Shown piece by piece: positions 1 through 64,000 of a stretch of 64,000 nt of DNA. Numbering within the stretch: the first letter of the stretch is position 1; every line of letters starts with the position of its first letter. Location of the stretch: NCBI GenBank assembly GCA_963675665.1, contig OY776510.1, positions 192,001 through 256,000 of the forward strand, given 5' to 3'. Made by a program: the position numbers and the translations under genes. The DNA is from Spirochaetia bacterium. Lineage in GTDB: Bacteria; Spirochaetota; Spirochaetia; UBA9216. The notes beneath the pieces are model-generated. The model searched no databases and was not told where the DNA came from. It saw nothing but the letters and a program-made list of their open reading frames with translations.

Positions 1-3000
1 CGAAGTAGCCCCGACCGCTGAAAAACTTCCGGAAGAAGATGATACATACTGTGCCCCCGGCGGCGTTGCCCCTGGCTGGGCGGATCCGGCGCTTGCGAAA
101 CGATTGTCGCCGCTATAATCCGGCCAGGCTCCTCCCCGATCCTGCTGTTCGACATTGGTATAGAGTTCGGTGGAGCTGCCGGTATCATTCAGCATCCCTC
201 CGGATGAATCGTCGATGGCATCTGATGTTCCGACAAGAAAATGCCTGAATATCAGCCGTTGCTCAAGATTGTCATAGACAGAATAGAAAACATCGGTAGA
301 TGCCGAATTACCGCTGACGGCAAGATCCGGGTACAGATAACGGTTCAGCACTGCAGACGTTACAGGCACTGTTGTATCAACAAGATTCTCAAGCCATAGT
401 CCGTTATCAATAAAATCATATGTAAAATCCGAATTACTGAGATCAGTATACGGCGGGGCTGTTGAATCATAAAAGAAATTTGTAAATATACCGCCGTAAT
501 TACCGGCATTGCTGTCTCCGAAATTACCATTAACTACGTTTACATCAACAAGGGCAGCGTGCTCTCCGTCGGTATTCAAATCAACCGCTGTAAAGGTGAA
601 AAGGTCCCAGTTTGTCACTACATAATTATTTTCCGTATCATCCAGGTAAAACGCCTGCCCGAAACCTTCCGAATTATTGACATATACAAAATGCGGGTCA
701 TCTCCGTCCATAACCATAGACGGGTAAACAGCATGATCAGCCGGAGTTATTGTCCGCCAAGGCCTTGTAATATTCCAGACGCTGATATACCTGTCATCAG
801 AGAGAGCCTGATGCACATCCGAATCTTCCTTGTTATAGACCTCATCATTATCATTTATATTATTGCCGGACGGGACACCGTCCACAATTACGGTAAGATT
901 ACCTGAACCGGCGGCATCAAGCTCAACGAGGAGTTGTTGATCATTATCGCCCGCATCGCTATGAGCCAGAAGAGTCCCCGTCTGCGTAATACCGTCCTCA
1001 TTCAGGGCATCGGGATCAACACTCAGCCGCACGGACGTCGAGCCGGCTGCGGAAGAATCGATATTCCATCCGTGAACCACAAGGGTTTCAAATGTCGACT
1101 GCGAACTTTCGGTTAATACCGGATATTTCCCTGATGCTGATCGGGCAAAAGTATCTGAAAATGCAGACGACAGCATTGTCTCGATCTTTGAAATATAAGG
1201 CACAACATCATATGTACGGGTAACGGAGTCGGTTCTTCCGGCTGAATCGGTTACAATAAACTCAACCGTTGTTCCCAACCCGGTCGGCAGCGCGGAAGAA
1301 TCCCAGTTGTAGATCCAGTTCGCCCGGTGAAGTATAACACCGGAATCTTCAACAAACCCCGATCCGCTTTCAAGCGGTGTATTGTCGGCGGTATATTCCA
1401 GCCTGTCGTCAACCTCATCCCATTGGGCAAAGACAACAGCTGCCGTTCCATTAATACTGACGGCCAGCGATTCTATCTGTTGATTATCTTCCGCCTGCCC
1501 CGAGAAAGGGGCCGTTCCACTGATAGATATACTTCCGCCCATTTCAATGTGTCCCTCACCGGAAGTTTTTACATTAATAGCATCAGCTGAAGTTAATTCG
1601 TAAAAATCCATATCCGGGTCTGCAATATCAGTATTTTCAACGGTAACAGTCAGAGTGAGAGTCTCTTCATACCCCTTGGGATCGGTTACGGAAAACTCAA
1701 TCTCATAATCGCCGTCTCCGTCGGCAAAAACATCTGTTGATGAAGTATCCAGGGTACCTGTTGAAGAGACTGAACCCAAATCAGTCCAGCTGCCGGCGGG
1801 AAGGGGCCGGATCCGTATACCGTATGTTTCAGCTCCGTTTGCCCCGTCATATACAATATTAAACTGATAATCAAGGTCACCGAAAACAGTGTTGTTTTCG
1901 GTGCTGTCCGTTCCGTATGTTCTGATTTCTCCCGCTTCGATATAAGAGTCATGATCATAATCCCAGCCGGCTTCAACAGAGGTTATTTCAGGCGCATGAT
2001 TCTTGATATTGCCGCCTGTTACAGTTTCCGTGAAAGAATTCCCTGAGTTATCGAAGATCCCGTAAAGAACTTCAAGTGTTCCGTCATCAAATGATGTCGA
2101 ATCAAATTTCGCCCACCATGTCCAGGTAGAACCGGAAATTGCCATTGATTCGTTAAATCCGTCGTCGTCACCATTGCTTGAACCATCATTGCCGACTTCG
2201 GTGCGGGAATCGATAACAATCGGAGTTCGTATCCCTTTGGAATTAAGCGGGTTTACAGGGGTTCCGTCAAGTTCAAATGTAACTTCTATGCGATCAATTC
2301 CGGAAACAGTCCCGGTATCAACTGCAGTCCCCTGTACAAGAGCCGTTCCTGAAAGGTCGGTCACCCCGGCAGTATATGTCCCTGAAGGCAAAAGATTGTC
2401 TATATTAAGATTAATTCCCGTAAGCGTTTTGTAATCGGCGGTATCGAGAGCTTCAAGTCTTAAATAAAGTATCCCCGAACTGCCGATAATATCATCGGAA
2501 TCAATTGAATGAGAAAAATAATATGTCGCTCCAAGGTTGTTTCCGATAGTAGTCCAGTCAACTCCGCCGTTATAACTTATCCTCAGTCTTTTAACTGAAT
2601 CATCGTCGTTGACATATCCGGTAAGATTAAAGGTCCCTTTTTCGTAATCTCCCGACGCATGACTTAAATCGCTGAAATATGGAACTGTATCATCAAAAGT
2701 AACCTGTACGGTTTCAATATTCCCGGCGAGATCAGGCACTCCGTCTTTCTGGTCTACTGCCCGCACATCAATTTTTACTGTTCCGTTATGATCTATACCG
2801 TTCGGATAAAATTCTCCGTCCGCATTCAGTTCAACCTGCCAGGTTCCTGTTCCGCTTATCTCATACCACGAATCGTCGCCGTATACATCATCAAGACCGA
2901 GCAATGCGTCAAGCTCAAAAAGTTCGGTAAAAACACTTCCTCCGGCAGAGTCCTCTCCTTTCCAGATTCTAAGTTCAATATGATCCAGCGCCTCGTCCAA

Positions 3001-4860
3001 CTCGTTTTTGTCATCCCAGGCACTTCCCGAAAGCATTACAGAACCGGCAAGAATTGCTCCATCCGATGGTGATGCAATATTTATTCCGGGACGGTCAAGA
3101 CTGTTGTCTATATAAATTCGGTGTTCCGCAAGTGTAATATTATCCGCCTTGTCTGTTGCTTCCGCCCAGATCTTCAGCTCCCAGATACCTGTGCCTGATT
3201 CAGGCAATCCCGAACCGTTCACCTCTACGGCCATACTGGTGTTCTCATAATCAGAACTGACTATACTCCGCTGCCAACTGTAAAATTCCGAAGGCGAAAG
3301 AACTTCTGCTGCCGCGGGTGCCCAGGCCAGGCCGCCTATCTGAAGTTTTACCTGCTTAAGAGACCAGTTATCTGAAGAAACTCCCTGAAGAGTTGTTGTT
3401 CCGTTTATAAAAAGATCCGCTGCAGGCGAAAGGAATTCAACCGAGGGAGCTGAAATATCTACAAAAACCTGCATACTGTAATGAGAGGTTTTCCCTGAAT
3501 TGTCAATTGCATCAACTCTGATATCTACAGCTCCGGCTGCAGCATCTTCCACGTCATGGCTCCAGCTTATACTCTCTCCGGGAACAATGGAAACTTCTTC
3601 ATATTCATTGTTATTAATGCTGATTTCAATGCTTTGAATAGCTCCGCCTGTATCCTCGGCAGTTCCGGTAATCGTAAAATTGCCTGAAGAAAGATAAGCG
3701 CCCTGAGCCGGCGAATCAACATTTACAGACGGAGCCGTTTTATCGATTGTAAACGGGACCACTGAGGAATAGCCGGTAAGCGAAGCATCCCCCGCTGATT
3801 TGCCGGTATCTGCAGCTTTTACCTGTAAAGCATAAATTCCGTTATCAAGAGAAGAAAGATCATAACTCCAGCGGACAAAACCGCCGCTTCCGTTAAGCTG
3901 TTCTCCGCTTAGAGACTGCCAGGAACTTCCGCCGTCCGTGCTCAACTCAACCGAATCAACATCCACTTCATCATCATCTTCTATATAACCTACCGCTACC
4001 GAAGTACCGCCCATGATATTGTCTTCCGCACTTCCGCCCTCTTCAGGATTGCTGATTACGACCCTTGGTTCATCAAGACTCAGATCAACTTCAACTTCCT
4101 GCTCAGTCATCCTTAAAGGAGCCAGGTTCTGGGTTCCCAGTTTGCCGCTGAGCTCTGCAGCCGCAATGTCTTCAATCTTTGCATCAGAGGTAAAATCCGA
4201 GGAATGATAAAGCCAGCTGTTTGAATTTCCGGCCGAGTCATAAGCTTTAATCCTTACAGAGTAGGTTCCGGTGCCGATGGTATTAAGAACAAAGCTCCAT
4301 CCGTTTGTACCCTGAAAGGATGAAACTGTTGCAGAACCGGTGACTACTGTTGCTTCAAGATGATCTATACGGCTGAAAAGATAATCATATGCTTCACCCC
4401 GGATTACCGGAGAATTCGTTGAAGCGCCCGAGGTAATACCCTCGCTGCTTGTAACCAAAACAGTAGGCGGCGTATTATCAAAATAAAGCAGAAGTCTTTT
4501 TTCGGTTTCACGTCCTGAGGAGTCGGTTATATACAGGATTATTGTATATTCTCCGTCATCGTATAATGACGTATCCAGGGCCAGCGACCAAAGGGTTATT
4601 TCTCCCTGCAGCAGTTCTGCATCGAAAACCTCTGTTCCAAGCACCATTCGAACAGATTCAATTTTAACATCATCAGTTGAAGTTCCGTTAAGAACAATTT
4701 TTCCGCGTACGTAATCACCGTTTTCATAGGTATCAATTACACCGGTCGGGTTTTCTATATCGGCGGCAGGGCCAAGACCCAAAATTGGATTTTTACATCC
4801 TGAAGTAAAAACTGCCGTAATTAGTAACGTTAAAACAAGTAAATATATTATTTTTTTCAT
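1..4860 (-). CDS. Giant secreted lipoprotein with tandem Ig-like (Big) domains; partial, runs off the left edge (>=1620 aa)
   Basis: Not in the ORF track because no stop codon lies in the window. ATG at 4860 gives MKKIIYLLVLTLLITAVFTSGC (signal peptide with lipobox-like Cys), followed by repeated Big-type segments such as FDNTPPTV, IDKTAPSVNVDSP, VDISAPSVEFLSP and YSVRIKAYDSAGN. Frame checked at both ends; the middle was not fully translated. Confidence 0.85.
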   Translation of the reverse strand, partial: MKKIIYLLVLTLLITAVFTSGCKNPILGLGPAADIENPTGVIDTYENGDYVRGKIVLNGTSTDDVKIESVRMVLGTEVFDAELLQGEITLWSLALDTSLYDDGEYTIILYITDSSGRETEKRLLLYFDNTPPTVLVTSSEGITSGASTNSPVIRGEAYDYLFSRIDHLEATVVTGSATVSSFQGTNGWSFVLNTIGTGTYSVRIKAYDSAGNSNSWLYHSSDFTSDAKIEDIAAAELSGKLGTQNLAPLRMTEQEVEVDLSLDEPRVVISNPEEGGSAEDNIMGGTSVAVGYIEDDDEVDVDSVELSTDGGSSWQSLSGEQLNGSGGFVRWSYDLSSLDNGIYALQVKAADTGKSAGDASLTGYSSVVPFTIDKTAPSVNVDSPAQGAYLSSGNFTITGTAEDTGGAIQSIEISINNNEYEEVSIVPGESISWSHDVEDAAAGAVDIRVDAIDNSGKTSHYSMQVFVDISAPSVEFLSPAADLFINGTTTLQGVSSDNWSLKQVKLQIGGLAWAPAAAEVLSPSEFYSWQRSIVSSDYENTSMAVEVNGSGLPESGTGIWELKIWAEATDKADNITLAEHRIYIDNSLDRPGINIASPSDGAILAGSVMLSGSAWDDKNELDEALDHIELRIWKGEDSAGGSVFTELFELDALLGLDDVYGDDSWYEISGTGTWQVELNADGEFYPNGIDHNGTVKIDVRAVDQKDGVPDLAGNIETVQVTFDDTVPYFSDLSHASGDYEKGTFNLTGYVNDDDSVKRLRISYNGGVDWTTIGNNLGATYYFSHSIDSDDIIGSSGILYLRLEALDTADYKTLTGINLNIDNLLPSGTYTAGVTDLSGTALVQGTAVDTGTVSGIDRIEVTFELDGTPVNPLNSKGIRTPIVIDSRTEVGNDGSSNGDDDGFNESMAISGSTWTWWAKFDSTSFDDGTLEVLYGIFDNSGNSFTETVTGGNIKNHAPEITSVEAGWDYDHDSYIEAGEIRTYGTDSTENNTVFGDLDYQFNIVYDGANGAETYGIRIRPLPAGSWTDLGSVSSTGTLDTSSTDVFADGDGDYEIEFSVTDPKGYEETLTLTVTVENTDIADPDMDFYELTSADAINVKTSGEGHIEMGGSISISGTAPFSGQAEDNQQIESLAVSINGTAAVVFAQWDEVDDRLEYTADNTPLESGSGFVEDSGVILHRANWIYNWDSSALPTGLGTTVEFIVTDSAGRTDSVTRTYDVVPYISKIETMLSSAFSDTFARSASGKYPVLTESSQSTFETLVVHGWNIDSSAAGSTSVRLSVDPDALNEDGITQTGTLLAHSDAGDNDQQLLVELDAAGSGNLTVIVDGVPSGNNINDNDEVYNKEDSDVHQALSDDRYISVWNITRPWRTITPADHAVYPSMVMDGDDPHFVYVNNSEGFGQAFYLDDTENNYVVTNWDLFTFTAVDLNTDGEHAALVDVNVVNGNFGDSNAGNYGGIFTNFFYDSTAPPYTDLSNSDFTYDFIDNGLWLENLVDTTVPVTSAVLNRYLYPDLAVSGNSASTDVFYSVYDNLEQRLIFRHFLVGTSDAIDDSSGGMLNDTGSSTELYTNVEQQDRGGAWPDYSGDNRFASAGSAQPGATPPGAQYVSSSSGSFSAVGATS

Positions 4861-4957
4861 AAACCAGGTTTCCTGCTTAAGATTACATATAATTTATCTC
4901 ATTAAAATATAAATTCATTAATCTTTTAATTTTCGGCATGATTTTTGTTATGGATTA

Positions 4958-4990
4958 GAAAAAAAGCCGACTTCTCAATAGCAGTCGGCT
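4958..4990 (-). terminator. Intrinsic terminator downstream of thrS
   Basis: AGCCGACT(4965-4972)/AGTCGGCT(4983-4990) hairpin followed by a T-run on the minus strand. Confidence 0.7.
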
Positions 4991-5042
4991 GAGTAAAAAA
5001 GAATATATTTTTGTAAAAACGAAACAATTACTTTTATCGGTT

Positions 5043-6788
5043 CTATTCCTTGTTCTCTATCTTCTCATTTATCATTGACAGAAAATCGGCAAAAGGTACG
5101 CCGTTTGTCTGTTTCCCGGTGCGCAGCCTGACGGAAACAGCTCCTTCCAGTTCTTCCTTTTCGCCGATAATCAGCATATACGGAATCTTCTGGTTCTGGG
5201 CGTTTCGTATCTTTGCATTCATCCTTGAATCGGAAAGGTCCGCATCAACCCTGATTCCTTCAGCCTTAAGGTCCGCCGCCACTTTTTTGGCATAGTCGTC
5301 AAAGGCTGAGGCAACCGGGATCACACTGACCTGTACCGGCGAGAGCCAGACAGGAAAGGCGCCGCCGAAATGCTCGATAAGAACACCGAAAAACCTTTCT
5401 ATTGAACCCAGCAGGGCACGATGAACCACGTACGGCTGCTTTTCCTTTCCGTCGTGATCAACAAAAGTCATTTTAAACCGCTCGGGCAGGTTAAAATCAA
5501 ACTGTATTGTCGAAAGCTGCCAGTCGCGGCCCATGGCGTCTTTAACCTTGAGATCAATCTTGGGACCGTAGAACGCCCCGCCGCCCTCGTCAACATCGTA
5601 ATCGAGCCCCTGTGCCTCAATGGCCTTTCGCAGCGATTCGGTTGCCGCATCCCACTTTTCCGGAGCGCCCACGCTCTTGTCTCCCAGCGGCATTGTAGAG
5701 AGATATGCCTTGAATTCGGAAAAACCGAATGATCGCAGCATAAACAGCGAAAACCGAAGGGTCTCGGCAATTTCGTTCTCCATTTGCTCCGGAGTACATA
5801 TTATATGCGCATCATCCTGGGTGAATCCCCGGACACGCATAAGCCCGTGAAGAACTCCGGATTTTTCATAGCGGTAAACCGTTCCCAGCTCGGCCCACCG
5901 GCATGGAAGCTCGCGATATGAACGCTTTGAGTTGTTGTAAATCATAATATGAAAAGGACAGTTCATCGGCTTTGCGTAATAGTCGCTGGCATCCATTTCC
6001 ATCGAGTTGAACATTCCTTCCTTGTAAAAATCAAGGTGTCCGGAAGTTTCCCACAGCCAGGACTTGCCGACATGGGGTGTATAAACCATCTCGTAACCGT
6101 TTTTGTAGTGTTCTTTTCTCCAGAAATCCTCGATGGCAAGTCTTATTCTGGCGCCTTTTGGGTGCCAGTAAACAAGCCCCGGACCGGCATCTTCATGCAA
6201 GCTGAACAGATCAAGCTCTCTGCCCAGTTTGCGGTGATCGCGCTTTTCCATTTCTTCAAGGTGCTGCAAATGCATACGCAGGTCTTTGGGATTGGTCCAG
6301 GCGGTTCCGTAAATTCGTTGCAGCATAGGGCGGCTCTCGTCGCCGCGCCAGTACGCGCCTGCAATACTCAACAGTTTAAATGACTGCGGGTTAAGCTTTC
6401 CCGTATTTTCCACATGCGGGCCTCGGCAGAGATCGGTAAACCCGCCCTGGTTATAGGTTGTGATAACCTCGTTTTCGGGCAGTTCATTGATGAGCTCAAT
6501 CTTATAAGGCTGATCCTTGAACATTTCAAGGGCCTCGGTTTTGGTAACCTCTTTTCTGATGAAATCCTTGCCGGCTTTCATGATCCCGCGCATACCGTCG
6601 CTGATTTCTTCCAGATCTTCCGGCGTCAATGATCTGGGCAGTTCAAAGTCATAGTAAAAACCGTTTTCAATCGAAGGCCCGATTGCAATCTTTGCCTCCG
6701 GGAATTTCTCAAGAACAGCCTCCGCCATGATATGCGCGGTAGAATGCCTGATCAAATCAAGTTTTCCCTGTTTCTCGTCGTTTTTCAT
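5043..6788 (-). CDS. thrS: Threonine--tRNA ligase (short form lacking the N-terminal TGS domain)
   Basis: RHSTAH editing motif, DLCRGPH, RDHRKLG, KPMNCPFH, RVRGFTQDDAH, GAFYGPKID, HRALLGSIERF; SD TAGGAG upstream. Confidence 0.98.
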   Translation of the reverse strand: MKNDEKQGKLDLIRHSTAHIMAEAVLEKFPEAKIAIGPSIENGFYYDFELPRSLTPEDLEEISDGMRGIMKAGKDFIRKEVTKTEALEMFKDQPYKIELINELPENEVITTYNQGGFTDLCRGPHVENTGKLNPQSFKLLSIAGAYWRGDESRPMLQRIYGTAWTNPKDLRMHLQHLEEMEKRDHRKLGRELDLFSLHEDAGPGLVYWHPKGARIRLAIEDFWRKEHYKNGYEMVYTPHVGKSWLWETSGHLDFYKEGMFNSMEMDASDYYAKPMNCPFHIMIYNNSKRSYRELPCRWAELGTVYRYEKSGVLHGLMRVRGFTQDDAHIICTPEQMENEIAETLRFSLFMLRSFGFSEFKAYLSTMPLGDKSVGAPEKWDAATESLRKAIEAQGLDYDVDEGGGAFYGPKIDLKVKDAMGRDWQLSTIQFDFNLPERFKMTFVDHDGKEKQPYVVHRALLGSIERFFGVLIEHFGGAFPVWLSPVQVSVIPVASAFDDYAKKVAADLKAEGIRVDADLSDSRMNAKIRNAQNQKIPYMLIIGEKEELEGAVSVRLRTGKQTNGVPFADFLSMINEKIENKE

Positions 6789-6821
6789 ATTTATCTCCTA
6801 CAGGCAGGATTACCCGGACAT

Positions 6822-7148
6822 AAAAAAACCCTTATACCTGCCGTCCTTACATTATTGTAAGGACGAAAAGCATAAGAGCTCTAAAAAGCCCCGCTTTCCG
6901 CGGTCCCACCTTACTTCGAAAAACTAAAGTGAGGCGTAGCCGAACTTTAGTTTTCGCACTCTCAGAGTTTACGCCTTCAGGGCGGCCTGAATTACTGGAA
7001 ACATTCGAAGGATGACAGCATCCTGAGAATGTCTCGTTCCGACAGGCAGCTCGGGAGTGGTTTTCACAGGGTATCGGTCCACATCTTCCAGCCGCAGGAT
7101 GCGTTCTCTGTTCACCGGAAAGCCCTCTTACTCGTCTCCGTCAATGCT
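6822..7148 (-). ncRNA. T-box riboswitch (Thr-specific) in the thrS leader
   Basis: Minus strand shows Stem I with GA motif, AGUA, AGAGA and GCUG elements; specifier GAAA-ACC-A (ACC = Thr, 7059-7061); T-box AAGG-UGGG-ACC-GCG (6899-6912) pairing with CGUCCUUAC; alternative terminator CGUCCUUAC/GUAAGGACG (6842-6865) and a U-run (6822-6828). Confidence 0.9.
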
Positions 7149-7155
7149 GTTGTTT

Positions 7156-7186
7156 ATAATATGCTCATTTGAAACAAATCTGTCAA
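7156..7186 (-). promoter_or_regulatory. Putative sigma70 promoter of the T-box/thrS transcript
   Basis: TTGACA at 7181-7186 (minus strand) and an AT-rich -10 region (CATATTAT) just before the start of Stem I. Confidence 0.55.
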
Positions 7187-7246
7187 GATGATCTTCTTCA
7201 GCTTATATTCTTCAGCGAAGCCCCGCAAGACAACAGGGGTTGATTA

Positions 7247-8131
7247 TCAGTTGATTTCGGAAGTCAGTTCAACGGATATAAAATGTATATCAACAGGTTC
7301 TTCATTAAAATCCGTCCAGCTGTCGGTTAGTCTCTCGACACCCAGATACAATGCGGCCCTGCCTGTTTCTCCTGAAACGGCGATCCCTCCGCGCAGGCTG
7401 CAGTCGATTCCCAGGGGCGCCAGACCTGTTACCAAAGTGTCTTCCGTTCGTTGTGTAAGTGAAACGGAACCGTCGGCCAATACGGCCAGCTGCGGTTCCG
7501 ATAAAAACTCGCCGCAAATCCTGAAAAATCCCGCGGCATGCCGCAAATCCGGCTGGGGCGGAGCTTCCTGAAAAACCGCGGGCAGGTTGATTCCTCCCTC
7601 AACCGCCATGTTTGCGGTTAAAAGAAACCGTCCGGCATCAACAAGTTTAAAATCGTCCCCTGGTCTGACGGCAAGGAACAGGAGATCATGAATCTGCAGC
7701 CGGACGGAACGCCGGTCAACCTCATGTTTGCAGTCGTGCTGAAACCCGGATTCAATTAGTACAGGGTTCAGATTGATGTACATTAAAAGACGTAAATCGG
7801 AAATAATCGAGCCTGCATTGAATATCCATTCACTTAAAGGTTCGGGCGCCGCGGAGAAATGAAAAGTTTCTTCGGCAAGCCCTGAAACTGCAAAAAAACT
7901 GCTCGAGAATATGTTGATATTAACTCCGCATTTCCAGTCATGGCCGAAATCCGGAACCTGCTGCTGATTAAGAACATGCCGGAAAGAAACCCAGCTGCCT
8001 GCTCCCGTCATTACCCCGGGGGTTTCGGAAAAAACAGGGGTATAAAAGATTTGAGGAGTTTTTACTACCTGGGCAAAGAGGGGGATAGCCATAAGCAGTA
8101 ATAAAAATGATATGTATGTTTTCTTTCTCAT
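7247..8131 (-). CDS. Secreted hypothetical protein, possibly an outer-membrane beta-strand protein
   Basis: 294 aa ORF; signal peptide MRKKTYISFLLLLMAIPLFA; amphipathic beta-like segments. Confidence 0.6.
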   Translation of the reverse strand: MRKKTYISFLLLLMAIPLFAQVVKTPQIFYTPVFSETPGVMTGAGSWVSFRHVLNQQQVPDFGHDWKCGVNINIFSSSFFAVSGLAEETFHFSAAPEPLSEWIFNAGSIISDLRLLMYINLNPVLIESGFQHDCKHEVDRRSVRLQIHDLLFLAVRPGDDFKLVDAGRFLLTANMAVEGGINLPAVFQEAPPQPDLRHAAGFFRICGEFLSEPQLAVLADGSVSLTQRTEDTLVTGLAPLGIDCSLRGGIAVSGETGRAALYLGVERLTDSWTDFNEEPVDIHFISVELTSEIN

Positions 8132-8204
8132 TCTTTTATCATATTATATCATATAAAATATCGGGAGCGACAATCTTCAACATTAGAGCGAGGTTCTATC
8201 AGCA

Positions 8205-9230
8205 ATGTACAGTTTTAAAAATGATTACTCCGACGGTGCACATCCGGCAATACTGAAAGCGCTTGCCGAATCAAACGATGTTCAAACGGAAGGCTACGGC
8301 GAAGACAGGTTCAGCCTTGAAGCGACAAACCTGTTAAAGCGTAAAATCGGCAGGAAAGATGTTGATGTTCATTTTATAACCGGAGGGACTCTTACAAACC
8401 AGGTCGCAATATCAGCTTTTCTGAAGCCGCATGAGGCGGTGATTTCAGCAAAATCAGGGCACATCTACGTTCATGAAACCGGAGCAATTGAAACAACCGG
8501 GCACAAGGTTATCCCGGTAGAGTCTTCGGACGGCAAGCTTTATCCAAAACAGATTGTGGATGTAGTTACGGAACATCATTTTGAGCATATGGTTAAACCC
8601 AGGCTTGTATATATTTCACAGCCCACGGAAACAGGAACCCTTTACTCCAGGACGGAACTTGAAGAACTTTGGAAATTATGCGGCAAACTCAACCTTCTGT
8701 TATACATCGACGGTGCAAGACTGGCTTCGGCAATTGCTTCCCGAAAAAGCGATACAACCTTACCCGATTATGCAAATCTGTGCGACTCTTTTTACATCGG
8801 AGGAACAAAAAACGGAGCCCTTTTCGGAGAGGCTCTTGTAATATGCAACGATCATCTTAAAAAAGATTTCAGATATCACCTGAAACAGAAGGGGGCTCTC
8901 TCGGCAAAAGGAAGGGTTCTGGGAATCCAGTTTCTGACGCTTTTCACTGATGATCTATATCTGAAGCTTGCAGCCCATTCAAATAAAATGGCCGAAAAAC
9001 TGCAAAGCGGGATAGAATCGGCGGGTTTTAAAATGCTGTTTCATTCATATACCAATCAGATTTTTCCAATCATGCCGGAAGAGGTTATTGCCGGGCTTGA
9101 AAAGAAATATCTTTTTTACCGCTGGGAAAAAACAGCAGACGGCAGCCCGACTATCAGGCTTGTATGCTCATGGTCTACGGAAGAAAAATACATAGACGAC
9201 TTTATCAAATCCTGTTCGGAATTCTCATAA
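8205..9230 (+). CDS. ltaE: Low-specificity L-threonine aldolase family (PLP)
   Basis: SFKNDYSDGAHP, YGED, GGTLTN, HETGAIE, YISQPTETGTLY, DGARL, YIGGTKNG. Confidence 0.88.
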   Translation: MYSFKNDYSDGAHPAILKALAESNDVQTEGYGEDRFSLEATNLLKRKIGRKDVDVHFITGGTLTNQVAISAFLKPHEAVISAKSGHIYVHETGAIETTGHKVIPVESSDGKLYPKQIVDVVTEHHFEHMVKPRLVYISQPTETGTLYSRTELEELWKLCGKLNLLLYIDGARLASAIASRKSDTTLPDYANLCDSFYIGGTKNGALFGEALVICNDHLKKDFRYHLKQKGALSAKGRVLGIQFLTLFTDDLYLKLAAHSNKMAEKLQSGIESAGFKMLFHSYTNQIFPIMPEEVIAGLEKKYLFYRWEKTADGSPTIRLVCSWSTEEKYIDDFIKSCSEFS

Positions 9231-9231
9231 C

Positions 9232-9258
9232 AGGAGAAGCGCAGACCACGCTTCTCCT
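9232..9258. terminator. Hairpin between convergent genes
   Basis: AGGAGAAGCG-cagacca-CGCTTCTCCT perfect 10-bp stem immediately after the ltaE stop. Confidence 0.6.
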
Positions 9259-9308
9259 CCGGCTGTTTATACCTTTTCAAGCATTTTTATTTGCATCCAG
9301 GTTAATAT

Positions 9309-10139
9309 TTACTTCATTACATCACAGTCTGCGGTAAACTCCTGATTGACCCCGTATTCCCAGGGTTTATTGGGAGTTTCAGTTACATCGAAATATTTGA
9401 AACCTTCTTCATAATCGATGAGCTTTACATCCATGCCTTCATCTTCCGCTTTTTCCATAAAACTGCTTATTGAACTTTTAATGTTGTCTTCAAGCCCCTT
9501 TCCGGGTTTAACTACAAGCATCGAAGTATCCTTTCGTAGTTCATCATTCCAGGGCATCGTACCATAAAGAAAAACACCTGTATTCAGACAGTCCGAAAAC
9601 GGGCAATCCTCGCCGATGAAGGCCCTCAAAACATCAGGGCAGCACCCGCAATAGCCGACCATTCCAAGATTATCAGCTTGTATACAGAGTTCGTCAGTTC
9701 TGTTGACGAGATCGGTTATAAGCAGCTCCAGATCTTTGTCCGGATACGTAGGGTCATAGGTTACGGCAATCATTCCGTGTGCAGCAACAAGCGCCCCCCA
9801 GTCAATATGCCTGCCTGTATTCTTGGCTTTCAACCCGGCAAATCCATTATAAATCACAACTGCCGGAAGCTTGCTGTCAAACGAGAAACCTGGCGGATAA
9901 TAAATATCCATAAATTTATCCTGTGCATAACGGTCATTAACTTTAACCTGCACAAGATCCATCTGCGGTACCGTGTAAACTGTGCTTGCAACATTCAGCA
10001 ACAGCTCCTTCTCTTTCTGGCTTCGCCTTTTTGCTCCCGAAATTAAAGCTGTACCCGAATCGTCCCCGCTGCAGGCCTGTAAAACAAGTATTGATATCAT
10101 AACCAGGCCAAACAGTTTTTCTTTTTTCAAGATTTTCAT
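9309..10139 (-). CDS. Lipoprotein with alpha/beta-hydrolase-like fold
   Basis: Lipobox LQAC; MDIYYPP...LPAVVIYNG, GMIAVTYD, elbow-like GMVGYCGCC. Confidence 0.6.
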   Translation of the reverse strand: MKILKKEKLFGLVMISILVLQACSGDDSGTALISGAKRRSQKEKELLLNVASTVYTVPQMDLVQVKVNDRYAQDKFMDIYYPPGFSFDSKLPAVVIYNGFAGLKAKNTGRHIDWGALVAAHGMIAVTYDPTYPDKDLELLITDLVNRTDELCIQADNLGMVGYCGCCPDVLRAFIGEDCPFSDCLNTGVFLYGTMPWNDELRKDTSMLVVKPGKGLEDNIKSSISSFMEKAEDEGMDVKLIDYEEGFKYFDVTETPNKPWEYGVNQEFTADCDVMK

Positions 10140-10333
10140 GCTTTCCTCCTCATGAATTGTGTTATTTTACATTCCGGGCGCACCACAAGCATAACACTGA
10201 ACGTACCCGTAAGCATATCCAGCAATTCTAATTATTAGCTTCGGAAGCGTTTGAATAATTATAGAATCTCTGAAAGATTATTAAAATTCTCTTTTCCTAG
10301 CATTTATTAGTACAAAATCACGCTTCCGGGCAG

Positions 10334-10489
10334 TCAGTATTACTCAATATGGCTGCAGCTGTGTGCCGCAGCTGGGGGCCCCTGTGCTGACGGAAAACAT
10401 AGCAGGCTTCTGCTCAAGTTTTTCGTCAGTGCAGGGGTCAGTAAGGGCTGTGTATTCATTTGATCGCAAGCCATATTGAGAATTGCTGA
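10334..10489 (+). repeat. Nested inverted-repeat element (structured RNA or MITE-like)
   Basis: CTCAATATGGCT(10343-10354)/AGCCATATTGAG(10469-10480) closes an inner 20-bp stem (10379-10398/10418-10437) and two small hairpins. Confidence 0.6.
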
Positions 10490-10602
10490 AGAATATCAAT
10501 ATGAATTGTAAAAATTTTGGTTTCCATTTATAATTTTAGTACGGAAACCTCTAATAACTGCAGTTTTTAGAATTTCCCATATATAAAAGAGGAAATTTTA
10601 TT

Positions 10603-11907
10603 GTGAAGGATATTTATATCCGGTGCATGGGTTGCCCTTCCCTTCAGATAAACGGAACCCCGATCAGCTTTCATAGAAGCAAAGCTTTCGTATTGATAGC
10701 CTATCTTCATATCACCAGCCGGGCATACAGCAGGGACGAGCTTGGCGCCTTTTTCTGGCCCGATCTGGACTCCAAAAAAGCAAAAGCCAACCTGAGGAAT
10801 ATATTATCCGAATGCAGGACAATTCTCGGCCCGGAAGTTCTGAAGACGGACAACCGGACGGTTTCTCCCGGATCATTTGAGATAAAAAGCGATTATTCGG
10901 ATTTCTTGCGTCTTGCAGAATCCAGGGATCTGGAGGATCTGCAAAGAGCTTCAGAAATCTACCGGGAAGGATTTCTCAAAGGTATTGAGATCAGCAAGGC
11001 TCCGCAGTTTGACGACTGGCAGTTTGAAATCCAGCAACAACTTGAAGTCAGATATATTAACCTGCTGGAAAAACTTGTATCCGAAGCTCATAAATGTAAA
11101 AATATTTCGTTGGAAATTTCCTGGTTAAGGAAACTTATCCATACCAACCCGCTTTATGAAGAATACCACAGGTTACTTATTCAACGCTTTTCCGAATCAG
11201 GAGACTATAATTCGGCTGTTCATCAGTATGAAATACTGAAAAAATACCTGAAAGAAGACGGCAGCGGGCCGCCTGAATCCGAAACAATGAAATTGATTCA
11301 AATAATCAGAAAGGGGAAAAAGCAGAAAAACAGAACACAGGCAGATTCTCCGGATATAGAGAAAAATCCTAAAAAAAGGAATTCAATACCCGGAAAAAGG
11401 ACATATATCGGAATTGCTTCTATCTGCATTCTTATAATCTCCATATTTCTCCTGTTAGTGATTCATCCATGGTTACCATCTCCACAGCAAAAAATTTCAA
11501 TCGCTGTTTTACCCTTTGATTTTCTTTGTGATGATGACAATGCTCAAAAATTCGCAGAAAACTTCACTATAGAAATGATTAACAGCCTGGCAAAAGAAAC
11601 TTATATATCGATAACTCCTGCACAATCAGTTGTTAAATACAAAGAATCGATACTAAGTGTTAAACAGATAGCCGATGAGCTGGATGTTGAGTATATCATC
11701 GACGGTTCAGCTATGAGCTTTGCAGAATGTGTAAGATTTTCTGTTCAATTGATTGATATATCCACCGACGAATGCATCTGGACCGGTTCATATAACTGTG
11801 ATATGGACAACAGTCTTAAAACCCAACTTGAGGTGATACTATATCTGAAAACAAATATTAAAGAATCTTTAAAAACTGCGGCTTTCAGAGATTTACCCCA
11901 GATTTAA
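10603..11907 (+). CDS. Membrane-anchored SARP/BTAD transcriptional regulator with C-terminal TolB-N-like extracytoplasmic domain
   Basis: N-terminal winged helix (LIAYLHIT...SRDEL...FWPD...ANLRNILS), BTAD (YREGFL...FDDW...NPLYEEYHRLLI), one TM (YIGIASICILIISIFLLLVI), then ISIAVLPF...LDVEYIIDGS...VRFSVQLID...IW. Confidence 0.8.
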   Translation: MKDIYIRCMGCPSLQINGTPISFHRSKAFVLIAYLHITSRAYSRDELGAFFWPDLDSKKAKANLRNILSECRTILGPEVLKTDNRTVSPGSFEIKSDYSDFLRLAESRDLEDLQRASEIYREGFLKGIEISKAPQFDDWQFEIQQQLEVRYINLLEKLVSEAHKCKNISLEISWLRKLIHTNPLYEEYHRLLIQRFSESGDYNSAVHQYEILKKYLKEDGSGPPESETMKLIQIIRKGKKQKNRTQADSPDIEKNPKKRNSIPGKRTYIGIASICILIISIFLLLVIHPWLPSPQQKISIAVLPFDFLCDDDNAQKFAENFTIEMINSLAKETYISITPAQSVVKYKESILSVKQIADELDVEYIIDGSAMSFAECVRFSVQLIDISTDECIWTGSYNCDMDNSLKTQLEVILYLKTNIKESLKTAAFRDLPQI

Positions 11908-11947
11908 TTGCATCTGCAAAACAAAAACCTGACGGGTTTATATTGTT

Positions 11948-13489
11948 TCAGCTGATCGATATCCTGTTTCTTCCGTTCTTTTTGGCTGTATAAAGTTCCC
12001 TGTCTGCATCATGAATTAAGCTGTCAATTGAAGAAGTCTCATCCTTTTTAATTCTGCTTATCCCAATACTGATAGTTATCTTTACTTCGGCTTCCGCCCA
12101 GTAAATTATCATTTTTTCCGTAAGACTGCGAATTCTTTCGGCAATCATTTCAGCGGTAATATGGTCAGTGCCGGGCATCAGAACAATGAACTCTTCTCCT
12201 CCGTACCGGCCGAATATATCTACCTCCCTGATATTGTCTTTTACCAATCCTGCAAAAACCTTTAAAACATGATCTCCGCATTGGTGACCATATGTATCAT
12301 TTACTGTTTTAAAATGATCAATATCCATTATTATTATCGAAAGATCACTATTATTGCGGCAGGCGCGTTTTACTTCCATCTCAGACAGAATTATAAGTTG
12401 TCTTCGGTTAAATATTTCGGTCAAAGAATCAATAGAAGCCAGATTTTCAAGTTCAGACTGATATCTTTTCTGCTCCGTTATATCATGAAAGGTAAGAATA
12501 CTACCGGTCATTTTTTTTCTGTTTCCGTAAAGATGCTGCAGAGACAGTTTAAAATGATAGATCGCAGAATCATTGGAATATTCAAAATCGTCTTCCGGCG
12601 GACATTGCGTTTGAAAAACATCAATGAGAACCGGATAACTTTTAAACACTTCATTAATTTCTTTTCCGATTCCGTACCGGATTATATTATCAAATAATTC
12701 GAGACATCTCCTGTTATAATCTACAAGTCTGAGCCCTGGATCAACAACAATTACCGCATCCTGCATTTCTTCAAATACTATTGATCTTGCTACCGGAATA
12801 ATATCAAAAAGAGAAAATCTGTAAATCCCGACCGCATAAAATATTGAGCTGACGGTAAAAAGGAACGGATTGATGTCAAGACCGTCCGGGCTCAACCCTG
12901 CGATATAGACCAGTAAAGCTATCCATTGAATTAATACTGCACCAATCATCAGCAATGCCTGGTTACGGTATACTTCAGAGGATCTGCGCAGGTAGAGGAT
13001 CAGGAAAACAGTCGATAAAAAAAGCACAAGCACAAGATATGTTATATGCAGAATATAAAACGGACCGGGTGAAAAACTCAATAAAGGTCCCATTGATGAA
13101 TTTATAACTGAAGGATCCATGTAAAAAAGAAAATGGTACTGATTTGTCCAGCGCATTATAAAAGTAATTACCGGAATAACAAACAGAAGTGCCAATCCTG
13201 GAAAAGACAGAATCCTGTCCCTTCCGGTATAACAGAGTATGAAGGTTGCAAAAAGACCTGCCTGAAAAGGTATTCCCAAATACTGAATTTTTGACCAGAA
13301 CAGCATTTCCTCTATACCGGAACTCATTAATTCAAAACTGTATCCGAATGCGTAGAAAGCACATGTCAGTGCAAATAATCCGAAACTGATATTCAGAAGA
13401 GTCTTTCTTCTTGTAAGAGTATAGACAAATAATGCCAGGGTACATGCGCAGGATATAAAAAGAAAATAATTTATTGCACCGGTTTTCAT
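11948..13489 (-). CDS. Diguanylate cyclase with N-terminal 7TM (HisKA_7TM-like) sensor and PAS domain
   Basis: Seven TM helices, MQDAVIVVD PAS, DSLTEIFNRR, DIDHFK..NDTYGH, I-site REVD, GGEEF. Confidence 0.92.
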   Translation of the reverse strand: MKTGAINYFLFISCACTLALFVYTLTRRKTLLNISFGLFALTCAFYAFGYSFELMSSGIEEMLFWSKIQYLGIPFQAGLFATFILCYTGRDRILSFPGLALLFVIPVITFIMRWTNQYHFLFYMDPSVINSSMGPLLSFSPGPFYILHITYLVLVLFLSTVFLILYLRRSSEVYRNQALLMIGAVLIQWIALLVYIAGLSPDGLDINPFLFTVSSIFYAVGIYRFSLFDIIPVARSIVFEEMQDAVIVVDPGLRLVDYNRRCLELFDNIIRYGIGKEINEVFKSYPVLIDVFQTQCPPEDDFEYSNDSAIYHFKLSLQHLYGNRKKMTGSILTFHDITEQKRYQSELENLASIDSLTEIFNRRQLIILSEMEVKRACRNNSDLSIIIMDIDHFKTVNDTYGHQCGDHVLKVFAGLVKDNIREVDIFGRYGGEEFIVLMPGTDHITAEMIAERIRSLTEKMIIYWAEAEVKITISIGISRIKKDETSSIDSLIHDADRELYTAKKNGRNRISIS

Positions 13490-13600
13490 GTGTTGTCATA
13501 CTATGTCATGAAATAATTTAAGTCAATTCTGGTTTTAACCATCAAAAATAATACTATATAGAAAATTGACTTTTAGATCGAATAAACTATAATTAAGTTT

Positions 13601-15235
13601 GTGGTCAATTATATCGGCAAAGAAATACTGCTTGTTGAAGACGAAGCCATTATCGCAATGACTGAGAAAGCAGAGCTGGAATCCTACGGCTATACTGTCG
13701 AACATGCGCTTTGCGGTGAGGATGCGATTGATGCCATCAGACAACACACACCTCTGTTTGATTTAATCCTTATGGATATAGACCTCGGCAACGGCATTGA
13801 CGGAACTGAAGCAGCCCGGCAAATTCTTGAAATTGTTGAGGTGCCGATAGTTTTTTTATCAAGCCACACCGAACCGGATATTGTAAATAAAACGGAAACA
13901 ATAACATCGTACGGCTATGTTGTAAAAAACTCCGGTATTACAGTTCTGGATGCCTCAATTAAAATGGCCTTTAAACTGTTCAATGCCAATCAGTTAAACA
14001 AAAGAACTGAAGAAGCTTTGCAAAAGCAGATTTTAGCGTTGACACAGCCTTTTAATAAATCTGACGAAATTACGTTTGAAGAATTATTTAATCTTGAAGA
14101 TATCCAGAAACTTCAGGATGAATTTGCCTCTGCAGCAGGCATTGCGTCCATAATTACTCATAACGACGGAACACCAATTACGTCTCCCAGCAATTTCTGC
14201 AGGCTGTGCAATGATGTTATACGTAAAACAGAGAAAGGAAAGCTGAACTGCTTCAAATCGGACGCGTACCTGGGAAGATATAATCCCGAAGGACCCGTCA
14301 TCCAGCTATGTCTAAGCGGCGGGCTCTGGGACGCCGGCGCGTCGATTTCTGTCGGGGGAAACCATATTGCCAGCTGGCTGATCGGGCAGGTCCGCGACTC
14401 ATCGCAGAGTGAAGAAAAAATTCGCTCCTATGCAAGAATAATCGGCGCGGATGAAGACCTTGCGGCTGAGGCTTTCAGGGAAGTACCCGCAATGTCAAAT
14501 GAAAGGTTTACGCAGATCTCACAGGCCCTTTTTACACTGGCAAACCTGCTTTCCAATATCGCTTACCAGAACATCCAGCAGGCACGCTTTATTACTGACA
14601 GAAAGGCTGCCGAGAATGAAATAAAAAAACAATTGAAGGAAAAGGAGCTGCTTCTAAAAGAGGTCCACCATCGCATAAAAAACAATATTGCTTCGATAAG
14701 CAGTTTGCTGAATATCAAATTAAATGAAATCGATGACTTAAAATCAAAAGAAATCTTTCAAAATACAATATTACAGGTTGAAGGAATGGAGGTCCTTTAC
14801 AGCAAACTTCTTCGGGCTGATAAAAATACGGATATTCCAACGGATGAATTCGTTTGTGATCTGCTGAATTCAATCGAATCAATTTTTACCGACCGCATAG
14901 CAGTATCAATACAACACGACATTGAACCTTTCAGCCTTGATTCTTCAAGAATGTTTCCGCTTGGAATGATTATAAATGAGCTTGTTACAAATTCCATACA
15001 GCATGGATATGATGATAAATCATCCATGAATATCAATCTTTCACTGAAAAAAACCAATAAAAATATTTTTCTTTCCGTTCAGGACAGCGGCAAGGGTCTG
15101 CCGGACGGATTTAATATTGAAGAATCAACTGGCTTCGGCCTGATGCTGGTAAAGATGCTCGCCGATCAATTAGAAGGTTCGTTCAGTATTAAGAACAAAA
15201 ACGGAACAGTTTCCACGGTTGTATTTGAAATTTAA
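13601..15235 (+). CDS. Hybrid histidine kinase: receiver + PocR sensor + HisKA_2/HATPase
   Basis: ILLVEDE/LMDIDL receiver; PocR Cys motifs (SNFCRLC...NCFKSD...CLSGGLWDAGASI..IGQV); EVHHRIKNN; NELVTN, DSGKG, GFGL. Confidence 0.88.
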   Translation: MVNYIGKEILLVEDEAIIAMTEKAELESYGYTVEHALCGEDAIDAIRQHTPLFDLILMDIDLGNGIDGTEAARQILEIVEVPIVFLSSHTEPDIVNKTETITSYGYVVKNSGITVLDASIKMAFKLFNANQLNKRTEEALQKQILALTQPFNKSDEITFEELFNLEDIQKLQDEFASAAGIASIITHNDGTPITSPSNFCRLCNDVIRKTEKGKLNCFKSDAYLGRYNPEGPVIQLCLSGGLWDAGASISVGGNHIASWLIGQVRDSSQSEEKIRSYARIIGADEDLAAEAFREVPAMSNERFTQISQALFTLANLLSNIAYQNIQQARFITDRKAAENEIKKQLKEKELLLKEVHHRIKNNIASISSLLNIKLNEIDDLKSKEIFQNTILQVEGMEVLYSKLLRADKNTDIPTDEFVCDLLNSIESIFTDRIAVSIQHDIEPFSLDSSRMFPLGMIINELVTNSIQHGYDDKSSMNINLSLKKTNKNIFLSVQDSGKGLPDGFNIEESTGFGLMLVKMLADQLEGSFSIKNKNGTVSTVVFEI

Positions 15236-15316
15236 CTTGAAATACGAAGCTTCCCCGGATAATTGCCCGGCCGGTTTTTATTTGACACCCGCAACCCGCG
15301 GGATTATCATGAAATC

Positions 15317-15454
15317 ATGAAAAAAAGAATTTTTCCTTTAATCCTGTTCCCGACAGTCGCATTGCCCGCATTAGCAAACCGGAACCCCGCGCTGAGCGTG
15401 CTTGATTTCAGGGGCAGCGGAATGTCAGAGTCGGAGGTTTATATCAGTTTATAA
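15317..15454 (+). pseudogene. Truncated N-terminal fragment of a secreted CsgG/TolB-N-like protein
   Basis: MKKRIFPLILFPTVALPALA signal peptide then PALSVLDFRGSGMSESE; stops after 45 aa, overlapping the convergent gene; intact TTGACA-17-TATCAT promoter upstream. Confidence 0.45.
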
Positions 15455-15743
15455 CCGTAATCTTCTTAATCCCGTCCGGAACAGCATAGATGCCGAGCAT
15501 TTTTTTCATATCGTCAACTGTTTTCATTCCGGCGCCGCTCAGTTTATTGTAGGCTTCAAGAACAGATTTCATTTCGGATTCATTGTTATCAAAAATTGCG
15601 GAGCAGAAAGCCGCCCTGAACAAACCTTTTTCCGTAAGTTGCGCGGTATTGAGATTTTTATTTTCCTTGCGGGCTTTACCGTCGACAATGGCCGCTTCGC
15701 CCTGAAAACCGATTGAAAAAACAAATTCCTCTCTCGTCATCAC
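15444..15743 (-). CDS. Small hypothetical protein
   Basis: 99 aa ORF with SD-like GGGAG upstream; normal protein composition. Confidence 0.6.
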   Translation of the reverse strand: MMTREEFVFSIGFQGEAAIVDGKARKENKNLNTAQLTEKGLFRAAFCSAIFDNNESEMKSVLEAYNKLSGAGMKTVDDMKKMLGIYAVPDGIKKITVIN

Positions 15744-15955
15744 CTGCTCCCTCTTTAAAAGATTCCTGCCGTGGACGCCAGGCAGGTAAAAATCATGGAC
15801 TTTTGGAAAAAGAAAACTGCAGCGCAGTTTTTAAATTTTCAAACTCCTTATTTTTTAAAATACAAGGATGTGTTTCAAAAAATAAACCCCACCCAAAACC
15901 GGGCAGGGCGTTAATTTCAATTCCCTAACGGGGTTATTTTAAGGGCGTTTTCCGA

Positions 15956-16051
15956 CGAAAACATCCAGAACTAACCACCATAGGTTATTTTTTTGGATGT
16001 TTCGATGCTTTGCATCGAAACTCCAGAAAGTAAACGGCTGAGCCGTTTACT

Positions 16052-16053
<2 letters not shown>
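15956..16053. repeat. Cluster of tight palindromes/hairpins downstream of groEL (terminator or REP-like)
   Basis: AAACATCCA/TGGATGTTT; GTTTCGATGC-ttt-GCATCGAAAC (15999-16021); AAAGTAAACGGCT-g-AGCCGTTTACTTT (16027-16053). Confidence 0.55.
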
Positions 16054-17695
<1,642 letters not shown>

Positions 17696-17935
17696 TTATT
17701 AATACCTCTCTTGTTTAGTATAAGCGCAGGGCGCGGTTGTAAACCACCGCGTTAAAATTAAGACCCCACTAACCCCCTCATTATTTACGGAGGTTCATGT
17801 TTATTGTTGATTTTCTGGTACTAAGATACAAATTTTATTTCCAATCATCAACAGAAAAATAAAAAATCTTTCCATAGTCTTTCAATTCTCTACAGCGCTT
17901 GACTTTATACCCTTTTCAGTGCAAAAAGTATAGCT

Positions 17936-18832
17936 GTGATTGATAAAATGCCTGTGAAAATCATGCAATTACTGAAATTTCCCGCAGTAAACCGAAGCAA
18001 TTGGGCAGGTTCGGTATATTCAGCGGAAGAAAAACCTGATATTGCTGACTTTCCCGCCGGACGAAAACCCTCAAACGGCGCAGTTCAGGTAAAAGAAAGA
18101 AACCTGACATCAAATATGACCGGACAGATCACCTTGACCGGGGCGTCCCTTGATCTTCATTTCAATAAGGGATCTCTCAGAAGAATAAACAGCAACGGAA
18201 CAATTCTGTTTGACAAACTGAACAGCCGGACCCGCTTTGCGACATCTTCCGGCAATATAAAATTCAGAAATGAAAGCGCTTTTGCTTTTGAAGACAACAG
18301 GGAATACGGTCTCAGGACGCTTCAGATTCCTGAAAATAAAAAAATCCGTGAGTACAGGCTTATTACGGATTTTATTCAGAACCGTGAATCAAATGAATTA
18401 TTTTTAACCTTCGCCGTAAATTATCCCGAATTTGAGAAAAATACGATAATATTCGAATCAGCGGTCTGTGAATTAAAGATTCCGTTCAAATCCGAGTCGG
18501 GCGTGGAAATAATATCTGACAGCCAATCCTCCGGAAACCTTTTAATAAAGGACGATCCGGATGATAATATTTTCATTCCCGGAAGGTCATTCACAATAAA
18601 AACATCATGCGGGAATCTTTCAATCGTCTATACTGATCCGTCTGAACTGCCGGAATTATATGATTCTGAAAACTTCTCAACTATCTCAGGCTTGTCTGTA
18701 AAGAACAGAACACAAAAAGGGAAACATGTACTTTATATAAATCCGGGCGGCAGTTATACCCCCGCTCCGGCGGAGTATTACAGCGGAATAAGCGAAAAAT
18801 TCAGTTTTAAACTTGATGTAACGTCCGGTTAA
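17936..18832 (+). CDS. Hypothetical protein
   Basis: 298 aa ORF filling the gap between groEL and birA; no motif recognised; start uncertain. Confidence 0.6.
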   Translation: MIDKMPVKIMQLLKFPAVNRSNWAGSVYSAEEKPDIADFPAGRKPSNGAVQVKERNLTSNMTGQITLTGASLDLHFNKGSLRRINSNGTILFDKLNSRTRFATSSGNIKFRNESAFAFEDNREYGLRTLQIPENKKIREYRLITDFIQNRESNELFLTFAVNYPEFEKNTIIFESAVCELKIPFKSESGVEIISDSQSSGNLLIKDDPDDNIFIPGRSFTIKTSCGNLSIVYTDPSELPELYDSENFSTISGLSVKNRTQKGKHVLYINPGGSYTPAPAEYYSGISEKFSFKLDVTSG

Positions 18833-18840
18833 AACGGCTT

Positions 18841-19647
18841 CTAAACAAGAAATTCTCCGTTATTAACGGAAACCCGGCCCTCAGATGTCTCGATAAGCAA
18901 CGCCCCGCTCTGATCTATTCCCGCCAGCCGTCCTTCAATAATATCATTCCGAAGCTCCAGCTCTTCAGGCAAACCCCTTTTCATCCTGACTGTTTCATTA
19001 CGGCAGTACAGGCGTCGCTCTATTTCGTTTCGCCATCCGCTGCTCTTCAGGGCGGCTTCAAGATGCTTCAGTACCGAAAGGAGCACTACCGGGCCGCTTA
19101 TTATGCCGCCTCCAATCATCCGCAATGAAGCCGCAGGACGGCGCAGGTCGTCGGCAAAACCGGTCTGGTTCAGATTTACTCCAATTCCGGCATAAACATG
19201 ACTTCCCGAAGCTTCACACAGAATCCCGCAGATCTTTCGGCTGTTCAATAAAACATCATTAGGCCATTTGATACGTATATCATCAGCATTTCCGCCGGAA
19301 TTCAAAGCGTACCGCTCGATAGTTTCAGCCGCGGCAAGGCCGCATAACAGGGGCAGCAGAGTAAAAGGTTTGCCGCTCATCCGCACAGACAAGTCATCTT
19401 TTGTGAATATGATCGTAAAAAGCAGTCCGTCGCCCGGGTTCTCAATCCAGCGCCGGCCGGTGATTCTTCCCCTGCCGGCAGTCTGATGATCGGCCCATAC
19501 AACCGTTCCGGACGCCGTGCCGGGTTTTGGGTCCTTTCCGGCGGACTCTATCAGCCGCCTGGCCTCAGCCATGGTCGAATCAATACTCTGATAATGGTAA
19601 ACTCCGGCACCCTCGCCGAAAGGGTTCCGTATTTTATAATTCAGCAT
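18841..19647 (-). CDS. birA: Biotin--[acetyl-CoA-carboxylase] ligase (class I, no HTH)
   Basis: IDSTM, QTAGRGR..RRW, IKWPNDV, KICGIL, GIGVN, GIDQSGAL. Confidence 0.95.
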   Translation of the reverse strand: MLNYKIRNPFGEGAGVYHYQSIDSTMAEARRLIESAGKDPKPGTASGTVVWADHQTAGRGRITGRRWIENPGDGLLFTIIFTKDDLSVRMSGKPFTLLPLLCGLAAAETIERYALNSGGNADDIRIKWPNDVLLNSRKICGILCEASGSHVYAGIGVNLNQTGFADDLRRPAASLRMIGGGIISGPVVLLSVLKHLEAALKSSGWRNEIERRLYCRNETVRMKRGLPEELELRNDIIEGRLAGIDQSGALLIETSEGRVSVNNGEFLV

Positions 19648-20758
19648 CAGCCGGCCTGCTTATGATACCCCCGCCGATAACGATATCGCCGTCGTAGAAA
19701 ACCGCCGACTGGCCCGGGGTGGCTGTTGCCGCCCGATCCATTTCAACAGACAATAACCCTTGATCAGCCCCGGCGGTAACGCGACAATCATATTCCGTTG
19801 AGTTGTACCGAACCTGGACTCTGCATTCCAGTGTTCCGGCCGGTCCGGTAAAAGGTTTATCGATAAACCAGTTGGGATCTTTGACAAAAAAGCTCTTAAC
19901 TCCAAGCTGCTGTCTTCGGCCAACGTGCACAATATTTTTTTTGGCATCTACCTGCGTTACGTACCACGGTCCGTTTCCAAGACCAAGCCCTTTTCGCTGC
20001 CCTATCGTATAATGTAGAAAACCGCGGGACGGCCCGAGAAAATTACCTTCCATATCAAAGATTTTTCCCGGTTTGTCATAACGATTCAGGGCTTCGGGAG
20101 TCAGGTGTCGTTTAAGAAAAGAGATATAATCATCATCAATAAAACAGATATCCTGGCTTTCTTTTATCGCAGTTCCGAAAAATCCGTGTTCGTCCGCAAT
20201 ATTTTTTATATGTTCTTTTGTGTATGATCCCAGAGGGAAAATACAGTTATTAAGGACCCCGGAAGGGATCCTGTAAAGCATATATGACTGGTCTTTCGAC
20301 GAGTCCACGGCTTTTTTAAGAAAAACCCTGCCGTCGCGCTCTTCCGTCTGCACATAATGACCGGTGCAGAATCTGAATTCCACCGGACAGAAACCCGGCA
20401 TTGCCGAGGCTGCGTTGAAACACCGGTTATAGAACTCATTGAACCTTATACGTTCATTGCACCGTATACAGGGATTGGGGGTCTCTCCGTGCGTATAGTT
20501 TTCAGCGAAATCGTTCATCACCGAGGCCCTGAAAGAACTGCCTAGATCAATAACATGATAAGGGATGTCCAGCGTTCTACAGACGGTCTCCGCCCGCTCC
20601 TGCAGCCCCGGGCTTGAAAGTCTCAACTCATCCCACCAATGAGTAACGCCTATAAGCCGGTTATCAGGATATAATCCGGCGAAATGGGGATCGTTCTTAA
20701 GAAGCCAGGCGGCGGCGCTTGAATCGACGCCTCCGCTCATCGCGATAGCAGTAATCAT
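19634..20758 (-). CDS. mnmA: tRNA 2-thiouridine(34) synthase
   Basis: AMSGGVDSS, TPNPCIRCN, TGHY, KDQSY, ESQDICF, YTIGQRKGL, PGQSAVFY. Confidence 0.96.
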   Translation of the reverse strand: MITAIAMSGGVDSSAAAWLLKNDPHFAGLYPDNRLIGVTHWWDELRLSSPGLQERAETVCRTLDIPYHVIDLGSSFRASVMNDFAENYTHGETPNPCIRCNERIRFNEFYNRCFNAASAMPGFCPVEFRFCTGHYVQTEERDGRVFLKKAVDSSKDQSYMLYRIPSGVLNNCIFPLGSYTKEHIKNIADEHGFFGTAIKESQDICFIDDDYISFLKRHLTPEALNRYDKPGKIFDMEGNFLGPSRGFLHYTIGQRKGLGLGNGPWYVTQVDAKKNIVHVGRRQQLGVKSFFVKDPNWFIDKPFTGPAGTLECRVQVRYNSTEYDCRVTAGADQGLLSVEMDRAATATPGQSAVFYDGDIVIGGGIISRPADAEL

Positions 20759-20804
20759 GATTGAATTATATTAAATACCATAAGGAAAATAAAGACGAAG
20801 CATC

Positions 20805-20840
20805 AACAAAGAACAGCCCCGTTAGTGCTGAACGGGGCTG
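20805..20840 (-). terminator. Terminator ending the catabolic island transcript
   Basis: CAGCCCCGTT(20814-20823)/AACGGGGCTG(20831-20840) followed by TTCTTTGTT on the minus strand. Confidence 0.65.
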
Positions 20841-20930
20841 CTCATAGAGATTTATATAAAACAAAACATCTTCATCTGCTGTTGGAAGGAATCAAGAGGC
20901 TTTGTTTCATTTTCTTTTACGCATTAATGC

Positions 20931-21893
20931 TTAGACTTTTTCCCTTTTTCGTTTAATTGAGTACAATTCCATACCAATAATTATTACTATTAATGCACCC
21001 ATAATTGTCTGTTGCGTATATGAACCAAGCGCTAACAGATTCATTGAGTTTTCTATAACATTGAATAAAATTATTCCAACAACAGACGGCAGAATACCTC
21101 CGACTCCGCCGGCAAATGATGTGCCGCCTATTACAACACTGGCATTCACAATATATGCAGTTGTGTCTCCATATATGGCGGAAGCTGAAAAGAATCGTGC
21201 CGAAAGCATGATTCCGCCCAATGCTGCCGTCATACCGCTGATAACAAATGCTATCCATTTCTGTCTCACAGCATTTATTCCCGAATATACAGCAACATCA
21301 TAATCACCGCCGATAGCATATAAATTACGTCCATAGGAAGTCCGGGTCATTAACAAATGGAAGAGAACTACAAGTATAATCGTAATAATTACTACATAAG
21401 GTATTCCAAAAACCTCTGCCTGTCCAAATTCCATTAAAGCCATATCCCGGCCTCCTATGGCTCTTCCGTTTGTTAATTGGAGATTAACTCCCTTTAGTAA
21501 CAAACCCATACCCAAAGTTATAATGAACGGCTCGGTTTTTTGGTGGACCGACAAAAACCCGTTTATAAACCCGATAGCGCCTCCGACTGCAACAGCAATA
21601 ATTCCCGCTGCCCATGTAGGCATAGAAGGATACAGCCCGATTGTGATAACACCTGCAAGACACATCACCCCGCCGATAGAAAGGTCACAGGCTGCCGCGA
21701 TAACAGTCAAGGTTACACCAAGCGCCAATATTGTATACGCTACAGACTGGTTCAATAAACCAAGTATATTTTCTGCTGTAAAGAAATTCGGTGTGGCAAT
21801 TGACATACCGACACTCAATACAACCAATGCCATAAAAGCTTTATTTCTGACAAGTTTATTTATTTCTCTTGATAATATTCCGCTGTAATTCAT
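20931..21893 (-). CDS. CUT2 (ribose/inositol-type) ABC transporter permease
   Basis: DLSIGG, PFIITLG, GRNLYAIGG, VIGGTSFAGG; multi-TM. Confidence 0.92.
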   Translation of the reverse strand: MNYSGILSREINKLVRNKAFMALVVLSVGMSIATPNFFTAENILGLLNQSVAYTILALGVTLTVIAAACDLSIGGVMCLAGVITIGLYPSMPTWAAGIIAVAVGGAIGFINGFLSVHQKTEPFIITLGMGLLLKGVNLQLTNGRAIGGRDMALMEFGQAEVFGIPYVVIITIILVVLFHLLMTRTSYGRNLYAIGGDYDVAVYSGINAVRQKWIAFVISGMTAALGGIMLSARFFSASAIYGDTTAYIVNASVVIGGTSFAGGVGGILPSVVGIILFNVIENSMNLLALGSYTQQTIMGALIVIIIGMELYSIKRKREKV

Positions 21894-21901
21894 ATCTACT
21901 C

Positions 21902-22882
21902 CTACTTTCTGCGGTAATCAAGCCATATGGCGATTACTAATATTGCGCCTTTCGCAACACCCTGCATATTCACAGGAACACCCATCAGATTTAATGCATT
22001 GGCCATTATTGTAACAAGAAGAACACCAATTGTTGTTCGAATAACACTTCCAAGACCGCCTTTCAGTCTTGTTCCGCCTATTACAACAGATAAAATGGAA
22101 TTCATCTCGTATCCTTTCCCGACAACCGGAGCAGCAGTAGTTGTACGGGAAAAAGCAATAATCGAACCGATAGCTACAGTAAATCCGAGTATCATAAAAA
22201 CGAGAATAGTAACCTTACCGGAGGAAATTCCGCAAAGTCGTGCTGCATCCCTGTTACCTCCGACCAATCTGATTTCTCTGCCTGTTCTTGTTTTCATTAA
22301 TAGAATATGAGCCAAAAACATCACTATTAAAAAAATAAAGAACGACACCGGCAAAAAGAATATCTCACCTTTTCCTATAAATGAAATAATTGCTGAATGT
22401 TCAGGCAGACGAATCGTCGTACCCTTACTCCAGATTAAAGCCATGGCATAAAAAAAGGTACTCATGCCAAAAGTAACAAACACAGCATCGGCATCGCTTC
22501 TTGCCCCGATAAAGGTTAAAATTATCCCGTCAACCAATCCGCAAAGCATACCCATCCCAATACCAAGAATCAGTGCGGGCACCTCTCCAAAGACAGGAAT
22601 AAGGGAAATTGTGAACACGGACACAAACGAAAACATTCCGACAATAGACAAGTCGATCAATCCTGCGATTATAACAAATGTCATTCCAATCGCTGTAAGG
22701 CTCAATGCTCCAAATTGACGCATTATATTCTGCATATTTCTCCCGGTCAGAAATGCCGGTTCCATAATAGCAGCATATATTGCAAGAATAATCAGCATGA
22801 TGATAATCACATATGGATTCAACCTGGCCCAAATATCAGTCCAGTTAACTTTTCGATTTATAGTTGCTGTTTGTACATTCAT
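21902..22882 (-). CDS. CUT2 ABC transporter permease
   Basis: IDLSI, TRTGREIRLVGGNRDAARLCGI, VVIGGTRLKGG. Confidence 0.92.
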   Translation of the reverse strand: MNVQTATINRKVNWTDIWARLNPYVIIIMLIILAIYAAIMEPAFLTGRNMQNIMRQFGALSLTAIGMTFVIIAGLIDLSIVGMFSFVSVFTISLIPVFGEVPALILGIGMGMLCGLVDGIILTFIGARSDADAVFVTFGMSTFFYAMALIWSKGTTIRLPEHSAIISFIGKGEIFFLPVSFFIFLIVMFLAHILLMKTRTGREIRLVGGNRDAARLCGISSGKVTILVFMILGFTVAIGSIIAFSRTTTAAPVVGKGYEMNSILSVVIGGTRLKGGLGSVIRTTIGVLLVTIMANALNLMGVPVNMQGVAKGAILVIAIWLDYRRK

Positions 22883-22897
22883 TCTCTTCCGTTCCCC

Positions 22898-24385
22898 CTA
22901 ACCTATTGCCTTATCCATGATTTCATTAGCCTCGGCGGTTGTCGGATCAAACTCTCCGGTAATACGTCCCTCGCTAATTGTAATTACCCTGTTACTCATG
23001 TTCAGCACCTCGGGCAATTCGGAAGAAATGAAAATGATGGAACCGCCAGCTTCGGCCACCTGCTTCATAAGCAGATAAATTTCATATTTAGCTCCAACAT
23101 CAATTCCCCGGGTCGGTTCGTCCATCAGAAGTATCATTGAATTTTTTTCCAGCCAACGACCTACTATTACTTTCTGCTGGTTTCCTCCGGACAAATTAAC
23201 AACTTTGAACAGTCGGCTGGGTGTTTTTATCTTCAGATTTTCAATTTGTCTATCGGCCATATTTTGTTCTAGTTTTTTATTTAAAAACCCGTTCTTTTCT
23301 ATTTTCTCAAAACAACCCATGGAAATATTACTCTCTACCGAGAACTTGAGAACTAATCCCTCTTCCTTACGATCTTCGGATATAAAACCCATTCCGGCTT
23401 TAATCCCATCCTTCGGAGTTCGCAATTTTACGAAATTATTATTAACTTTTATTTCACTTCCGGCAACTTTGTCTGCCCCAAAAATAGCTCTGACAATTTC
23501 TGTTCGTCCTGAACCCACCAGACCAACAAGGCCTAGAATTTCACCTTTCCGTAACTCAAATGAGATATCTTTAAGCTTTGTCGTGCAAAGATTTGATACT
23601 GTCATAACCGTATCGCCGATATTACATGCTCTTTCCGGATATTCCTGATCAATGGAACGCCCAATCATTTTCGCAATCATCTCTTCACGCGTGATTTCCG
23701 AAACAGGCTTGGTGTCAATCAGCTTTCCGTCACGCATAACAGTAACCGTATTGCACAGTTCAAATATCTCATCAAGTTTGTGGCTGATATACAGCAACGT
23801 AATCCCTTTATCCCGCAGGTCGTGAATAATCTTTTTTAATCGCATCATTTCACCCACAGTAAGACTGCTGCTTGGTTCATCCATGATAATCAACTTTGAA
23901 TTAAACGAAAGGGCCTTTGCTATTTCGATCATCTGTTTTTCAGAGACACTTAAATCATTCACCATGGTATGTGTATCAATTGTACTTCCGATACTGTCAA
24001 GGAGTTTTCTGGCTTTATCATGAGTCCCTTTCATCCCGCCGACATCCTTGAACCGGCCGAGAAAAATATTCTCTCCCACAGTCATGGTCTTAACGAGATT
24101 AAATTCCTGATATATTATGCTTAATCCAAGATGCAACGATTGTATTGGGGTTATATGATTTATTATTTTCCCGTCAAATAAAAAGTCTCCAGAATCAGGC
24201 GCATAAACACCAGACAAAATTTTCATCAAAGTGGATTTTCCCGCTCCATTTTCTCCAACTATGCCGTGAACTTCTCCCTTTTTAACCTTAAGGGAAATTT
24301 CGTCGAGGGCTTTTACACCCGGGAAAGTTTTTGTTATACAATTTATAGATAAAATGGTTTCATCCCGTGTATCCATTTCAAACAC
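22898..24385 (-). CDS. CUT2 sugar ABC transporter ATP-binding protein (RbsA-like, two ATPase halves)
   Basis: GENGAGKSTL, IYQE, MDEPS, ISHKL, LSGGNQQK, DEPTRGIDVGAK. Confidence 0.95.
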   Translation of the reverse strand: MFEMDTRDETILSINCITKTFPGVKALDEISLKVKKGEVHGIVGENGAGKSTLMKILSGVYAPDSGDFLFDGKIINHITPIQSLHLGLSIIYQEFNLVKTMTVGENIFLGRFKDVGGMKGTHDKARKLLDSIGSTIDTHTMVNDLSVSEKQMIEIAKALSFNSKLIIMDEPSSSLTVGEMMRLKKIIHDLRDKGITLLYISHKLDEIFELCNTVTVMRDGKLIDTKPVSEITREEMIAKMIGRSIDQEYPERACNIGDTVMTVSNLCTTKLKDISFELRKGEILGLVGLVGSGRTEIVRAIFGADKVAGSEIKVNNNFVKLRTPKDGIKAGMGFISEDRKEEGLVLKFSVESNISMGCFEKIEKNGFLNKKLEQNMADRQIENLKIKTPSRLFKVVNLSGGNQQKVIVGRWLEKNSMILLMDEPTRGIDVGAKYEIYLLMKQVAEAGGSIIFISSELPEVLNMSNRVITISEGRITGEFDPTTAEANEIMDKAIG

Positions 24386-24413
24386 CCCAAATTCTTTTTA
24401 TAGTATTTCATTG

Positions 24414-24451
24414 ATAAGATCCCCGCTCTTTTTCAGCAGCGGGGATCTTAT
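24414..24451. terminator. Intergenic 14-bp hairpin after the binding-protein gene (terminator or mRNA stabiliser)
   Basis: ATAAGATCCCCGCT...AGCGGGGATCTTAT. Confidence 0.6.
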
Positions 24452-24473
24452 TTTTTATTATTTTTGTTCTAAT

Positions 24474-25442
24474 CTACCAGCCCGGATCGAAATCCGCATT
24501 CTCTTTTGTAATTGTTGTCCATGGAACAAAATTTATCGGCTCAACAGATTTACCTTCCAGAACGTCATACGCCCCCTGAACAGCTTTAAAAGACTGACCA
24601 GCCATATCCTGATAAATTGTACTGGCAATACGGCCTTCATTTACAAGCTTGAAACCTTCGCGGCAACCATCAACACTAACGATGAAAATACCATCCATGC
24701 CGGCAGCTTCAATGGCCTGAACAATTGCAGTAGAACCGTTATCCCAGTGAGAATATACATACTGGATTTCATCGCCGAATTTCGTAATAAAATCCTCCAT
24801 GTTAATTAATGCTTTAGCAGGATCCCAGCCTTCGCATGCCTGTTTTCCGAGCAATTCAATGTTCGTACCCTTAATAGTTTCTTCAAAACCGGTTTCACGT
24901 TTAACCATTGGATCTTCTCCGGGGCCGCCCATGATCATTACCCCTTTTGCACCATCAGGAAAGGCTTCCATAATTGCTTTCGCAGCACGTTCTCCTGCTT
25001 CAAGGTCATCCGGTCCGGCAAAAAGGTCACGATACTGCTGCCCCATTGGTGCTATATCTCCGCCGAACAAGGCAATAGCAACACCTGCATCATGCGCTTT
25101 CTTAAGCGCAGGAATCAAAGCTTCTCTATCCAGTGCCTGCATAATAATTGCATCACAACCGGAAGCTACTGCATCATTAACCATGTTTGCCTGACGCTGA
25201 ACATCTCCCGACGGATCAAAAACAACCATTTTTACGCCGAGTTCTTCTGCTTTGGTTTGAGCATTTTTCATAAACCACTGCATAGACTCATCAACATTTG
25301 ATGTTCCAATCCAGGCAAATTTGTAAGCCCCGGCTTCATCTGAAGCATCATTCTCCTGAGCACCGTTCGCACAAACTGTACCGGCAACGCCAACCAGCAG
25401 TACTAAAAGAACTACTGTCATCAATTGAATCTTCTTTTTCAT
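24474..25442 (-). CDS. Sugar ABC transporter substrate-binding protein (RbsB-like)
   Basis: SD GGAGG places the start at MKKKIQ (25442); signal peptide ending ANGAQE; periplasmic binding fold motifs (RETGF, GWD, WDNG, VSVDG, TIYQD). Confidence 0.9.
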   Translation of the reverse strand: MKKKIQLMTVVLLVLLVGVAGTVCANGAQENDASDEAGAYKFAWIGTSNVDESMQWFMKNAQTKAEELGVKMVVFDPSGDVQRQANMVNDAVASGCDAIIMQALDREALIPALKKAHDAGVAIALFGGDIAPMGQQYRDLFAGPDDLEAGERAAKAIMEAFPDGAKGVMIMGGPGEDPMVKRETGFEETIKGTNIELLGKQACEGWDPAKALINMEDFITKFGDEIQYVYSHWDNGSTAIVQAIEAAGMDGIFIVSVDGCREGFKLVNEGRIASTIYQDMAGQSFKAVQGAYDVLEGKSVEPINFVPWTTITKENADFDPGW

Positions 25443-25466
25443 TTTTTGAACCTCCATTTGTTCTTG

Positions 25467-25512
25467 ATATACTAATATATTTTCATACTAATATATTACA
25501 ACGATTTGTCAA
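25467..25512 (-). promoter_or_regulatory. Operator (two partial copies) and promoter of the ABC transporter
   Basis: ATATACTAATATATT (25467-25481) and ATACTAATATATTA (25485-25498); TTGACA(25507-25512)-16-TAGTAT. Confidence 0.75.
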
Positions 25513-25568
25513 GCTTTTTCTGCTTTTTTATTTGTGCTTAACCTATATAAAAAGAAACCACAAAAAAA

Positions 25569-26357
25569 TTAATTCATCTCCTGTCCACCGGAAACATTTA
25601 CGGCCTGGCCGGTCATATAATCAGCATATTCGGATGCCAGAACAACAAACACTGCTGCTATTTCCTGCGGTGTAGCCAATTTCTTCATGGGTACTGAGTC
25701 TGTCCATTCCTGCTTAATTACGGCAGCAGGACGTCCTGTTTTTTCCGAAACGATTTCAGCTTCCATATCCGTCATGTCAGTATCAACTGAACCCGGACAT
25801 ACAGCATTTACATGAATTCCGGTCTCTGCAAGCTCAAGCGCCATTGTTTTCGTAAGCATGATTACAGCAGCTTTTGTTGCACAGTAGTGACCCAACAGGG
25901 GGATTCCCTTCTTTCCTGCCTGAGATGCCGTGTTTATTATTCTTCCGTATCCCTGCTTTTTCATTTGTGGAACAACAGCTTTACAGCAGAGGAATACCCC
26001 TCGTGCATTAACAGCAAACATTTTTTCCCATTCGTCAAGAGTAATCTCATCGACTGTCTTCATTGAAGTTATTACTCCCGCGTTGTTACAGATTATATCG
26101 AGACGACCGAATTCTTTTACCACAGTATCAACCATTGCGTTAACCTGCGCTTCATTCGTAACGTCAACATTAACGGCTATACTGTTCAGTCCCATTGCCC
26201 GAATTTCAGAGGCCACCGATTCGGCTTTCGACATGTCCCCGATGTCGCATACGGCGACATTTGCGTTATGGGCTGCAAATTCCATGCATATCGCTTTTCC
26301 TATACCCCCGCTTCCGCCGGTTACTACCACTGTTTTTCCTGTAAAATCCATTTTCAT
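25569..26357 (-). CDS. SDR family NAD(P)-dependent oxidoreductase
   Basis: TGGSGGIG, NNAG, NTAS, YCATK, VNAVCPG; start at the internal ATG after GGGAG. Confidence 0.93.
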   Translation of the reverse strand: MKMDFTGKTVVVTGGSGGIGKAICMEFAAHNANVAVCDIGDMSKAESVASEIRAMGLNSIAVNVDVTNEAQVNAMVDTVVKEFGRLDIICNNAGVITSMKTVDEITLDEWEKMFAVNARGVFLCCKAVVPQMKKQGYGRIINTASQAGKKGIPLLGHYCATKAAVIMLTKTMALELAETGIHVNAVCPGSVDTDMTDMEAEIVSEKTGRPAAVIKQEWTDSVPMKKLATPQEIAAVFVVLASEYADYMTGQAVNVSGGQEMN

Positions 26358-26361
26358 CTGA

Positions 26362-27393
26362 TTATGCTCCCGTAACTTCAATAATAACTTTTATGCCTGC
26401 CCCTTTCATTGCGACATCGATCCCTTCCGCAGCCGATTCAAGGGGGAATACATGAGAAACCAGTTTTTCGATCGGGATCTTTTTATCCTCGATAAGTTTT
26501 ACTGCAAGCGGAAATGTTCCTTTTGCAATAAACTTGCCGTGAATATTGAACTCGCCGAAAACAACCGGCGCCTGGTTAAGTTTAACGTTTACTGCTTCGT
26601 TTATACCGAAAAGAACCACGTCGCCGCCTTTTTTTACTGTTTTTATTGCCTGATCAGAAAGAAATCCTACTGCATCGACTGCAATATCAGCTCCGATTCC
26701 GGTTTTTGCCTTTATTATCTTTCCAACATCTTCCGTCTCGGGATTCAGAACGAAATCCGCTCCCGCTTCAAGTGCAAACTGTCTTCTTTTTTCAGATATA
26801 TCTACAACAAAAACATCGGCACCGGAAGCCTTGTAGAGCATGGTAAATATCATCCCTATAGGACCTGCGCCGAAAACAACAACATTCTGTCCCGGATGCG
26901 CTTTTACCGAAGTAGTGGCGTTAAGCACGCATGCAAGAGGTTCGGCAAGGCAGGCGGTCTGCTCAGGAACATCAGCCTTAATCCGGTAAACAAGTTTTTC
27001 CGGAACATTCAGGTATTCCGCCATAGCACCGTCGCGACTGTCTCCTACATGCAGAAAGTTCTCACACAGATTAAGCCTACCCGTCCGGCAGTAGTAGCAC
27101 TTTCCGCACCACAGGTTCGGATGAACGACTACCTTGTCGCCTACGTTTACGTTTGTCACGTCACTTCCTGTTTCAACCACTATACCGCAGCATTCATGAC
27201 CTATAATTACCCCGGGTTTGAAATGAAACTTGGGCGGAACCGACAGCCCGCCGGTATCGGTCCCGCAAATACTCACAGTTTTTACCTGAATAAGAACTTC
27301 GTCGGAATTTTGAATTTCCGGAATATCTTTTTTTTCAACACTCAGAAGCCCTTCGCCTTTAAAAACTGCAGCCATCATCTGTCTTTTACTCAT
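26362..27393 (-). CDS. Zinc-dependent (sorbitol/threonine dehydrogenase-like) alcohol dehydrogenase
   Basis: ICGTD, GHE, structural Zn CGKCYYCRTGRLNLC, AEPLAC, GAGPIG, VVDIS (NAD-type). Confidence 0.92.
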   Translation of the reverse strand: MSKRQMMAAVFKGEGLLSVEKKDIPEIQNSDEVLIQVKTVSICGTDTGGLSVPPKFHFKPGVIIGHECCGIVVETGSDVTNVNVGDKVVVHPNLWCGKCYYCRTGRLNLCENFLHVGDSRDGAMAEYLNVPEKLVYRIKADVPEQTACLAEPLACVLNATTSVKAHPGQNVVVFGAGPIGMIFTMLYKASGADVFVVDISEKRRQFALEAGADFVLNPETEDVGKIIKAKTGIGADIAVDAVGFLSDQAIKTVKKGGDVVLFGINEAVNVKLNQAPVVFGEFNIHGKFIAKGTFPLAVKLIEDKKIPIEKLVSHVFPLESAAEGIDVAMKGAGIKVIIEVTGA

Positions 27394-27450
27394 AAAAATC
27401 CCTCTATTTTTCAAAACTATTAAGCTTAAACAAAACGTATGCCTAAATTT

Positions 27451-28857
27451 CTACAATCTACCCTCAATTTCCGTCAAAATCTCATCCATTACGCTGAAAA
27501 CCCTGTCGTAATCTTCTCTGGGGATATTGATCGGCGGCAGGAATGATATTCTGTTCATGTGGTACCCGTTCAGCTGAGCAAGAACACCCTTTTCCCTCAT
27601 TTTGTTTACGATTATCTTTGTTTCTTCGATAGCCGGTTCCCTGGTTTCTGCATCGCGCACAAATTCAATTCCGAGGAAGATTCCCCGGTTGGTATATGAG
27701 CCAACCAGCGGATGGTCCTTCATCAGTTTCTCAACCAGACCGGTGAGATAGACTCCCGTCTCTGCACAATTCTCAACAAGATTATCTTCCTCATAAATGT
27801 CCAGAACCTTATTCGCTACTGCGCAACCGAGGGCAGACCCTGCGTAAGTACTGACGATATAACCGGGGGCAAGACTGTCAAAAATCTCGGCTCTGGCTAC
27901 AACCGCGCTCATCGGAACTCCGGCCCCAAGGGCTTTGCCGACAAGGAGTATATCCGGAGCGATTCCGCTGTGCTCACAGGCAAACATCTTCCCGGTCCGG
28001 CCCATCCCGGTCTGGATTTCATCGGCAATGAGAAGAAATCCGTACTTGTCAGCCAGTTCGCGCAGTTTTTTAAGAAACCCGACCGGCGGGGTGATATACC
28101 CGGACGAAGACTGTGCAGGTTCAACAATCATGGCAGCTACATTATTGATTTTGGAATAAGGATTGCCCATGCTTGTCTGACCTGTAGACATCAGATTATC
28201 AATTGCCTTAACACAGTACATGTCGCATGAACATTCTTCCTTGTCATAAGGACACCTGTAGCAGTAAGCATATGGAAACCTTTCAATGCAATGGTCCGCC
28301 GGCGGCACGGGGTTATACATGCTATGCATGGCCCCGGAGCCTGTCAGGCCCATTGTTGCAACACTCTGCCCGTGATATGCGCCGTAAAATGAGATTATCT
28401 GCTGTTTGCCGGTATAGCTCCTTGCCGCCCTTATCGCATTTTCTACAGCATCGGACCCGCTCAAACCGAGCCGTACTCTTTTGGGGAAATCTCCCGGGGT
28501 AAGAGCTATCAGCCTCTCTATAAGCTTCTGGCGTTCGGGCGTCGGGAAATCAAACCAGTGCGCGAGTTTTTTGTACTGTTCAGAGAGAACTTCCGCCACC
28601 CTGTCGTCACCATGCCCGATGTTCATCGCGGACATGGCAGAGATGCAGTCAATATACTCGTTTCCGTCTACATCCCACACCCTGGAACCTTTCCCCCTCT
28701 CCATAACGGGAGGATCAGTCCATTTTGTAAAAAGTACGTCTCCCGGATGTTCTTCATCGAGAAATTTAATCAGGCCTTCCTTGTTGCCTTTGGTATTTTT
28801 TGTAGAAGCCAGAACTCCGTCTTTTAATGCTTCATATGGTTTCTTGTTCATTTCCAT
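27451..28857 (-). CDS. Class III PLP-dependent aminotransferase
   Basis: GSRVWDVDGNEYID, SGSDAVE, GAYHG, IVEP, DEIQTGMGRTG, GKALGAG, STYAG. Confidence 0.93.
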   Translation of the reverse strand: MEMNKKPYEALKDGVLASTKNTKGNKEGLIKFLDEEHPGDVLFTKWTDPPVMERGKGSRVWDVDGNEYIDCISAMSAMNIGHGDDRVAEVLSEQYKKLAHWFDFPTPERQKLIERLIALTPGDFPKRVRLGLSGSDAVENAIRAARSYTGKQQIISFYGAYHGQSVATMGLTGSGAMHSMYNPVPPADHCIERFPYAYCYRCPYDKEECSCDMYCVKAIDNLMSTGQTSMGNPYSKINNVAAMIVEPAQSSSGYITPPVGFLKKLRELADKYGFLLIADEIQTGMGRTGKMFACEHSGIAPDILLVGKALGAGVPMSAVVARAEIFDSLAPGYIVSTYAGSALGCAVANKVLDIYEEDNLVENCAETGVYLTGLVEKLMKDHPLVGSYTNRGIFLGIEFVRDAETREPAIEETKIIVNKMREKGVLAQLNGYHMNRISFLPPINIPREDYDRVFSVMDEILTEIEGRL

Positions 28858-28878
28858 TCCTCCGGTTGATATCGGTAA

Positions 28879-28913
28879 ATCTCTGATAATCCCGATTCAG
28901 GGTTATCAGAGAT
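28879..28913. terminator. Hairpin between ald and the aminotransferase gene
   Basis: ATCTCTGATAATCC...GGGTTATCAGAGAT inverted repeat. Confidence 0.5.
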
Positions 28914-28921
28914 GTCCATCA

Positions 28922-30058
28922 TTAAGCCGACCTTGAAAGATCTTGATCTATAAGACTGCAAATTTCATGATTTGCAAGTCCGAATGCTTTTGCGACACCT
29001 TCGCATGTACACATGCCGTTATAACAGTTTACACCTTCTGCCAATCCACTGTCAGATAAAACAGCATCCTCAAAACCCATTCCTGCCAGTTTCAGCCCGT
29101 ACCTGAGCGTAGTATTTGTCAATGCAATCGTTGAAGTCCTTGATACGGCACCCGGCATATTGGCGACGCAATAATGAACAACATCATCAACAATGAATAC
29201 AGGATCCTGATGAGTTGTCGCTTTGGTAGTTTCGATGCATCCGCCCTGATCAACTGCAACATCAACTATCACTGCGCCTTTTTTCATTCCGGAAAGCTGC
29301 TTTTTAAGGATCAGTTTCGGCGCCGCTTCCCCTTTCAATAGAACCGCGCCAATAACCAGATCTGCGTCCCGGATCGAGTCCTGAATATTTGCTTTCGTAC
29401 TGTATAAAGTATTTACGCGTGAACTGAAAATGTCGTCTATATACGCCAGCCTTCTGGCGCTGAGATCAAGAACGGTTACGTTAGCGCCCAGACCGACTGC
29501 CATTTTGCAGGCGTTCATGCCTACGGCCCCCGCACCGATTATCACGACATTGGCTTTCTGTACTCCCGGAACACCGCCGAGAAGAACTCCCCTTCCTCCG
29601 AAAGGTCTTTCAAGGTATTTTGCGCCTTCCTGTATTGACAGTCTGCCCGCAATCTCGCTCATGGGCTGAAGGCAGGGAAGGCCGCCTGCTGCATCTGTTA
29701 TCGTTTCATACGCAACCGCTTTCACCTTGTTGTTCAACAGTACATCAGTCAGGGGTTTATCCGCAGCAAGATGCAGATATGTATAAAGTACCAGATCTTC
29801 TCTCAGGTATTTATATTCAACTTCGATAGGTTCCTTGACTTTTACTATCATTTCCGCCGTGTTCCAGACTTTCTCTGCGCATTCAAAAATTTCAGCGCCG
29901 GCTTCGATATATTCCGAATCCTCAAACCCTGAACCTTCTCCGGCGCCTTTCTCTACCAGCACCTTGTGGCCATCATTTATATAAGCTTTTACACAACTCG
30001 GCGTTAAACCGACCCTGAATTCATTATTCTTAATTTCCTTTACCAATCCGACGACCAC
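28922..30058 (-). CDS. ald: Alanine dehydrogenase
   Basis: KEIKNNEFRVGLTP, KVKEP, YTYLHLAA, MSEIAGR, GVLLGGVPGV, DVAVDQGGC, YCVANMPGAV; GTG start after GGAGG. Confidence 0.96.
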   Translation of the reverse strand: MVVGLVKEIKNNEFRVGLTPSCVKAYINDGHKVLVEKGAGEGSGFEDSEYIEAGAEIFECAEKVWNTAEMIVKVKEPIEVEYKYLREDLVLYTYLHLAADKPLTDVLLNNKVKAVAYETITDAAGGLPCLQPMSEIAGRLSIQEGAKYLERPFGGRGVLLGGVPGVQKANVVIIGAGAVGMNACKMAVGLGANVTVLDLSARRLAYIDDIFSSRVNTLYSTKANIQDSIRDADLVIGAVLLKGEAAPKLILKKQLSGMKKGAVIVDVAVDQGGCIETTKATTHQDPVFIVDDVVHYCVANMPGAVSRTSTIALTNTTLRYGLKLAGMGFEDAVLSDSGLAEGVNCYNGMCTCEGVAKAFGLANHEICSLIDQDLSRSA

Positions 30059-30106
30059 CTGGCCCTCCTCCTGCATGACTCTATTCATGCTCATCCTGAT
30101 TTATTC

Positions 30107-30137
30107 ATATACTAATATATTAGTATATTTTTGTCAA
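30107..30137 (-). promoter_or_regulatory. Palindromic operator overlapping the ald promoter
   Basis: Perfect 22-bp palindrome ATATACTAATATATTAGTATAT (30107-30128); TTGACA(30132-30137)-17-TAGTAT. Confidence 0.85.
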
Positions 30138-30180
30138 ATTAATTCTGCCTTTTTCTTTATAAAATTACTTCTGTGTGATT

Positions 30181-30570
30181 TTAAACCGTTATTTCGATCC
30201 TGTTCTTTTCGGGATCAAAAATGCAACTTTCAAAATATCCGTCCCCGGTTTTGCGCGGCATGCTGACAACCTCATATCCGTCATTTTTCAGCCGCTCTGT
30301 CAAATCAAGTACGGCTTCCTCGCTTCCCGCAGAAAAGACAATGTGACTGAACCCGATATTCTGATATACGGGATCATTTTTATTCTCAGGTATATCAGGT
30401 CGCTGCATTATTTCCAGCTGGTTTTCATCGTCAAACGACAGAAAATAAGACTGAAAATTTTCCGTTGCGTTTACATATTTTTCATTAGCCCTGGCATTGA
30501 AATATTTTATGTAAAAATCCTTTACAGTTTCCAAATCTTTTACCCATAATGCCGAATGTTCAATTCTCAT
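30181..30570 (-). CDS. VOC/glyoxalase family protein
   Basis: IEHSALWVKDLE, LEIM, GFSHIVFS, PRKTGDGYFES..DPEKNRIE. Confidence 0.9.
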   Translation of the reverse strand: MRIEHSALWVKDLETVKDFYIKYFNARANEKYVNATENFQSYFLSFDDENQLEIMQRPDIPENKNDPVYQNIGFSHIVFSAGSEEAVLDLTERLKNDGYEVVSMPRKTGDGYFESCIFDPEKNRIEITV

Positions 30571-30575
30571 ATTTT

Positions 30576-31586
30576 TTATTCCGTTAATTGTTGCGCCAGC
30601 TGACGAACCTTTCCAGCGGCTTTTCTGAGCCTTTCTTCCGACAGCATACTGCTTTCCACGCTTTCGACAATAAAATCTGCAACCTCATGGAGATGAGCCC
30701 CTGCCGCAACAAGCAGCAAATCTGCACCTGCACTAAGCGAATCCACAGCCGTCTGCTCAAGACTGCGGCCCATCAGAATGCTTTTCGAATCGAGATCATC
30801 GCTGATTATCAGCCCTTCAAAACCAAGCCCGTGCGTGAGCAGATTGACTGTCTTAACGGATGTTGACGCGGGTTCTCCGTCATCGACAGCCTCAACTATT
30901 GCAGGGCCGAGCATTACCGTTTTTACCCCGGCCTTTATCCCGGCCCGCATTATGTTCATTATCGGTTCAAGTTCTTCAGGCGAAGCCTTGCATACGGCTT
31001 CTTCAATCGCAGGATCACCTGTAATGTTCGGATAACCCGGAAAATGCTTCAAACTTGCTGATACGCCGGCCGACTGAACGCCTTTAATGTAAGTACTGAT
31101 TATCCTGAGCGCTTGTGCAGCGTCATTTCCCGGAGTCCGTCCCTGAAGCCAGGGATTACTTCCTGTCAGAATATCCGCTATCGGGGCAAGAAACAGGTTA
31201 ATCCCCAGCTTATGCGCATCAGCAGCGGTTTCGGCGCATACGGCTGCAAGCTCCGAATCAGTCATCCGGGCAGCTCCATCTATGTCGGGCAGGGGACTTA
31301 CAAGTTTATGCAGCCTTTTTATTCCGCCTATTTCCTGGTCAACGGCGATTATTGCCGAACCGCAGATCGACTTTACTGCATCAATAATTTCCAGAAAATC
31401 TTCCGGTGCTTCGGTCCCTACCCTTGCATCGCTCATTCCGCGTCCGACATATTCTTCCCTCGATTCTCCGAGCAGTACAGACACACACCCCCTGTCGAGC
31501 ATTTCCTTAACAGGATCTGCAAGAGCAAGGCTGTCGAAAGCCGGAAACATAACTGCGTAGGCCTCTTCTTTTAATGTTCTTTTCAT
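30576..31586 (-). CDS. Single-domain glycoside hydrolase family 3 (NagZ-like) with non-canonical acid/base motif
   Basis: AVDQEIGGIKRL, LAPIAD, KHFPGYP...GDP, IISDDL, AGADLLL; start at MKRTLK (31586). Confidence 0.8.
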   Translation of the reverse strand: MKRTLKEEAYAVMFPAFDSLALADPVKEMLDRGCVSVLLGESREEYVGRGMSDARVGTEAPEDFLEIIDAVKSICGSAIIAVDQEIGGIKRLHKLVSPLPDIDGAARMTDSELAAVCAETAADAHKLGINLFLAPIADILTGSNPWLQGRTPGNDAAQALRIISTYIKGVQSAGVSASLKHFPGYPNITGDPAIEEAVCKASPEELEPIMNIMRAGIKAGVKTVMLGPAIVEAVDDGEPASTSVKTVNLLTHGLGFEGLIISDDLDSKSILMGRSLEQTAVDSLSAGADLLLVAAGAHLHEVADFIVESVESSMLSEERLRKAAGKVRQLAQQLTE

Positions 31587-31596
31587 AAATATACCC

Positions 31597-32394
31597 TTAT
31601 ACCTTCTCATCCCATATTTCAGCATTGTCTTCAAGCATCCATAAATGCTCTTCAAGATCGATCCTGGTCTTCTTCCAGGGGTTACCGTCAAGATGCCTTA
31701 TACCCCAGACATAGTACAGAGCGTAACCCGGAGCCGCCGCCTGGGAATGAAAATCATCAGTAATCAGAAGCAGGCCGTTATGGTGCGTCTCAAAAACCTT
31801 TCCGTTGGTAAATCCCGCACCGAAGCCCTGGGGCTTGTCGTATCGGTAAAAATATACCTCAGGCTGCGGGTGCCAGTGCGGCGGGTAGCTTGACCATGTT
31901 CCCGGAAAATTGACAACTTCGCCGAGCACCATTGTTGAATACGGAGCAGTCGAGTAATCAAAAACCGTTCTTATATTACGTCTCATCTTGCCGCCGATTT
32001 CGCCGTTTGCCCCCGCTCTCTGGGTATGGATGTTGTCTGGTGTATAAAATTTTGGTTCAAAAGCAGTTGTGTTGGCCGACATCTGTATATAAAACTCCGA
32101 ATGAACTTCAGCAGTGATTTCAATGCCGACACCCGCAGGCGTATGCAGGCAGTACGGATTGAAATCAAATTCATCAGTTCTTTCTCCCTTTTCCGATTTA
32201 CCTTCCCATTTAAATTCCGCTTCACCTTTAATAAGAAGAGCGGCAATCTCTTTGCCGGCTTCAATGAATGAATAGCTCTCTCCGGCTTCCAGGACCAGCA
32301 ATCCGACATCCATCATAGCCAATCTGCCTTCGGGACTGTCAAGTTTTATATATTCATTATATCCGTTTGTTATTTTATCCTTGCCGATATACAC
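31597..32394 (-). CDS. iolB: 5-deoxy-glucuronate isomerase (KduI/IolB family)
   Basis: LGEVVNFPGTWSSYPPHWHPQPEVYFYR...QGFG, HSQAAAPGYALYYVW. Confidence 0.85.
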   Translation of the reverse strand: MYIGKDKITNGYNEYIKLDSPEGRLAMMDVGLLVLEAGESYSFIEAGKEIAALLIKGEAEFKWEGKSEKGERTDEFDFNPYCLHTPAGVGIEITAEVHSEFYIQMSANTTAFEPKFYTPDNIHTQRAGANGEIGGKMRRNIRTVFDYSTAPYSTMVLGEVVNFPGTWSSYPPHWHPQPEVYFYRYDKPQGFGAGFTNGKVFETHHNGLLLITDDFHSQAAAPGYALYYVWGIRHLDGNPWKKTRIDLEEHLWMLEDNAEIWDEKV

Positions 32395-32420
32395 AGGTTT
32401 ACCTCCCGATCATGTTATTT

Positions 32421-32454
32421 AAAATATACTAATATATTAGTATATTTTTGTCAA
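32421..32454 (-). promoter_or_regulatory. Palindromic operator overlapping the iolB promoter
   Basis: Perfect 28-bp palindrome AAAATATACTAATATATTAGTATATTTT (32421-32448); TTGACA(32449-32454)-17-TAGTAT. Confidence 0.88.
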
Positions 32455-32500
32455 TTCCTGAAATGCATAAAGATAAAAAATATTACCTTTATAATAAATT

Positions 32501-34396
32501 TCATGCAGCAAGAGAGGGAACAAGCTCACACAGCCATTCAAGGCCCAGCGCCAGAAGCCTGCAATACTCAGGGGCGCCATCCTTTCCGGTCCATCCCGCC
32601 AGCCTGTAATAGCATTCCCGGGACTGCCTGAAGGCTTCCCTGTCGACAGACATTCCGTCCGTTATTCCGCCCTTCAGGGGTTTAAACAGTTTTTCGGGTA
32701 GTTTATCGTCCTCATTCGTGAACCCCTCGCGGATATTAAACACCCTCATCATCTGAAGCCTGCGCTCAGCAACCAGCATCATTTCATAAAAATTGGTATT
32801 CCACCCGGTTGAATAATTAATTGCCTCAACCAGTTCTCCAAGCGTATAGCACATTCCAAACCCGAAAGCCAGCAGACATACGCTGGCAGTATCCATCAGG
32901 CTGTATCCAAGCTGTGTCCGCCAGAACAGTTTTGCCTTTTCAAAATTCAATTCATAGGGGTCCTCCGCATTCTCAAGACCCAGAACCTGCAGGTCTTCCG
33001 CAAACGGTTTGTTTGATATGCTGGGATCCATTTCAATCGAGCAATGATCCGAACCGAAAGGGACCAGAGCATAAGTCAGGGCCAGTGCCGCTTTTGTCTG
33101 GGGCATATGCGCCGGAAATTCCTTGCCCTTTACCGTCAGCAGGTATTGCCGGCTTTCTTCTCCGTATTCTTCAGCAAGAACAGCAGATCCTTTTGCAATC
33201 TGCCTGCCCAAACCTTCTCCCTTTCCGGTCAGTTCCGCTATTTTAAGTGCGGATTCCACATTGCCGAAGCTGCAGTCTATTCCGTCGGTGTCTTCAGTCC
33301 CGATTAGCCCGTTTTCAAAGCACTCAAAAACAAAGCTGAGGGTTGCTCCGAACGAAATTGTATCAAATGCATATGCCGCGGCAATTGCGTTTATCCTGCA
33401 AATTGCAAGCTTGTCGGAAATCCCCAGATTGGAACCGCACATTCCGACAGTTTCATATTCCGGCCCCCCGTATACGGGATCCACCTCATCCGTCTTTTCC
33501 GGATCTACATGCCGCTTACAGCTCTGGGCGCAGGCGTAACAGGTGCCCGGTTTTATCAGCTCTGCGTTCCATGCCGCGGGAGTAAGTTTATCTGATTCGG
33601 AGAACGTTCCCGACTGCCAGTTGTTTGTCGGCAGACCGCCCAGGCCGATATTTTCATCGACACAACCGTCGGTTCCGTCCGTTTTAAACCCCTGATAATC
33701 TTCGCTGTCGCGGATACGGACAGCGCCCCGCTTTGCGATCTCCTTCATTCCCTGTTTGTCGCAAAAATCGGGATCAGTCTTGCCCCTCACCGCGATTGCC
33801 CGAAGATTCTTGGAACCCATCACGGCGCCCAGTCCTCCGCGGCCGTTAAAATGGGCAAGCTCATTTACAATATTCGCATACAGGCACAGATTTTCGCCGG
33901 CGGGGCCTGTCTGTGCCACCCTGATTCTTTCATCTCCGAGCTCTCTGCGGATTTCCTGCTGAGCCGCCTTTGTTTCAAGCCCCCATATCCTGCCGGCGCT
34001 TCTTATTTCAAATTCTCCGTCGTGAATCCACAGGTAAGAAGGCTCTTTTGCTCTTCCCTTAACAACAAGGGCGTCAAACCCCGCCTTTCTGAATTCGGGG
34101 GCCCAGTACCCGCCGGCCTCGCTTGCCATAATCCCGCCGGTCTGGGGCGATTTTGAAGTAACGGCATGGCGCGCGGCACCGCTTATCTTCGATCCTGCAA
34201 TCGGCCCGGTTGAAAAAACCAGCACATTTTCCGGCGACAGGGCAGCTGTTCCCGGAGTCAACTCTTTGAGCAGATAATAGGTGCCCAGACAGCTGCCTCC
34301 TACATATTTCCGGTAAATTTCTTCAGCCGGCTCCTCAATTCTGAATTTGCCGGTTGTTAAATTCACATGTAATATCTTTCCTGCGTATCCTTTCAT
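32501..34396 (-). CDS. aor: Aldehyde:ferredoxin oxidoreductase (tungstopterin, 4Fe-4S)
   Basis: GYAGKILHVNL, KSPQTG, GPAGE, GRGGLGAVMGSKNLRAI, CYACAQSC, GPEYET, DTISFG. Confidence 0.92.
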   Translation of the reverse strand: MKGYAGKILHVNLTTGKFRIEEPAEEIYRKYVGGSCLGTYYLLKELTPGTAALSPENVLVFSTGPIAGSKISGAARHAVTSKSPQTGGIMASEAGGYWAPEFRKAGFDALVVKGRAKEPSYLWIHDGEFEIRSAGRIWGLETKAAQQEIRRELGDERIRVAQTGPAGENLCLYANIVNELAHFNGRGGLGAVMGSKNLRAIAVRGKTDPDFCDKQGMKEIAKRGAVRIRDSEDYQGFKTDGTDGCVDENIGLGGLPTNNWQSGTFSESDKLTPAAWNAELIKPGTCYACAQSCKRHVDPEKTDEVDPVYGGPEYETVGMCGSNLGISDKLAICRINAIAAAYAFDTISFGATLSFVFECFENGLIGTEDTDGIDCSFGNVESALKIAELTGKGEGLGRQIAKGSAVLAEEYGEESRQYLLTVKGKEFPAHMPQTKAALALTYALVPFGSDHCSIEMDPSISNKPFAEDLQVLGLENAEDPYELNFEKAKLFWRTQLGYSLMDTASVCLLAFGFGMCYTLGELVEAINYSTGWNTNFYEMMLVAERRLQMMRVFNIREGFTNEDDKLPEKLFKPLKGGITDGMSVDREAFRQSRECYYRLAGWTGKDGAPEYCRLLALGLEWLCELVPSLAA

Positions 34397-34411
34397 AACT
34401 CACTCATCCAA

Positions 34412-34663
34412 TCATCCCCCGCTCATATAGGGAAGGATTCTGATTTCGTCTCCTTCCTCAAGTTCAATATTCTTCTTTACCGCACCCGTAAGACTTCGGT
34501 TATTAATCAGAATGTTATACGGCGGAACTATTCCGTATTTCATTGTCAGGTGCGCTTTTAATGTTCTTTCCGCTTTTTCAGGCTGCCTTTCAAGATCAAG
34601 AACTTCCAATTCCAGATTTGTCCTGTTTTTCATCCGGCCGCAGTAAACTATTCTGATATCCAA
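34412..34663 (-). CDS. MoaD/ThiS family sulfur carrier
   Basis: 83 aa beta-grasp-like protein ending LEEGDEIRILPYMSGG. Confidence 0.85.
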   Translation of the reverse strand: MDIRIVYCGRMKNRTNLELEVLDLERQPEKAERTLKAHLTMKYGIVPPYNILINNRSLTGAVKKNIELEEGDEIRILPYMSGG

Positions 34664-36576
34664 TCCGGTACCCCTGTGCCGTGAATTTTTATCCTGGTTT
34701 CAATATATTTTTCATCCTTTCCTGAATAACCGCCGACGAATAAATCTTTAATCTCGCATTCAATCCCCGGCTTCGAACTTCCCTGCTTTCCGATAATCCC
34801 TGAAATAAAAACTTTACCCTTGTTACTGCAACTTTTCTTTGCTTCTTCCAGCCCGGTAAAAACTTCCCTCCCCCAGGGAGAGTAGGATGAATAAATTTTA
34901 TCAGTGTCGGAATACCTGATTGTAATTTCAGCTGATTCGGTAATCCTTCCTGTTGCCGCCCCGACAGCATTGGCAACACCGGCATGTTCCGGAATCTCGG
35001 CGTCAACATTCAGTATTTTTGCGGCGGCAGGAACCCATTCGGCCGCCGGTGCGCCTATCGCAACAAGGGGGCTTTTAAGCCTCAGGCTGATGCTTAAAAG
35101 CGGCGACAACTTTCTCCACTGAAATGATTTCTCATCGAGACCGGAACCTGATGCGATAATTGCATCGGCAATTATTTCAATAACCCTTCTCTCCGTTATA
35201 TCAAGAAGATCCTCCGGTTTCAGGGCTGCGCCCTCGGCGGCAATTCTGAACGCTTCTTCCGAAATATGCCTGTTCCATTCTGTAAACCGGCCCCTCGCAT
35301 GAAGAAGATCAGTAGGCGTCAGACCTATTCTTTCAACAAGACCGCAATCAACAAGCTTATCCAGGTTTAATAACTCAGCATCAAGTTTCATTTTATCTGC
35401 AAGATAAAATAGCGAATGCGGAGCTTTTTTCAGACACTCGATCAGCGCCCTGTCGTCATCATCAAGATAACAAACAGCATTCCGTCCTGTGTATGCAAAA
35501 CAATCGGTTTCATGCCATGCAAGAAGCTCATAACCGGTCGGTTTGCGACAGGTAATTATTTCGTCAAGCAGGTGCGGATATTCGGCAGCAGCCACGCACA
35601 GCGGTTTTACCCGGACCGGCCCGACTGAAACCCTTTTATCAGCGGATATCATGATCCGGCTGTCGCCGCCGATCCCGTAGGTATATATTTCCGCGGCCCT
35701 GACGTGTGTTTTTCTGCCGCCCACAACGGCGCCGTCCGACTGCAGATTCACCCTGCCGTTTCTTACCTCGGCTATATCTGTTGTGGTACCGCCCATATCA
35801 AGCACTACTGCATCTTTACGGCCGCTTAAAAAGACACCGCCGAGAACGCTTGCGGCAGGCCCGGACAATATTGTGTCAATCGGATGCATTACGGCATGCT
35901 TTTCATCCATAAGCGAGCCGTCTCCCCGGACAACCATCAGCCTTGCAGTTATCCCCTTAAGACTCAGGGCATGTTTCACCGATTCGACAAGGTCCCCGAT
36001 AACCGGTATCAGCCCGGCATTAAGCACTGCGGTGAGCGTCCGGTCCTCAAAACCCAGGCTTGAAGAAAGCTCATGCGCACAGACAACGGGCAGGTTCAGC
36101 TCCGATCGAATAACCTCTGCTATCCTTATTTCATGTGCCGGGTTTCTTACGCTTGCATAGCCTGAAACAGCTACCGCTTCCGGCCGCACGCCCTTAAGCT
36201 CCTCTACCGCATCCGCAAGAGCTTCGGAATCAAGCGGCTCCTGTTCCCGTCCTTTTATGTCGAACAGGCCGTCTATGAAATATTCGGCCGAACCCGGTAA
36301 TGTCAAACCGCCCTTCTTTCCGATGGACACCAGTGCTGTCTTTCCACGACGGTTCTCAACTATTGCGTTTGTGGCCAGGGTTGTCGACAGACAAACCATT
36401 CCGACAGCATTCAGATTGTTAAAACCAAGACCTTCAATCGAGTTAATAATTCCGTCAACCAGGTTTGACCTGGTTGTAAAACTCTTGGCAGTGTAAAGAA
36501 CATGATTATTTTTAAAATCAACAACGGCTGCATCAGTGAATGTTCCGCCTGTATCAATACCGAGAACCAGAGCCAT
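34648..36576 (-). CDS. Hydantoinase A/oxoprolinase-family ATPase (ASKHA fold), no B subunit nearby
   Basis: GIDTGGTFTD, STTLATNA, TAVLNAGL, TILSGPAAS, DMGGTTTD, GIGGDS, TPTD, ANAVGAA. Confidence 0.88.
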   Translation of the reverse strand: MALVLGIDTGGTFTDAAVVDFKNNHVLYTAKSFTTRSNLVDGIINSIEGLGFNNLNAVGMVCLSTTLATNAIVENRRGKTALVSIGKKGGLTLPGSAEYFIDGLFDIKGREQEPLDSEALADAVEELKGVRPEAVAVSGYASVRNPAHEIRIAEVIRSELNLPVVCAHELSSSLGFEDRTLTAVLNAGLIPVIGDLVESVKHALSLKGITARLMVVRGDGSLMDEKHAVMHPIDTILSGPAASVLGGVFLSGRKDAVVLDMGGTTTDIAEVRNGRVNLQSDGAVVGGRKTHVRAAEIYTYGIGGDSRIMISADKRVSVGPVRVKPLCVAAAEYPHLLDEIITCRKPTGYELLAWHETDCFAYTGRNAVCYLDDDDRALIECLKKAPHSLFYLADKMKLDAELLNLDKLVDCGLVERIGLTPTDLLHARGRFTEWNRHISEEAFRIAAEGAALKPEDLLDITERRVIEIIADAIIASGSGLDEKSFQWRKLSPLLSISLRLKSPLVAIGAPAAEWVPAAAKILNVDAEIPEHAGVANAVGAATGRITESAEITIRYSDTDKIYSSYSPWGREVFTGLEEAKKSCSNKGKVFISGIIGKQGSSKPGIECEIKDLFVGGYSGKDEKYIETRIKIHGTGVPDWISE

Positions 36577-36589
36577 ATACCGCCCTTAC

Positions 36590-38350
36590 TTATCTGGCAC
36601 CGAGAAAAGGAATCGTCTTGCTCATGTTATTTTCAGCAAAAATACCAAGATCATGCAGCATGTGCTCAATATCGGTAGGCTCCGAATGACCCGGCAGAAT
36701 GGCATTCATCTTTCCGCCCATAAAAATGGTGTAGTCCCTGCCGCGTTCTTTTCTCAGTTCGGCAAGCTGTCGACCGTAATCAAGGGCCTGTCCGTTATGG
36801 CAGCTTATTCCGGCAAAAAGAGTCCCTTCTTCATCCGCCAGATCAAGCAGATCAGCGGCATCCATATCAACTCCGCCGTTTACTACTTCGGCGCCCATTG
36901 AAGTCAGCACCCCTTCTACAAGAAGCAGCCCGTAAGTATGCGCATCGGCCGATGCAATTATGATTTTTTTTCCTTTAAGGCTTCCTTCATACCCGGCCTT
37001 CAGCAGGTCTGAAACAATCTCATCTCTCATATCAACAGTCTGCCGGCCGAGTATTGTAGGCTGAAACGGCTGGATATCCTCGGTGTCTTCATCAAATGTA
37101 CTGGGATGAAACATCTGTTCAAACTTGAGAGGATTAAAATTCCTTATAAATAAAATCAAATCCAGCGGATCTTTTACGTCGACTCCTGCGTCAGTGCATC
37201 CGGCCAAGAAATTATCAAAGAAAACCTTTCCCTGTTCAACAAGGATGTCCCGCATCTTCTCAAGATACGAAAAATCCATAAATTTGTCCCACTGATGAGC
37301 ATATTCTTCCGCGCGCTTTCCAGCAAGAAAGATGTTCTGAAGCTCTTCAAGAGTTGGAACGCGCAGCTTTTCAGTAATCGCCACGGGGTTAATGCCCAGG
37401 CCCATATTGTATTTTCGTTCGACAAGGATCTCAAACAGGTATTCCTGTACGCTTGCCCCGTAGTTGGCATGAATATCATGGTCCCACTGGCTGTTTGTTG
37501 AACTGTTTATATAGTGCAGGGCGGGCTGGTCTTCGGTTGAAAGAAGCTTGTCTATTGCCATGGCAATTGCCATTCTGGTATCGCCTTCGGTCAATAACCC
37601 CCCGTAAGCGACCATGTAACGGACATTGCATAACTGTGTGCAGATATAATGTTCGATCAGCGTATATCCTACATACGAGACGGTATCTATAAAATAACCG
37701 GGAAGCCCGTCGTCAAGATAAGTCTTCACCGCGAACATATCGTCTCTCTTCGCAGCAAGAATACCAAGACAGGTTACCATATCGGAAAACCTTTTCAGCT
37801 CATCCGTAAATCCCGGATACCCCCATACAATCTGTGAGAATTCCCCGATAAGCGAAGCTCCCGCCTCTATTGCCCAGATTGTAGTTTCCAGGCAGTTGGG
37901 AGAGGCAAGGTGATAATCGTTAAAAGTTACCTCTATCGGCGCCGCTTCCACCTGGGCTTTGTAATCGTCAAAGGTTTCTGTTACAAAACTGGTTGTTGAA
38001 GGCGCGTTCTCGCGATATTCTTTCGGAAGCGCCACAAGGCCGCTGGGAATGGGCTGAAGGCTGTCCACTGAAAAACCAAGGCGCCGTGTAAATTCGTAAA
38101 GTTCCCTTGTAGCTTCAACCTGTTCCTCAAGAGAAGCCAGGCCCATCAGGATATTCCAGGTTATTTTACCTTTTTTCATACAGTCTTTTTTATAATCAAG
38201 GTAACTCGAATAACCGCTTTCACGTGCGAACCGGCTTTTCCCCGCTTTTATCGTTTTTCCAAGCTTTATTCCGTCTTTAAGAATTTCATTCCCGTTTCTG
38301 TGGGGCCCGGGCCGGAGACTTTTCAGATATGCAAGCTTATTTTTATCCAT
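36590..38350 (-). CDS. Cobalamin-dependent enzyme, 2-methyleneglutarate mutase-like (catalytic domain + C-terminal B12-binding domain)
   Basis: Base-off/His-on motif ASADAHTYG, then GISCHNG and IFMGG; LDDG and TEKLRVP resemble Eubacterium barkeri Mgm as recalled; start at MDKNK (38350) after AGGAG. Confidence 0.8.
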   Translation of the reverse strand: MDKNKLAYLKSLRPGPHRNGNEILKDGIKLGKTIKAGKSRFARESGYSSYLDYKKDCMKKGKITWNILMGLASLEEQVEATRELYEFTRRLGFSVDSLQPIPSGLVALPKEYRENAPSTTSFVTETFDDYKAQVEAAPIEVTFNDYHLASPNCLETTIWAIEAGASLIGEFSQIVWGYPGFTDELKRFSDMVTCLGILAAKRDDMFAVKTYLDDGLPGYFIDTVSYVGYTLIEHYICTQLCNVRYMVAYGGLLTEGDTRMAIAMAIDKLLSTEDQPALHYINSSTNSQWDHDIHANYGASVQEYLFEILVERKYNMGLGINPVAITEKLRVPTLEELQNIFLAGKRAEEYAHQWDKFMDFSYLEKMRDILVEQGKVFFDNFLAGCTDAGVDVKDPLDLILFIRNFNPLKFEQMFHPSTFDEDTEDIQPFQPTILGRQTVDMRDEIVSDLLKAGYEGSLKGKKIIIASADAHTYGLLLVEGVLTSMGAEVVNGGVDMDAADLLDLADEEGTLFAGISCHNGQALDYGRQLAELRKERGRDYTIFMGGKMNAILPGHSEPTDIEHMLHDLGIFAENNMSKTIPFLGAR

Positions 38351-38371
38351 AATAAAAACTCCTGTGTTCAA

Positions 38372-38386
38372 TAATATATTAGTATA
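38372..38386 (-). promoter_or_regulatory. Partial operator upstream of the B12 enzyme gene
   Basis: TAATATATTAGTATA, matching the island palindrome. Confidence 0.7.
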
Positions 38387-38432
38387 CTTTCATCCTGAAT
38401 ACAAACCGCCTTATCCGACAACAAAAAAAACA

Positions 38433-39125
38433 TTACTGGATATACTCCGGAAATTTTGCGATTATATCGTCGCTCTGCTCCAGATATTTATGATCATGAT
38501 GAACTTCTAGCAGCCGGTTGAGCTTTTCCGGATTACCCTCAGCAATGAAATTTACTATATCAAGGTGCTGATCATATGATGATGCAAGAGTATCCGGGTA
38601 GTTCATATCAAGCATCAGAAACCGTACATAATGCGCCCTTGTATTTGCTATAACATTCCATATGGGACCGTGTCCCGAATTAATAAAAATAGCCTTATGA
38701 AACATTGCATCCGCTTTAACATAACTTACTGTGTCATTTTTTGTGATGGCCTGTTTCATAAAAAACAAAGACTCCTGTACAACCTCTTTAAGATCTTTTC
38801 TGGAAGCAGCCAGATCGATAAATATTTCAGTTTCGATGATGTGCCTCATATATGCCATTTCGCGGGCGATCTGCAGATTGATCTTGGAGATGTAAGTTCC
38901 TCTCTGAGGGAATATATCAACAAGCTGCTCATCTCCAAGGCGGATGAGCGCTTCACGGATAGGAGTCCTGCCTACATTGAGCACCTCCTTCAGAGCTGCT
39001 TCCGTTATCGCCATTCCCGGTTTAAGCCTGAGAAACTGAATTGCATTTTTCAGCGATCGGTACACATTTACCTTGCTGCCGTCCATTTCAATTTCTATAG
39101 TGCCTGAATCTATTCCGCCTTTCAT
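38433..39125 (-). CDS. GntR family transcriptional regulator (FCD, RspR/YdfH-like)
   Basis: LKPG..ITE..L...LNVGRTPIREAL..L...LVDIFPQRGTYI; FCD DAMFH...H...HH. Confidence 0.93.
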   Translation of the reverse strand: MKGGIDSGTIEIEMDGSKVNVYRSLKNAIQFLRLKPGMAITEAALKEVLNVGRTPIREALIRLGDEQLVDIFPQRGTYISKINLQIAREMAYMRHIIETEIFIDLAASRKDLKEVVQESLFFMKQAITKNDTVSYVKADAMFHKAIFINSGHGPIWNVIANTRAHYVRFLMLDMNYPDTLASSYDQHLDIVNFIAEGNPEKLNRLLEVHHDHKYLEQSDDIIAKFPEYIQ

Positions 39126-39161
39126 TTAAACATCCTTAATAATTTATAATACAGATTGTCC

Positions 39162-39196
39162 ACTAATATACTAATATATTATAAGTATATTGTCAA
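39162..39196 (-). promoter_or_regulatory. Operator and promoter of gntR (autoregulation)
   Basis: ATATACTAATATATTA (39166-39181); TTGACA(39191-39196)-17-TAGTAT. Confidence 0.8.
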
Positions 39197-39328
39197 TTCT
39201 ATTACCTATTTTATACGCTCCGGCTTAAAAAATAAAGAAAGACTGTCGGATAATTGAAAACAATCATTGAAATATTGAATACATCTGTAATATTAAACAT
39301 AATGGAGAGCATTTAAAGGAGAAACCGA

Positions 39329-39637
39329 TTGTACCAGTTGATTTTCTTTGTACCGGAAACACATCTTGAAACCGTTAAAGATGCTGTTTTCAGGGCGGGT
39401 GCCGGCAGATACAACAATTACGATAACTGCTGCTGGCAATCTCAGGGCACAGGCCAGTTCAGACCGCTTGAAAACAGCAATGCCTATATAGGCGAAAAAG
39501 GAAAGCTTGAAAAAGTTCCGGAATACCGTGTTGAAATGCTCTGTGCGGATGAATATATTGACAGGGCCGTCTCGGCGCTGAAAAACGTGCATCCTTATGA
39601 AGAGCCGGCTTATTACGCTGTCAGGACTTATATTTGA
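39329..39637 (+). CDS. YqfO/NIF3 PII-like insertion-domain protein
   Basis: FFVPETH...AGAGRYNNYDNC...GTGQFRP...HPYEEPAY; TTG start after AAGGAG. Confidence 0.85.
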   Translation: MYQLIFFVPETHLETVKDAVFRAGAGRYNNYDNCCWQSQGTGQFRPLENSNAYIGEKGKLEKVPEYRVEMLCADEYIDRAVSALKNVHPYEEPAYYAVRTYI

Positions 39638-39698
39638 TATTCTTTCATATAATCCAAACGCGGGGTTGCTTACCAGGCTCTTCATTAGAGCGGCTGTT

Positions 39699-39956
39699 TT
39701 AATCAGGCTGAGTGGCTTTTTCAAATGCGGCAATAAGCCTCATTGCTTCTTCATTGCTGTTACCGCAGAATTCGGGCGTCGGTGTAAAATTGCGGCAGGC
39801 TTGCGGGTAATCAGGCCGGCCCCAGATTCGGCACCTGTTGTTCCCGTCAAGATTGACGCACCGTACTCCTCCGGGTTTCCCCTCCGGCATTCCCGGGATT
39901 GATTCGGCAATTGACGCTTCAATACAGCATGCTCCGCATCCGATTCTGCATTCCAT
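39699..39956 (-). CDS. YkgJ family cysteine-cluster (Fe-S/Zn) protein
   Basis: CRIGCGACC...GKPGGVRC..L....RC.I...P.AC..F. Confidence 0.88.
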   Translation of the reverse strand: MECRIGCGACCIEASIAESIPGMPEGKPGGVRCVNLDGNNRCRIWGRPDYPQACRNFTPTPEFCGNSNEEAMRLIAAFEKATQPD

Positions 39957-40076
39957 GCCGGCTATAATAATATTAAATCCATTCGTAATCAATTATTATT
40001 ATCTATAAAAAAAGGGCAGAAACTGTTGTAAAAATTGTATTTTTAAACCAAATTCTATTGCAATATTTCCTCCATC

Positions 40077-40115
40077 TATGTATATTTATGCAATCTTTTA
40101 GTATAATTATACGGC
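40077..40115 (+). promoter_or_regulatory. Tandem ARG boxes upstream of argR
   Basis: TGTATATTTATGCA (40079-40092) matches TGNATWWWWATNCA; second 18-mer TTAGTATAATTATACGGC lies 3 bp downstream and overlaps TATAAT. Confidence 0.75.
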
Positions 40116-40124
40116 AGGCGAATA

Positions 40125-40583
40125 GTGTACAGGGCAGAGCGGATGGAAACCGTCAAGCGGATAATCCGGGAACAAAGAATAAGCAGCCAGGAACAGCTGT
40201 TAACCGAACTTCAGAAAGAAGGATTCGAAGTTACGCAGGCAACCTTATCACGCGATCTGAAACAGTTGAAGGTGGCGAAAGTGAGCGACGGTGCCGACGG
40301 ATACATGTACAGTGTTCCCGGATTTAATAAACCGAGAAACCCGGGAACTGTATCTTCCGTATATATAGAAGATCTTAAACGCGGATTCATATCAATCGCT
40401 TTTTCCGGAAACATGTGTATGATTTCCACTATTGTCGGTCATGCCAATTCGGTGGCCTCAGCTATTGACAACATGGAAATTCCGGGAATACTCGGAACTG
40501 TCGCGGGTGACGATACAATATTTGTACTGATGTCCGAAGGGGCAGATAAAAACGAAATAGATAATTTTTTCAGGGGTATTTAA
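40125..40583 (+). CDS. argR: Arginine repressor
   Basis: SQEQL...GFEVTQATLSRDL; GTVAGDDT. Confidence 0.96.
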   Translation: MYRAERMETVKRIIREQRISSQEQLLTELQKEGFEVTQATLSRDLKQLKVAKVSDGADGYMYSVPGFNKPRNPGTVSSVYIEDLKRGFISIAFSGNMCMISTIVGHANSVASAIDNMEIPGILGTVAGDDTIFVLMSEGADKNEIDNFFRGI

Positions 40584-41650
40584 TGAAAGCAGCTATACTT
40601 GGAGCAACCGGATATACGGGGATGATTCTTCTAAGAATCCTTGCAGATCATCCTGAAATCAGTGAAATCATCGCAGTTTCATCATCGCGCGCCGGAAACA
40701 GCATTAAGGAAACGGATCCCGGTGTTTATACGGCTGTCGAATCCAAAATGCAATCAACCGGCGCAAAACTGGTCGGCATTGATGAGGCAGCCGCAGCCAA
40801 ACCGGATGTAACATTCGCAGCACTCCCCCACCTTGAATCGGCAAGAATATGCAAACCCTTTTTTAATAATTCAGTAGTAATAGATCTGTCGGCTGATTTC
40901 CGGATCAAGGATCCTGTAATCTTTGAGAAGGCCTACGGCCAGCCTCCGGAGCGGCAGGATCTGCTTGATAAGGCAGTTTACGGTCTGTGTGAAGTGTACC
41001 GGGATGAAATCAAAGCTGCCGATCTGATTTCCAACCCGGGCTGTTACCCGACAGCAACGCTTCTGCCTCTGGTTCCGGTAATTAAAACCTTCGGAATCGA
41101 CGGGAAAATAATAACGAATTCAATGTCGGGAGTCTCCGGCGCAGGCAAAAAAGCCGTCTTCAACAACCTTTTTGTAGAGCGGACTGAAAACTGCGGCGCA
41201 TACGCTCCCGGTAAAAGCCATCGTCACCAGCCTGAAATAAAGAAGGAACTTGATGCCGCGCTTTCAGCTGTCGGAAAAGCAGCTGACGCTGATTTGTTTT
41301 TTACACCGCACCTGGTACCTCTGAAACGCGGTATGGAAATAACAACAATCATCGACATTCCCGAAAATTCAGCAGCACAGCTTTCAAACGAAAGCATAAA
41401 TGCTCTTTACTCAGAATACTACGGAAATTCTCCTTTTATCTCCTGGGACGCATCAAGGCTGCCCCAGACCAGAGACGTCTGGGGGTCCAATTCCTGCCGA
41501 ATCGGCTGGAAAATCGAAGGCCGAAGCCTGATGCTGTTTTCCGTAATAGACAACCTCGTCAAGGGAGCCTCGGGCCAGGCCGTTCAAAACATGAACATCC
41601 GGTTCGGGTTTAACGAAACAGCCGGCTTGCGGGTTTACGGAGAACTGTAA
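40583..41650 (+). CDS. argC: N-acetyl-gamma-glutamyl-phosphate reductase
   Basis: GATGYTG, DLSADFR, NPGCYPT, SGVSGAG, HRHQPEI, IDNLVKGASGQA. Confidence 0.97.
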   Translation: MKAAILGATGYTGMILLRILADHPEISEIIAVSSSRAGNSIKETDPGVYTAVESKMQSTGAKLVGIDEAAAAKPDVTFAALPHLESARICKPFFNNSVVIDLSADFRIKDPVIFEKAYGQPPERQDLLDKAVYGLCEVYRDEIKAADLISNPGCYPTATLLPLVPVIKTFGIDGKIITNSMSGVSGAGKKAVFNNLFVERTENCGAYAPGKSHRHQPEIKKELDAALSAVGKAADADLFFTPHLVPLKRGMEITTIIDIPENSAAQLSNESINALYSEYYGNSPFISWDASRLPQTRDVWGSNSCRIGWKIEGRSLMLFSVIDNLVKGASGQAVQNMNIRFGFNETAGLRVYGEL

Positions 41651-41651
41651 G

Positions 41652-42419
41652 ATGAAAAAAGTCCTGATAAAGATCGGCGGACGTGCCGCATCGGATGAAG
41701 CGGCGCTTTCGGCGCTCGCGGAAGAGATGGCGGAACTTCAGAACGAATACAGTTTCTTTTTTGTTCACGGAGGCGGCGCCGAAGTAACAAGGATATCAGC
41801 TGTTTTCGGCCTGGAAGCTGTTTTTGAAAACGGGGTACGCAAGACAAGTCCCGAAGAAATGGACGTTGTCGATATGGTTCTCGGCGGAAAGATGAACAAA
41901 TACATAGTTCGGCTTTTTGCTTTATCCGGCCTGAAAAGCGTTGGAATAAGCGGTGCCGACGGAAGTGTTTTTACAGGCGAAGCGGTTGCGGAAAACAGCA
42001 GAACCGGCCGGGTAACAGCGGCAGACCCGTCTTTGCTGTTAACGCTTGCAGACAGCGGATATCTTCCGGTCATTTCATCGGTTTCAATGGACGACAACGG
42101 AACGGCGCTCAATATTAACGCGGACGAAGCAGCCCTTGCAGTTGCAGAATCAATTCCGGCGGACAGTCTGGTATTTATTTCAGACATACCCGGAATTCTA
42201 AAAGATAACGATATAATACATGAACTTACGCCTGCCGGAATCGGGCGGAATATTGATGCCGGGGTCATCACGGGCGGCATGATTCCCAAAGTGGAATCAT
42301 CCGTCGAAGCATTAAGAAAAGGCGTCGATACGGTAATAATCGGCGGATATAATAAAAAAGGCGACCTGGCAAAACTTCTTGTCGGAAGCCTTGGAACAAG
42401 GATACATAATGGAACATAA
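41652..42419 (+). CDS. argB: Acetylglutamate kinase
   Basis: IKIGG, VHGGG, NGVRKT, NINADEAA, GGMIPKV. Confidence 0.96.
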   Translation: MKKVLIKIGGRAASDEAALSALAEEMAELQNEYSFFFVHGGGAEVTRISAVFGLEAVFENGVRKTSPEEMDVVDMVLGGKMNKYIVRLFALSGLKSVGISGADGSVFTGEAVAENSRTGRVTAADPSLLLTLADSGYLPVISSVSMDDNGTALNINADEAALAVAESIPADSLVFISDIPGILKDNDIIHELTPAGIGRNIDAGVITGGMIPKVESSVEALRKGVDTVIIGGYNKKGDLAKLLVGSLGTRIHNGT

Positions 42420-43638
42420 AAAGGAATACGAAATAACGACGGAAACATATGACGTTCCGTTTCCAAATAACTACGGGGTACCGTTTCACATATTTGAATA
42501 CGGCGAACGCTGCTACGTCTTTGACAAGGCGGGGAAAAAATACCTCGACTTCGGCAGCGGAATCGCTGTAAACGCGCTTGGTCACGGCAGGGAAGATCTT
42601 GCCGCAACAGCGTTTAACCAGATGAAGAAACTGATACATGTTTCGAACCTCTATACTACCGAGGCCAGCCTCGAGCTCGGATTTAAACTTACTTCGAGCG
42701 GTAATTTCGATGCTGTTCATTTCGGCAACAGCGGCTCAGAAGCCAATGAAGCGGCCATTAAATACGCGCGGCTCTACTCAAAACGTATAAAAGGCGACGG
42801 TAAATACAAAATACTTGCATTCAGCAATGCTTTTCACGGCAGAACACTCGGAGCATTGAGCTGTACACCCACGGCGAAATACCAGGATCCCTTTGCCCCG
42901 CTGCTTCCGGGAGTTGAATTCTGCAGCTTTAATGACGAATCAGAACTTGAAGTAAAACTCACTGAAGATTTTGCCGCGGTCATTGTTGAACCGGTTCAGG
43001 GTGAGGGAGGACTTGATGTCATGTCCGAAGGCTTTGCAGACAGGCTTAACAGGCTCTGCAGAAAACTTGATGTGATTCTGATAGCGGACGAAGTCCAGAC
43101 CGGTATTGCAAGAACGGGCTTTCCCTACGCGTCATCCGTGGTAGGTCTTGAACCGGACATTATAACCCTTGCGAAACCGCTTGCCGGCGGTCTGCCTCTT
43201 TCCGCAACACTGATTCCGGAAAAAATCAACAAGCTGATTCACATTGGTGAGCACGGAACAACATTCGGGGGCGGCCCCGTTACCTGCGCGGTAGCCAACA
43301 AGGTTCTCGACATCATCTTCACCCCTGACTTTCTTGCCGGCGTACAGGCCGGGGGAGAATACCTGAAAAAGGGGCTTGAAAAACTGTCGGAAAAACATCA
43401 GTGCGCAGGCGCCGTAAAGGGCCTGGGAATGCTGCGCGGACTTGAAATAGGAAAAGCCGACGACGAAGGGATAAAACTGTGCGGCGACATTATTTCAAAG
43501 GCGAAAGAGAATGGACTTTTGTTGCTGCGTTCAGGTAAAAACATACTCAGAATTGCGCCGCCTCTTGTTATTTCCGAAAATGAAATGGATAAGGGATTTG
43601 AGATTTTAGATAAAATATTAACGGAAATAAAATTATAA
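42409..43638 (+). CDS. argD: Acetylornithine aminotransferase
   Basis: YLDFGSGIAVNALGH, NSGSEANE, FHGRT, DEVQTG, AKPLAGG, HGTTFGG; arg operon context. Confidence 0.94.
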   Translation: MEHKKEYEITTETYDVPFPNNYGVPFHIFEYGERCYVFDKAGKKYLDFGSGIAVNALGHGREDLAATAFNQMKKLIHVSNLYTTEASLELGFKLTSSGNFDAVHFGNSGSEANEAAIKYARLYSKRIKGDGKYKILAFSNAFHGRTLGALSCTPTAKYQDPFAPLLPGVEFCSFNDESELEVKLTEDFAAVIVEPVQGEGGLDVMSEGFADRLNRLCRKLDVILIADEVQTGIARTGFPYASSVVGLEPDIITLAKPLAGGLPLSATLIPEKINKLIHIGEHGTTFGGGPVTCAVANKVLDIIFTPDFLAGVQAGGEYLKKGLEKLSEKHQCAGAVKGLGMLRGLEIGKADDEGIKLCGDIISKAKENGLLLLRSGKNILRIAPPLVISENEMDKGFEILDKILTEIKL

Positions 43639-43702
43639 GATAAACTGCCCGCAAACCTTCGGCGCTGCTTCGCAGCCCGTGGCGGGCGTACAGGAGAAAA
43701 AA

Positions 43703-44977
43703 ATGGCTGATAAAAAAATTAAAAAAATTGTTCTTGCCTATTCAGGCGGACTCGATACTTCGATCATTATCCCGTGGCTGAAAGAAAACTATAACGATGC
43801 CGAAATCATCGGCTGCTGTACAAATGTGGGCCAGGATGAAGACTGGGACGGAATGGAAGCGAAAGCCCTTAAATCAGGGGCCAGCAAACTCTATATCAAA
43901 GATATAAAGGATGAATTTGCTCACGACTTTCTCTTCAAAATCATTCGTGCCGGCGCAGTATATGAAGGGAAATATCTTCTCGGAACATCAATTGCCCGGC
44001 CCCTTCAGGCCAAACATATTGCCGAGGTAGCGCTCGCTGAAGGCGCCGACGCAATCTGCCACGGCTGTACCGGAAAGGGCAACGATCAGGTAAGGTTCGA
44101 ACTAACATTCAAGGCCCTTGCCCCGCACCTTAAGGTAATAGCGCCATGGAGAATATGGGACATCAGGAGCAGGGAGCAGGCCATAGATTACGCCAAAGCG
44201 CATAATGTTCCGATCGGAAATATCAGCAAAAAAAATATTTATTCACGCGACTGGAACATCTGGCATATGAGCCATGAAGGCGGAGATCTTGAAGATCCGT
44301 GGAACAGACCCAAGGAAGAAATGTTTCAGCTTACAAAATCTCCCAACGCTGCACCTGATGCTGAAACCGAGATTGTAATAGATTTTGAAAAATCTTTTCC
44401 GGTTGCTCTCAACGGCAAAAAAATGAAGGGGATGGAAATCCTTGCCGAACTGAACAAACTGGGCGCTGAAAACGGGATTGGCCGTGCCGATCTTGTCGAA
44501 ACAAGGGTTGTCGGAATGAAAAGCCGCGGTGTTTATGAAACTCCGGCAGGCGAGATACTTTACAAGGCTGTACGCGAACTTGAAATGCTTACGATGGATT
44601 ATGATACGCTCAGCATGAAGGACAGCCTGAGCCTGAAATATGCCGATCTTGTATACTGCGGAAAATGGTATACGCCGGTCAGAGAAGCACTGGATTCATA
44701 TATGGAAAAAGCAGCCGAGTATACAACCGGTTCGGTCCGGCTTGTTCTGTATAAGGGCAATGTAATTATTTCCGGGCGTAAGTCACCCTACTCAATCTAT
44801 ATAGAAGACCTTGCCTCATTCGGAGAAAGCGCCTACGATCATCATGATGCAACAGGATTTATTAACCTTTACGGACTTTCAACCGGGGTGACCGCAATGG
44901 TGCATAAAGGCATTAATGCCCACGGCGGCCAGGCAGACGAAATCAAAGCGACTGCGGCGACCTACCATGACAAGTGA
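43703..44977 (+). CDS. argG: Argininosuccinate synthase
   Basis: LAYSGGLDTS, LGTSIARP, HGCTGKGNDQVRFE, GMKSRGVYETP; SD AGGAG. Confidence 0.98.
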   Translation: MADKKIKKIVLAYSGGLDTSIIIPWLKENYNDAEIIGCCTNVGQDEDWDGMEAKALKSGASKLYIKDIKDEFAHDFLFKIIRAGAVYEGKYLLGTSIARPLQAKHIAEVALAEGADAICHGCTGKGNDQVRFELTFKALAPHLKVIAPWRIWDIRSREQAIDYAKAHNVPIGNISKKNIYSRDWNIWHMSHEGGDLEDPWNRPKEEMFQLTKSPNAAPDAETEIVIDFEKSFPVALNGKKMKGMEILAELNKLGAENGIGRADLVETRVVGMKSRGVYETPAGEILYKAVRELEMLTMDYDTLSMKDSLSLKYADLVYCGKWYTPVREALDSYMEKAAEYTTGSVRLVLYKGNVIISGRKSPYSIYIEDLASFGESAYDHHDATGFINLYGLSTGVTAMVHKGINAHGGQADEIKATAATYHDK

Positions 44978-45437
44978 TTTTGAAATCAGGCGCGCAAACT
45001 CGGAAGATGTGGACAGCATTTATAATCTGACTTCATCAATGGCCGCCCAGGGGCTTATGCTTCCGAGAAGCAAATACAAGATTGTAACTTCACTGACATC
45101 TTTCTTTGTTGTTGTGGAAAAAATGAGCGGCAAGGTTATAGCAACAGGCTCGCTTGCCCCGCTCTGGACCGATCTCTGTGAAGTGTGCGCCCTGGCAGTA
45201 CATCCGGTATGGCAGGGCAAAGGAATAGGCGCCGCGCTTGTAAAACATCTTATAGAAGAAGCCCGAAGGCTTAAAATACCCCAGGTCATAACCCTGACCT
45301 ATCAGGTTAAATTCTTCGGTAAACTGGGTTTTACAGTTGTAGACAAGAATGAGTTTCCGAGAAAGCTCTGGCGTGAATGCCTTGAATGTCCCAAACTTGA
45401 AGCCTGCGATGAAACAGCAATGGTAATCGCGACTTAA
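44967..45437 (+). CDS. argA: Short GNAT N-acetylglutamate synthase
   Basis: GLMLPRS, EVCALAV..QGKGIG, LTY...FF.KLGF, KLWRECLECPK...CDE; overlaps the argG stop. Confidence 0.8.
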   Translation: MTSDFEIRRANSEDVDSIYNLTSSMAAQGLMLPRSKYKIVTSLTSFFVVVEKMSGKVIATGSLAPLWTDLCEVCALAVHPVWQGKGIGAALVKHLIEEARRLKIPQVITLTYQVKFFGKLGFTVVDKNEFPRKLWRECLECPKLEACDETAMVIAT

Positions 45438-45475
45438 AAGTCGGCTTAACAGCCGGGAAAATCAGGCGGAGGAAA

Positions 45476-47140
45476 TCACCCTTTCGAAATAATTTCCTCC
45501 GCTTTTTTTAAAGCCCCTTCAATATCTGATTTTACATAATCCGCTTCCAGTACTCCGAGGTTAATAATCTTGGTTTTGACCGTTTCGGAGGCTCCCGACA
45601 CCAGCAGCCTTATTCCCTTCCTTTCCAGTTCCCTGTTTATCTCATGCAGTCTGTTCAGCCCGGTTGAATCGAGAATTGGAACGTACCGCATTCGGAGAAT
45701 AACGATACGGTGAGGACTGCTGAGGTGCTTCTCGATATTCAGGAGTTCCGCTACCGATCCGAAAAAGAGCGGTCCGTCCACTTCAAAAATAAGAATGCTG
45801 TCAGAAACAACGCCCAGTTCCTCGCTGAATATGGTTCCGTCACCGCGGCGGGTTGAAACAAGGGGCGTTATATTAACAGAATCCGACATCCTTTTCATAA
45901 AAAGCAGTATGGACAGTGAGAATCCTACAAGAATGGCAGTCGTAATATCCGCAAAAAGTGTAAGAAAAAAGGTTGCAAGAAGAACCAGGACCTCATATAT
46001 ATTAATATTGAAAACACGTCTGAAGGCCTTCAGTTCGCTCATATTCCATGAGACAATTATCAGGATTCCCGAAAGCGCCGGAATGGGAATGTACTTCACC
46101 AGGGGCATTGCCACAAGAAAAATAAACAACAGAACTAATGAATGCACCATACCGGCAACAGGGGTGCGCGCTCCGTTTTTCACATTTGCAGCCGTACGGG
46201 CTATGGCGCCCGTTGCCGGAAGTCCGCCGAAAAGCGGCGAGGCAATATTTGCCAGGCCCTGGGCAATAAGCTCTATATTCGGCCTGTGTCTGCTTCCTAT
46301 CATGCCGTCGGCAACAACCGCAGACAGAAGCGATTCAAGTGCGCCGAGAAGGGCAATGGACAGGGCGGGTTTAAAAAGAAAGATAACCCGTTCAAAACCA
46401 AGCTCCGGCAGAACTGCCGGCGGAAAAGAACCCGACAAACTGCCGAACCTGGAGGATATTGTATCAACAGGCAGTTTAAGAAAAAATACCAAAAGTGTTG
46501 TTATCAGTATTGCCGCCAAAGGTCCCGGAATTTTTCTGTTAATTCTCTGCAGAACCAGAATAACAGCAACCGACAACAGCCCGGTTAAGACTGCCCAGGG
46601 ATTGACAGTATCAAAACTGCCCAGATAACTCAGCCATTTCCCGGCAAAATCGGCCGGTACATCGTTAATGGAAAGCCCCAGGAAATCCTTGACCTGGGTA
46701 GTAAAAATTATAATTGCTATTCCGGTAGTAAATCCGACAATAAGTGTTCTTGGAATGTACTTCAAAAGAGCTCCCAGTCTCAGCAGTCCCATAATTATCA
46801 GCATGACTCCGGCCATAAAAGTCGCCGTAAGAAGCCCGTCTGTTCCATATTTTTCAAGAATCCCGAATATAATTACTATAAACGCGCCGGTCGGTCCGCC
46901 TATCTGGACCCTGCTTCCGCCCAGGGCTGAAATAATAAATCCTGCTATTACCGCGGTTATTATTCCCTTCTCAGGAGAAACCCCGGACGCAATTGCAAAA
47001 GCTATGGCAAGAGGAAGCGCAATTATTCCCACGACAACTCCGGAGACAATATCCTTTGAAAGCTGCTGAGGGCTTATTCCTTTTTTAATCCGGGTAAAAA
47101 GAACCGGCGTATATTCGGAGAAATCAATTTTCTGTTGCAT
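45476..47140 (-). CDS. SulP family anion transporter with STAS domain
   Basis: ALPLAIAFAIASG, QIGGPTGAF, ESLLSA, PATGAIART, DGPLFFG. Confidence 0.95.
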   Translation of the reverse strand: MQQKIDFSEYTPVLFTRIKKGISPQQLSKDIVSGVVVGIIALPLAIAFAIASGVSPEKGIITAVIAGFIISALGGSRVQIGGPTGAFIVIIFGILEKYGTDGLLTATFMAGVMLIIMGLLRLGALLKYIPRTLIVGFTTGIAIIIFTTQVKDFLGLSINDVPADFAGKWLSYLGSFDTVNPWAVLTGLLSVAVILVLQRINRKIPGPLAAILITTLLVFFLKLPVDTISSRFGSLSGSFPPAVLPELGFERVIFLFKPALSIALLGALESLLSAVVADGMIGSRHRPNIELIAQGLANIASPLFGGLPATGAIARTAANVKNGARTPVAGMVHSLVLLFIFLVAMPLVKYIPIPALSGILIIVSWNMSELKAFRRVFNINIYEVLVLLATFFLTLFADITTAILVGFSLSILLFMKRMSDSVNITPLVSTRRGDGTIFSEELGVVSDSILIFEVDGPLFFGSVAELLNIEKHLSSPHRIVILRMRYVPILDSTGLNRLHEINRELERKGIRLLVSGASETVKTKIINLGVLEADYVKSDIEGALKKAEEIISKG

Positions 47141-47318
47141 AAATACATCTATGCGGCTAAAAACCGATAAATGTCAAGATACTGCTTTAAATATAAGCGA
47201 TTTGAAAAACCATCCGGGCCGGGTTTCCCTGATCTCCGGGACTTTTCCCTTAAAAATCTTTTAAAATTATTAGAATCATCTACTTGATCTTTATTTTTAA
47301 TCCCGACATTCTGATTCT

Positions 47319-48704
47319 ATGAGCGATGATATAAAAGTAAATGAAATTCCGGGTATGTTCGACGGCCCCATACGTCCGCTTCTTCTCAAACTGGCGGTTC
47401 CGATGTTCGCTGGCATGATTGTGCAGGTGGTTTACAACGTAACCGATACGTTCTGGGTAGCCAGAATAGACCTTGCCGATCCGTCATATATGGGCGGCAC
47501 GGCTATCGTTTTCCCGCTGTTGTTTTTCTTTATGGCCCTTGGCAACGGTCTGACGGTCGGCGTCAGCTCACTGGTAGCCAGGGCAATCGGCGAAAAAAAT
47601 ATAAAGATTCTCAGCACAACAGCAGAATCAGGGATGTTGATCAGTTTCATTCTAACAATTCTTTCACTGGCTATTATTATTCCGTTTGCCCCCGGAATAC
47701 TGGCAGCGCTCGGCGCCGAAGGAGATTATTACGTTCATGGTCTGGAATACCTGAGATACATAATTCTGGCCGGCCCGGTAATTTTCTTCTCAATGATCTT
47801 CATGGGAATCCTTCAGGGCGAAGGCCTGATGAAGTACGTAATGAATTCCATGATAATCGGCACTGTCCTGAATATTGTTCTTGATCCCGTATTCATTTTC
47901 CTTTTGAATCTTGACGTACGGGGCGCGGCGATTGCTACAGTGATAGCCCAGGCGGTGGCAATGGTTTACGTGGTAAATGTTTTTATAAGAAATAAATCGT
48001 CGATTAAGATAAACTGGGATATATCAAACATAAAAGCCGGAACAATCAGGGACATCGCGGCAATCGGGCTGCCCCAGTCATTTGCAATGATAATAATGTC
48101 CATGAGCTTCTTCGTTTTCAACAAGATAGTTATTGAAATTGACGAGCTTGCGCTTACGGCTTTTGCCCTGTGCGGCCGCTTTGAGCAGCTGATGCTTATG
48201 CCCGCATTCGCTATAGGCGCCGCCATAGTCACTATTGTAGGACAGAACTCGGGCCGCGGCAATTTCGACCGTGTGCGCAGCGCCATGAAAGAAGCATGGC
48301 TGCTTGGTCTTGTTTCGGTAGGAATTCTGACCGGCCTCATGGTGGCCTTTGCCCCCTGGATTTTCAGCCCGTTTACAGATGTTGAAAAAGTTAAATGGTA
48401 TGCCGTTATGCAGTACAGAGTCCTTGGAGTATCATATCTGACGGCCCTGATTGGAATCACCGGACGTTCTTTCTTTCAGGCCATAGGCTATCCGCTGCCG
48501 GCGTTGTTTCTTACCCTGTTGCGACTCATTCTTGTAGCAATTCCGGTAATGCTGATTCTGATTCATGTTTTCAACCTCGGCATATGGGGAGTATGGTTCG
48601 GACTTGCCTCAGGCAGTATAGTATCAATGATCGTATCTATAATCTTTGTGAGGAGCTCCATTAACCGGCTTGAAAGCGGCAAGATGAAAATGCATAAGGT
48701 TTAG
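47319..48704 (+). CDS. MATE family efflux transporter
   Basis: LAVP...YNVTDT, LNIVLDPVFIF...GAAIAT, GQNSG, about 12 TM. Confidence 0.94.
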   Translation: MSDDIKVNEIPGMFDGPIRPLLLKLAVPMFAGMIVQVVYNVTDTFWVARIDLADPSYMGGTAIVFPLLFFFMALGNGLTVGVSSLVARAIGEKNIKILSTTAESGMLISFILTILSLAIIIPFAPGILAALGAEGDYYVHGLEYLRYIILAGPVIFFSMIFMGILQGEGLMKYVMNSMIIGTVLNIVLDPVFIFLLNLDVRGAAIATVIAQAVAMVYVVNVFIRNKSSIKINWDISNIKAGTIRDIAAIGLPQSFAMIIMSMSFFVFNKIVIEIDELALTAFALCGRFEQLMLMPAFAIGAAIVTIVGQNSGRGNFDRVRSAMKEAWLLGLVSVGILTGLMVAFAPWIFSPFTDVEKVKWYAVMQYRVLGVSYLTALIGITGRSFFQAIGYPLPALFLTLLRLILVAIPVMLILIHVFNLGIWGVWFGLASGSIVSMIVSIIFVRSSINRLESGKMKMHKV

Positions 48705-49303
48705 CTGAACATTCCGTATAGTTCATCAAGACTGACAACCTTGCTCCTGCCGAAGGAAAGAAGCTCCAATCCGAGCGCTTTTCTTTCAGGAGTAAAGGAT
48801 GCTGTTGTTTCCCGCGGAATAATACAGTTGTAGTTAAGAGAAAACGCATAGCTGCAGGTTTCAAGCACACATACATCCGTTGCGGCTCCTGCAATTACAA
48901 GGTTTTTGATGTTTTGAGCCTTAAGAAGATCATCCAGCTCCGTATCAAAGAAAGCATTCCACCTGTTTTTTACTATCAGAGCTTCTCCTTCACGCGGGGC
49001 AAGCGGAGGAATAATTTCCGCATCGGCGGACCCTTTTATAAAATGGCCGTATTTCCTGACTTCAAAACGTTCAGCCAGCATTTGCCAGTCGCTGAAATCT
49101 TTTTCATACTCAGTCCTGATATTGACGACAAGCATGCCGTTGGCATTAAAAAAGTCCTTAAGCTTTACCATAGGTGTAACAATATCTTCCTGTTTTGAAA
49201 CATCAACGTCCAGCATTTTTACAAGAGATCCGTCAGGAGCCCCGCCCCCGTACTGCATATCAACTACCAGTAATGCGGTTTCTTTTTTATTCAACATCTG
49301 CAA
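48701..49303 (-). CDS. Cysteine hydrolase (isochorismatase/RutB-like)
   Basis: ALLVVDMQ, KNRWNAFF, GAATDVCV. Confidence 0.88.
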   Translation of the reverse strand: MQMLNKKETALLVVDMQYGGGAPDGSLVKMLDVDVSKQEDIVTPMVKLKDFFNANGMLVVNIRTEYEKDFSDWQMLAERFEVRKYGHFIKGSADAEIIPPLAPREGEALIVKNRWNAFFDTELDDLLKAQNIKNLVIAGAATDVCVLETCSYAFSLNYNCIIPRETTASFTPERKALGLELLSFGRSKVVSLDELYGMFS

Positions 49304-49345
49304 CTACTCCTTGTTATATCAGGGAATCTCTAAAAACTGCAGTTT

Positions 49346-50521
49346 TTAGAGATTCCCATAATTTTTTTCTTTCTCGCCCCGGTTCTCAAGCAAAAGAAAA
49401 ACAACCACCATAAAAATAAACACGGGGGCAACAAGATATGCCGTTCTAAGCCCGAAAAGATCACCTATGACGCCCATTATAAGTATGGCAGCGCTTGTTC
49501 CGGGGATACCGAAACAGGACAGAAAAATCATAATCGCAGTTGCATCCGCATCTATCACCGAAGCAGCATAAGACTGAATACTGGGCCAGAGACATGCCAG
49601 CGTCACTCCCACAACAAAAAGATATATGTAAATCGCCGCCGGACTTTTAATCAGAAAAAAAGAAAAACTTACAAAACTGCCCGTTACAGCAGAAGTTATT
49701 AATAACCGCTTCAATCCCCACAGTTTTGCAAGCTTAACCGAAGCTATCCTGCCGACAGCCATTCCCAGCGCAAAAGCCGCTGATCCGAACGCACCGGCCC
49801 GCGGCAGCATATCAAAATGAATCTGGATATAACTGGCGCCCCAGTATGCATATGCAAATTCTCCTGCGCCTGCAAAAAACATCGCCATACCCAGCATCCA
49901 GAAACGTTTTATTTTCAAAATACCGCCCAGATGCGCAGGGTTGGAGTTTGACGGAGGAAGCTTTGCCTTTTTTACTCCCGGATAGAAACAATAAACTGCC
50001 GCCGCTGACACAGCTACTCCGACAAAAAGAACCCGCCAGGAAACACCCCGGGTCAGAAGTTCTCCGAATACTATTACGCTGAAGCAAATACCTGTCGGCC
50101 AGAACGAATGGAGCAGATTCATTTTTGAACCTCTGTCTTCAGTATGCAAATCATTTACGAGCGGTGTTATCACTGCCTCAATCATTGCGTTGCCGAAACC
50201 TGTAATAACGATCAGACTGACCGCCATAACATATGATCGGCTGACTGCAAAGGCTGCAAGCCCTGCAGCGGTAATAAGCAGGGCAGTCCTCAGCATTCTA
50301 ATCTTTCCGAAACGGGCGGCGCCGAAAATACTCAGGATAAGTATTAACAGCTGTTCAACTGAAGTAACAAACCCGAACATGCCTGCCTGGGTAAGATTGA
50401 TTGAAAATTCTTCAGAGATCTTAACCAATGCAACAGGAATTATATTAACCGACGCGGCATATATAATCATTGTAGCATAGGCACAACGGTCAATCCTTTT
50501 CCTCATTGCTTCACTAATCAT
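49346..50521 (-). CDS. MFS transporter
   Basis: About 12 TM, AARFGK motif-A-like, NLLHSFW, GDLFGLR. Confidence 0.9.
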   Translation of the reverse strand: MISEAMRKRIDRCAYATMIIYAASVNIIPVALVKISEEFSINLTQAGMFGFVTSVEQLLILILSIFGAARFGKIRMLRTALLITAAGLAAFAVSRSYVMAVSLIVITGFGNAMIEAVITPLVNDLHTEDRGSKMNLLHSFWPTGICFSVIVFGELLTRGVSWRVLFVGVAVSAAAVYCFYPGVKKAKLPPSNSNPAHLGGILKIKRFWMLGMAMFFAGAGEFAYAYWGASYIQIHFDMLPRAGAFGSAAFALGMAVGRIASVKLAKLWGLKRLLITSAVTGSFVSFSFFLIKSPAAIYIYLFVVGVTLACLWPSIQSYAASVIDADATAIMIFLSCFGIPGTSAAILIMGVIGDLFGLRTAYLVAPVFIFMVVVFLLLENRGEKEKNYGNL

Positions 50522-50589
50522 AACTGAATTATATACAGTTCCCTGAACTTTTGGTAATATATTCAGAGAAAAATAAAAAAGGACGATAA

Positions 50590-50808
50590 ATGGCGGATTT
50601 CAGCTACACAATAATCAAACACATCGGTGTAATTTCCGAATCACCAAAGGGTTGGAAAAGAGAACTTAATCTGATCTCATGGAACGAAAGAGATCCTAAA
50701 TATGACATCCGGGACTGGGCACCGGACCATGAAAAAATGGGAAAGGGTATTACGCTCAGCAGGGAAGAACTTGATAATCTTGCCGCTATCGTAACCGGGC
50801 TTGATTAA
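50590..50808 (+). CDS. YdbC/PC4-like single-stranded nucleic-acid binding protein
   Basis: GWKRELNLISWN....KYDIRDW.PDH.KMGKGITL. Confidence 0.92.
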   Translation: MADFSYTIIKHIGVISESPKGWKRELNLISWNERDPKYDIRDWAPDHEKMGKGITLSREELDNLAAIVTGLD

Positions 50809-50814
50809 GAATTA

Positions 50815-50846
50815 ATGCTGAAGAACACGATGGTCTTCGGCATTTT
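50815..50846 (+). terminator. Terminator after the ydbC-like gene
   Basis: ATGCTGAAGA...TCTTCGGCAT followed by TTT. Confidence 0.5.
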
Positions 50847-50940
50847 GAAGTTTCCGGACTTTGTTTGAAAACTTCAATTCACTAACCCCATCCATGATGG
50901 AAAATTTTAAAGGAGGAATGATAAAAAGTCTTCATGAGCT

Positions 50941-51093
50941 GGTGAATTGATATACTGCCTTAACTTTAATTGAGGCAGTAAGGTTACTGTTCGACATTTT
51001 TACTGGTCCGCGAGACCGTTTAGGAGATTGAAGAGCCGTAACCGAAACATTCAATGGTCTGCGAGACCGGATAGGAGAATGGAACAATTCACC
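50941..51093 (+). ncRNA. Putative bridge RNA of the IS110 element
   Basis: Closing stem GGTGAATTG/CAATTCACC; 5' hairpin 50953-50980; two internal-loop arms capped by near-identical TGGTC(C/T)GCGAGACCG hairpins (51004-51018, 51055-51069), with loop strands matching the target and donor junctions. Confidence 0.75.
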
Positions 51094-51128
51094 GTATAGG
51101 CACTGCTTCAAACTATTGGAGATAGAAC

Positions 51129-52241
51129 ATGAAGATGAGTATTGGCGTGGATCTTCACAAAACGCAGTTTACAGTATGCCTTTTAAGTGAAGACCGAAAA
51201 ATTGATCAATTGGGAATGTATCCGACCAGCGGAAATGGTTATGGAGCATTTCTGAAAATGCTGGATGAATATTGTGAAGAGGAATATGAGTTGAGAGCAG
51301 CGGTGGAAACAACCGGGAATGCCCGTTATTTCCGCAATAAACTGTTAAAGGCTGGAGTCGAAGTGGTTGTAGTGAATACTTTGAAATTCAAGGTAGTGAA
51401 TGAATCTGTAAAAAAGACAGACAAACATGATGCACGCACCCTGGCGGAGTTTCTTGAGAAAGACATGCTGCCTGAATCGATATTATGTTCCCAAGAGAGT
51501 GAGGATATTCGAAGGGTGCTGAAATCCAGGTCGATACTGGTAAAATCTGTTGTGTCGTTAAAGAACCAGGTGCATGGCTTATTACTTGGTTATGGAATAG
51601 AGACCAAACGCGGACAGCTGCAGAGTAAAAAAGAAAGGCAGCGAATCCTGAACGGTCTCGAGGACCACGACTTTTACGGAAGCGCTGCCAAAACGGTAAT
51701 ACCGTTACTGGATATGATAGATAATCAGGCATCGCAAGTCAAGCAGCTTGAAAAGGTTTTGGCTGAGCTTGTGGAGGACGATGAAGATGTTGAGCTTCTG
51801 CAGACAATACCAGGCGTGGGTCTAATAACAGCAGCAACAGTAAGAGCCTATACAGACGATATCGGCAGATATGATAGTGCGAAGAAATATGCAGCAAACG
51901 CCGGGCTTGTGCCATGGGTGCAGAACTCAAATATGACAATACATCATGGACATATAACAAAGCGTGGGCCTGTAGAACTGAGGACAGCCTTCGTACAGAT
52001 GGTGATGGGAATGGTTCGTATGCAAAAGAAGACCGGGACGTACCGAATAATGACGAAGTATGCAGCGATGAAGAAGCAGAAAGGCTCGGGTAAGAGTGTA
52101 ATAGCTGCCGCCCGCAAGATGAGCACTTTGGTATATACAATTTTAAAAACCAGAGAGCCGTTTGATCCGATGAAAATGGCTTTTAGAAAAGAATACAGGG
52201 AAATGCAGGCAGCAGCATGGGAAGCTGTAATGGTCGGTTGA
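51129..52241 (+). CDS. IS110 family transposase/recombinase (DEDD RuvC-like + Tnp domain)
   Basis: IGVDLHK, VETTG, KTDKHDA, LQTIPGVG, AGLVP...NS (catalytic Ser position), ITKRG...LR, AAARK. Confidence 0.95.
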   Translation: MKMSIGVDLHKTQFTVCLLSEDRKIDQLGMYPTSGNGYGAFLKMLDEYCEEEYELRAAVETTGNARYFRNKLLKAGVEVVVVNTLKFKVVNESVKKTDKHDARTLAEFLEKDMLPESILCSQESEDIRRVLKSRSILVKSVVSLKNQVHGLLLGYGIETKRGQLQSKKERQRILNGLEDHDFYGSAAKTVIPLLDMIDNQASQVKQLEKVLAELVEDDEDVELLQTIPGVGLITAATVRAYTDDIGRYDSAKKYAANAGLVPWVQNSNMTIHHGHITKRGPVELRTAFVQMVMGMVRMQKKTGTYRIMTKYAAMKKQKGSGKSVIAAARKMSTLVYTILKTREPFDPMKMAFRKEYREMQAAAWEAVMVG

Positions 52242-52303
52242 TATCCGACCAGATCATAAGCTTATATTTTTAGCTTGTGGTTGACTTTTTATAGGAGATA
52301 ATA

Positions 52304-53890
52304 ATGTCGGAAATAAAATATCAGAACATAGACAAAACAAAGGCCTTCAGCAAACTGGCTGCAATGAAAAAAATATCACTGAAAGAGCTGATATCTTCAG
52401 CCCGCATAGCTGAGTATTCAATAAACGCCGGCGGAGGGTTAACATATAACTATTCAGCCAAAGCCGTGAACGGGGAAATTATTGATACCCTTGCCGAACT
52501 CAGCCTTGAACAGGAACTGGTTCAGAAATATATGGAGATTCTTTCCGGCACCCGAATGAATACCGGGGAAAACAGAATGGTGCTTCACCAGCTGACACGC
52601 GGTCAAACCGTCTCAAAAGTCACAGAGAACGGCAGAGACCTGGGCGCGTTTTACGCCGAACAGAAGCAGAGGATAGCCGATTTTGCAAACAAGGTGCATA
52701 ACGGCGAAATACTCGGATCTACGGGCAAAAAGTTCGACACGGTAGTACAGATTGGAATAGGCGGTTCGGACCTGGGCCCCAGGGCCCTTTACCTGGCGCT
52801 TGAAGGCTGGGCGGAAGTAAACAATAAATCAATGATGGATGCGCTCTTCATATCAAATGTCGACCCTGATGATGCAACAGCCGTTGCGGCCTCCATTGAT
52901 CCTGAAACAACCCTTTTTATACTTGTATCAAAAAGCGGAACAACCCAGGAAACCCTGACAAACCAGGCATTTGTTCTTGATATCGTCGGGAAAACCGGGC
53001 CGGAAAAGCTTGTGCCTGCAAAACACATGATTGCCGTAACAAGCCAGAGCAGCCCCCTGGCGGAATCCGGAGCCTTCCTTGACAGCTTCTATATTGACGA
53101 TTACATAGGCGGCCGGTATTCTTCAACCAGCGCTGTCGGAGGGGCTGTGCTCAGTCTAGCTTTCGGCCCGGACGTATTTGATTCATTTCTTGCCGGCGCC
53201 CATGATGCGGATGTAAGGGCCCTTGAAGCGGATATCAGGTTAAACGCGGCCCTGATGGATGCAATGACAGGCGTATACGAGCGCAACATTCTCGGTTACC
53301 CGTCTACGGCCGTTCTGCCTTACAGCCAGAGCCTTTCGCGATTTCCGGCGCACCTGCAACAGCTTGATATGGAAAGCAACGGAAAAAGCGTCAACCGATT
53401 CGGCGAACCTGTTGAATACAGTACCGGGCCCGTAATATTCGGTGAACCGGGAACCAACGGGCAGCATTCATTCTATCAGCTGCTTCACCAGGGCACTGAT
53501 ATTGTTCCGCTTCAGTTTATAGGTTTTAAAAGTTCTCAACGCGGTTACGATCTTGAAATCGAAGGCTCAAACAGCCAGACAAAACTGAATGCCAACCTCG
53601 CCGCCCAGATAACGGCCTTTATGCTCGGGCAGGACGACGACAATCCGAACAGGCAATTTAACGGTGGGCGCCCGTCCAGCCTTATTTACGGCTCCGATCT
53701 GAACCCGGAAGCCCTCGGCGCTCTTCTTGCACATTTTGAAAACAAGGTAATGTTCCAGGGACTTGCCTGGAATATAAACTCGTTCGATCAGGAAGGTGTC
53801 CAGCTGGGCAAACTGCTGACCAAAAAACTGCTCGGAGGCGGAGGCGCTTCAGAAACGCTTCAGGCATATTTCAACCTGCTTCAGGAGTAA
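52304..53890 (+). CDS. pgi: Glucose-6-phosphate isomerase
   Basis: IGIGGSDLGP, SKSGTTQET, IGGRYS, QQLDMESNGK, GTNGQHSFYQLLHQG, FDQEGVQLGK. Confidence 0.98.
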   Translation: MSEIKYQNIDKTKAFSKLAAMKKISLKELISSARIAEYSINAGGGLTYNYSAKAVNGEIIDTLAELSLEQELVQKYMEILSGTRMNTGENRMVLHQLTRGQTVSKVTENGRDLGAFYAEQKQRIADFANKVHNGEILGSTGKKFDTVVQIGIGGSDLGPRALYLALEGWAEVNNKSMMDALFISNVDPDDATAVAASIDPETTLFILVSKSGTTQETLTNQAFVLDIVGKTGPEKLVPAKHMIAVTSQSSPLAESGAFLDSFYIDDYIGGRYSSTSAVGGAVLSLAFGPDVFDSFLAGAHDADVRALEADIRLNAALMDAMTGVYERNILGYPSTAVLPYSQSLSRFPAHLQQLDMESNGKSVNRFGEPVEYSTGPVIFGEPGTNGQHSFYQLLHQGTDIVPLQFIGFKSSQRGYDLEIEGSNSQTKLNANLAAQITAFMLGQDDDNPNRQFNGGRPSSLIYGSDLNPEALGALLAHFENKVMFQGLAWNINSFDQEGVQLGKLLTKKLLGGGGASETLQAYFNLLQE

Positions 53891-53905
53891 AAAGAAATCA
53901 TCACG

Positions 53906-53938
53906 GCAGCTCTGATCATATACAGACAGAGCTGCTGT
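53906..53938 (+). terminator. Hairpin after pgi
   Basis: GCAGCTCTG...CAGAGCTGC inverted repeat. Confidence 0.5.
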
Positions 53939-54082
53939 TGAGTCTGTCGTTAAAAAGTTACAAAAAGAACATCCCCGGGATCCGACTTTTCTTAATTAAA
54001 ATTAATGATTTTTTAGCTTCACTTGATTTATGAGCTTCAACGAAGTAAAATGTTGTCTTAATTCAATGAAGGAGCATTTAAA

Positions 54083-55198
54083 ATGAGAATGAACAAAGCA
54101 GCAGTTTTGGTGCTGATTCTTTTTGCGCTTTGTCTCCCGCTATTTGCTGGAGGAGCTCAGGAAGAATCTTCGGACGCAACAGCGGAGGTTGAAGATTCCG
54201 TATTCAAGGTAGCTTTTGTCTACATCGGTATCCCGGGAGATCTGGGCTGGACTTTTGAGCACGATCGCGGACGCCTCGGTGCAGTAGCCGCCCTTGGAGA
54301 CAAGATCGAAACGGCTTATGTTGAAAACGTTCCGGAAGGCCCTGATGCAACAAGGGTAATCCGACAATTCGCACAGCAGGGCTTCGATATGATCTGGACT
54401 ACATCTTTCGGCTATATGGATCCGACTTACGAAGTTGCAGAGGAATACCCCGACGTAATCTTTGAGCACTGTTCAGGATACAAAACCCTGGATAACATGG
54501 GCAACTACTTCGGCAGAATCTATCAGTCGAGATACCTCAGCGGCATGGTTGCCGGCGCTCAGACAAGTTCCGATATCATAGGATATGTGGGAGCTTTTCC
54601 GATTCCCGAGGTTGTCCGCGGAATCAACGCTTTTACTCTCGGCGTTCAAAAAACCAACCCGAATGCCGTTGTAAAGGTTGTATGGACCAATACCTGGTAT
54701 GACCCTGTTGTTGAACGTGAAGCAGCTGTTGCTCTCCTTGACGCAGGCGCAGATATTATTGCCCAGCATCAGGACACAACCGAACCCCAGAAGGCAGCAC
54801 AGGAACGCGGTGCATATTCGATCGGTTACCATTCCGACATGGCCAAATTCGTAGGAGATTCAGTTCTCGTCAGCGCCATGTGGGAATTTTCCGGTTACTA
54901 TACAGAAACCATAAAAGCAGCAATGAACGGAACCTGGAAAAGCCAGTCGTACTGGGGCGGTTTGAACGACGGAGTCGTCAAACTGTCGGATTTCAGCCCG
55001 CTTGTTCCCGAAGATGTAAAAAGCCTTGTAATGTCAGAAAAGGCTAAAATAGAATCCGGCGAATGGGATGTATTCAACGGACCGGTTTATGATCAGTCAG
55101 GCGCTGCTGCTATTGCCGCCGGAACTGTTCCCTCCGATGGTGATCTGCTCGGCATGAGCTGGTTCGTAAAAGGCGTTGAAGGTTCGGTAAACCAGTAG
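54083..55198 (+). CDS. BMP family ABC transporter substrate-binding protein (purine/nucleoside)
   Basis: GDLGWTFEHDRGR, TTSFGY, FPIPEVVRGINAF, WYDP, QHQD. Confidence 0.92.
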   Translation: MRMNKAAVLVLILFALCLPLFAGGAQEESSDATAEVEDSVFKVAFVYIGIPGDLGWTFEHDRGRLGAVAALGDKIETAYVENVPEGPDATRVIRQFAQQGFDMIWTTSFGYMDPTYEVAEEYPDVIFEHCSGYKTLDNMGNYFGRIYQSRYLSGMVAGAQTSSDIIGYVGAFPIPEVVRGINAFTLGVQKTNPNAVVKVVWTNTWYDPVVEREAAVALLDAGADIIAQHQDTTEPQKAAQERGAYSIGYHSDMAKFVGDSVLVSAMWEFSGYYTETIKAAMNGTWKSQSYWGGLNDGVVKLSDFSPLVPEDVKSLVMSEKAKIESGEWDVFNGPVYDQSGAAAIAAGTVPSDGDLLGMSWFVKGVEGSVNQ

Positions 55199-55323
55199 AA
55201 TTCTATTTACCGAATATTAACGGGAACAATCCCGTTTTTGAAATTAAAAACTTGCAGGCCCGGCTGGGCAGACAGTCAGCCGGGCTTTTTTCCGCAGTCA
55301 ATGCGGATTCCGGGGTGTTTCAT

Positions 55324-56874
55324 ATGTTGGAAAACGACAGCTATATCGATCATGACAGTCCGCCCAAGGTTCTTGAAATGCGCGGAATCACAAAAGAATT
55401 TCCCGGAGTGGTTGCAAACGATCATATTGATCTTGAACTGTTCAAGGGAGAAGTGCTTGCACTTCTGGGAGAAAACGGGGCCGGCAAGAGCTCTCTGATG
55501 AATGTACTTATTGGCCTGTACAGACCGGATGCGGGAGAAATCTTCGTAAACGGAAACCAGGTCCATATACATTCACCAAAGGACTCCATGGAACTCGGCA
55601 TCGGCATGGTTCATCAGAATTTTAAATTGATTGACACCATGACGGTAGTCGAGAATGTCGTTCTAGGTGAACCCAATCTGAAATTTGTACCGAACCTCAA
55701 AAAGGCAGCCGCCCGGGTCAGGGAGATCTCCGGTCATTACAACCTGAATGTAAATCCGGCCCGTTATGTCGGTGAGCTTAGCGTCGGAGAACGACAGCGC
55801 GTTGAAATTCTGAAACTGATATTTCGCGGAGCTGAAATTCTGATACTCGATGAACCTACAGCTGTGCTTACTCCGCAGGAATCGGAAGAGCTCTGCAACA
55901 TTATCAGGCAAATGACCTCCGAGGGCAAATCGGCAATATTTATCACCCACAAGATGGATGAAGTTATCCGGTTTTCAGACTGGGTGCGGGTCCTTAAAAA
56001 GGGAAAGGTAACAGCAGTAAAGAAAACCGCCGAGACAAACCCGGCTGAACTTGCACGCCTGATGGTCGGACGAGAGGTTCTTTTCAATATTGAAAAAAAT
56101 CCTTCCATCCCCGGTGAAACAGTACTGGAGGTCAAAGAGGCAACCGCCAGAGATGCAGACGGTCTGAAGGTTCTGGATAATGTTTCTCTCTCCGTCCGCC
56201 GGGGTGAAATCCTGGGCATCGCCGGAGTCGCGGGAAACGGGCAGGTTGAACTGACTGAAATAGTAACCGGATTGCGCAAACTTGAAAAAGGCGAGGTTTT
56301 TCTGAACAGTATAAATCGCACAAACCGAACACCCTTTGAAATGATCCGCGCCGGGGTAAGCCATATACCCTCGGACAGAATTGCAATGGGTATAGTCGGA
56401 GATATGAGCGTGGCAAACAACCTGGTTATGAAAGGCTATCGTGCAAAACCGATAATAAGCGGCGGTGTTCTGCGAAGATCGCGTATTATTGATTTTGCAA
56501 AGAAGATGATCTCGCTTTTTAATATTACAACTCCCAGCACCCAGACTCATGTAAAATTTCTCTCAGGCGGAAACATTCAGAAAACCATTCTGGCACGCGA
56601 AATTGATGCCTGCGGAGATCTGCTTGTAGCGGCATACCCGTCAAGGGGGCTTGATGTAGGAGCAACCGAAGCAGTCAGAATCGAGATTGTAAAACAGCGG
56701 GATGAAAACAGGGCGGTGTTGCTTATATCCGAAGATCTTGAAGAATTAATGAGTATTTCAGACCGAATCGGAGTAATGTACGAAGGCCGAATAATAGGGT
56801 TTGTCGAAGCTGCCGGCTGCGATATAAATGAAATCGGGCTTATGATGGCCGGAATGACAGGCAAGGAGCTCTGA
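55324..56874 (+). CDS. Nucleoside ABC transporter ATP-binding protein
   Basis: GENGAGKS, IGMVHQ, LSVGERQRVEI, GIAGVAGNGQ, LSGGNIQK, RGLDVGA; start uncertain. Confidence 0.93.
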   Translation: MLENDSYIDHDSPPKVLEMRGITKEFPGVVANDHIDLELFKGEVLALLGENGAGKSSLMNVLIGLYRPDAGEIFVNGNQVHIHSPKDSMELGIGMVHQNFKLIDTMTVVENVVLGEPNLKFVPNLKKAAARVREISGHYNLNVNPARYVGELSVGERQRVEILKLIFRGAEILILDEPTAVLTPQESEELCNIIRQMTSEGKSAIFITHKMDEVIRFSDWVRVLKKGKVTAVKKTAETNPAELARLMVGREVLFNIEKNPSIPGETVLEVKEATARDADGLKVLDNVSLSVRRGEILGIAGVAGNGQVELTEIVTGLRKLEKGEVFLNSINRTNRTPFEMIRAGVSHIPSDRIAMGIVGDMSVANNLVMKGYRAKPIISGGVLRRSRIIDFAKKMISLFNITTPSTQTHVKFLSGGNIQKTILAREIDACGDLLVAAYPSRGLDVGATEAVRIEIVKQRDENRAVLLISEDLEELMSISDRIGVMYEGRIIGFVEAAGCDINEIGLMMAGMTGKEL

Positions 56875-56876
56875 TA

Positions 56877-57950
56877 ATGAGAATGCATTTTGAAAAGCGT
56901 AGAACATATTCTCCGGCTGTTGCAGTTCTGACGCCGGTAATTTCATTTATTGTATCGCTTCTACTTACCGCAGTAATGCTTGCCGCAGTCAAACTTGAAC
57001 CGTTCGAAGTATATTCGGCAATGTTAAAAGGCGCTTTCGGAAGCTGGCGCGATTTTACTGAAACACTGGTCAAGGCTATTCCCCTGATTCTGACAAGCAT
57101 AGGGGTTTCCGTCGCCTTCAAACTGAAATTCTGGAACATCGGGGCTGAAGGTCAGCTTGTTTTCGGCGGAATAGCTGCCAGCTGGGTAGCGTTATTCTGG
57201 TCTTCATGGCTGCCGGCCCCCATTCTGCTGCCGACAGCAATTATTATCGGTGCAGTTGCCGGCGGAATTTACGCAGGGATTCCCGCCTTTCTCAAGGTTA
57301 AACTGAAAGTTGACGAAACCCTGACTACCCTGATGCTTAATTATGCCGCAATAATCGCCTACGACGGCATCTACAGCGGCCCGTGGCGCGACCCCCATGG
57401 TTACGGATTTCCCGGGACGGCCCGGTTTCCGGAAGCGGCATGGCTTCCGCGTCTTTCCGGAAGAGCCCATATGGGGCTGGTTTTCGCTCTGGTTATTGCG
57501 GCGCTGCTGTGGTTCGCTTTTTATAAAACCAAATGGGGATTTGAGCTGCAGATGATAGGTAATAATAAAAAAGCGGCAAGAGTCCTTGGAGTAAATATCG
57601 GAAAGAATATTCTTGTTGCGCTGTTTATTTCAGGCGCGGTTGCCGGTATTGCAGGAGCCTGTGAAGTCACAGGTATAGCGCGAAGACTTCAGCAGGGACT
57701 CTCGCTTGGATACGGATATACCGCAATTATTATCGCATGGATGAGCAGGCTCAACCCTGTTATATGTGTGCCTGTCTCTATTATAATGGCCGGGCTTCTG
57801 GTCGGTGGAGACAGCGTACAGATAATGATGGGAGTGCCTTCGGCAATGGGTGAAGTTATGCAGGGCATGATTCTTTTCCCGATGCTTGCAGGTTCAATAT
57901 TCTCCGAATACCGGCTCAGGATATCATGGACAGCGGAGGCAAAGTCATGA
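56877..57950 (+). CDS. Nucleoside ABC transporter permease
   Basis: WNIGAEGQ, TLMLNY, GYGYTAI. Confidence 0.92.
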   Translation: MRMHFEKRRTYSPAVAVLTPVISFIVSLLLTAVMLAAVKLEPFEVYSAMLKGAFGSWRDFTETLVKAIPLILTSIGVSVAFKLKFWNIGAEGQLVFGGIAASWVALFWSSWLPAPILLPTAIIIGAVAGGIYAGIPAFLKVKLKVDETLTTLMLNYAAIIAYDGIYSGPWRDPHGYGFPGTARFPEAAWLPRLSGRAHMGLVFALVIAALLWFAFYKTKWGFELQMIGNNKKAARVLGVNIGKNILVALFISGAVAGIAGACEVTGIARRLQQGLSLGYGYTAIIIAWMSRLNPVICVPVSIIMAGLLVGGDSVQIMMGVPSAMGEVMQGMILFPMLAGSIFSEYRLRISWTAEAKS

Positions 57951-58903
57951 TACTGCTTCTATCATCAATTATTGCCATTACGCTTAAAGCCGGAACCTCG
58001 CTTGTATTTGCTACAATCGGAGAAATTTATACGGAAAAATCCGGTATCCTGAACCTCGGAATTGAAGGGATAATGCTGATGGCGGCCGTAATATCGTTCA
58101 CAGTTTCATATTACACGGGAAGCCTGTTTGCAGCAATTCTTGCAGCGATGCTGACCGGCGGGCTGCTTTCGCTGCTTCATGCCTTTCTATCCATAACCAT
58201 GCGCGCGCAACAGGTGGTAAGCGGCCTGAGCATAACACTCTTCGGAACAGGCATGGCAAGCTTTCTCGGGCAGACACTGGGCCCTGAAACAAACCACAAC
58301 TACATGATTGGTCTGAACGCTGCAAAATTTAAGGCAATAGTAATACCCGGCCTGTCCAAGCTGCCGGTAAAAGGAGCCGTATTCAACCAGGATCTTTTAA
58401 CCTACATAGTATTACTGCTCCTTCCGGCTGCATGGTTTTTCATGTTCAAAACAAAATACGGACTGAACCTTCGCGCCGTAGGAGAAAACCCGCAGACTGC
58501 CGACGCCATGGGAATCAATGTAACTGCAGTCCGCTACATTTCAACTGTTTTCGGCGGTATAATGGCCGGCATCGGCGGCGCACACCTTTCTCTTTCGTAT
58601 ACGCCGGGCTGGACTGAGAACATTACCGGCGGCAGGGGATGGATTGTTATTGCTCTGGTGATCTTCTCGCTCTGGAACCCTTCGCGTGCAATCTGGGGAG
58701 CCATTCTTTTCGGCGGCATTAACGCAGTTCAGTTCAGGCTTCAGGCCTCCGGCGCCGAGATTCCCGCCCCTATACTGAACATGATGCCCTATCTTGTCAC
58801 AATAGCGGTACTGGTAATAATAACAGTCTGGGAAAACCGTAAAAGAAGCGCGGGCGGGGCCCCTGCCGCGCTTGCATCGCCATATCTGCGCGAGGAAAAA
58901 TGA
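57947..58903 (+). CDS. Nucleoside ABC transporter permease
   Basis: EKSGILNLGIEG, LRAVGENP, GRGWIVIALV, PAAL..PY.RE. Confidence 0.92.
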   Translation: MILLLSSIIAITLKAGTSLVFATIGEIYTEKSGILNLGIEGIMLMAAVISFTVSYYTGSLFAAILAAMLTGGLLSLLHAFLSITMRAQQVVSGLSITLFGTGMASFLGQTLGPETNHNYMIGLNAAKFKAIVIPGLSKLPVKGAVFNQDLLTYIVLLLLPAAWFFMFKTKYGLNLRAVGENPQTADAMGINVTAVRYISTVFGGIMAGIGGAHLSLSYTPGWTENITGGRGWIVIALVIFSLWNPSRAIWGAILFGGINAVQFRLQASGAEIPAPILNMMPYLVTIAVLVIITVWENRKRSAGGAPAALASPYLREEK

Positions 58904-58925
58904 AGTTTGCCGTGACTGTAACGAA

Positions 58926-59765
58926 TTATCTGCTGCCGGTTGCAGATCGCGGTTCTTCAATTCTCCGGTCGGCAAAAACATCTTTATAAACAGCTATCAG
59001 CCGGCTTCTGCTGTGAATGCCGGTCTTTAAAAATATATTATTAAGATGACTTTTAACTGTTGCTACGGAAATATTCATGAAACCCGCCAGCTCTTCATTT
59101 GATACCATTCTGTAAAAACAGAGCGCCAACATTACTTCATATTCTTTCCGCGTAAATTCGACATTCTCTATCTCTGCAGCCGTCAGACGTTTTTTCAGTT
59201 CCGCCCCGAACGGCACGATCCTGCGGGCTATATCCAGTTCGTTTTTTAATCGGGAGTACCTTTTTCTTAGAAATTTACTGAAATCAATATATATAAAATA
59301 AAACACAGCATATATGACAATAACAAACAGCAGTTCATGAACAATACTGATATTGGCGTCGCCTTTCCATAATTCATGTATAAGCAGTAATGCACAATTA
59401 TATACCAATGTCAGAAGAAGCATTTTTGATGCGAGAAAGGAATACCTGTATGCAAGAACAAGGGCGATAATAAATATAATTACTCCGGCAAGGTCTCCGC
59501 TGTTTATGCTGACCACTGTTCCAAGAATGTAAAGCAGCATTGTCTGGTACTGTTTGGAATAGTATCTCAACCCTGAATTTCGTTTTGATCTCAAGGTAAT
59601 AGTTACTACAAGCAAACCTGCCGCAAAGCACAACGAATAATTTATAAAAGTAACTGCTGTTCTGTCTCCGGCTATGAAATAACGCATTATAAAACCGGTA
59701 ATGCCTATAAGAGAACCTGTTATTCCCAGAAAAAGACCGAGCCTGTAATAAAATTTACTAATCAT
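58926..59765 (-). CDS. Membrane-embedded regulator with C-terminal LuxR-type HTH
   Basis: About 5-6 TM, then FTRKEYEV...SNEELA..MNISVATVKSHLNNIFLKTGIHSR. Confidence 0.82.
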   Translation of the reverse strand: MISKFYYRLGLFLGITGSLIGITGFIMRYFIAGDRTAVTFINYSLCFAAGLLVVTITLRSKRNSGLRYYSKQYQTMLLYILGTVVSINSGDLAGVIIFIIALVLAYRYSFLASKMLLLTLVYNCALLLIHELWKGDANISIVHELLFVIVIYAVFYFIYIDFSKFLRKRYSRLKNELDIARRIVPFGAELKKRLTAAEIENVEFTRKEYEVMLALCFYRMVSNEELAGFMNISVATVKSHLNNIFLKTGIHSRSRLIAVYKDVFADRRIEEPRSATGSR

Positions 59766-59838
59766 TTTCCCTCAAATGCTTATCCTGTATAATTATATTC
59801 TACCATATTTACGGCATTCTATGATATATTTGAGATAT

Positions 59839-61392
59839 ATGAAAAAAGAGAAAGATATTTTAGATGAAACAGTAAGACTGTGCGCAGCGCTTTCAGCAGA
59901 AAACAGACTGCAACCGATGATTTCCATTCTTGTGGACCAGACTTTGGACATCAGCCGCTCCGAACTGGCAGGGCTTTATCTGTATCCTGAAGATGAAGGG
60001 AATCCAAGGCTTGTATACCAGCGCGGCTGGTATTCGTTTCCGCCCGAGTTGAAACGCCGATCCGAGCTTATTCGTTTTGCAGAAGACTGCTGCGAAGCAA
60101 TTGTGTTACTGCAGCGAAAGAAATCTCCTTTCACCGGAATTCTTCTTGACGGGAAAATGAACAGCGGCATAATTCTGCCGCTTAACACTTCTACTGAAAA
60201 AATCGGATATCTTGTCCTCAATTCAGACAGGGACAATTTTTACTGCGGCAGCAAATTCAGATTTCTTGAATCTGTTTCCAAATTTGCAGGAGGGCTGCTG
60301 CATAATTCCGTCCTATACAATCAACTCAAAGAATACGTCAAGAAAATTGAAGCAATGGAACGATATCAGAATAATATTTTCAGCTCCATGTCGGATCTGC
60401 TTATCACGACAAATCCCGACGGGAGCATACACTATTTTAATGAGGCAGCCGCCAGGAAACTGGGCCTCTCGGATGGAAATATCGGTAATCAGATTAATAA
60501 TTTCTTTAACAAAAAACTCACAAAAAAGGTTCTGACAGCTATAGAAAAAGCGGAATCTGCCGGCGACACCCTCCTCGGGCTTGAGGGAATTATGAAAACG
60601 ACTGATGCAAATATCGACTACTCCCTGAATATTACTCCGCTAAAAGGAAAACGGGGTCGAAATGAAGGATTAACTCTGCTTTTCAAGGATCAGAGCGCCG
60701 AAATGGAGATGAAAAACAAAATGAGCGTCGCCATAGAAGAAAGGCGCGTTATCAAGGATATGTTCTCCAGGTATCTTTCAAACGACATTATTAACCATTT
60801 GATGGAAAGCCCCGAACTGGTAAGTCCGGGCGGGTCAAAAAAGATTGCAACCGTCTTCTTCGCAGACATAAGGGGATACACAGCCTTTTCAGAAACCCAG
60901 GAGCCTGAAGTAATCATTGAAATACTTAACGAATATTTCACCGAAGCTGTTGAAATCGTCATTAATTACGGCGGTTATATCGACAAGTTTATCGGCGACT
61001 GTATAATGGCAGCCTGGGGGGTTCCACTTTCAAACAAGGAAGAAGATGCCATCAAGGCGGTATCATGCGCTGTCGAGATTCAAAAGCTTGTAGCTTCAAA
61101 ACAAAGAAAATTCTTTAAGGGAAGAGCTAAATCGCTTAAAATCGGAATAGGTATGCATTCAGGCCCCCTGGTAGCAGGAAATCTCGGAAGCTCAAGACGC
61201 ATGGACTATTCAATGATCGGAGATACGGTAAACCTTGCGGCCAGACTCGAAGGTGTGGCCGGACCGGATGAAATAATAATTACCGGAACAACACGCAGCA
61301 TGCTTGACAACAGTTTTAACCTGGAACGCCGAACTCCCGTCAAAGTTAAAGGAAAGAAAGATCCAATAGAAATTTATAATGTAGCCGTCTGA
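59839..61392 (+). CDS. Class III adenylate cyclase with GAF and PAS domains
   Basis: FADIRGYT, DKFIGD, DYSMIGDTVNLAARLE (ATP-specifying K and D); N-terminal GAF-like and MSDLLITT..DG PAS. Confidence 0.9.
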   Translation: MKKEKDILDETVRLCAALSAENRLQPMISILVDQTLDISRSELAGLYLYPEDEGNPRLVYQRGWYSFPPELKRRSELIRFAEDCCEAIVLLQRKKSPFTGILLDGKMNSGIILPLNTSTEKIGYLVLNSDRDNFYCGSKFRFLESVSKFAGGLLHNSVLYNQLKEYVKKIEAMERYQNNIFSSMSDLLITTNPDGSIHYFNEAAARKLGLSDGNIGNQINNFFNKKLTKKVLTAIEKAESAGDTLLGLEGIMKTTDANIDYSLNITPLKGKRGRNEGLTLLFKDQSAEMEMKNKMSVAIEERRVIKDMFSRYLSNDIINHLMESPELVSPGGSKKIATVFFADIRGYTAFSETQEPEVIIEILNEYFTEAVEIVINYGGYIDKFIGDCIMAAWGVPLSNKEEDAIKAVSCAVEIQKLVASKQRKFFKGRAKSLKIGIGMHSGPLVAGNLGSSRRMDYSMIGDTVNLAARLEGVAGPDEIIITGTTRSMLDNSFNLERRTPVKVKGKKDPIEIYNVAV

Positions 61393-61414
61393 CATCGGCA
61401 ATGGAGGAAAGATA

Positions 61415-63994
61415 ATGGAAATCATACCAGGCTTAATCCTGCCCCTCTGGAGTATTATCACAATAATCGGGGCCGTAGCTGTCCTGATTATACTGATTAT
61501 TATCAGGCTTTTTCTTAACTACAGTTTTATGAAAAATTGTGACAAAATCTGTTCCGACAGTTCAGGCATTGCCGCTTTCAGGGAAAAGTACAGCGGAAAC
61601 AAACTGTTGAAGAAATCCCGGATGATTGAAAAAGCAGCAGAGAAAAACGGAACCGGGCTTATTTCCGACACAGGTCTGGCGGAGCAATGGGAAAAACAGT
61701 TTTTGGTTTATCGAAAGACCGGCTATCTTAAAAAATTTATTAAACATTTTCCGGAGAAAGGTCTTTTCTTCTGTATCCTGGGAGGAAAAACAAAACCGGC
61801 TTTTGAAAAACTGTTCAAAAAAACAATAACCCAAAACAGTGATCTCAATCTTATAAAGAAGATTGCTGTTGCAGGTGCCGGTACAAATTTTGACGGAGAA
61901 TACGCCCTTTCCCTTTTCGAAGACAAATTTCAGGAAATAATTGAAATGACCGGCGATTCCGAATGGGAGGTAAGATTTTTCGCGATCAAGCTTCTGCTCT
62001 ACAGCGATGAGAAAAGGGCTGTACGTTCCGTATGGGATGCCTTTCAGGACTCTTCGTTGAAGATTAGAACAGCAGCAGCAGCCGAGTTCACTCCCGAAGA
62101 CAACGAACGTCTTGCCGGAACTCTTAAATCAATGCTGCTTGATGATCCCTCCTATACCGTTCGGACAGCAGTGAGGAAACGTCTTGACAGGGATTTTCCT
62201 GAACTGTACAGAATTGAGACAGCTTCACTTGTAAAACCCCAGATTGTACATCTTCTTGGCCAGCTTCATGACGGTTCGGATGAAGATGAAAACACTGCAT
62301 TTGATTTCCTGCTCTCGGACGATCTGGAGATACGGCTTCAGGCAGCGCTTTATCTGCAAAGACAGCATAGTCTTGCGAAGAAGTTTAAAAACGCAGATAC
62401 AGGTGACATGGAAGAGTACCGAAGGATAGAAAACCTTCTTTCCAAAGCATGCCAGGTAAATTGTACAAATTTTCTAAAAGATCTTAAAGATTCCGACAAC
62501 CCGGCAACTGCACGTCTGGCCGCCGGGCTTTTAAAGAGGGACGGCAACCACCAGTATATTGACTGGCTTGCAGCAAAGGTTTTTTCACCCCAGTTCAGGG
62601 AAAAGACAAAAGAACATTTCACTGAAATATATATAGAAACGGTAGACTGCATTTCAATGCGCGGCAGCGATATTGCCCTCGGGATGCTTAACGAGCAGCT
62701 TGTAAAATTCCCGGGCGATGAACAGCTTACGGAAATAATTCTTCCAAGGCTTCCTTTGCGCGGCGAAAGTATTTTTATACCTACCCTGCTTAAACTGCTG
62801 AAAGAGGGTAATTTCAGGAATCCCGTCTTGCTCAGGGAAACAATTGAACGTTTTCCGCCTTCGATGTATATCGAAGAATTAATCGGCATCCTTCACAGCG
62901 ATCCGCAAACCGTTGACGCCTCAGTAAAAAAAGAAGCATTCATGATTCTGGGCGAGCTTAAGATGACGTGCTGTCTTCAGGTTATACTGGAACACATGAA
63001 ACTGCTGTCGCATTCCGAACAGAAGGAATTCGCGGTTATTCTTAACAGTTACGACTCAGCCGCTTTTACCGACAGGGTTGCCGGGCTGCTTCGTTCAACC
63101 GATTCTGAAACACGGTCGGCGCTGATCAGCGCTTTGCCGGCAACAGGACTGAAACAGTTTATTAACGACATCAGGGAAGCGGCCAAGGATCCGGATCCTG
63201 AAGTTCGGATATCCAGCATCTGGGCATTGGCGGGTTACGGTGAAACAAAATTGATCAGCCAGATGACTGATATGCTGCGTGACCCGGTTGAACGCGTCAG
63301 ACGGGAAAGCGCAGCTGTAATAGCTGAATATGGAACTCCGTCGGCGCTGGAAGTACTTAAAAAAGTTATTGCCGACGAAAACGAAGTATATCCTGTAAAA
63401 GCTGCTGCCGTTTACGGCTTCGGCGAATCCGGCAGGGATGAATCAATCCGAATACTCATCGACACACTCGAAGACGATGAACTCAGAGCTTCCGCAACAG
63501 CAGCGCTCGCAAAAAAGACCACCGCCGGAGGACTAAAACGGATGACGGAATTATTCAAGGACGCGTCTCCCCAGCTAAGGGAATATATTTCAGACGCTTT
63601 CAGGGAAATGGGAGAAGAATGCGAAGCCGCGGTTAAATCCGTTCTTCAGGAAGAAATATCTTCGCTTCGTGAAATCCTTGCCGAAATTCTTCTGAAAACA
63701 GGGTATATTGAAACAACTGTTGCAAAACTGAGACACCGCAATCCGGATGTCCGCAAGCAGGCTGCTGCCGTGCTGGCACTAATCCAGACAAGGGAAGCCT
63801 TCAAGGGCATAGTGCTGGCAGCCAGAGATCCGGATTCGGAGGTAAGGGTTGAGGTCCTTAAAGCTCTTGAAAAACTGAACACTCCCGACGGAGAACCCCT
63901 GCTTCAGGAACTGAAGGATGATCCGGACAGACGGGTTCGTAAATATACGCTCTGGGCGCTGGAAAGGCTTGAAGCAAAAAACACGGGTGATTAA
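61415..63994 (+). CDS. Membrane-anchored HEAT-repeat protein
   Basis: N-terminal TM; repeated D.D.EVR/DP..RVR...AL units. Confidence 0.85.
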   Translation: MEIIPGLILPLWSIITIIGAVAVLIILIIIRLFLNYSFMKNCDKICSDSSGIAAFREKYSGNKLLKKSRMIEKAAEKNGTGLISDTGLAEQWEKQFLVYRKTGYLKKFIKHFPEKGLFFCILGGKTKPAFEKLFKKTITQNSDLNLIKKIAVAGAGTNFDGEYALSLFEDKFQEIIEMTGDSEWEVRFFAIKLLLYSDEKRAVRSVWDAFQDSSLKIRTAAAAEFTPEDNERLAGTLKSMLLDDPSYTVRTAVRKRLDRDFPELYRIETASLVKPQIVHLLGQLHDGSDEDENTAFDFLLSDDLEIRLQAALYLQRQHSLAKKFKNADTGDMEEYRRIENLLSKACQVNCTNFLKDLKDSDNPATARLAAGLLKRDGNHQYIDWLAAKVFSPQFREKTKEHFTEIYIETVDCISMRGSDIALGMLNEQLVKFPGDEQLTEIILPRLPLRGESIFIPTLLKLLKEGNFRNPVLLRETIERFPPSMYIEELIGILHSDPQTVDASVKKEAFMILGELKMTCCLQVILEHMKLLSHSEQKEFAVILNSYDSAAFTDRVAGLLRSTDSETRSALISALPATGLKQFINDIREAAKDPDPEVRISSIWALAGYGETKLISQMTDMLRDPVERVRRESAAVIAEYGTPSALEVLKKVIADENEVYPVKAAAVYGFGESGRDESIRILIDTLEDDELRASATAALAKKTTAGGLKRMTELFKDASPQLREYISDAFREMGEECEAAVKSVLQEEISSLREILAEILLKTGYIETTVAKLRHRNPDVRKQAAAVLALIQTREAFKGIVLAARDPDSEVRVEVLKALEKLNTPDGEPLLQELKDDPDRRVRKYTLWALERLEAKNTGD

Positions 63995-64000
63995 ACCGGG

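Follow-up and report, generated by a model that had tools for sequence, protein, structure and literature searches.

The reactions known to depend on adenosylcobalamin (AdoCbl) number just a dozen or so, and additions to the list are rare. To our knowledge, the solved enzymes that combine a TIM barrel with a base-off/His-on B12 domain are all isomerases, either carbon-skeleton mutases or PLP aminomutases, whereas the known AdoCbl eliminases (diol/glycerol dehydratase, ethanolamine ammonia-lyase) all bind B12 base-on and are built from different subunits. Eliminase chemistry would therefore be unprecedented for this fold. A further isomerase, 2-methyleneglutarate mutase (Mgm), is a single chain of ~600 aa whose C-terminal domain carries DxHxxG and whose gene lies beside one for an ASKHA partner.

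Here we describe a B12 radical enzyme gene from a Spirochaetia bacterium, within a stretch of 64,000 nucleotides that was analysed as a whole (the window; Table 1). The gene probably encodes an AdoCbl radical enzyme of amino-polyol or amino-sugar catabolism. Our full reading, in which this enzyme works with a hydantoinase-A-type reactivase in such an operon and carries out eliminase-type chemistry, is possible rather than probable. We infer AdoCbl use, the reactivase role, the kind of substrate and, most of all, the eliminase-type reaction from the fold, the family and the gene neighbourhood set out below.

Table 1. The B12 enzyme operon and its regulatory sites, with positions counted from the first nucleotide of the window.
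Feature	Position	Strand	Evidence or detail
Terminator-like hairpin after last permease gene	20811..20843	-	13-bp stem
CUT2-type sugar ABC importer	20931..25457	-	Pfam/NCBIfam matches; binding protein 24474-25457, ATPase 22898-24385, permeases 21902-22882 and 20931-21893
Two overlapping operator palindrome copies upstream of binding-protein gene	25469..25502	.
SDR dehydrogenase	25569..26381	-	Pfam/NCBIfam
Zn-dependent polyol-type dehydrogenase	26362..27414	-	Pfam/NCBIfam; nearest PDB entries are sorbitol and threonine dehydrogenases
Class-III PLP aminotransferase, GABA-AT/amino-acid-racemase subgroup	27451..28857	-	PF00202
Alanine dehydrogenase	28922..30094	-	TIGR00518, 506 bits, above cut-off; 11/39 loci
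Perfect operator palindrome upstream of alanine dehydrogenase gene	30109..30126	.
Glyoxalase/VOC-family protein	30181..30570	-	PF00903; 5/39 loci
GH3 NagZ-like glycosidase, start uncertain	30576..31691	-	PF00933
KduI/IolB-family cupin isomerase, distinct subfamily	31597..32394	-	PF04962, E 3e-47; 18/39 loci
Perfect operator palindrome upstream of IolB-like gene	32426..32443	.
Tungsten-type aldehyde:ferredoxin oxidoreductase	32501..34396	-	PF02730, PF01314
Hydantoinase-A/oxoprolinase-family ASKHA ATPase, putative reactivating chaperone	34648..36576	-	PF05378, PF01968
B12 radical enzyme gene	36590..38350	-	586 aa, ATG at 38350; ORF and translation, family alignment, AF2 model
C-terminal cobalamin-binding Rossmann domain, residues ~456-586	36593..36985	-	PF02310; GlmS fold and profile matches
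DxHxxG base-off/His-on motif, D469-A-H471-T-Y-G474	36929..36946	-	D469, H471, G474 invariant in 33 sequences
Operator-like palindrome before B12 gene	38368..38385	.	3 mismatches to ATACTAATATATTAGTAT
GntR/FCD regulator, directly upstream of B12 gene	38433..39125	-	PF00392, PF07729; 17/39 loci
Operator palindrome inside promoter-like site upstream of gntR	39168..39185	.

A single-chain B12 enzyme with a glutamate mutase fold

The reading frame of the B12 gene is intact, running on the minus strand from 36590 to 38371 and encoding 593 aa if counted from a TTG. Translation is nevertheless likely to begin at the ATG at 38350, with the TTG at 38371 probably unused, since homologues of 585-592 aa align from that Met, a GGAG lies ~9 nt upstream of it, and an operator site spans the alternative TTG. 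The initial annotation had described a protein of ~586 aa with a C-terminal DxHxxG...S...GG cobalamin domain and no radical-SAM CxxxCxxC motif, and this description is borne out. The sole Pfam match of the 593-aa form is to PF02310 (B12-binding; residues 475-557, E 3.2e-9, above cut-off), S516, G545 and G546 are invariant across 33 aligned family members together with the DxHxxG residues, and CxxxCxxC is absent from the translation. For the barrel part of the enzyme there is no Pfam or NCBIfam match.

Structure prediction gave a confident AF2 model (pLDDT 87.7) of a TIM barrel joined to a Rossmann domain. Among solved structures the barrel is closest to GlmE (6h9e_B, Z 25.4, also 25.2; rmsd 3.8 Å, 374 residues aligned), followed by KamD (Z 23.4), OAM (Z 19) and MCM (about Z 17). 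The B12 domain has the fold of GlmS (1i9c_A, Z 16.5, rmsd 2.2 Å over 124 residues), which it also matches in a profile search (E 1e-5). The likeness to glutamate mutase thus holds for the fold of both domains and fails for the sequence of the barrel: PF06368 is unmatched in the protein and in the genome, and hhalign against 7 GlmE sequences gives a probability of 0.1%, so that any mapping of the active site onto GlmE is weak.

These fold matches, and the fact that the known enzymes of this scaffold are all isomerases, speak for a carbon-skeleton mutase akin to glutamate mutase or Mgm. Such an enzyme would rearrange the chain of an amino- or hydroxy-acid formed from the imported compound, with the transaminase and the aldehyde oxidiser acting on its product or precursor; the aminotransferase is of a subgroup whose members accept alpha-amino acids as well. 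One alignment, colinear though not significant, places the K326/E330 motif of GlmE (TPxEAxGIPTxE) on the family-invariant ITEKxRVPTxEE. However, the three GlmE arginines that bind the two substrate carboxylates (R66, R100 and R149), invariant in the 7 GlmE sequences, are unmatched in that same alignment, and by alignment and model the invariant residues at the barrel strand ends are mostly Asp, Asn, His, Gln, Trp and Tyr. The missing PF06368 match, the lack of methylaspartase, nicotinate and acyl-CoA genes near the B12 gene in the window and related loci, and the persistent presence beside it of an aldehyde oxidiser of 3-4 kinds, which a mutase would leave unexplained, also argue against this alternative, and we regard it as unlikely.

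An unnamed family outside nicotinate fermentation

Two homologue searches with the B12 enzyme returned 316 and 326 relatives, which form a tight, unnamed family. Its members run into the hundreds, come from gut, rumen, digester and planctomycete genomes, and often number at least two per genome. The blocks LDDG, TE..R.P, AS.D.H..G, S..NG.AL.Y and GG..N are conserved both within the family and in a sister clade distant from it, and a natural fusion of a family member to GlmL exists (P0144, P0282). Relatives in the sister clade adjoin a keto-amino-acid thiolase (OrtAB) and P5C reductase; as these enzymes use ketones and cyclic imines, their presence points to the formation of carbonyls as a trait of the family. 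The only named cluster in a protein-atlas list is OraE (score 0.82, a lead only).

The layout of the enzyme, one chain with DxHxxG in its C-terminal domain and with an ASKHA partner, would also suit a genuine 2-methyleneglutarate mutase whose other nicotinate-type pathway genes lie elsewhere. The initial annotation had noted that nicotinate-pathway neighbours are absent, and this extends well beyond the window: PrpF-type isomerase, amidohydrolase and PEP-mutase/isocitrate-lyase-type lyase are not found by Pfam or NCBIfam among the 13 neighbouring proteins scanned, nor are nicotinate-pathway genes in the clusters of 39 related loci. No relative bears the Mgm name among the 120 listed of 316, the 120 listed of 641 or the 20 clusters looked up, and NCBIfam has no matching Mgm model for the B12 enzyme or its relatives. 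Nicotinate genes were also sought around sister-clade members (six genomes via L016) and soil metagenome relatives of P0199, and no Mgm was reached. With a pocket poor in Arg and Lys, and an operator in common with sugar-import, transaminase and IolB-like units, a genuine Mgm is extremely improbable.

A partner ATPase predicted to grip the B12 domain

The gene for the partner ATPase begins 13 nt past the end of the B12 gene. It occurs in 31 of the 39 related loci, directly adjoining 23 of their 38 B12 genes. The protein was also considered as GlmL/MutL proper, which was rejected: PF13941 matches at 26.7 bits, just below its cut-off of 27 and over residues 5-51 only (a weak MutL/GlmL N-terminal match), and NF040745 reaches 29 bits where its cut-off is 475. 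It is instead a member of the hydantoinase-A family.

In complex predictions the partner ATPase docks on the B12 domain with an ipSAE of 0.80, against 0.01 for the best control; the mark used for this score is reached by 116 of 157 solved complexes and by 2 of 215 mismatched pairs. The runs share 90% or more of their contacts, with a partner pLDDT of 86. The predicted interface involves the family-invariant D503, A505, D506 and E507 on the B12-domain side and I107, G109, S142, R144, L174, G175 and R554 on the side of the partner. In this model the ATPase binds the B12 domain at an acidic patch that is conserved; its most likely role is that of a reactivase that swaps damaged cofactor.

ASKHA ATPases also serve as corrinoid activators. 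This would be the role of the partner if the B12 protein were a corrinoid methyl-transfer protein in which a TIM-barrel methyltransferase is joined to its corrinoid domain, e.g. a demethylase of a methylated sugar or amine, with the ATPase as its reductive activator. A MetH folate-plus-cobalamin module is among the lower fold matches (9cbo_A, Z 15.1; Foldseek E 3.7e-9), and relatives give weak NCBIfam matches to the corrinoid proteins MtbC, MtgC and MtaC, limited to the B12 domain. However, AdoCbl isomerases lead the fold matches by about 10 Z units, the B12-binding_2 cap domain is not found by Pfam, and the 39 loci hold no second methyltransferase or folate-linked genes. No Fe-S cysteine motif was read in the sequence of the partner, and two of the clusters (L035 and L038) include a CobA/BtuR adenosyltransferase gene. 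Methyl transfer is therefore very improbable, and a reactivase that serves an AdoCbl enzyme remains our preferred reading of the pair.

A co-regulated operon, probably for a sugar-like amine

An 18-bp palindromic operator precedes five transcription units in the window, that of the B12 gene included. All 6 sites in the window lie within the cluster, against 0.02 expected, and the two perfect copies are found nowhere else in the 5.15-Mb genome. The same operon was sought in 400 other genomes of the phylum and was not found, which suggests that it was probably acquired laterally. The genome has one CobA and, when the canonical inositol pathway was sought, no IolC or IolD above cut-off. The IolB-like isomerase of the operon scores 91 bits against TIGR04378, under the cut-off of 205. 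No riboswitch family reached its Rfam gathering score in the window, and Pfam and NCBIfam scans of the neighbours gave no microcompartment shell genes. The GH3 glycosidase was considered as a core cluster member and rejected, being found in 0 of the 39 loci. A second VOC cluster is present in L014 and L016.

Across the related loci, the most constant neighbour after the partner ATPase is an amine-removing enzyme, for which there are three unrelated solutions. These are a GABA-AT-like aminotransferase, often with AlaDH (20 loci), a HemL-like aminotransferase with GluDH (5-6 loci), and an Ord-like amine dehydrogenase directly upstream of the B12 gene (5 loci; NF040740, E 1e-39). The aminotransferase of the window, with the racemase 9wrf, PuuE/GabT and Ile 2-epimerase as its nearest PDB entries, has orthologues 61-72% identical in the 20 loci of the GABA-AT-like kind. 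Aldehyde oxidation is likewise filled in several ways, by ALDH (18 loci), W-AOR (3 loci and the window) or Mo aldehyde oxidase (2 loci), and the gene for it usually touches the pair of B12 gene and partner. Polyol dehydrogenases and CUT2 importers also occur in the clusters, one of which (L007) has an APC transporter and a mutarotase as well.

The constancy of the amine-removing enzyme would also fit an aminomutase (cf. ornithine 4,5- and lysine 5,6-aminomutase), moving an amino group to where a transaminase or amine dehydrogenase can remove it. The Ord-like 2,4-diaminopentanoate-dehydrogenase homologue upstream in 5 loci echoes the OraSE-Ord order, and the fold matches to KamD and OAM and the OraE cluster, the latter as a lead only, point the same way. 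Against this, the Pfam domains Lys-AminoMut_A and OAM_dimer are unmatched, and the clade of the window gene has no conserved small subunit of the OraS type. The PLP lysine of KamE/OraE presumably lies 11 residues after the cobalt-binding His, and here that position is L482, a Leu in all 33 sequences aligned. The Rossmann domain conserves just one Lys, K547, which lies beside the GG motif of the nucleotide loop. An aminomutase is decidedly unlikely on these grounds.

Some related clusters (type B) hold a true IolC (367 bits, cut-off 300), an IolJ-like aldolase and an IolB-like gene. IolD above cut-off is missing from 3 of the 4 type-B genomes, an absence weakened by MAG incompleteness. Where IolC occurs in this way in genomes lacking IolD, something other than IolE/IolD must create the deoxy carbon.

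Proposed pathway and significance

Our preferred explanation, eliminase-type chemistry, would bring these features together as follows. The enzyme would be an AdoCbl-dependent single chain in which a GlmE-like TIM barrel is fused to a GlmS-like base-off/His-on B12 domain, and the 14-gene, GntR-controlled, laterally acquired operon would serve an imported sugar-like amine, i.e. an amino sugar or amino-polyol. The enzyme would take H from a carbinol carbon, so that a vicinal OH or NH2 shifts onto the same carbon, and water or ammonia would then be lost to leave a CH2 beside a new carbonyl. The aldehyde in this deoxy-carbonyl intermediate would pass directly to the adjacent aldehyde:ferredoxin oxidoreductase for oxidation, the amino group would be removed by the aminotransferase and alanine dehydrogenase, and the deoxy-sugar acid would be handed on by the IolB-like isomerase. 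Were ammonia released by the B12 enzyme itself, some other reason would have to be found for the conserved aminotransferase. The aldehydes could also stem from the transaminase instead of the B12 step.

Substrates weighed on paper were glucosaminate, glucosaminitol, 1-amino-1-deoxy-alditols, inosamines and nojirimycin-type sugars, together with a route by 'cryptic amination' of a keto-sugar (DesI/DesII logic). Since several of these account for part of the gene set but none for all of it, we claim no substrate.

The initial annotation had suggested a new substrate or reaction for a barely explored class of enzyme. A single-chain B12 enzyme in a non-nicotinate context agrees with this, and an intact radical enzyme of an unnamed family, with a helper, in a co-regulated operon for a sugar-like amine probably points to undescribed B12 chemistry. 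Although its members number in the hundreds, the family is unnamed and is described by no family model; our literature search, whose coverage most subscription journals fell outside, gave no paper on it or on a B12-dependent step in the catabolism of amino sugars. The operon supplies an importer, a regulator with its operator, a partner ATPase and coupling enzymes, which puts the question within direct experimental reach.

Eliminase-like chemistry, if borne out, would overturn the rule that B12 enzymes of the base-off/His-on kind are isomerases, and would also reveal a hidden route for amino sugars and amino-polyols in anaerobes. In its widest form, which we consider doubtful, this would be the first glutamate-mutase-type (base-off/His-on) AdoCbl eliminase acting on a carbohydrate-derived amine or polyol. 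It would offer anaerobes an IolE/IolD-independent B12 entry to the IolB/IolC/IolJ-type deoxy-sugar-acid pathway, would bring with it a new hydantoinase-type reactivase that grips the B12 domain and, with the sister clade (OrtAB, P5C reductase), would define a new carbonyl-forming class.

Comparison with known B12 systems

The AdoCbl eliminases (PduCDE/PduGH/PduP and EutBC/EutA/EutE) may have their logic in common with this operon, namely a radical 1,2-shift, elimination, adjacent aldehyde oxidation and an ASKHA reactivase. They belong to unrelated protein families, and they are base-on whereas the DxHxxG motif here points to base-off binding. No PduC/EutB-type large subunit is matched by Pfam or NCBIfam in the B12 enzyme, so the likeness is one of mode of work and not of membership.

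Mgm of E. barkeri (EC 5.4.99.4, with MgmL) has a like layout, in which a single chain with a C-terminal DxHxxG adjoins an ASKHA gene, but its nicotinate-fermentation context is missing throughout the family sample. KamDE and OraSE (1XRS, 8T0V, 3KP1; Ord and OrtAB downstream) have a related barrel (Z 19-23) and a like pathway logic, a B12 step followed by amine removal, and some family clades have Ord- or OrtAB-like neighbours. In contrast to these aminomutases, the enzyme here lacks the PLP-lysine where one would be expected, as well as the aminomutase Pfam domains and a small subunit, and its neighbours are of carbohydrate type.

Glutamate mutase (GlmE and GlmS with GlmL/MutL; 1CB7, 1I9C, 6H9E) has a like TIM barrel and base-off/His-on Rossmann domain with an adjoining ASKHA gene. 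Relatives of the present family are fused to GlmL, and an adenosyl-ribose motif may be common to both, judging from a weak alignment. Glutamate mutase consists of two subunits and works in glutamate fermentation with MutL as its partner, whereas the enzyme described here is one chain, set in sugar and amine catabolism beside a hydantoinase-A-like partner.

The B12 gene and its family

The open reading frame of the B12 enzyme is intact (ORF reading and translation). The ATG at 38350 is its likely start codon, giving a protein of 586 aa, because homologues of 585-592 aa begin their alignment at the same Met, a GGAG lies ~9 nt upstream and the upstream TTG is overlapped by an operator-like site. 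The initial annotation had described a protein of ~586 aa with C-terminal cobalamin motifs and no CxxxCxxC, and all of this was borne out by the ORF, PF02310 and a 33-member alignment. D469-x-H471-x-x-G474, S516 and G545-G546 are invariant across the 33 family members, and CxxxCxxC is absent from the translation. The B12-binding domain PF02310 is the sole Pfam match (E 3.2e-9), and from NCBIfam there is only a sub-threshold match to glutamate mutase S, restricted to the same domain.

The family is tight and widespread. A word-indexed search returned 316 relatives, the best 120 of which are all 55-98% identical to the B12 enzyme and are named only 'cobalamin-dependent protein' or with a generic mutase B12-subunit label. 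HMMER, run exhaustively against 1.84 billion representatives, found 326 proteins at E <= 0.001 and 74 at E <= 1e-30. The 76 full-length members form two clades in a tree: the window gene groups with every full-length genome locus (38), and a sister clade stands at 25-30% identity. Several genomes carry at least two family copies; the genome studied here has one. Two sister-clade members, P0144 (857 aa) and P0282 (1066 aa), are naturally fused to GlmL (GlmL/MutL part of the fusion: NF040745, E 7.6e-43, residues 595-733).

Sister-clade genes in six genomes neighbour MutL, OrtA/OrtB, P5C reductase, a glycyl-radical enzyme with activase, and proline-racemase-family genes; relatives from soil metagenomes gave no informative gene context. 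The sister-clade surroundings suggest another B12 pathway, likewise uncharacterised, that seems to serve the fermentation of amino acids (of a hydroxyproline- or ornithine-like kind). At loci L050-L052 and L063-L066 (genomes G001, G014, G099 and G120), sister-clade relatives repeatedly adjoin MutL/GlmL, OrtA+OrtB (2-amino-4-oxopentanoate thiolase) and P5C reductase, and the same loci also hold the glycyl-radical enzyme with activase and a proline-racemase-family gene.

A likeness to 2-methyleneglutarate mutase (Mgm) of E. barkeri had been proposed. None of the relatives listed in the family searches and cluster look-ups bears that label, NCBIfam holds no model for Mgm and none matching the family, and nicotinate clusters were not found around the sister-clade genes in six genomes; that the enzyme is a true Mgm is highly improbable. 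Passages of three papers mention Mgm by citation only (PMC2667541, PMC7617358, PMC8473912). In a literature search that covered few subscription journals, no paper dealt with this B12 family, none described a B12 chaperone of hydantoinase type, and none placed a B12 step in the breakdown of amino sugars or inositol-like compounds.

The family profile at E <= 1e-40 had no match in a sample of 400 other genomes from the phylum (1 of 401 with the genome itself; some incomplete), and at E <= 1e-20 none in 40 relatives, including five of the same genus and five of the same family (1 of 41; some incomplete). The operon as a whole, likewise not found in these samples, shares its synteny, down to each gene, with a locus of a Christensenellaceae MAG (L009), at 44-76% identity per protein. 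The simplest explanation is that the operon was acquired laterally as a unit.

The operon and its putative operator

The cluster comprises fourteen genes on one strand, with a strong terminator-like hairpin behind the last. A promoter-like TTGACA-17-TAGTAT precedes four genes of the cluster (gntR and those for the IolB-like protein, alanine dehydrogenase and the binding protein), each time with an 18-bp palindrome, ATACTAATATATTAGTAT, inside it; a fifth, degenerate copy lies 18 nt ahead of the B12 start codon. The window has six matches at <=3 mismatches, all in the B12 cluster (0.02 expected from shuffles), and the two perfect copies are unique in the 5.15-Mb genome. Eight sites occur genome-wide at <=3 mismatches, six of them in the cluster; with 3 mismatches allowed, the reversed control gives 18, a high background against which the remaining two carry little weight. 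The cluster's GntR regulator may use the palindrome as its operator and, since these units have it in common, expression of the B12 gene is very probably coordinated with that of the importer, transaminase and isomerase units.

Features of the B12 cluster and its surroundings (window coordinates)
Feature	Position	Strand	Remark
Operon	20931-39185		compared with L009
1 GntR/FCD regulator			
2 B12 enzyme, open frame	36590-38371	minus	likely start 38350
3 Hydantoinase-A-type ATPase	34648-36576	minus	13-nt gap behind B12 gene
4 Aldehyde:ferredoxin oxidoreductase (AOR)			
5 KduI/IolB-family isomerase			
6 GH3 (NagZ-like)	30576-31691		
7 Glyoxalase-family protein			
8 Alanine dehydrogenase (AlaDH)			equivalog match
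9 Class-III aminotransferase			
10 Zn-dehydrogenase			
11 SDR			
12-14 CUT2 sugar ABC importer			binding protein, ATPase, two permeases
Palindrome sites	25469-25502, 30109-30126, 32426-32443, 38368-38385, 39168-39185		
ORF, 146 aa	39293-39733	minus	between regulator gene and argR
Arginine-biosynthesis block	40125-44977	plus	adjoins operon

The GH3 gene has a counterpart in none of 39 related loci, and may be a local addition hinting at a glycosidic substrate precursor in this organism. In the adjoining arginine block, ArgR was annotated by Pfam/NCBIfam and the ArgC-, ArgB-, ArgD- and ArgG-like ORFs were assigned by eye; the 146-aa ORF may be spurious.

Conserved neighbourhoods

The 39 related loci, from one-genome-per-species contigs, come mostly from Clostridia, with others from Planctomycetota. 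Searched by tblastn with the window's proteins, they contain the partner ATPase (31/39), class-III aminotransferase (29), SDR (20), IolB-like protein (18), GntR, Zn-dehydrogenase and ABC ATPase (17 each), AlaDH (11), glyoxalase-like protein (5) and AOR (3). Clustering all ORFs of the loci and scanning representatives added a non-acylating aldehyde dehydrogenase (ALDH; 18 loci), class-II aldolase (10), ROK-like protein (9), FGGY kinase and xylose-isomerase-like barrel (6 each), glutamate dehydrogenase, HemL-like second aminotransferase and Ord-like amine dehydrogenase (5 each; the last NF040740, E 1e-39), and transaldolase/FSA and PfkB kinase (4 each). A Mo aldehyde-oxidase-type enzyme adjoins the B12 gene at two loci, three clostridial clusters (L003, L009, L017) have an archaeal-type (type II) phosphorylating GAPDH with PGK beside them, and L007 has an additional APC-type transporter and mutarotase.

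Amine removal has three alternative solutions, covering ~34 of the 39 loci in all (the remaining five include short contigs). Aldehyde oxidation is represented by ALDH, W-AOR or the Mo-enzyme in 23/39, the gene usually touching the B12-partner pair. Alternative enzymes in both roles indicate that the two functions are kept and the proteins exchanged. The PfkB kinase of L008 is a true IolC (TIGR04382, 367 bits, cut-off 300), and all four type-B genomes examined (clusters with IolC and the IolB-like gene) have their own IolC inside the cluster; no IolD scored above cut-off in three of these four assemblies, which are MAGs, so that absence is not proven.

The partner ATPase

The partner (642 aa) has hydantoinase N and A domains and resembles MutL/GlmL in its first 50 residues only. 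It was co-folded with enzyme residues 440-586, each chain given as an alignment. The pair reached an ipSAE of 0.80 (three runs 0.81, 0.80, 0.80) against 0.01 for the best control; the mark is passed by 116/157 solved complexes and 2/215 mismatched pairs, counts that apply here approximately, as the pair was folded from our own alignments. At least 90% of contacts agreed between runs, with a partner pLDDT of 86. The predicted interface involves enzyme residues 492-535, including the invariant D503, A505, D506 and E507, and partner residues 106-108, 140-144, 174-177, 554-558 and 612-626; I107, G109, S142, R144, L174, G175 and R554 are the partner's invariant interface residues. We know of no solved complex of a hydantoinase-type ATPase with such a B12 domain, and in the PDB the partner is related to carboxylases and oxoprolinases, so the model's memory of solved structures is an unlikely source of this result. 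The co-fold supports binding of the partner, a predicted conserved docking protein, to the B12 domain. By analogy with DdrAB, EutA, KamBC and GlmL, precedents for such a role, it would serve as reactivase of the enzyme.

Proposed substrate and reaction

The co-regulated operon's conserved functions are import of a sugar-like compound, amine removal, aldehyde oxidation, polyol-type redox and IolB-like isomerisation, and we infer an amino sugar or amino-polyol as the substrate of the pathway. We also infer AdoCbl as cofactor because of the scaffold, the CobA/BtuR ATP:corrinoid adenosyltransferase within two clusters (L035:2771-3298 and L038), the ASKHA partner and the one CobA in the own genome; a methyl-corrinoid protein is very unlikely.

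Our preferred reading, held tentatively at somewhat below even chance, is an eliminase-type reaction. The enzyme would carry out a 1,2-shift with elimination, leaving a CH2 beside a new carbonyl: R-CHOH-CH2OH (or R-CH(NH2)-CH2OH) would give R-CH2-CHO and then R-CH2-COOH. Exactly this sequence would result from a B12 eliminase working with an aldehyde oxidiser, and four unrelated aldehyde oxidisers alternate beside the B12 gene. The family-associated lower-pathway enzymes handle deoxy-sugar acids, yet IolE and IolD, which usually generate the deoxy carbon, are absent from most clusters. The sister clade, too, adjoins genes for enzymes that use up carbonyl products (keto-amino-acid thiolase, imine reductase). 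Against an eliminase, the constant transaminase is unexplained if the B12 step itself frees ammonia.

Comparison with known B12 enzymes

The AlphaFold2 model, built on the 33-sequence alignment (pLDDT 87.7, pTM 0.87), has an eight-stranded barrel (~60-330) joined by a helical linker to a Rossmann domain (~456-586), giving a base-off-type B12 domain on a GlmE-like barrel. Its top Foldseek matches are AdoCbl isomerases. Glutamate mutase E ranks first by fold (VIA-align; 6h9e_B, Z 25.4, rmsd 3.8 A, 374 aligned, 12% identity; 1cb7_B, Z 25.2), with methylmalonyl-CoA mutase at Z ~17, and the C-terminal domain matches GlmS (Z 16.5, rmsd 2.2 A, 124 aligned). To our knowledge no enzyme of the GlmE-type scaffold performs an elimination, which counts against the eliminase. 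A carbon-skeleton mutase is unlikely, at about half the weight given to the eliminase. Lysine 5,6-aminomutase KamD (Z 21.7-23.4) and ornithine aminomutase (Z ~19) also match the model; an aminomutase is slightly less likely still, and what probability remains falls to something else.

Sequence matches to solved structures are confined to the B12 domain; PF06368 (GlmE) has no match in the enzyme, and profile-profile comparison of the family with seven GlmE sequences was not significant. A forced local alignment of these non-significant profiles is colinear across 429 columns and sets the family-invariant ITEK-x-R-V-P-T-x-E-E opposite GlmE T-P-x-E-A-x-G-I-P-T-x-E, which includes K326 and E330, contacts of the adenosyl ribose; GlmE's three substrate arginines are unpaired. 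At most, the alignment gives a hint of a GlmE-like adenosyl-ribose motif and of substrate arginines that the family may lack. At the barrel strand ends the invariant residues are mostly Asp, Asn, His, Gln, Trp and Tyr (alignment and model); such side chains would accommodate a polyol or a cationic amine more readily than a dicarboxylate. We regard the B12 enzyme as a member of the GlmE/GlmS structural class of AdoCbl enzymes whose substrate is very probably new and whose type of reaction may be new as well.

Follow-up and report, generated by a model that had tools for sequence, protein, structure and literature searches.

The stretch of DNA analysed in this work (called here the window; 64,000 nt, in whose positions all coordinates are given) carries an IS110-family element just upstream of pgi, the gene for glucose-6-phosphate isomerase (52304-53890, plus strand, as are all the features described below; PGI domain PF00342, 2e-120). 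Counting one copy of AGGAG, the element spans 1382 bp (50916-52297), its limits being taken from the comparison of 15 copies and the crossover lying somewhere within the shared AGGAG; deletion of the 15 copies from the genome sequence removes 1382 bp for each of them. Its recombinase gene (51129-52241, 370 aa) contains both IS110 domains, DEDD_Tnp_IS110 and Transposase_20 (PF01548, 9.3e-18, and PF02371, 1.4e-17, each exceeding the curated cut-off). The first-pass annotation of this DNA had pointed out that AGGAG stands on both sides of the element and that removing the element gives back an ordinary ribosome-binding site, and both observations held: the two copies of AGGAG lie at 50911-50915 and 52293-52297, and the right one is followed by ATAATA and the ATG of pgi at 52304. 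A T-rich tract, together with the AGGAG that belonged to the original Shine-Dalgarno (SD) sequence of pgi and is now at the left junction, forms the left target half (50904-50915), and ATAATA, the spacer, forms with the start codon of pgi the right target half (52298-52306). After insertion it is the right end of the element (TTTTTATAGGAG) that supplies the SD sequence to the downstream gene, here pgi.

At its left end the element begins with GAATG (50916-50920), the right donor half, followed by a subterminal inverted repeat of 10 nt (ATAAAAAGTC, 50921-50930) that is 100% complementary to the right inverted repeat (GACTTTTTAT, 52283-52292). The latter lies inside the right end (TTGACTTTTTATAGGAG, 52281-52297), which also includes a -35-like TTGACT and the left donor half ATAGGAG, and the 10-bp repeats stand on both sides of a 10-bp junction core. 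Within the left repeat there is a TAAAAA (50922-50927) preceded by TG, and when the ends are joined on paper TTGACT is followed after 17 nt by TAAAAA with TG ahead of it, both hexamers being located in the most conserved termini. TG and TAAAAA are likely to represent the extended -10 of a putative circle-junction promoter, TTGACT-N17-TAAAAA. A promoter scan yielded 3 sites against 3.2 expected, leaving internal promoters unsupported, and no terminator-like site was found from the upstream gene through the element to pgi; we infer that the element is co-transcribed with its host gene.

An empty pgi allele had been predicted to read AAAGGAGATAATAATG. In seven of seven relatives (five of the same genus and two of the same family) a PC4-like gene adjoins pgi with SD-N6-7-ATG and the element is absent. 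The sequences of these relatives differ, however, from AAAGGAGATAATAATG, and therefore no empty allele of the same strain was found.

Fold of the non-coding left end

The left end of the element is non-coding over 213 nt upstream of the recombinase gene and folds with an energy of -63.9 kcal/mol (z = -4.45) into a structure with two internal loops. This fold is conserved: the consensus of 39 sequences shows compensatory changes in 22 of its 32 pairs, and its invariant G-U pairs are compatible with the plus strand alone. No Rfam model matched positions 50500-52800 at E values up to 1. A 5' stem-loop (50955-50978), present in the fold and in the consensus fold, is followed by loop 1, formed by a 5' strand (CATTTTTACT, 50995-51004) whose final T forms the closing U-G pair of the hairpin in the consensus fold, a hairpin GGTC-CGCGA-GACC with compensatory changes (51005-51017), and a 3' strand (GTTTAGGAGA, 51018-51027). 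The guide strands of this loop had been placed at 50995-51002 (CATTTTTA) and 51019-51027 (TTTAGGAGA), where we also found them, and the bottom strand across the pgi start (CATTATTA) indeed agrees with the 5' strand at seven of eight positions. Loop 2 is built likewise from a 5' strand (AACATTCAAT, 51046-51055), in which CATTC (51048-51052) pairs with the left-end GAATG, a hairpin GGTC-TGCGA-GACC (51056-51068; pair types AU 20 / GC 19 and CG 22 / UA 14), and a 3' strand (GGATAGGAGA, 51069-51078) of the same sense as the ATAGGAG of the right end, both this strand and the right end being invariant across the element family. A further putative pairing site lies within the coding sequence of the recombinase (51646-51667); it is complementary at 20 of 22 positions to the hairpin and 3' strand of loop 1 and is conserved.

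Insertion sites of the element

The genome contains 15 near-identical copies of the element (at least 99.9% identity), and the element was also found in two other samples of the same organism, in contig runs that gave no coverage of the pgi flanks and showed neither an empty allele nor a circle junction. All 15 lie, with the same two junction types, between an NNAGGAG SD sequence and an ATG located 5-7 nt further 3' (6 nt in 12 of them), all are oriented with the downstream gene, and their left flanks differ from one another upstream of NNAGGAG. The downstream genes include several of central metabolism (pgi, KDPG aldolase and a 2-oxoacid dehydrogenase subunit), and Pfam domains start within a few residues of the ATG in 13 of the 15 ORFs. 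When the genome is freed of the IS, it contains 200 T[AT]TAGGAG sites, 57 of which show an ATG at +5 to +7 and, behind it, an ORF of 60 codons or more, whereas the occupied sites with this motif belong without exception to this SD-ATG class (12 of 12; hypergeometric P = 1.2e-7), and a spacing of 6 nt is found at 10 of these 12 compared with 30 of 77 background sites (P = 9.6e-4). The insertion-site pattern is far beyond chance. Selection against insertions within ORFs must add to the SD bias, the two being not separable here. Among the relatives, ATG occurs 5-8 nt past AGGAG in 101 of 113 sites (the spacing ranging between 5 and 9 nt with an optimum of 6) and is absent within 10 nt in six of the 113.

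Covariation between guides, targets and donor ends

We parsed 143 elements, 15 from this genome and 128 from genome and metagenome contigs, leaving aside 20 loci, L080-L094 and L096-L100, that comprised fragments as well as recombinases of 32-41% identity, and took as null the guides shuffled among lineages (2000 shuffles). The 3' strand of loop 1 (G-NNN-AGGAGA) matched the left flank in proportions of 0.80, 0.94 and 0.97 at positions -7, -6 and -5, respectively (115 pairs), against 0.30, 0.49 and 0.88 for shuffled guides, and the observed values at -7 and -6 were reached by none of the 2000 shuffles. For example, in one genome the guide TACAGGAGA is accompanied by TACAGGAG flanks in 6 of the 10 copies, and in another the guide CAAAGGAGA is accompanied by (A/C)AAAGGAG flanks. 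The covariation that had been expected between guide and target was thus present on this side, and also on the start-codon side described below; in the genome under study, however, the guide mismatches the left flank at -7 in 10 of the 15 copies, these flanks resembling the right end of the element. The constant AGGAG and ATG parts escape the covariation test except in a few variant lineages, where CACGGAG guides occur with CACGGAG flanks (L161 and L168).

On the start-codon side, the 5' strand of loop 1 starts with CAT in nearly every lineage, and the analysis covered the lineages with such a CAT-initial strand, the first ATG being the anchor. Complementarity between positions 4-7 of this strand and the four bases before the ATG was 0.533 against 0.367 for permuted guides (0/2000), and 0.469 against 0.318 (0/2000) when one site was taken per lineage. 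At sites with a spacing other than 6 nt it was 0.56 against 0.39 (0/2000) with the ATG as anchor, and 0.45 against 0.36 (55/2000) with AGGAG as anchor. Where position 6 of the guide is C, G occupies -3 in 8 of 12 cases, compared with 5 of 89 for guides with T. This complementarity amounts to only about 0.5 per position in sequences that are A/T-rich and of low complexity, and the shifted-register controls gave 0.41-0.45 against 0.33-0.39, with 6 to 235 of the 2000 shuffles reaching the observed values; the identity control for this signal was null. The signal at spacings other than 6 nt holds only with the ATG as anchor, and the earlier reading of CATTTTTA across the start codon was therefore right in kind, although the last three positions of the strand (8-10) showed no covariation in any register tried. 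Registers in which the 5' strand was anchored on AGGAG (offsets 8-12) were rejected as weaker than the ATG anchor, and a match of guide position 9 at offset 9 was an artefact of a constant target base.

On the donor side, loop 2 matched the element ends in proportions of 0.90 against 0.48 and 0.90 against 0.59 (0/2000 in both cases), with seven covarying variants of the right donor half and the loop 2 5' strand (GAATG/CATTC, GTATG/CATAC, GCACG/CGTGC, GCATG/CATGC, GAGTG/CACTC, GAACG/CGTTC and GTACG/CGTAC). AGGAG is common to donor and target and is covered by both 3' strands; the loop 2 5' strands read the GAATG right after AGGAG, and the bases that come next in these strands (AA, AC, CA, GA and others) show no complementarity to AGGAG. 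Covariation hence assigns loop 1 to the target and loop 2 to the donor, as the first-pass annotation had assumed, and its view of the target loop as a consensus translation-initiation signal gains support from the covariation with the left flank and with the bases before the ATG.

Miniature derivatives

About 17 miniature derivatives that keep the ends of the element were found in the genome, tandem arrays included; they are multi-copy, of approximately 100-160 nt, contain no gene, and are located at the same kind of target. To the left of the IS upstream of pgi lies a degenerate miniature element (50808-50915), consisting of three hairpins and then TTTTAAAGGAG, with the IS at its right end, and relatives of this miniature are found upstream of pgi in two of the seven related genomes. 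Genome-wide there are 37 related repeats, and 5 of the 15 IS copies are inserted at the right end of one of them. In the genomes of three relatives, left-end motifs were not in excess of full copies (11 versus 10, 9 versus 9, and 14 versus 14). Four contig runs compared with 50600-52600 also contained a joint from 50948 to 52278 with six letters between, which resembles a miniature record.

Proposed mechanism of target choice

Taking the junctions, the fold and the covariation into consideration, we regard it as quite probable that this is an IS110-group insertion sequence with a left-end bridge RNA, the target loop of which would spell a translation-initiation region and the donor loop the element's own junction, with recombination taking place within AGGAG. 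By analogy with IS621, the RNA would be made and would guide the recombinase. The two guide strands of the target loop would jointly spell the initiation region, the CAU-NNNN of the 5' strand pairing with the top-strand NNNN-ATG and so covering the end of the spacer together with the start codon, and about 2 nt would be left unread between the two target pairings, in a gap of variable length (spacing of 5-9 nt, optimum 6). Because the guide RNA would read both ribosome-binding site and start codon, the element would land just upstream of genes and leave them unbroken. The donor loop would read the junction of the element's circle, composed of the right-end ATAGGAG and the left-end GAATG, and recombination within the shared AGGAG would make the element enter 5' UTRs in a single orientation, that of the gene, the right end giving the SD sequence back at its original distance from the ATG.

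It could be argued that the bridge RNA reads only the SD side (NNAGGAG), the link to the start codon arising from the loss of intragenic insertions and from A/T-rich spacers. The much stronger covariation of the left flank compared with the start-codon side, the variable spacing and the shifted-register controls that are not null all speak for this view, as do the 143 of 200 T[AT]TAGGAG sites that lie outside the SD-ATG class and therefore leave room for selection. We nevertheless consider it unlikely, as the ATG anchor outdoes the AGGAG anchor at spacings other than 6 nt, the identity control is null, the non-T guide bases track their complements, the spacing of 6 nt exceeds that of the genome's own SD sites, and CAT is invariant in loop 1, whereas the corresponding positions of loop 2 both vary and covary.

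A choice of site by protein contacts, in which the recombinase would recognise the arms GACTTTTTAT and ATAAAAAGTC together with similar T-rich and A-rich arms of SD sites, the RNA adding 2 nt, would account for the subterminal repeats around the junction core and for the motif TTTTTAT, matched at six to seven of its seven positions by 8 of the 15 left flanks against 88 of 6556 AGGAG sites overall in a stretch that runs past the reach of either guide strand. This resemblance can be put down to the T-rich context being common at SD sites here and at the right end of the miniatures; moreover, the left flank past -8 is not T-rich in other hosts, and guide covariation is present on both sides, all of which makes such a mechanism very improbable. 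Even harder to credit is that the target would be a repeated extragenic element, a miniature or leader hairpin, as in REP-targeting IS110 members: the 37 related repeats and the five copies at their right ends fit this idea, but 10 of the 15 copies lie away from such repeats, and in the three relatives lacking an excess of left-end motifs the copies are still found at SD-ATG sites.

A broader version of the bridge-RNA reading is possible though somewhat doubtful. It holds that the RNA has a distinct architecture, with a polarity that mirrors that of IS621 and with guide halves that do not overlap at the core and read SD sequence and start codon across a flexible gap; that the right end serves as a portable ribosome-binding site, by which each insertion would regenerate the target and make tandem arrays possible; that these arrays and miniatures mobilised in trans would rewrite 5' UTRs throughout a genome; and that the complementary site in the recombinase gene may act as a third loop-like module in RNA-RNA autoregulation.

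Comparison with known elements

According to the available text of Durrant et al. (2024; PMC11208160), the left end of IS621 encodes a structured RNA, roughly 200 nt long, that forms a 5' stem-loop and two internal loops with a hairpin set into each; all four IS621 guides include the core dinucleotide, and the targets are REP elements. Our element shares with that description (PMC11208160) the DEDD and Transposase_20 recombinase, the left-end RNA with its 5' stem-loop and two hairpin-interrupted loops, the use of the first loop for the target and the second for the donor with one strand per DNA strand, and, for the promoter predicted here, a -35 in the right end with a -10 in the left end. Unlike IS621 as described there (PMC11208160), the layout is a mirror image, in which the 3' sides read in the same sense as the left halves and each 5' side is the reverse complement of a right half, and the swap of the guide sides leaves the donor site in inverted orientation with respect to the element's genes. 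Further differences from that description (PMC11208160) are that pairing of the 5' strands appears not to extend into the shared core, that SD-ATG regions take the place of REP elements as targets, AGGAG and CAU being constant in the guide, and that the proposed gap between guide pairings is variable, for which that text offers no precedent.

Fixed-orientation insertion between SD sequence and start codon, seen here in 15 of 15 copies, has been reported for the IS110-family elements IS900 and IS901 of Mycobacterium avium (PMC2942039, citing in the text available Doran et al. 1997 and Inglis et al. 2003). The targeting of translation-initiation signals by IS110 members is hence not new (IS900, 1997). 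In our literature search, 'bridge RNA' and 'IS900' occurred together in no paper. To our knowledge, no RNA guide was known when IS900 and IS901 were described; the transposase of IS900 reportedly points against the target gene, whereas the recombinase gene here points with it. In the seekRNA elements of IS1111 and IS110 type (for example ISEc11), the target is set by a short RNA from a non-coding region, each IS or group having its own target; subterminal inverted repeats mark the IS1111 group and not the IS110 type, and the RNA of the IS1111 group is located 3' of the gene (Siddiquee et al. 2024, PMC11187229, available text). Unlike that group (PMC11187229), our element has its RNA upstream and yet possesses 10-bp subterminal inverted repeats, and the available text of the same paper makes no mention of an SD target. 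The search yielded no paper that ties bridge RNA or seekRNA to SD or start-codon targets; SD-like targets or loops of mirror type may already be on record in the supplementary target-motif data of Durrant et al. or in figures of the two 2024 papers. The miniatures are similar to MITEs in being short, gene-less and multi-copy and in keeping the IS ends, but differ from MITEs with plain terminal inverted repeats in that their ends are the two donor halves read by the RNA, and in that their tandem arrays fit a target regenerated by each insertion. No clear precedent for IS110-derived miniature elements came out of the search.

These results suggest an explanation by base pairing for the landing of IS110 elements between ribosome-binding site and start codon, and point to a natural bridge RNA that would be aimed at a generic functional signal rather than at a single locus, with the constant guide letters (AGGAG and CAU) defining the class of sites and the few variable letters selecting a subset. 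For the design of bridge recombinases, the element may offer the other loop polarity and an apparent tolerance of gaps between the guide pairings. In the genome under study, a transposon is placed ahead of the central-metabolism genes named above and would return to them a ribosome-binding site, and the same element may also seed miniatures into 5' UTRs.

Insertion of the element at translation starts

The element upstream of pgi (window 50916-52297, plus strand) carries a recombinase ORF at 51129-52241 with both IS110 domains (PF01548 and PF02371), which is directly followed by pgi, and is preceded by a gene for a PC4-like protein of 72 aa (window 50590-50808; PF02229, 1.9e-12). The genome, a single contig of 5.15 Mb, contains 15 copies with at least 99.9% identity, and all 15 present the left junction ...NNAGGAG/GAATGATAAAAAG, the right junction ...TTGACTTTTTATAGGAG/N5-7-ATG and a downstream ORF in the orientation of the element. 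Removal of the 15 copies in silico shortened the genome by 1382 bp per copy and left NNAGGAG-N5-7-ATG at each site. The downstream genes include pgi, KDPG aldolase, a transketolase-like E1 beta subunit and a dihydrolipoamide-dehydrogenase-like protein, and in 13 of the 15 ORFs a Pfam domain begins within a few residues of the ATG, which is therefore a real start codon. The Shine-Dalgarno (SD)/ATG junctions that the first-pass annotation had described for the pgi copy are hence those of every copy.

Taking the genome without IS copies as background, we found 200 sites with the motif T[AT]TAGGAG, 57 of which are followed at +5 to +7 by an ATG opening an ORF of 60 codons or more; each of the 12 occupied sites with this motif belongs to these 57 (P = 1.2e-7). 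The spacing between SD and ATG is exactly 6 nt in 10 of the 12 occupied sites versus 30 of the 77 T[AT]TAGGAG sites with ATG at +3 to +10 (P = 9.6e-4). Selection against in-gene insertions must add to the first enrichment and is less likely to account for the spacing bias. An empty pgi allele was sought in seven relatives with a pgi match (five of the same genus and two of the same family): in all seven the PC4-like gene and pgi are kept as a pair, with pgi coming directly after an SD, 6-7 nt and ATG and no element between them, but the letters of the site in these other species differ from those predicted. No empty allele of the same strain was found, and two further samples of the same organism that contain the element gave no cover of the pgi flanks. 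In a sample run of the same organism, X3, contigs across the junctions at window 50913 and 52297 have flanks absent from this genome, one right flank lacking an ATG within 10 nt, a possible sign of an off-type insertion.

Predicted fold of the bridge RNA

The left end (50916-51128) folds with -63.9 kcal/mol compared with -45.6 in shuffled sequences (z = -4.45). The predicted RNA comprises a 5' stem-loop, a target loop (loop 1: 5' strand CATTTTTACT, hairpin GGTC-CGCGA-GACC, 3' strand GTTTAGGAGA) and a donor loop (loop 2: AACATTCAAT, hairpin GGTC-TGCGA-GACC, GGATAGGAGA), the two loop modules being a 39-nt direct repeat with 77% identity. In an alignment of 39 sequences from diverse relatives, 22 of the 32 consensus pairs show compensatory changes and several invariant G-U pairs are compatible only with a plus-strand transcript; no Rfam family matches this RNA. 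The 3' arm of the 5' stem-loop can alternatively pair with a stretch that shortly precedes the ribosome-binding site of the recombinase gene (columns 79-89 with 231-240 of alignment A2; window about 50970-50979 with 51104-51114). This pairing, with many compensatory changes, is either an alternative structure or the closing stem of the whole RNA.

The recombinase gene contains a 22-nt site (window 51646-51667) that is complementary at 20 of 22 positions to the hairpin and 3' strand of loop 1 (51004-51025). At least 16 of 22-23 letters are complementary in 33 of 67 lineage representatives, mostly at the same gene position (CDS nt 517), with perfect complementarity (22/22) in one relative, L110, and in distant lineages the hairpin at the site is maintained through compensatory changes. 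The antisense of this site resembles a third loop module in sequence and is closely preceded by a promoter-like site on the minus strand (51742-51714; 10/12), of a kind that occurs here at chance frequency.

Covariation between guides and target sites

Relatives' loci were gathered from genome contigs (80) and, through recombinase alignment A1, from metagenome contigs (80). After excluding L080-L094 and L096-L100 (fragments or 32-41% identity) we examined the 15 own copies, 60 genome-contig loci and all 80 metagenome-contig loci, among which loop 1 at least, if not both loops, could be parsed in 143 elements; these provide 139 distinct element-site pairs. Their hosts are, by record titles, Spirochaetia, Desulfobacterota-type MAGs and others. 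All these elements share a near-constant right end, TTGACTTTTTATAGGAG, and a near-constant left end of the form G-N-A-Y-GATAAAA.

The left flank and the 3' strand of loop 1 read in the same sense. One Oceanispirochaeta MAG has the strand GTACAGGAGA, and six of its ten copies have flanks ending TACAGGAG, with C at -6 in nine; in a Syntrophales MAG with GCAAAGGAGA, eight of nine flanks end in AAAGGAG. We dropped pairs with fewer than 10 flank letters, a strand not ending GGAGA or a flank not ending GGAG, and in the remaining 115 pairs (24 distinct strands) guide and flank agreed at positions -9 to -5 with frequencies of 0.17, 0.36, 0.80, 0.94 and 0.97, compared with 0.20, 0.26, 0.30, 0.49 and 0.88 when guides were shuffled among lineages; the observed agreement was reached in none of 2000 shuffles at -7, none at -6 and six at -5. 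Two metagenome loci, L161 and L168, have CACGGAGA in the 3' strand and CACGGAG left flanks, so the RNA also reads letters of the seemingly constant part. Both have a 5' strand without CAT, L161 lacks a downstream ATG, and the two resemble natural cases of a guide reprogrammed away from start codons.

The 5' strand of loop 1 starts with CAT in nearly all lineages (exceptions include L076 and the two loci just named). In the 113 pairs that have this CAT start and no fewer than 13 letters of flank, the distance from AGGAG to the first ATG is 5 nt at 17 sites, 6 nt at 62, 7 nt at 12 and 8 nt at 10, and six sites have none within 10 nt. Anchoring on the ATG (107 pairs, 40 distinct strands), positions 4-7 of the 5' strand were complementary to the four bases before it with frequencies of 0.48, 0.55, 0.56 and 0.54 (permuted 0.27, 0.35, 0.40 and 0.45), a mean of 0.533 versus 0.367 that no permutation of 2000 reached. 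Shifting the register by -2, -1, +1 and +2 gave 0.41-0.45 versus 0.33-0.39 (6, 9, 94 and 235 of 2000 permutations reaching the observed value), scoring identity instead of complementarity gave 0.215 versus 0.237, and a single site per lineage gave 0.469 versus 0.318 (0/2000). For the 45 sites with spacing other than 6, the ATG anchor yielded 0.561 versus 0.387 (0/2000), and 0.450 versus 0.361 (55/2000) when spacing was taken as 6. Guide C at position 6 is accompanied by G at -3 in 8 of 12 cases and guide T in 5 of 89; for guide G at position 4, the base at -1 is C in 14 of 47 cases as against 3 of 45. Positions 8-10 showed no covariation in any register tried; the U at position 10 is constant and forms a pair with the 3' strand's first G. 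The 7/8 match noted at first pass, between CATTTTTA and the bottom strand over the pgi start codon, is thus an instance of a real rule, the ATG-anchored covariation, but site by site the match is only partial. The covariation on both the left flank and the start-codon side supports the interpretation that loop 1 encodes a translation-initiation signal.

The donor side

In loop 2 the 3' strand, (G/A)ATAGGAGA, runs in the sense of the right end, which is constant, and the 5' strand covaries with the five letters that open the left end (GAATG/CATTC, GTATG/CATAC, GCACG/CGTGC, GCATG/CATGC, GAGTG/CACTC, GAACG/CGTTC and GTACG/CGTAC), with agreement at +2 and +4 of 0.90 and 0.90 compared with 0.48 and 0.59 when permuted (0/2000; 30 distinct combinations). 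The donor site, TATAGGAG-GA-ATG, thus resembles a translation start in compressed form. The presumed circle has a 10-bp junction, AGGAGGAATG, bordered by perfect 10-bp subterminal inverted repeats (window 50921-50930 and 52283-52292; ATAAAAAGTC and GACTTTTTAT); according to the seekRNA paper (PMC11187229) such repeats mark the IS1111 group and not the IS110 type, to which the present element nevertheless belongs. At L050:2599-2700 the right end is tandemly duplicated, with two GGTTGACTTTTTATAGGAG about 30 nt apart before the downstream ATG. Decayed copies (L049, L156, L072, L081 and L077) lack either loop 1 or the greater part of the left end and retain loop 2 and the right end.

Donor-like left flanks and miniature elements

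Ten of the 15 own copies have A in the left flank at -7 against guide U, and eight have flanks matching the element's TTTTTAT at 6-7 of 7 positions, a match that 88 of all 6556 AGGAG sites attain; in L102, L105 and L106, metagenome relatives that share the 3' strand, the left flank is TTAGGAG, as expected. Outside the 15 copies there are 21 more GGAG/G-N-A-Y-GATAAA sites, about 17 of which, by eye, start elements of 100-160 nt that have the first 11-20 left-end letters in common with the IS, contain three internal hairpins and finish in (A/G)ACTTTTTATAGGAG. A strict pattern yielded 13 complete miniature elements, 10 followed by ATG at 5-9 nt and three directly by a full copy, and a profile of their right half yielded 37 sites in the genome. 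They lie between the SD and ATG of genes (on the genome contig, for example, at 3764696, 4930166 and 894936; window 50808-50915), sometimes right before a full IS or in tandem, as the three at 2973060-2973365 on the minus strand; tandem arrays are what a target regenerated at each insertion predicts. Five of the 15 full copies, that at pgi included, sit at the right end of a miniature element, and this family is part of the explanation for the odd left flanks. Three relatives' genomes showed no excess of left-end motifs (left/right-end counts 11/10, 9/9 and 14/14). Half-match recombination has been reported for IS621 and may be relevant to the donor-like flanks.

Relation to known elements and consequences for the host gene

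In IS621, as described in PMC11208160, the core is included in all four guide pairings and the left donor is placed in the right end. The layout here is its mirror: the left halves share the sense of the 3' sides, and the right halves, reverse-complemented, give the 5' sides. With the target turned over the layout becomes that of IS621 and the shared AG reads CT, but the element's genes then point the opposite way. Furthermore, what the 5' strand of loop 2 reads is the five letters that immediately follow AGGAG, and its next letters are not complementary to AGGAG, so that, unlike in IS621, this strand appears to leave the core uncovered.

Both the kind of element, an IS110 bridge-RNA element, and its behaviour, SD/ATG targeting, are already known: Plague 2010 (PMC2942039) cites Doran et al. 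1997 ('IS900 targets translation initiation signals...') and, for IS901, Inglis et al. 2003. Our literature search found no paper joining 'bridge RNA' with 'IS900', and literature on IS110 or bridge RNA with ribosome binding site, SD, start codon or translation initiation yielded no SD-reading bridge RNA; the target section of the seekRNA paper mentions none. The base-pairing explanation and the unusual loop layout are, as far as these sources go, not previously described, and the figures or supplements of PMC11208160 may show such variants.

The joined ends, as read from their sequence, would form TTGACT, 17 nt and TAAAAA with TG before it, a predicted arrangement that fits the junction promoters described for the family in PMC11208160. 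Between the upstream gene, the element and pgi no terminator-like sites were found (1.5 expected), which suggests that the element is probably co-transcribed with its host gene, and read-through transcription could still reach the downstream gene. Upon insertion the right end would supply TTTTTATAGGAG in place of the lost left target half, so that the gene would retain an SD at unchanged distance.

What the first reader, a model, noticed from the sequence alone, without database searches (positions are those of the whole stretch)
50941..51093. Bridge-RNA architecture with duplicated arm hairpins and donor-matching guides
Seen: a perfect 9-bp closing stem, a 5' hairpin (TACTGCCTTAA/TTGAGGCAGTA), a GGTTAC/GTAACC arm, and two near-identical 24-nt units TGGTC(C/T)GCGAGACCG(TT/GA)TAGGAGA. 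The second loop carries CATTC (51048-51052) and ATAGGAG (51071-51077), which match the predicted circle junction TTTTATAGGAG|GAATG, read on the bottom strand as CATTC-CT-CCTAT. Inference: these are the target- and donor-binding loops, possibly arisen by internal duplication. Both read the strand opposite to the IS621 convention, with a CT core on the bottom strand.
Basis: partly seen in the sequence, partly recalled or inferred. Interest (0 to 1): 0.75.

Follow-up and report, generated by a model that had tools for sequence, protein, structure and literature searches.

The report
Mirror-polarity bridge RNA targeting ribosome-binding sites
This stretch encodes the guide ("bridge") RNA of a jumping gene of the IS110 family that reads ribosome-binding sites and start codons as its landing pads, a known kind of system in an unusual arrangement.

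Summary
Window 50941-51093 is the structured 5' non-coding RNA of a 1382-bp IS110-family insertion sequence (50916-52297; recombinase 51129-52241), present in 15 near-identical copies in this genome.

Across about 100 relatives the fold is kept by compensatory changes. Both loops also covary with DNA:
- Loop 2, 5' strand (CAUUC) pairs with the first five bases of the left end, with six different perfectly complementary combinations.
- Loop 2, 3' strand (AUAGGAG) equals the invariant right end.
- Loop 1, 3' strand (NNAGGAG) tracks the left flank, a Shine-Dalgarno box.
- Loop 1, 5' strand (CAU-N6) tracks, more weakly, the start codon and the bases before it.

So loop 1 is the target loop and loop 2 the donor loop, as in IS621. 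This order is already described for IS1111-type seekRNAs. The element also has a 10-bp subterminal inverted repeat (IS1111-like), yet its RNA lies in the left end (IS110-like).

All 15 copies sit between a gene's Shine-Dalgarno box and its ATG, co-directional with the gene, and the right end supplies a replacement box.

Not shown: a transcript, the excised circle, or the exact core. Origin by internal duplication is untested. Verdict: new variant of a known kind.

The parts
50909..50915 (+). Left target half: the Shine-Dalgarno box of pgi that the insertion displaced (AAAGGAG, positions -7..-1)
   Evidence: All 15 own copies have a left flank ending AGGAG. Relatives G003 and G004 have the PC4-like gene followed directly by a Shine-Dalgarno box and pgi, with no element.
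50916..52297 (+). The whole IS110-family insertion sequence, 1382 bp
   Evidence: 15 copies at 99-100% identity, with one variable base at 52250. Contigs of public runs break at 50911 and 52297, and depth inside is about 14 times that of the flanks.
50916..50920 (+). Right donor half (GAATG), read by the 5' strand of loop 2
   Evidence: Covaries with the loop-2 5-mer in 113 loci.
50921..50930 (+). Left subterminal inverted repeat ATAAAAAGTC; it holds the -10 element TAAAAA (50922-50927), preceded by TG
   Evidence: 10-nt arm, 100% complementary to 52283-52292 (I11). In L075/L080 both arms change together. Junction promoter scan.
50941..51093 (+). Bridge RNA core, from the 5' strand to the 3' strand of closing stem P1
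   Evidence: The covariance model finds it upstream of the recombinase gene in relatives (98 matches in 100 sources). 90.2% of cells are paired against 79.0% when shuffled; 33 of 44 pairs show compensatory change.
50953..50980 (+). 5' stem-loop (P2)
   Evidence: 10 of 11 pairs show changes on both sides; 81.9% of cells are paired (helix 3).
50995..51004 (+). Loop 1 (target loop), 5' strand CAUUUUUACU: antisense to the spacer and start codon of the target gene
   Evidence: Anchored on the ATG, 244 of 516 cells match against 181.1 +/- 16.8 in permutations (0 of 10000). In the own genome, occupied sites are richer in A before the ATG, 0.65 against 0.45 (160 of 20000 random subsets reach it).
51004..51018 (+). 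Distal hairpin of loop 1 (U-GGUC-CGCGA-GACC-G)
   Evidence: 99.8% of cells are paired; 4 of 5 pairs show compensatory change (helix 5).
51020..51026 (+). Loop 1, 3' strand UUAGGAG: same sense as the left target half, so it would pair the bottom strand. Followed by AUUG at 51027-51030.
   Evidence: Flank positions -7 and -6 follow the guide in 79 of 96 and 89 of 96 flanks (0 of 10000 permutations each).
51048..51052 (+). Loop 2 (donor loop), 5' strand CAUUC: antisense to left-end bases +1..+5
51055..51069 (+). Distal hairpin of loop 2 (U-GGUC-UGCGA-GACC-G)
   Evidence: 99.8% of cells are paired; two pairs switch GC/AU and UA/CG in about half of the sequences (helix 7).
51071..51077 (+). Loop 2, 3' strand AUAGGAG: same sense as the last 7 bases of the right end. 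Followed by AAUG at 51078-51081.
   Evidence: Both the guide and the right end are invariant in all parsed relatives. This is identity only; no covariation is possible.
51103..51110 (+). Alternative pairing partner of the 3' arm of the 5' stem-loop (50971-50978)
   Evidence: 87.0% of cells are paired against 71.0% when shuffled; slid controls give 37-49%. RNAalifold also predicts it.
51129..52241 (+). Recombinase gene, 370 aa (DEDD RuvC-like domain plus Tnp domain)
   Evidence: PF01548 E 9.3e-18 and PF02371 E 1.4e-17. IS621 (8wt6) E 5.6e-15 and ISCro4 (9t56) E 7.2e-16.
51637..51689 (+). Conserved stem / internal loop / hairpin inside the recombinase gene; role unexplained
   Evidence: (I1, I3).
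52281..52297 (+). Right end: -35 element TTGACT (52281-52286), right subterminal inverted repeat (52283-52292), and left donor half ATAGGAG (52291-52297), which doubles as the replacement Shine-Dalgarno box
52298..52306 (+). Right target half: the 6-nt spacer and the ATG of pgi
   Evidence: The window's own site matches the sequence predicted from the loop-1 5' strand at 7 of 9 positions (read). pgi is PF00342, E 2.4e-120.

Best explanation
The region is the bridge RNA of an IS110-family insertion sequence.

Proposed mechanism. Steps 3 and 4 are shown by covariation; the rest is inferred from sequence and from IS621, ISEc11 and ISEc21.

1. Excision joins the right end to the left end. This builds the donor site (...ATAGGAG next to GAATG...), flanked by 10-bp inverted repeats. 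It also assembles a promoter: -35 TTGACT in the right end, a 17-bp spacer, and TG-n-TAAAAA in the left end. Transcription would start a few bases before the closing stem.
2. The RNA folds into a closing stem, a 5' stem-loop and two loop modules. The two modules have near-identical distal hairpins, presumably one recombinase dimer on each.
3. Donor loop (loop 2): the 3' strand AUAGGAG pairs the bottom strand of the right end. The 5' strand CAUUC pairs the top strand of the left end.
4. Target loop (loop 1): the 3' strand NNAGGAG pairs the bottom strand of a Shine-Dalgarno box. The 5' strand CAU-N6 pairs the top strand at the start codon and the 3-4 bases before it.
5. Strands are exchanged within or at the end of AGGAG; the likely core is AG on the top strand, CT on the bottom.
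6. The element lands between the box and the ATG, co-directional with the gene. The right end puts an identical box back at the same spacing.

Seen from the recombinase gene, the polarity of all four guides is the mirror image of IS621.
For: Identity and copy number: recombinase domains; 15 copies with identical ends.

Structure: on 98 sequences (92 distinct), 90.2% of cells are paired against 79.0% when shuffled. 33 of 44 pairs show compensatory change against 22.0 +/- 1.6 (0 of 500 shuffles). Slid controls give 23.5-45.0% paired. Invariant U-G closing pairs and frequent G-U pairs fit an RNA of the + strand.

Donor loop: six perfectly complementary left-end/guide types, namely GAATG/CAUUC in 89 loci, GTATG/CAUAC 5, GAACG/CGUUC 4, GCACG/CGUGC 3, GCATG/CAUGC 2 and GAGTG/CACUC 1. 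Among the other five combinations, two pair by G-U wobble without a mismatch; each of the remaining three has one mismatched cell.

Target loop, 3' strand: 290 of 384 cells match against 196.1 +/- 15.9 in permutations (0 of 10000); the signal lies at -7 and -6.

Target loop, 5' strand: ATG-anchored, 244 of 516 against 181.1 +/- 16.8 (0 of 10000).

Own genome: only 827 of 6564 NNAGGAG sites have an ATG at +6..+8, yet 15 of 15 insertions do. Among the 128 NTAGGAG sites with such an ATG, the 13 occupied ones have more A before the ATG.

Junction promoter: TTGACT-17-TAAAAA with TG. No + strand promoter is found in the integrated left end.

Empty synteny in relatives.

Precedents read in papers: PMC11208160 (passages), PMC11208158 (passages), PMC11187229 (sections 6, 9, 12).
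Against: - Neither a transcript nor the excised circle was seen, so steps 1 and 2 rest on sequence and analogy alone.
- The register of the loop-1 5' strand is unresolved. Core-anchored registers -1 and 0 and the ATG-anchored register all score above permutations, and only about half of the N6 cells match.
- Eleven of the 15 own insertions mismatch the loop-1 3' guide at -7: ten have A there and one has C, where the guide has U. Two of these ten also mismatch at -6.
- The two bases of the loop-2 5' strand that lie opposite the core are variable and not complementary (AA, GA, AC, UG, CA). In IS621 all four guides include the core.
- AUAGGAG and the right end never vary, so that pairing rests on identity alone.
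- The alignment was fitted to the structure by the model.
- The permutations treat guide families as independent although they are related.
- Selection against insertions inside genes could by itself enrich sites that are followed by an ATG.
Confidence: 0.88

Rival explanations
1. The structure is only a 5' leader that controls translation or stability of the recombinase mRNA. On this view the matches to the element ends and to Shine-Dalgarno boxes are incidental, for example exposed AGGAG boxes that bind ribosomes.
For: Two mutually exclusive helices are conserved: the 5' stem-loop, and a pairing of its 3' arm with 51103-51110, just before the recombinase's own ribosome-binding site. That looks like a switch. 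No transcript ends are known.
Against: A leader has no reason to covary with DNA outside the transcript. The left flank lies outside the element, yet it follows the loop-1 guide. Left-end bases upstream of the predicted transcription start follow the loop-2 guide.
Confidence: 0.04
2. The repeated AGGAG-bearing units act as DNA, as internal recombinase-binding repeats that resemble the ends, and not as RNA guides.
For: The loop strands are literal copies (3' strands) or inverted copies (5' strands) of end and target sequences. A third such unit lies in the recombinase gene. The element also has protein-type subterminal inverted repeats.
Against: The stems around the units keep their pairing through compensatory changes and G-U pairs, which are strand-specific. 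Guide/left-end combinations tolerate G-U but rarely other mismatches. The homologous recombinases IS621, ISEc11 and ISEc21 are shown to use such RNAs.
Confidence: 0.05
3. It is a bridge RNA, but loop 1 mainly reads the element's own right junction (right end plus flank) for excision or copy-out. Naive targets would be hit only because they resemble that junction.
For: The left target half and the left donor half are nearly the same (NNAGGAG and ATAGGAG). Nine of the 15 own left flanks read ATAGGAG, like the right end, while the loop-1 guide reads UUAGGAG. A right junction is itself a valid target: copy L006 sits directly behind a miniature element.
Against: In other families the left flank follows the loop-1 guide and not the invariant right end, for example ACAGGAG in Oceanispirochaeta and AAAGGAG in Syntrophales. 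Occupancy of TTAGGAG and ATAGGAG sites is similar, roughly 4 of 40 and 9 of 70 (my tally). Six of the flanks are ends of a repeated host or miniature element.
Confidence: 0.03

Closest known systems
IS621 bridge RNA (IS110 group; Durrant 2024 PMC11208160, Hiraizumi 2024 PMC11208158)
   Same: - The non-coding RNA is encoded in a long left end, upstream of a DEDD/Tnp recombinase.
- The order is 5' stem-loop, then target loop, then donor loop.
- Each loop has two guide strands around a distal hairpin, and the two strands pair opposite DNA strands on either side of a short core.
- Both 3' strands end in AG followed by two to four further bases, where IS621 has its handshake guides.
- A promoter is split between the right and the left end.
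   Different: - Guide polarity is mirrored with respect to the recombinase gene.
- The subterminal inverted repeat is 10 bp, against 2-3 bp.
- One closing stem joins the RNA's 5' end to the 3' side of the donor loop.
- The donor 5' strand does not cover the core.
- The two bases after AG show no handshake logic that I could recognise.
- The protein is distant (E 5.6e-15, mainly the C-terminal domain).
- The target is a generic functional motif and not a REP-type site.
IS1111-type seekRNAs (ISEc11, ISPa11, ISKpn4; Siddiquee 2024 PMC11187229)
   Same: The segment complementary to the top strand lies 5' of the segment complementary to the bottom strand. The subterminal inverted repeats are of IS1111 length. 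A circle-junction promoter is present.
   Different: There the non-coding region lies downstream of the gene; a few exceptions such as ISMtsp17 are named but not dissected. Those transposases are 330-350 aa, against 370 aa here. Identity to IS4321, IS5075 and ISEc11 is only 23-27% over 63-70% of the protein.
IS900 of Mycobacterium avium subsp. paratuberculosis (IS110 family)
   Same: It targets a ribosome-binding site plus start codon. The published motif CATGNNNNNNTCTCCTT (PMC8141618, passage) is the reverse complement of a Shine-Dalgarno box, 6 nt and ATG.
   Different: There the target gene's signals face the strand opposite to the transposase and can drive the hed frame. I infer this from the same passages and from recall. 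Here the recombinase is co-directional with the target gene and the right end restores the box. I did not examine an IS900 bridge RNA.

Membership tests
IS110 family (DEDD recombinase insertion sequences, broad sense) | N-terminal DEDD RuvC-like domain plus C-terminal Tnp domain | tested here: met
   PF01548 (residues 5-155) and PF02371 (residues 222-303), both above their cut-offs.
IS110 family (DEDD recombinase insertion sequences, broad sense) | Catalytic residues: D, E, D, D and the serine of the G-x-x-P-x4-S motif | tested here: met
   D8, E60, D98, D101 and S267 are invariant in 27 relatives. The stretches around D98/D101 and S267 align with the IS621 stretches that hold D102/D105 and S241 (residue numbers from PMC11208158).
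IS110 family (DEDD recombinase insertion sequences, broad sense) | Site- and orientation-specific insertion without terminal inverted repeats at the very tips | tested here: met
   15 of 15 insertions follow AGGAG and precede spacer plus ATG, all co-directional with the gene. The only repeated bases are those shared by the left target half and the right end.
Bridge RNA / seekRNA | Conserved structured RNA in the long non-coding end next to the recombinase gene | tested here: met
Bridge RNA / seekRNA | One loop covaries with the target flanks | tested here: met
   strong for the 3' strand, moderate for the 5' strand.
Bridge RNA / seekRNA | The other loop is complementary to the donor (joined ends) | tested here: met
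   One search gives covariation for the 5' strand. Searches give identity only for the 3' strand.
Bridge RNA / seekRNA | The RNA is transcribed and bound by the recombinase | not testable with these tools
   No RNA run is listed among the holders. Only contigs could be laid.
IS621-type (IS110 group) bridge RNA | [quoted passage not shown] | tested here: not met
   It is the reverse here.
IS621-type (IS110 group) bridge RNA | [quoted passage not shown] | tested here: inconclusive
   Both 3' strands end in AG. The loop-1 5' strand ends in CU in this element but in AU, UU or GU in many relatives. The loop-2 5' strand has non-complementary, variable bases opposite the core.
IS621-type (IS110 group) bridge RNA | RNA in a long left end, short right end | tested here: met
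   The left end is 213 nt up to the ATG; the right end is 56 nt.
IS1111 group | Subterminal inverted repeats of 7-17 bp | tested here: met
   10 bp at 100%, five bases in from each tip (I11). The arms change together in L075/L080.
IS1111 group | Long non-coding region and RNA downstream of the transposase gene | tested here: not met
   The RNA lies upstream.
IS1111 group | The top-strand match lies 5' of the bottom-strand match in the RNA | tested here: met
   against PMC11187229.
IS1111 group | Transposase related over its full length to that of IS1111; 330-350 aa | tested here: inconclusive
   The protein is 370 aa. tblastn to IS4321, IS5075 and ISEc11 gives 23-27% identity over 63-70% of it. 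No tree with ISfinder references was made.
Any Rfam 15 family | A match to a curated covariance model | tested here: not met
   Only two chance-level matches, both with E above 8, to snoRNA families in 50000-53000.

The most novel reading that the evidence does not exclude
This lineage could be an intermediate or third arrangement between the IS110 and IS1111 groups. It has IS1111-type guide order and long subterminal inverted repeats, but its bridge RNA is still in the left end. Durrant et al. postulated such a form when they proposed that the RNA moved between the ends.

Its target loop is tuned to a generic functional signal, a Shine-Dalgarno box plus start codon, and not to one locus. It can therefore enter many genes' translation start regions, hand back a ribosome-binding site, and mobilise miniature derivatives.

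A third loop-like module inside the recombinase gene tracks the target guide. It may be a further, undescribed regulatory or guide component.
Probability: 0.3. Interest if true: 0.7.

Novelty: new variant of a known kind. Interest (0 to 1): 0.5.

Why it matters
Bridge RNAs are of strong current interest as programmable recombination guides. This family gives a natural, well-sampled example: 15 copies in one genome and about 100 relatives with flanks.

- The guide polarity is inverted relative to the recombinase gene, while the RNA stays in the left end.
- The guides are short: 7 nt, plus roughly 7 nt.
- The target is a functional motif present at hundreds of sites per genome.

The family could therefore inform how guide order, subterminal repeats and RNA position evolved between the IS110 and IS1111 groups, and how specificity can be relaxed. 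The replacement of the ribosome-binding site suggests a way for an insertion sequence to lower the cost of landing in front of genes.

The general mechanism, the reversed guide order (IS1111 seekRNAs) and ribosome-binding-site targeting (IS900) are each already in print, and large surveys of bridge RNA variants exist (bioRxiv 10.64898/2026.10.21.760802, passages). The step beyond what is known is therefore moderate.

Tried and rejected
- Rfam scan at E up to 10: nothing relevant.
- Sequencing runs: no RNA holder is listed. Contigs of four runs of one study were laid. They show the copy-number excess and the contig breaks at the ends, but they cannot show a transcript or a circle. One contig-level joint, 50948 to 52278 with 6 other letters between, had only 20 letters on its shorter side and was laid at 90% likeness. 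That is below the tool's own caution line. I found no such form in the assembled genome and do not interpret it.
- An exact empty site in the same species was not found. Relatives at about 71-78% identity show only conserved gene order without the element.
- Handshake-guide logic as in IS621: the bases after AG are A-N-U-G in both loops. I found no covariation with the other partner's bases by eye, so it is left open.
- Fixing the register of the loop-1 5' strand relative to the core: registers -1, 0 and ATG-anchored all score, so it is not resolved.
- The first count of background sites used an element cut one base off. It serves for background only; one search repeats it with the correct ends.
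- Subgroup placement by similarity: the protein is about equally far from IS621 and ISCro4 and from IS4321, IS5075 and ISEc11. No tree was made because IS110-group reference sequences were not at hand.
- The covariance model finds no match in 13 of 14 loci of distant relatives (32-37% identity; Lentisphaeria, Victivallales, Clostridia). Only L096 matches. Whether those relatives have a different RNA was not examined.
- Papers: searches for bridge RNA together with Shine-Dalgarno, ribosome binding site or IS900 listed no paper that describes a bridge RNA reading ribosome-binding sites. One search listed only 15 of 1086 hits, so this is not proof of absence. Supplements of the papers were not read.

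Full report
**What is there.** The finding lies in the 213-nt non-coding left end of an insertion sequence. The 370-aa frame at 51129-52241 carries the two domains of IS110-family recombinases (PF01548, E 9.3e-18; PF02371, E 1.4e-17). It matches the solved IS621 and ISCro4 proteins only distantly (E 5.6e-15 and 7.2e-16, mainly in the C-terminal domain). Upstream lie an MFS transporter gene and a small PC4-like gene; downstream lies pgi.

The own genome holds 15 copies at 99-100% identity. Aligning their ends gives an element of 1382 bp, window 50916-52297. It begins GAATGATAAAAAGTC and ends GACTTTTTATAGGAG. One base, at 52250, varies among the copies. Contigs of public runs of the same organism break at 50911 and 52297 and are about 14 times deeper inside than outside.

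**The observation.** The stretch folds far better than shuffles (z -3.73). No Rfam family matches.

**Relatives.** The recombinase has thousands of relatives: 2735 with E up to 0.001 among the 8000 candidates scored. I fetched 80 loci from species genomes (Spirochaetota, Syntrophales, Desulfobacterales and others by record title, several with 9-12 copies) and 80 from metagenome contigs. A pattern for the RNA's landmarks parsed 116 of the 158 loci examined. Three were then dropped because the left end was mis-assigned (L047, L062, L109), leaving 113.

**Structure.** RNAalifold on 64 distinct left ends predicts the loop-1 arm and both distal hairpins, with 18 of 30 pairs showing compensatory change. 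I built a covariance model from 22 sequences with a structure I wrote by hand from the window's fold. It found 98 matches in 100 sources.

In a second set of 29 sources, 14 of 15 further metagenome loci matched. L168 lacks upstream DNA. Only 1 of 14 loci whose proteins are 32-37% identical matched.

On the model's alignment, 90.2% of cells pair, against 79.0% in shuffles. 33 of 44 pairs show changes on both sides, against 22.0 +/- 1.6 (0 of 500). Slid controls give 23.5-45.0%. All nine pairs of the closing stem, 10 of 11 of the 5' stem-loop and 4 of 5 of each distal hairpin show compensatory change. The alignment was fitted to the structure, which favours it. The invariant U-G closing pairs and the many G-U pairs fit an RNA read from the + strand.

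**Donor loop.** The 5-mer on the 5' side of loop 2 is the reverse complement of left-end bases +1..+5 in six different forms: GAATG/CAUUC in 89 loci, GTATG/CAUAC 5, GAACG/CGUUC 4, GCACG/CGUGC 3, GCATG/CAUGC 2 and GAGTG/CACUC 1. Of the other five combinations, two pair by G-U wobble alone; each of the other three has one mismatched cell. In all there are 48 Watson-Crick, 4 G-U and 3 mismatched cells over 11 combinations. The 3' side, AUAGGAG, equals the last seven bases of the right end. Both are invariant in every parsed relative, so that half rests on identity only.

**Target loop.** The 3' side of loop 1 reads N-N-A-G-G-A-G. Among 96 distinct left flanks and 22 guide variants, the flank equals the guide at -7 in 79 and at -6 in 89, against 30.6 +/- 10.7 and 46.7 +/- 10.7 when guides are permuted among families (0 of 10000 each). 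Position -8 shows nothing, and -5 to -1 are nearly invariant AGGAG. Examples: guide UACAGGAG with flanks ACAGGAG in Oceanispirochaeta; CAAAGGAG with AAAGGAG in Syntrophales; NNGAGGAG with AGAGGAG.

The 5' side of loop 1 reads CG-N-CAU-N6-U in all relatives. Among 95 distinct right flanks the first ATG lies at +7 in 47, at +6 in 15 and at +8 in 13. With the guide's CAU laid on that ATG, the six bases before it match the guide's complement in 244 of 516 cells, against 181.1 +/- 16.8 (0 of 10000). The signal is strongest in the three bases next to the ATG. Registers fixed to the core, at -1 and 0, also exceed permutations (5 and 18 of 10000), so the exact register is open.

In the own genome only 827 of 6564 NNAGGAG sites are followed by an ATG at +6..+8, yet all 15 insertions are. 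Among the 128 NTAGGAG sites with such an ATG, the 13 occupied ones have 65% A in the four bases before the ATG, against 45% in the rest (160 of 20000 random subsets reach this). That fits the guide's run of U. Selection against insertions inside genes may contribute to the ATG association.

[quoted passage not shown] The core is in all four pairings and two handshake bases follow the core complement (PMC11208160 and PMC11208158, passages).

Here, taking the recombinase's sense strand as top, the 5' sides are antisense to the right halves and the 3' sides are sense copies of the left halves. Read on the other strand, the site fits the IS621 scheme with a CT core. The crossover must lie within AGGAG, because flanks that differ from the right end at -6 or -7 keep their own bases, and both 3' strands end in AG.

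The same reversed order is reported for IS1111-type seekRNAs, in contrast to the IS110-type ISEc21 (PMC11187229, sections 9 and 12).

**A mixed set of subgroup traits.** The element has a perfect 10-bp subterminal inverted repeat (50921-50930 with 52283-52292). Its arms change together in L075/L080. IS1111 elements are defined by such repeats of 7-17 bp and carry their RNA in the right end. IS110-group elements have 2-3-bp repeats and carry the RNA in the left end (PMC11208160, passage; PMC11187229, section 6).

This family thus mixes traits: RNA in the left end and a 370-aa protein on one side, long repeats and IS1111 guide order on the other. A few IS1111 members with an upstream non-coding region (ISMtsp17) are mentioned in that paper but not analysed there. 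By similarity the protein is about equally far from both groups.

**Promoter.** Joining the right end to the left end gives TTGACT, 17 bp, TAAAAA, with TG before the second hexamer. The integrated copy has no + strand promoter-like site in the left end. These bases are invariant across the family. A circle-junction promoter is known for ISEc11, ISEc21 and IS621.

**Consequences of the target choice.** All 15 copies lie between a gene's Shine-Dalgarno box and its ATG, co-directional with the gene. The right end ends in TATAGGAG, so a box returns at the same spacing. In relatives G003 and G004 the PC4-like gene is followed directly by a box and pgi. IS900, another IS110-family member, has the target motif CATGNNNNNNTCTCCTT (PMC8141618, passage). 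That is the same kind of site read on the other strand.

**Internal duplication.** The two loop modules share one template: CG, guide, U, hairpin with a YNCGA loop, G, NN-AGGAG, A-N-U-G. They are 77% identical here. Their hairpin stems vary independently among relatives. The likeness of the 3' strands follows from the left target half and the left donor half both being AGGAG boxes. A duplication origin is plausible, but nothing here tests it.

**Weak points.** These are listed in full in the Against line. The main ones are the absence of a transcript or circle, the unresolved 5' register, the -7 mismatch in 11 of 15 own flanks, the uncovered core in the donor 5' strand, and the dependence among related sequences in all the permutation tests.

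Noticed in passing
G000:C1 near 2291906, 2400715, 3764698, 4147129 (+) and 368635 (coordinate on the reverse-complement strand as printed by the script); window 50836-50915 holds a degenerate 3' part: Miniature elements of about 110-125 bp. Each starts with the element's left end, which is followed after a short loop by the inverted repeat, so that the two form a hairpin. Two more hairpins follow, and the element ends in TTATAGGAG-like bases. They sit in Shine-Dalgarno sites like the full element, and copy L006 lies directly behind one. Six of the 15 full copies have left flanks that look like the 3' part of this repeat. These are probably non-autonomous derivatives mobilised in trans.
   Followed up: partly
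window 51637-51689 (hairpin 51654-51666): A stem / internal loop / hairpin lies inside the recombinase gene. A 4-bp-stem TCGNN hairpin occurs here in 62 of 63 representatives, against 0, 1, 2, 12 and 0 of 63 in five other windows of the gene. There are seven stem variants and the amino acids change with them. Its reverse complement fits the bridge RNA's distal-hairpin consensus. Bases 51646-51667 are 91% complementary to the loop-1 hairpin plus 3' guide (I1). The three variable guide bases are complementary to the codon before the hairpin in 34 of 69 cells, against 22.7 +/- 3.4 in permutations (14 of 10000; kinship not controlled). Unexplained.
   Followed up: partly
window 50971-50978 with 51103-51110: The 3' arm of the 5' stem-loop can instead pair with a segment just upstream of the recombinase's ribosome-binding site. 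87.0% of cells are paired, against 71.0% when shuffled and 37-49% when slid; RNAalifold predicts it too. It may be a switch between two RNA states.
   Followed up: partly
G000:C1, e.g. 2622140-2622580 (-), 554677-555117 (-), 4457488-4457928 (-): A second, different IS110-family element is present in eight matching places, seven with an open frame of about 387 aa and one of 346 aa. One of them lies about 200 bp from copy L007 of the element studied.
   Followed up: no
L193 (Thiospirochaeta perfilievii plasmid pSpe, NZ_CP035808.1 31074-32186): A relative at 76.6% protein identity lies on a named 32.8-kb plasmid. It is annotated only as 'IS110 family transposase', with no RNA feature.
   Followed up: no
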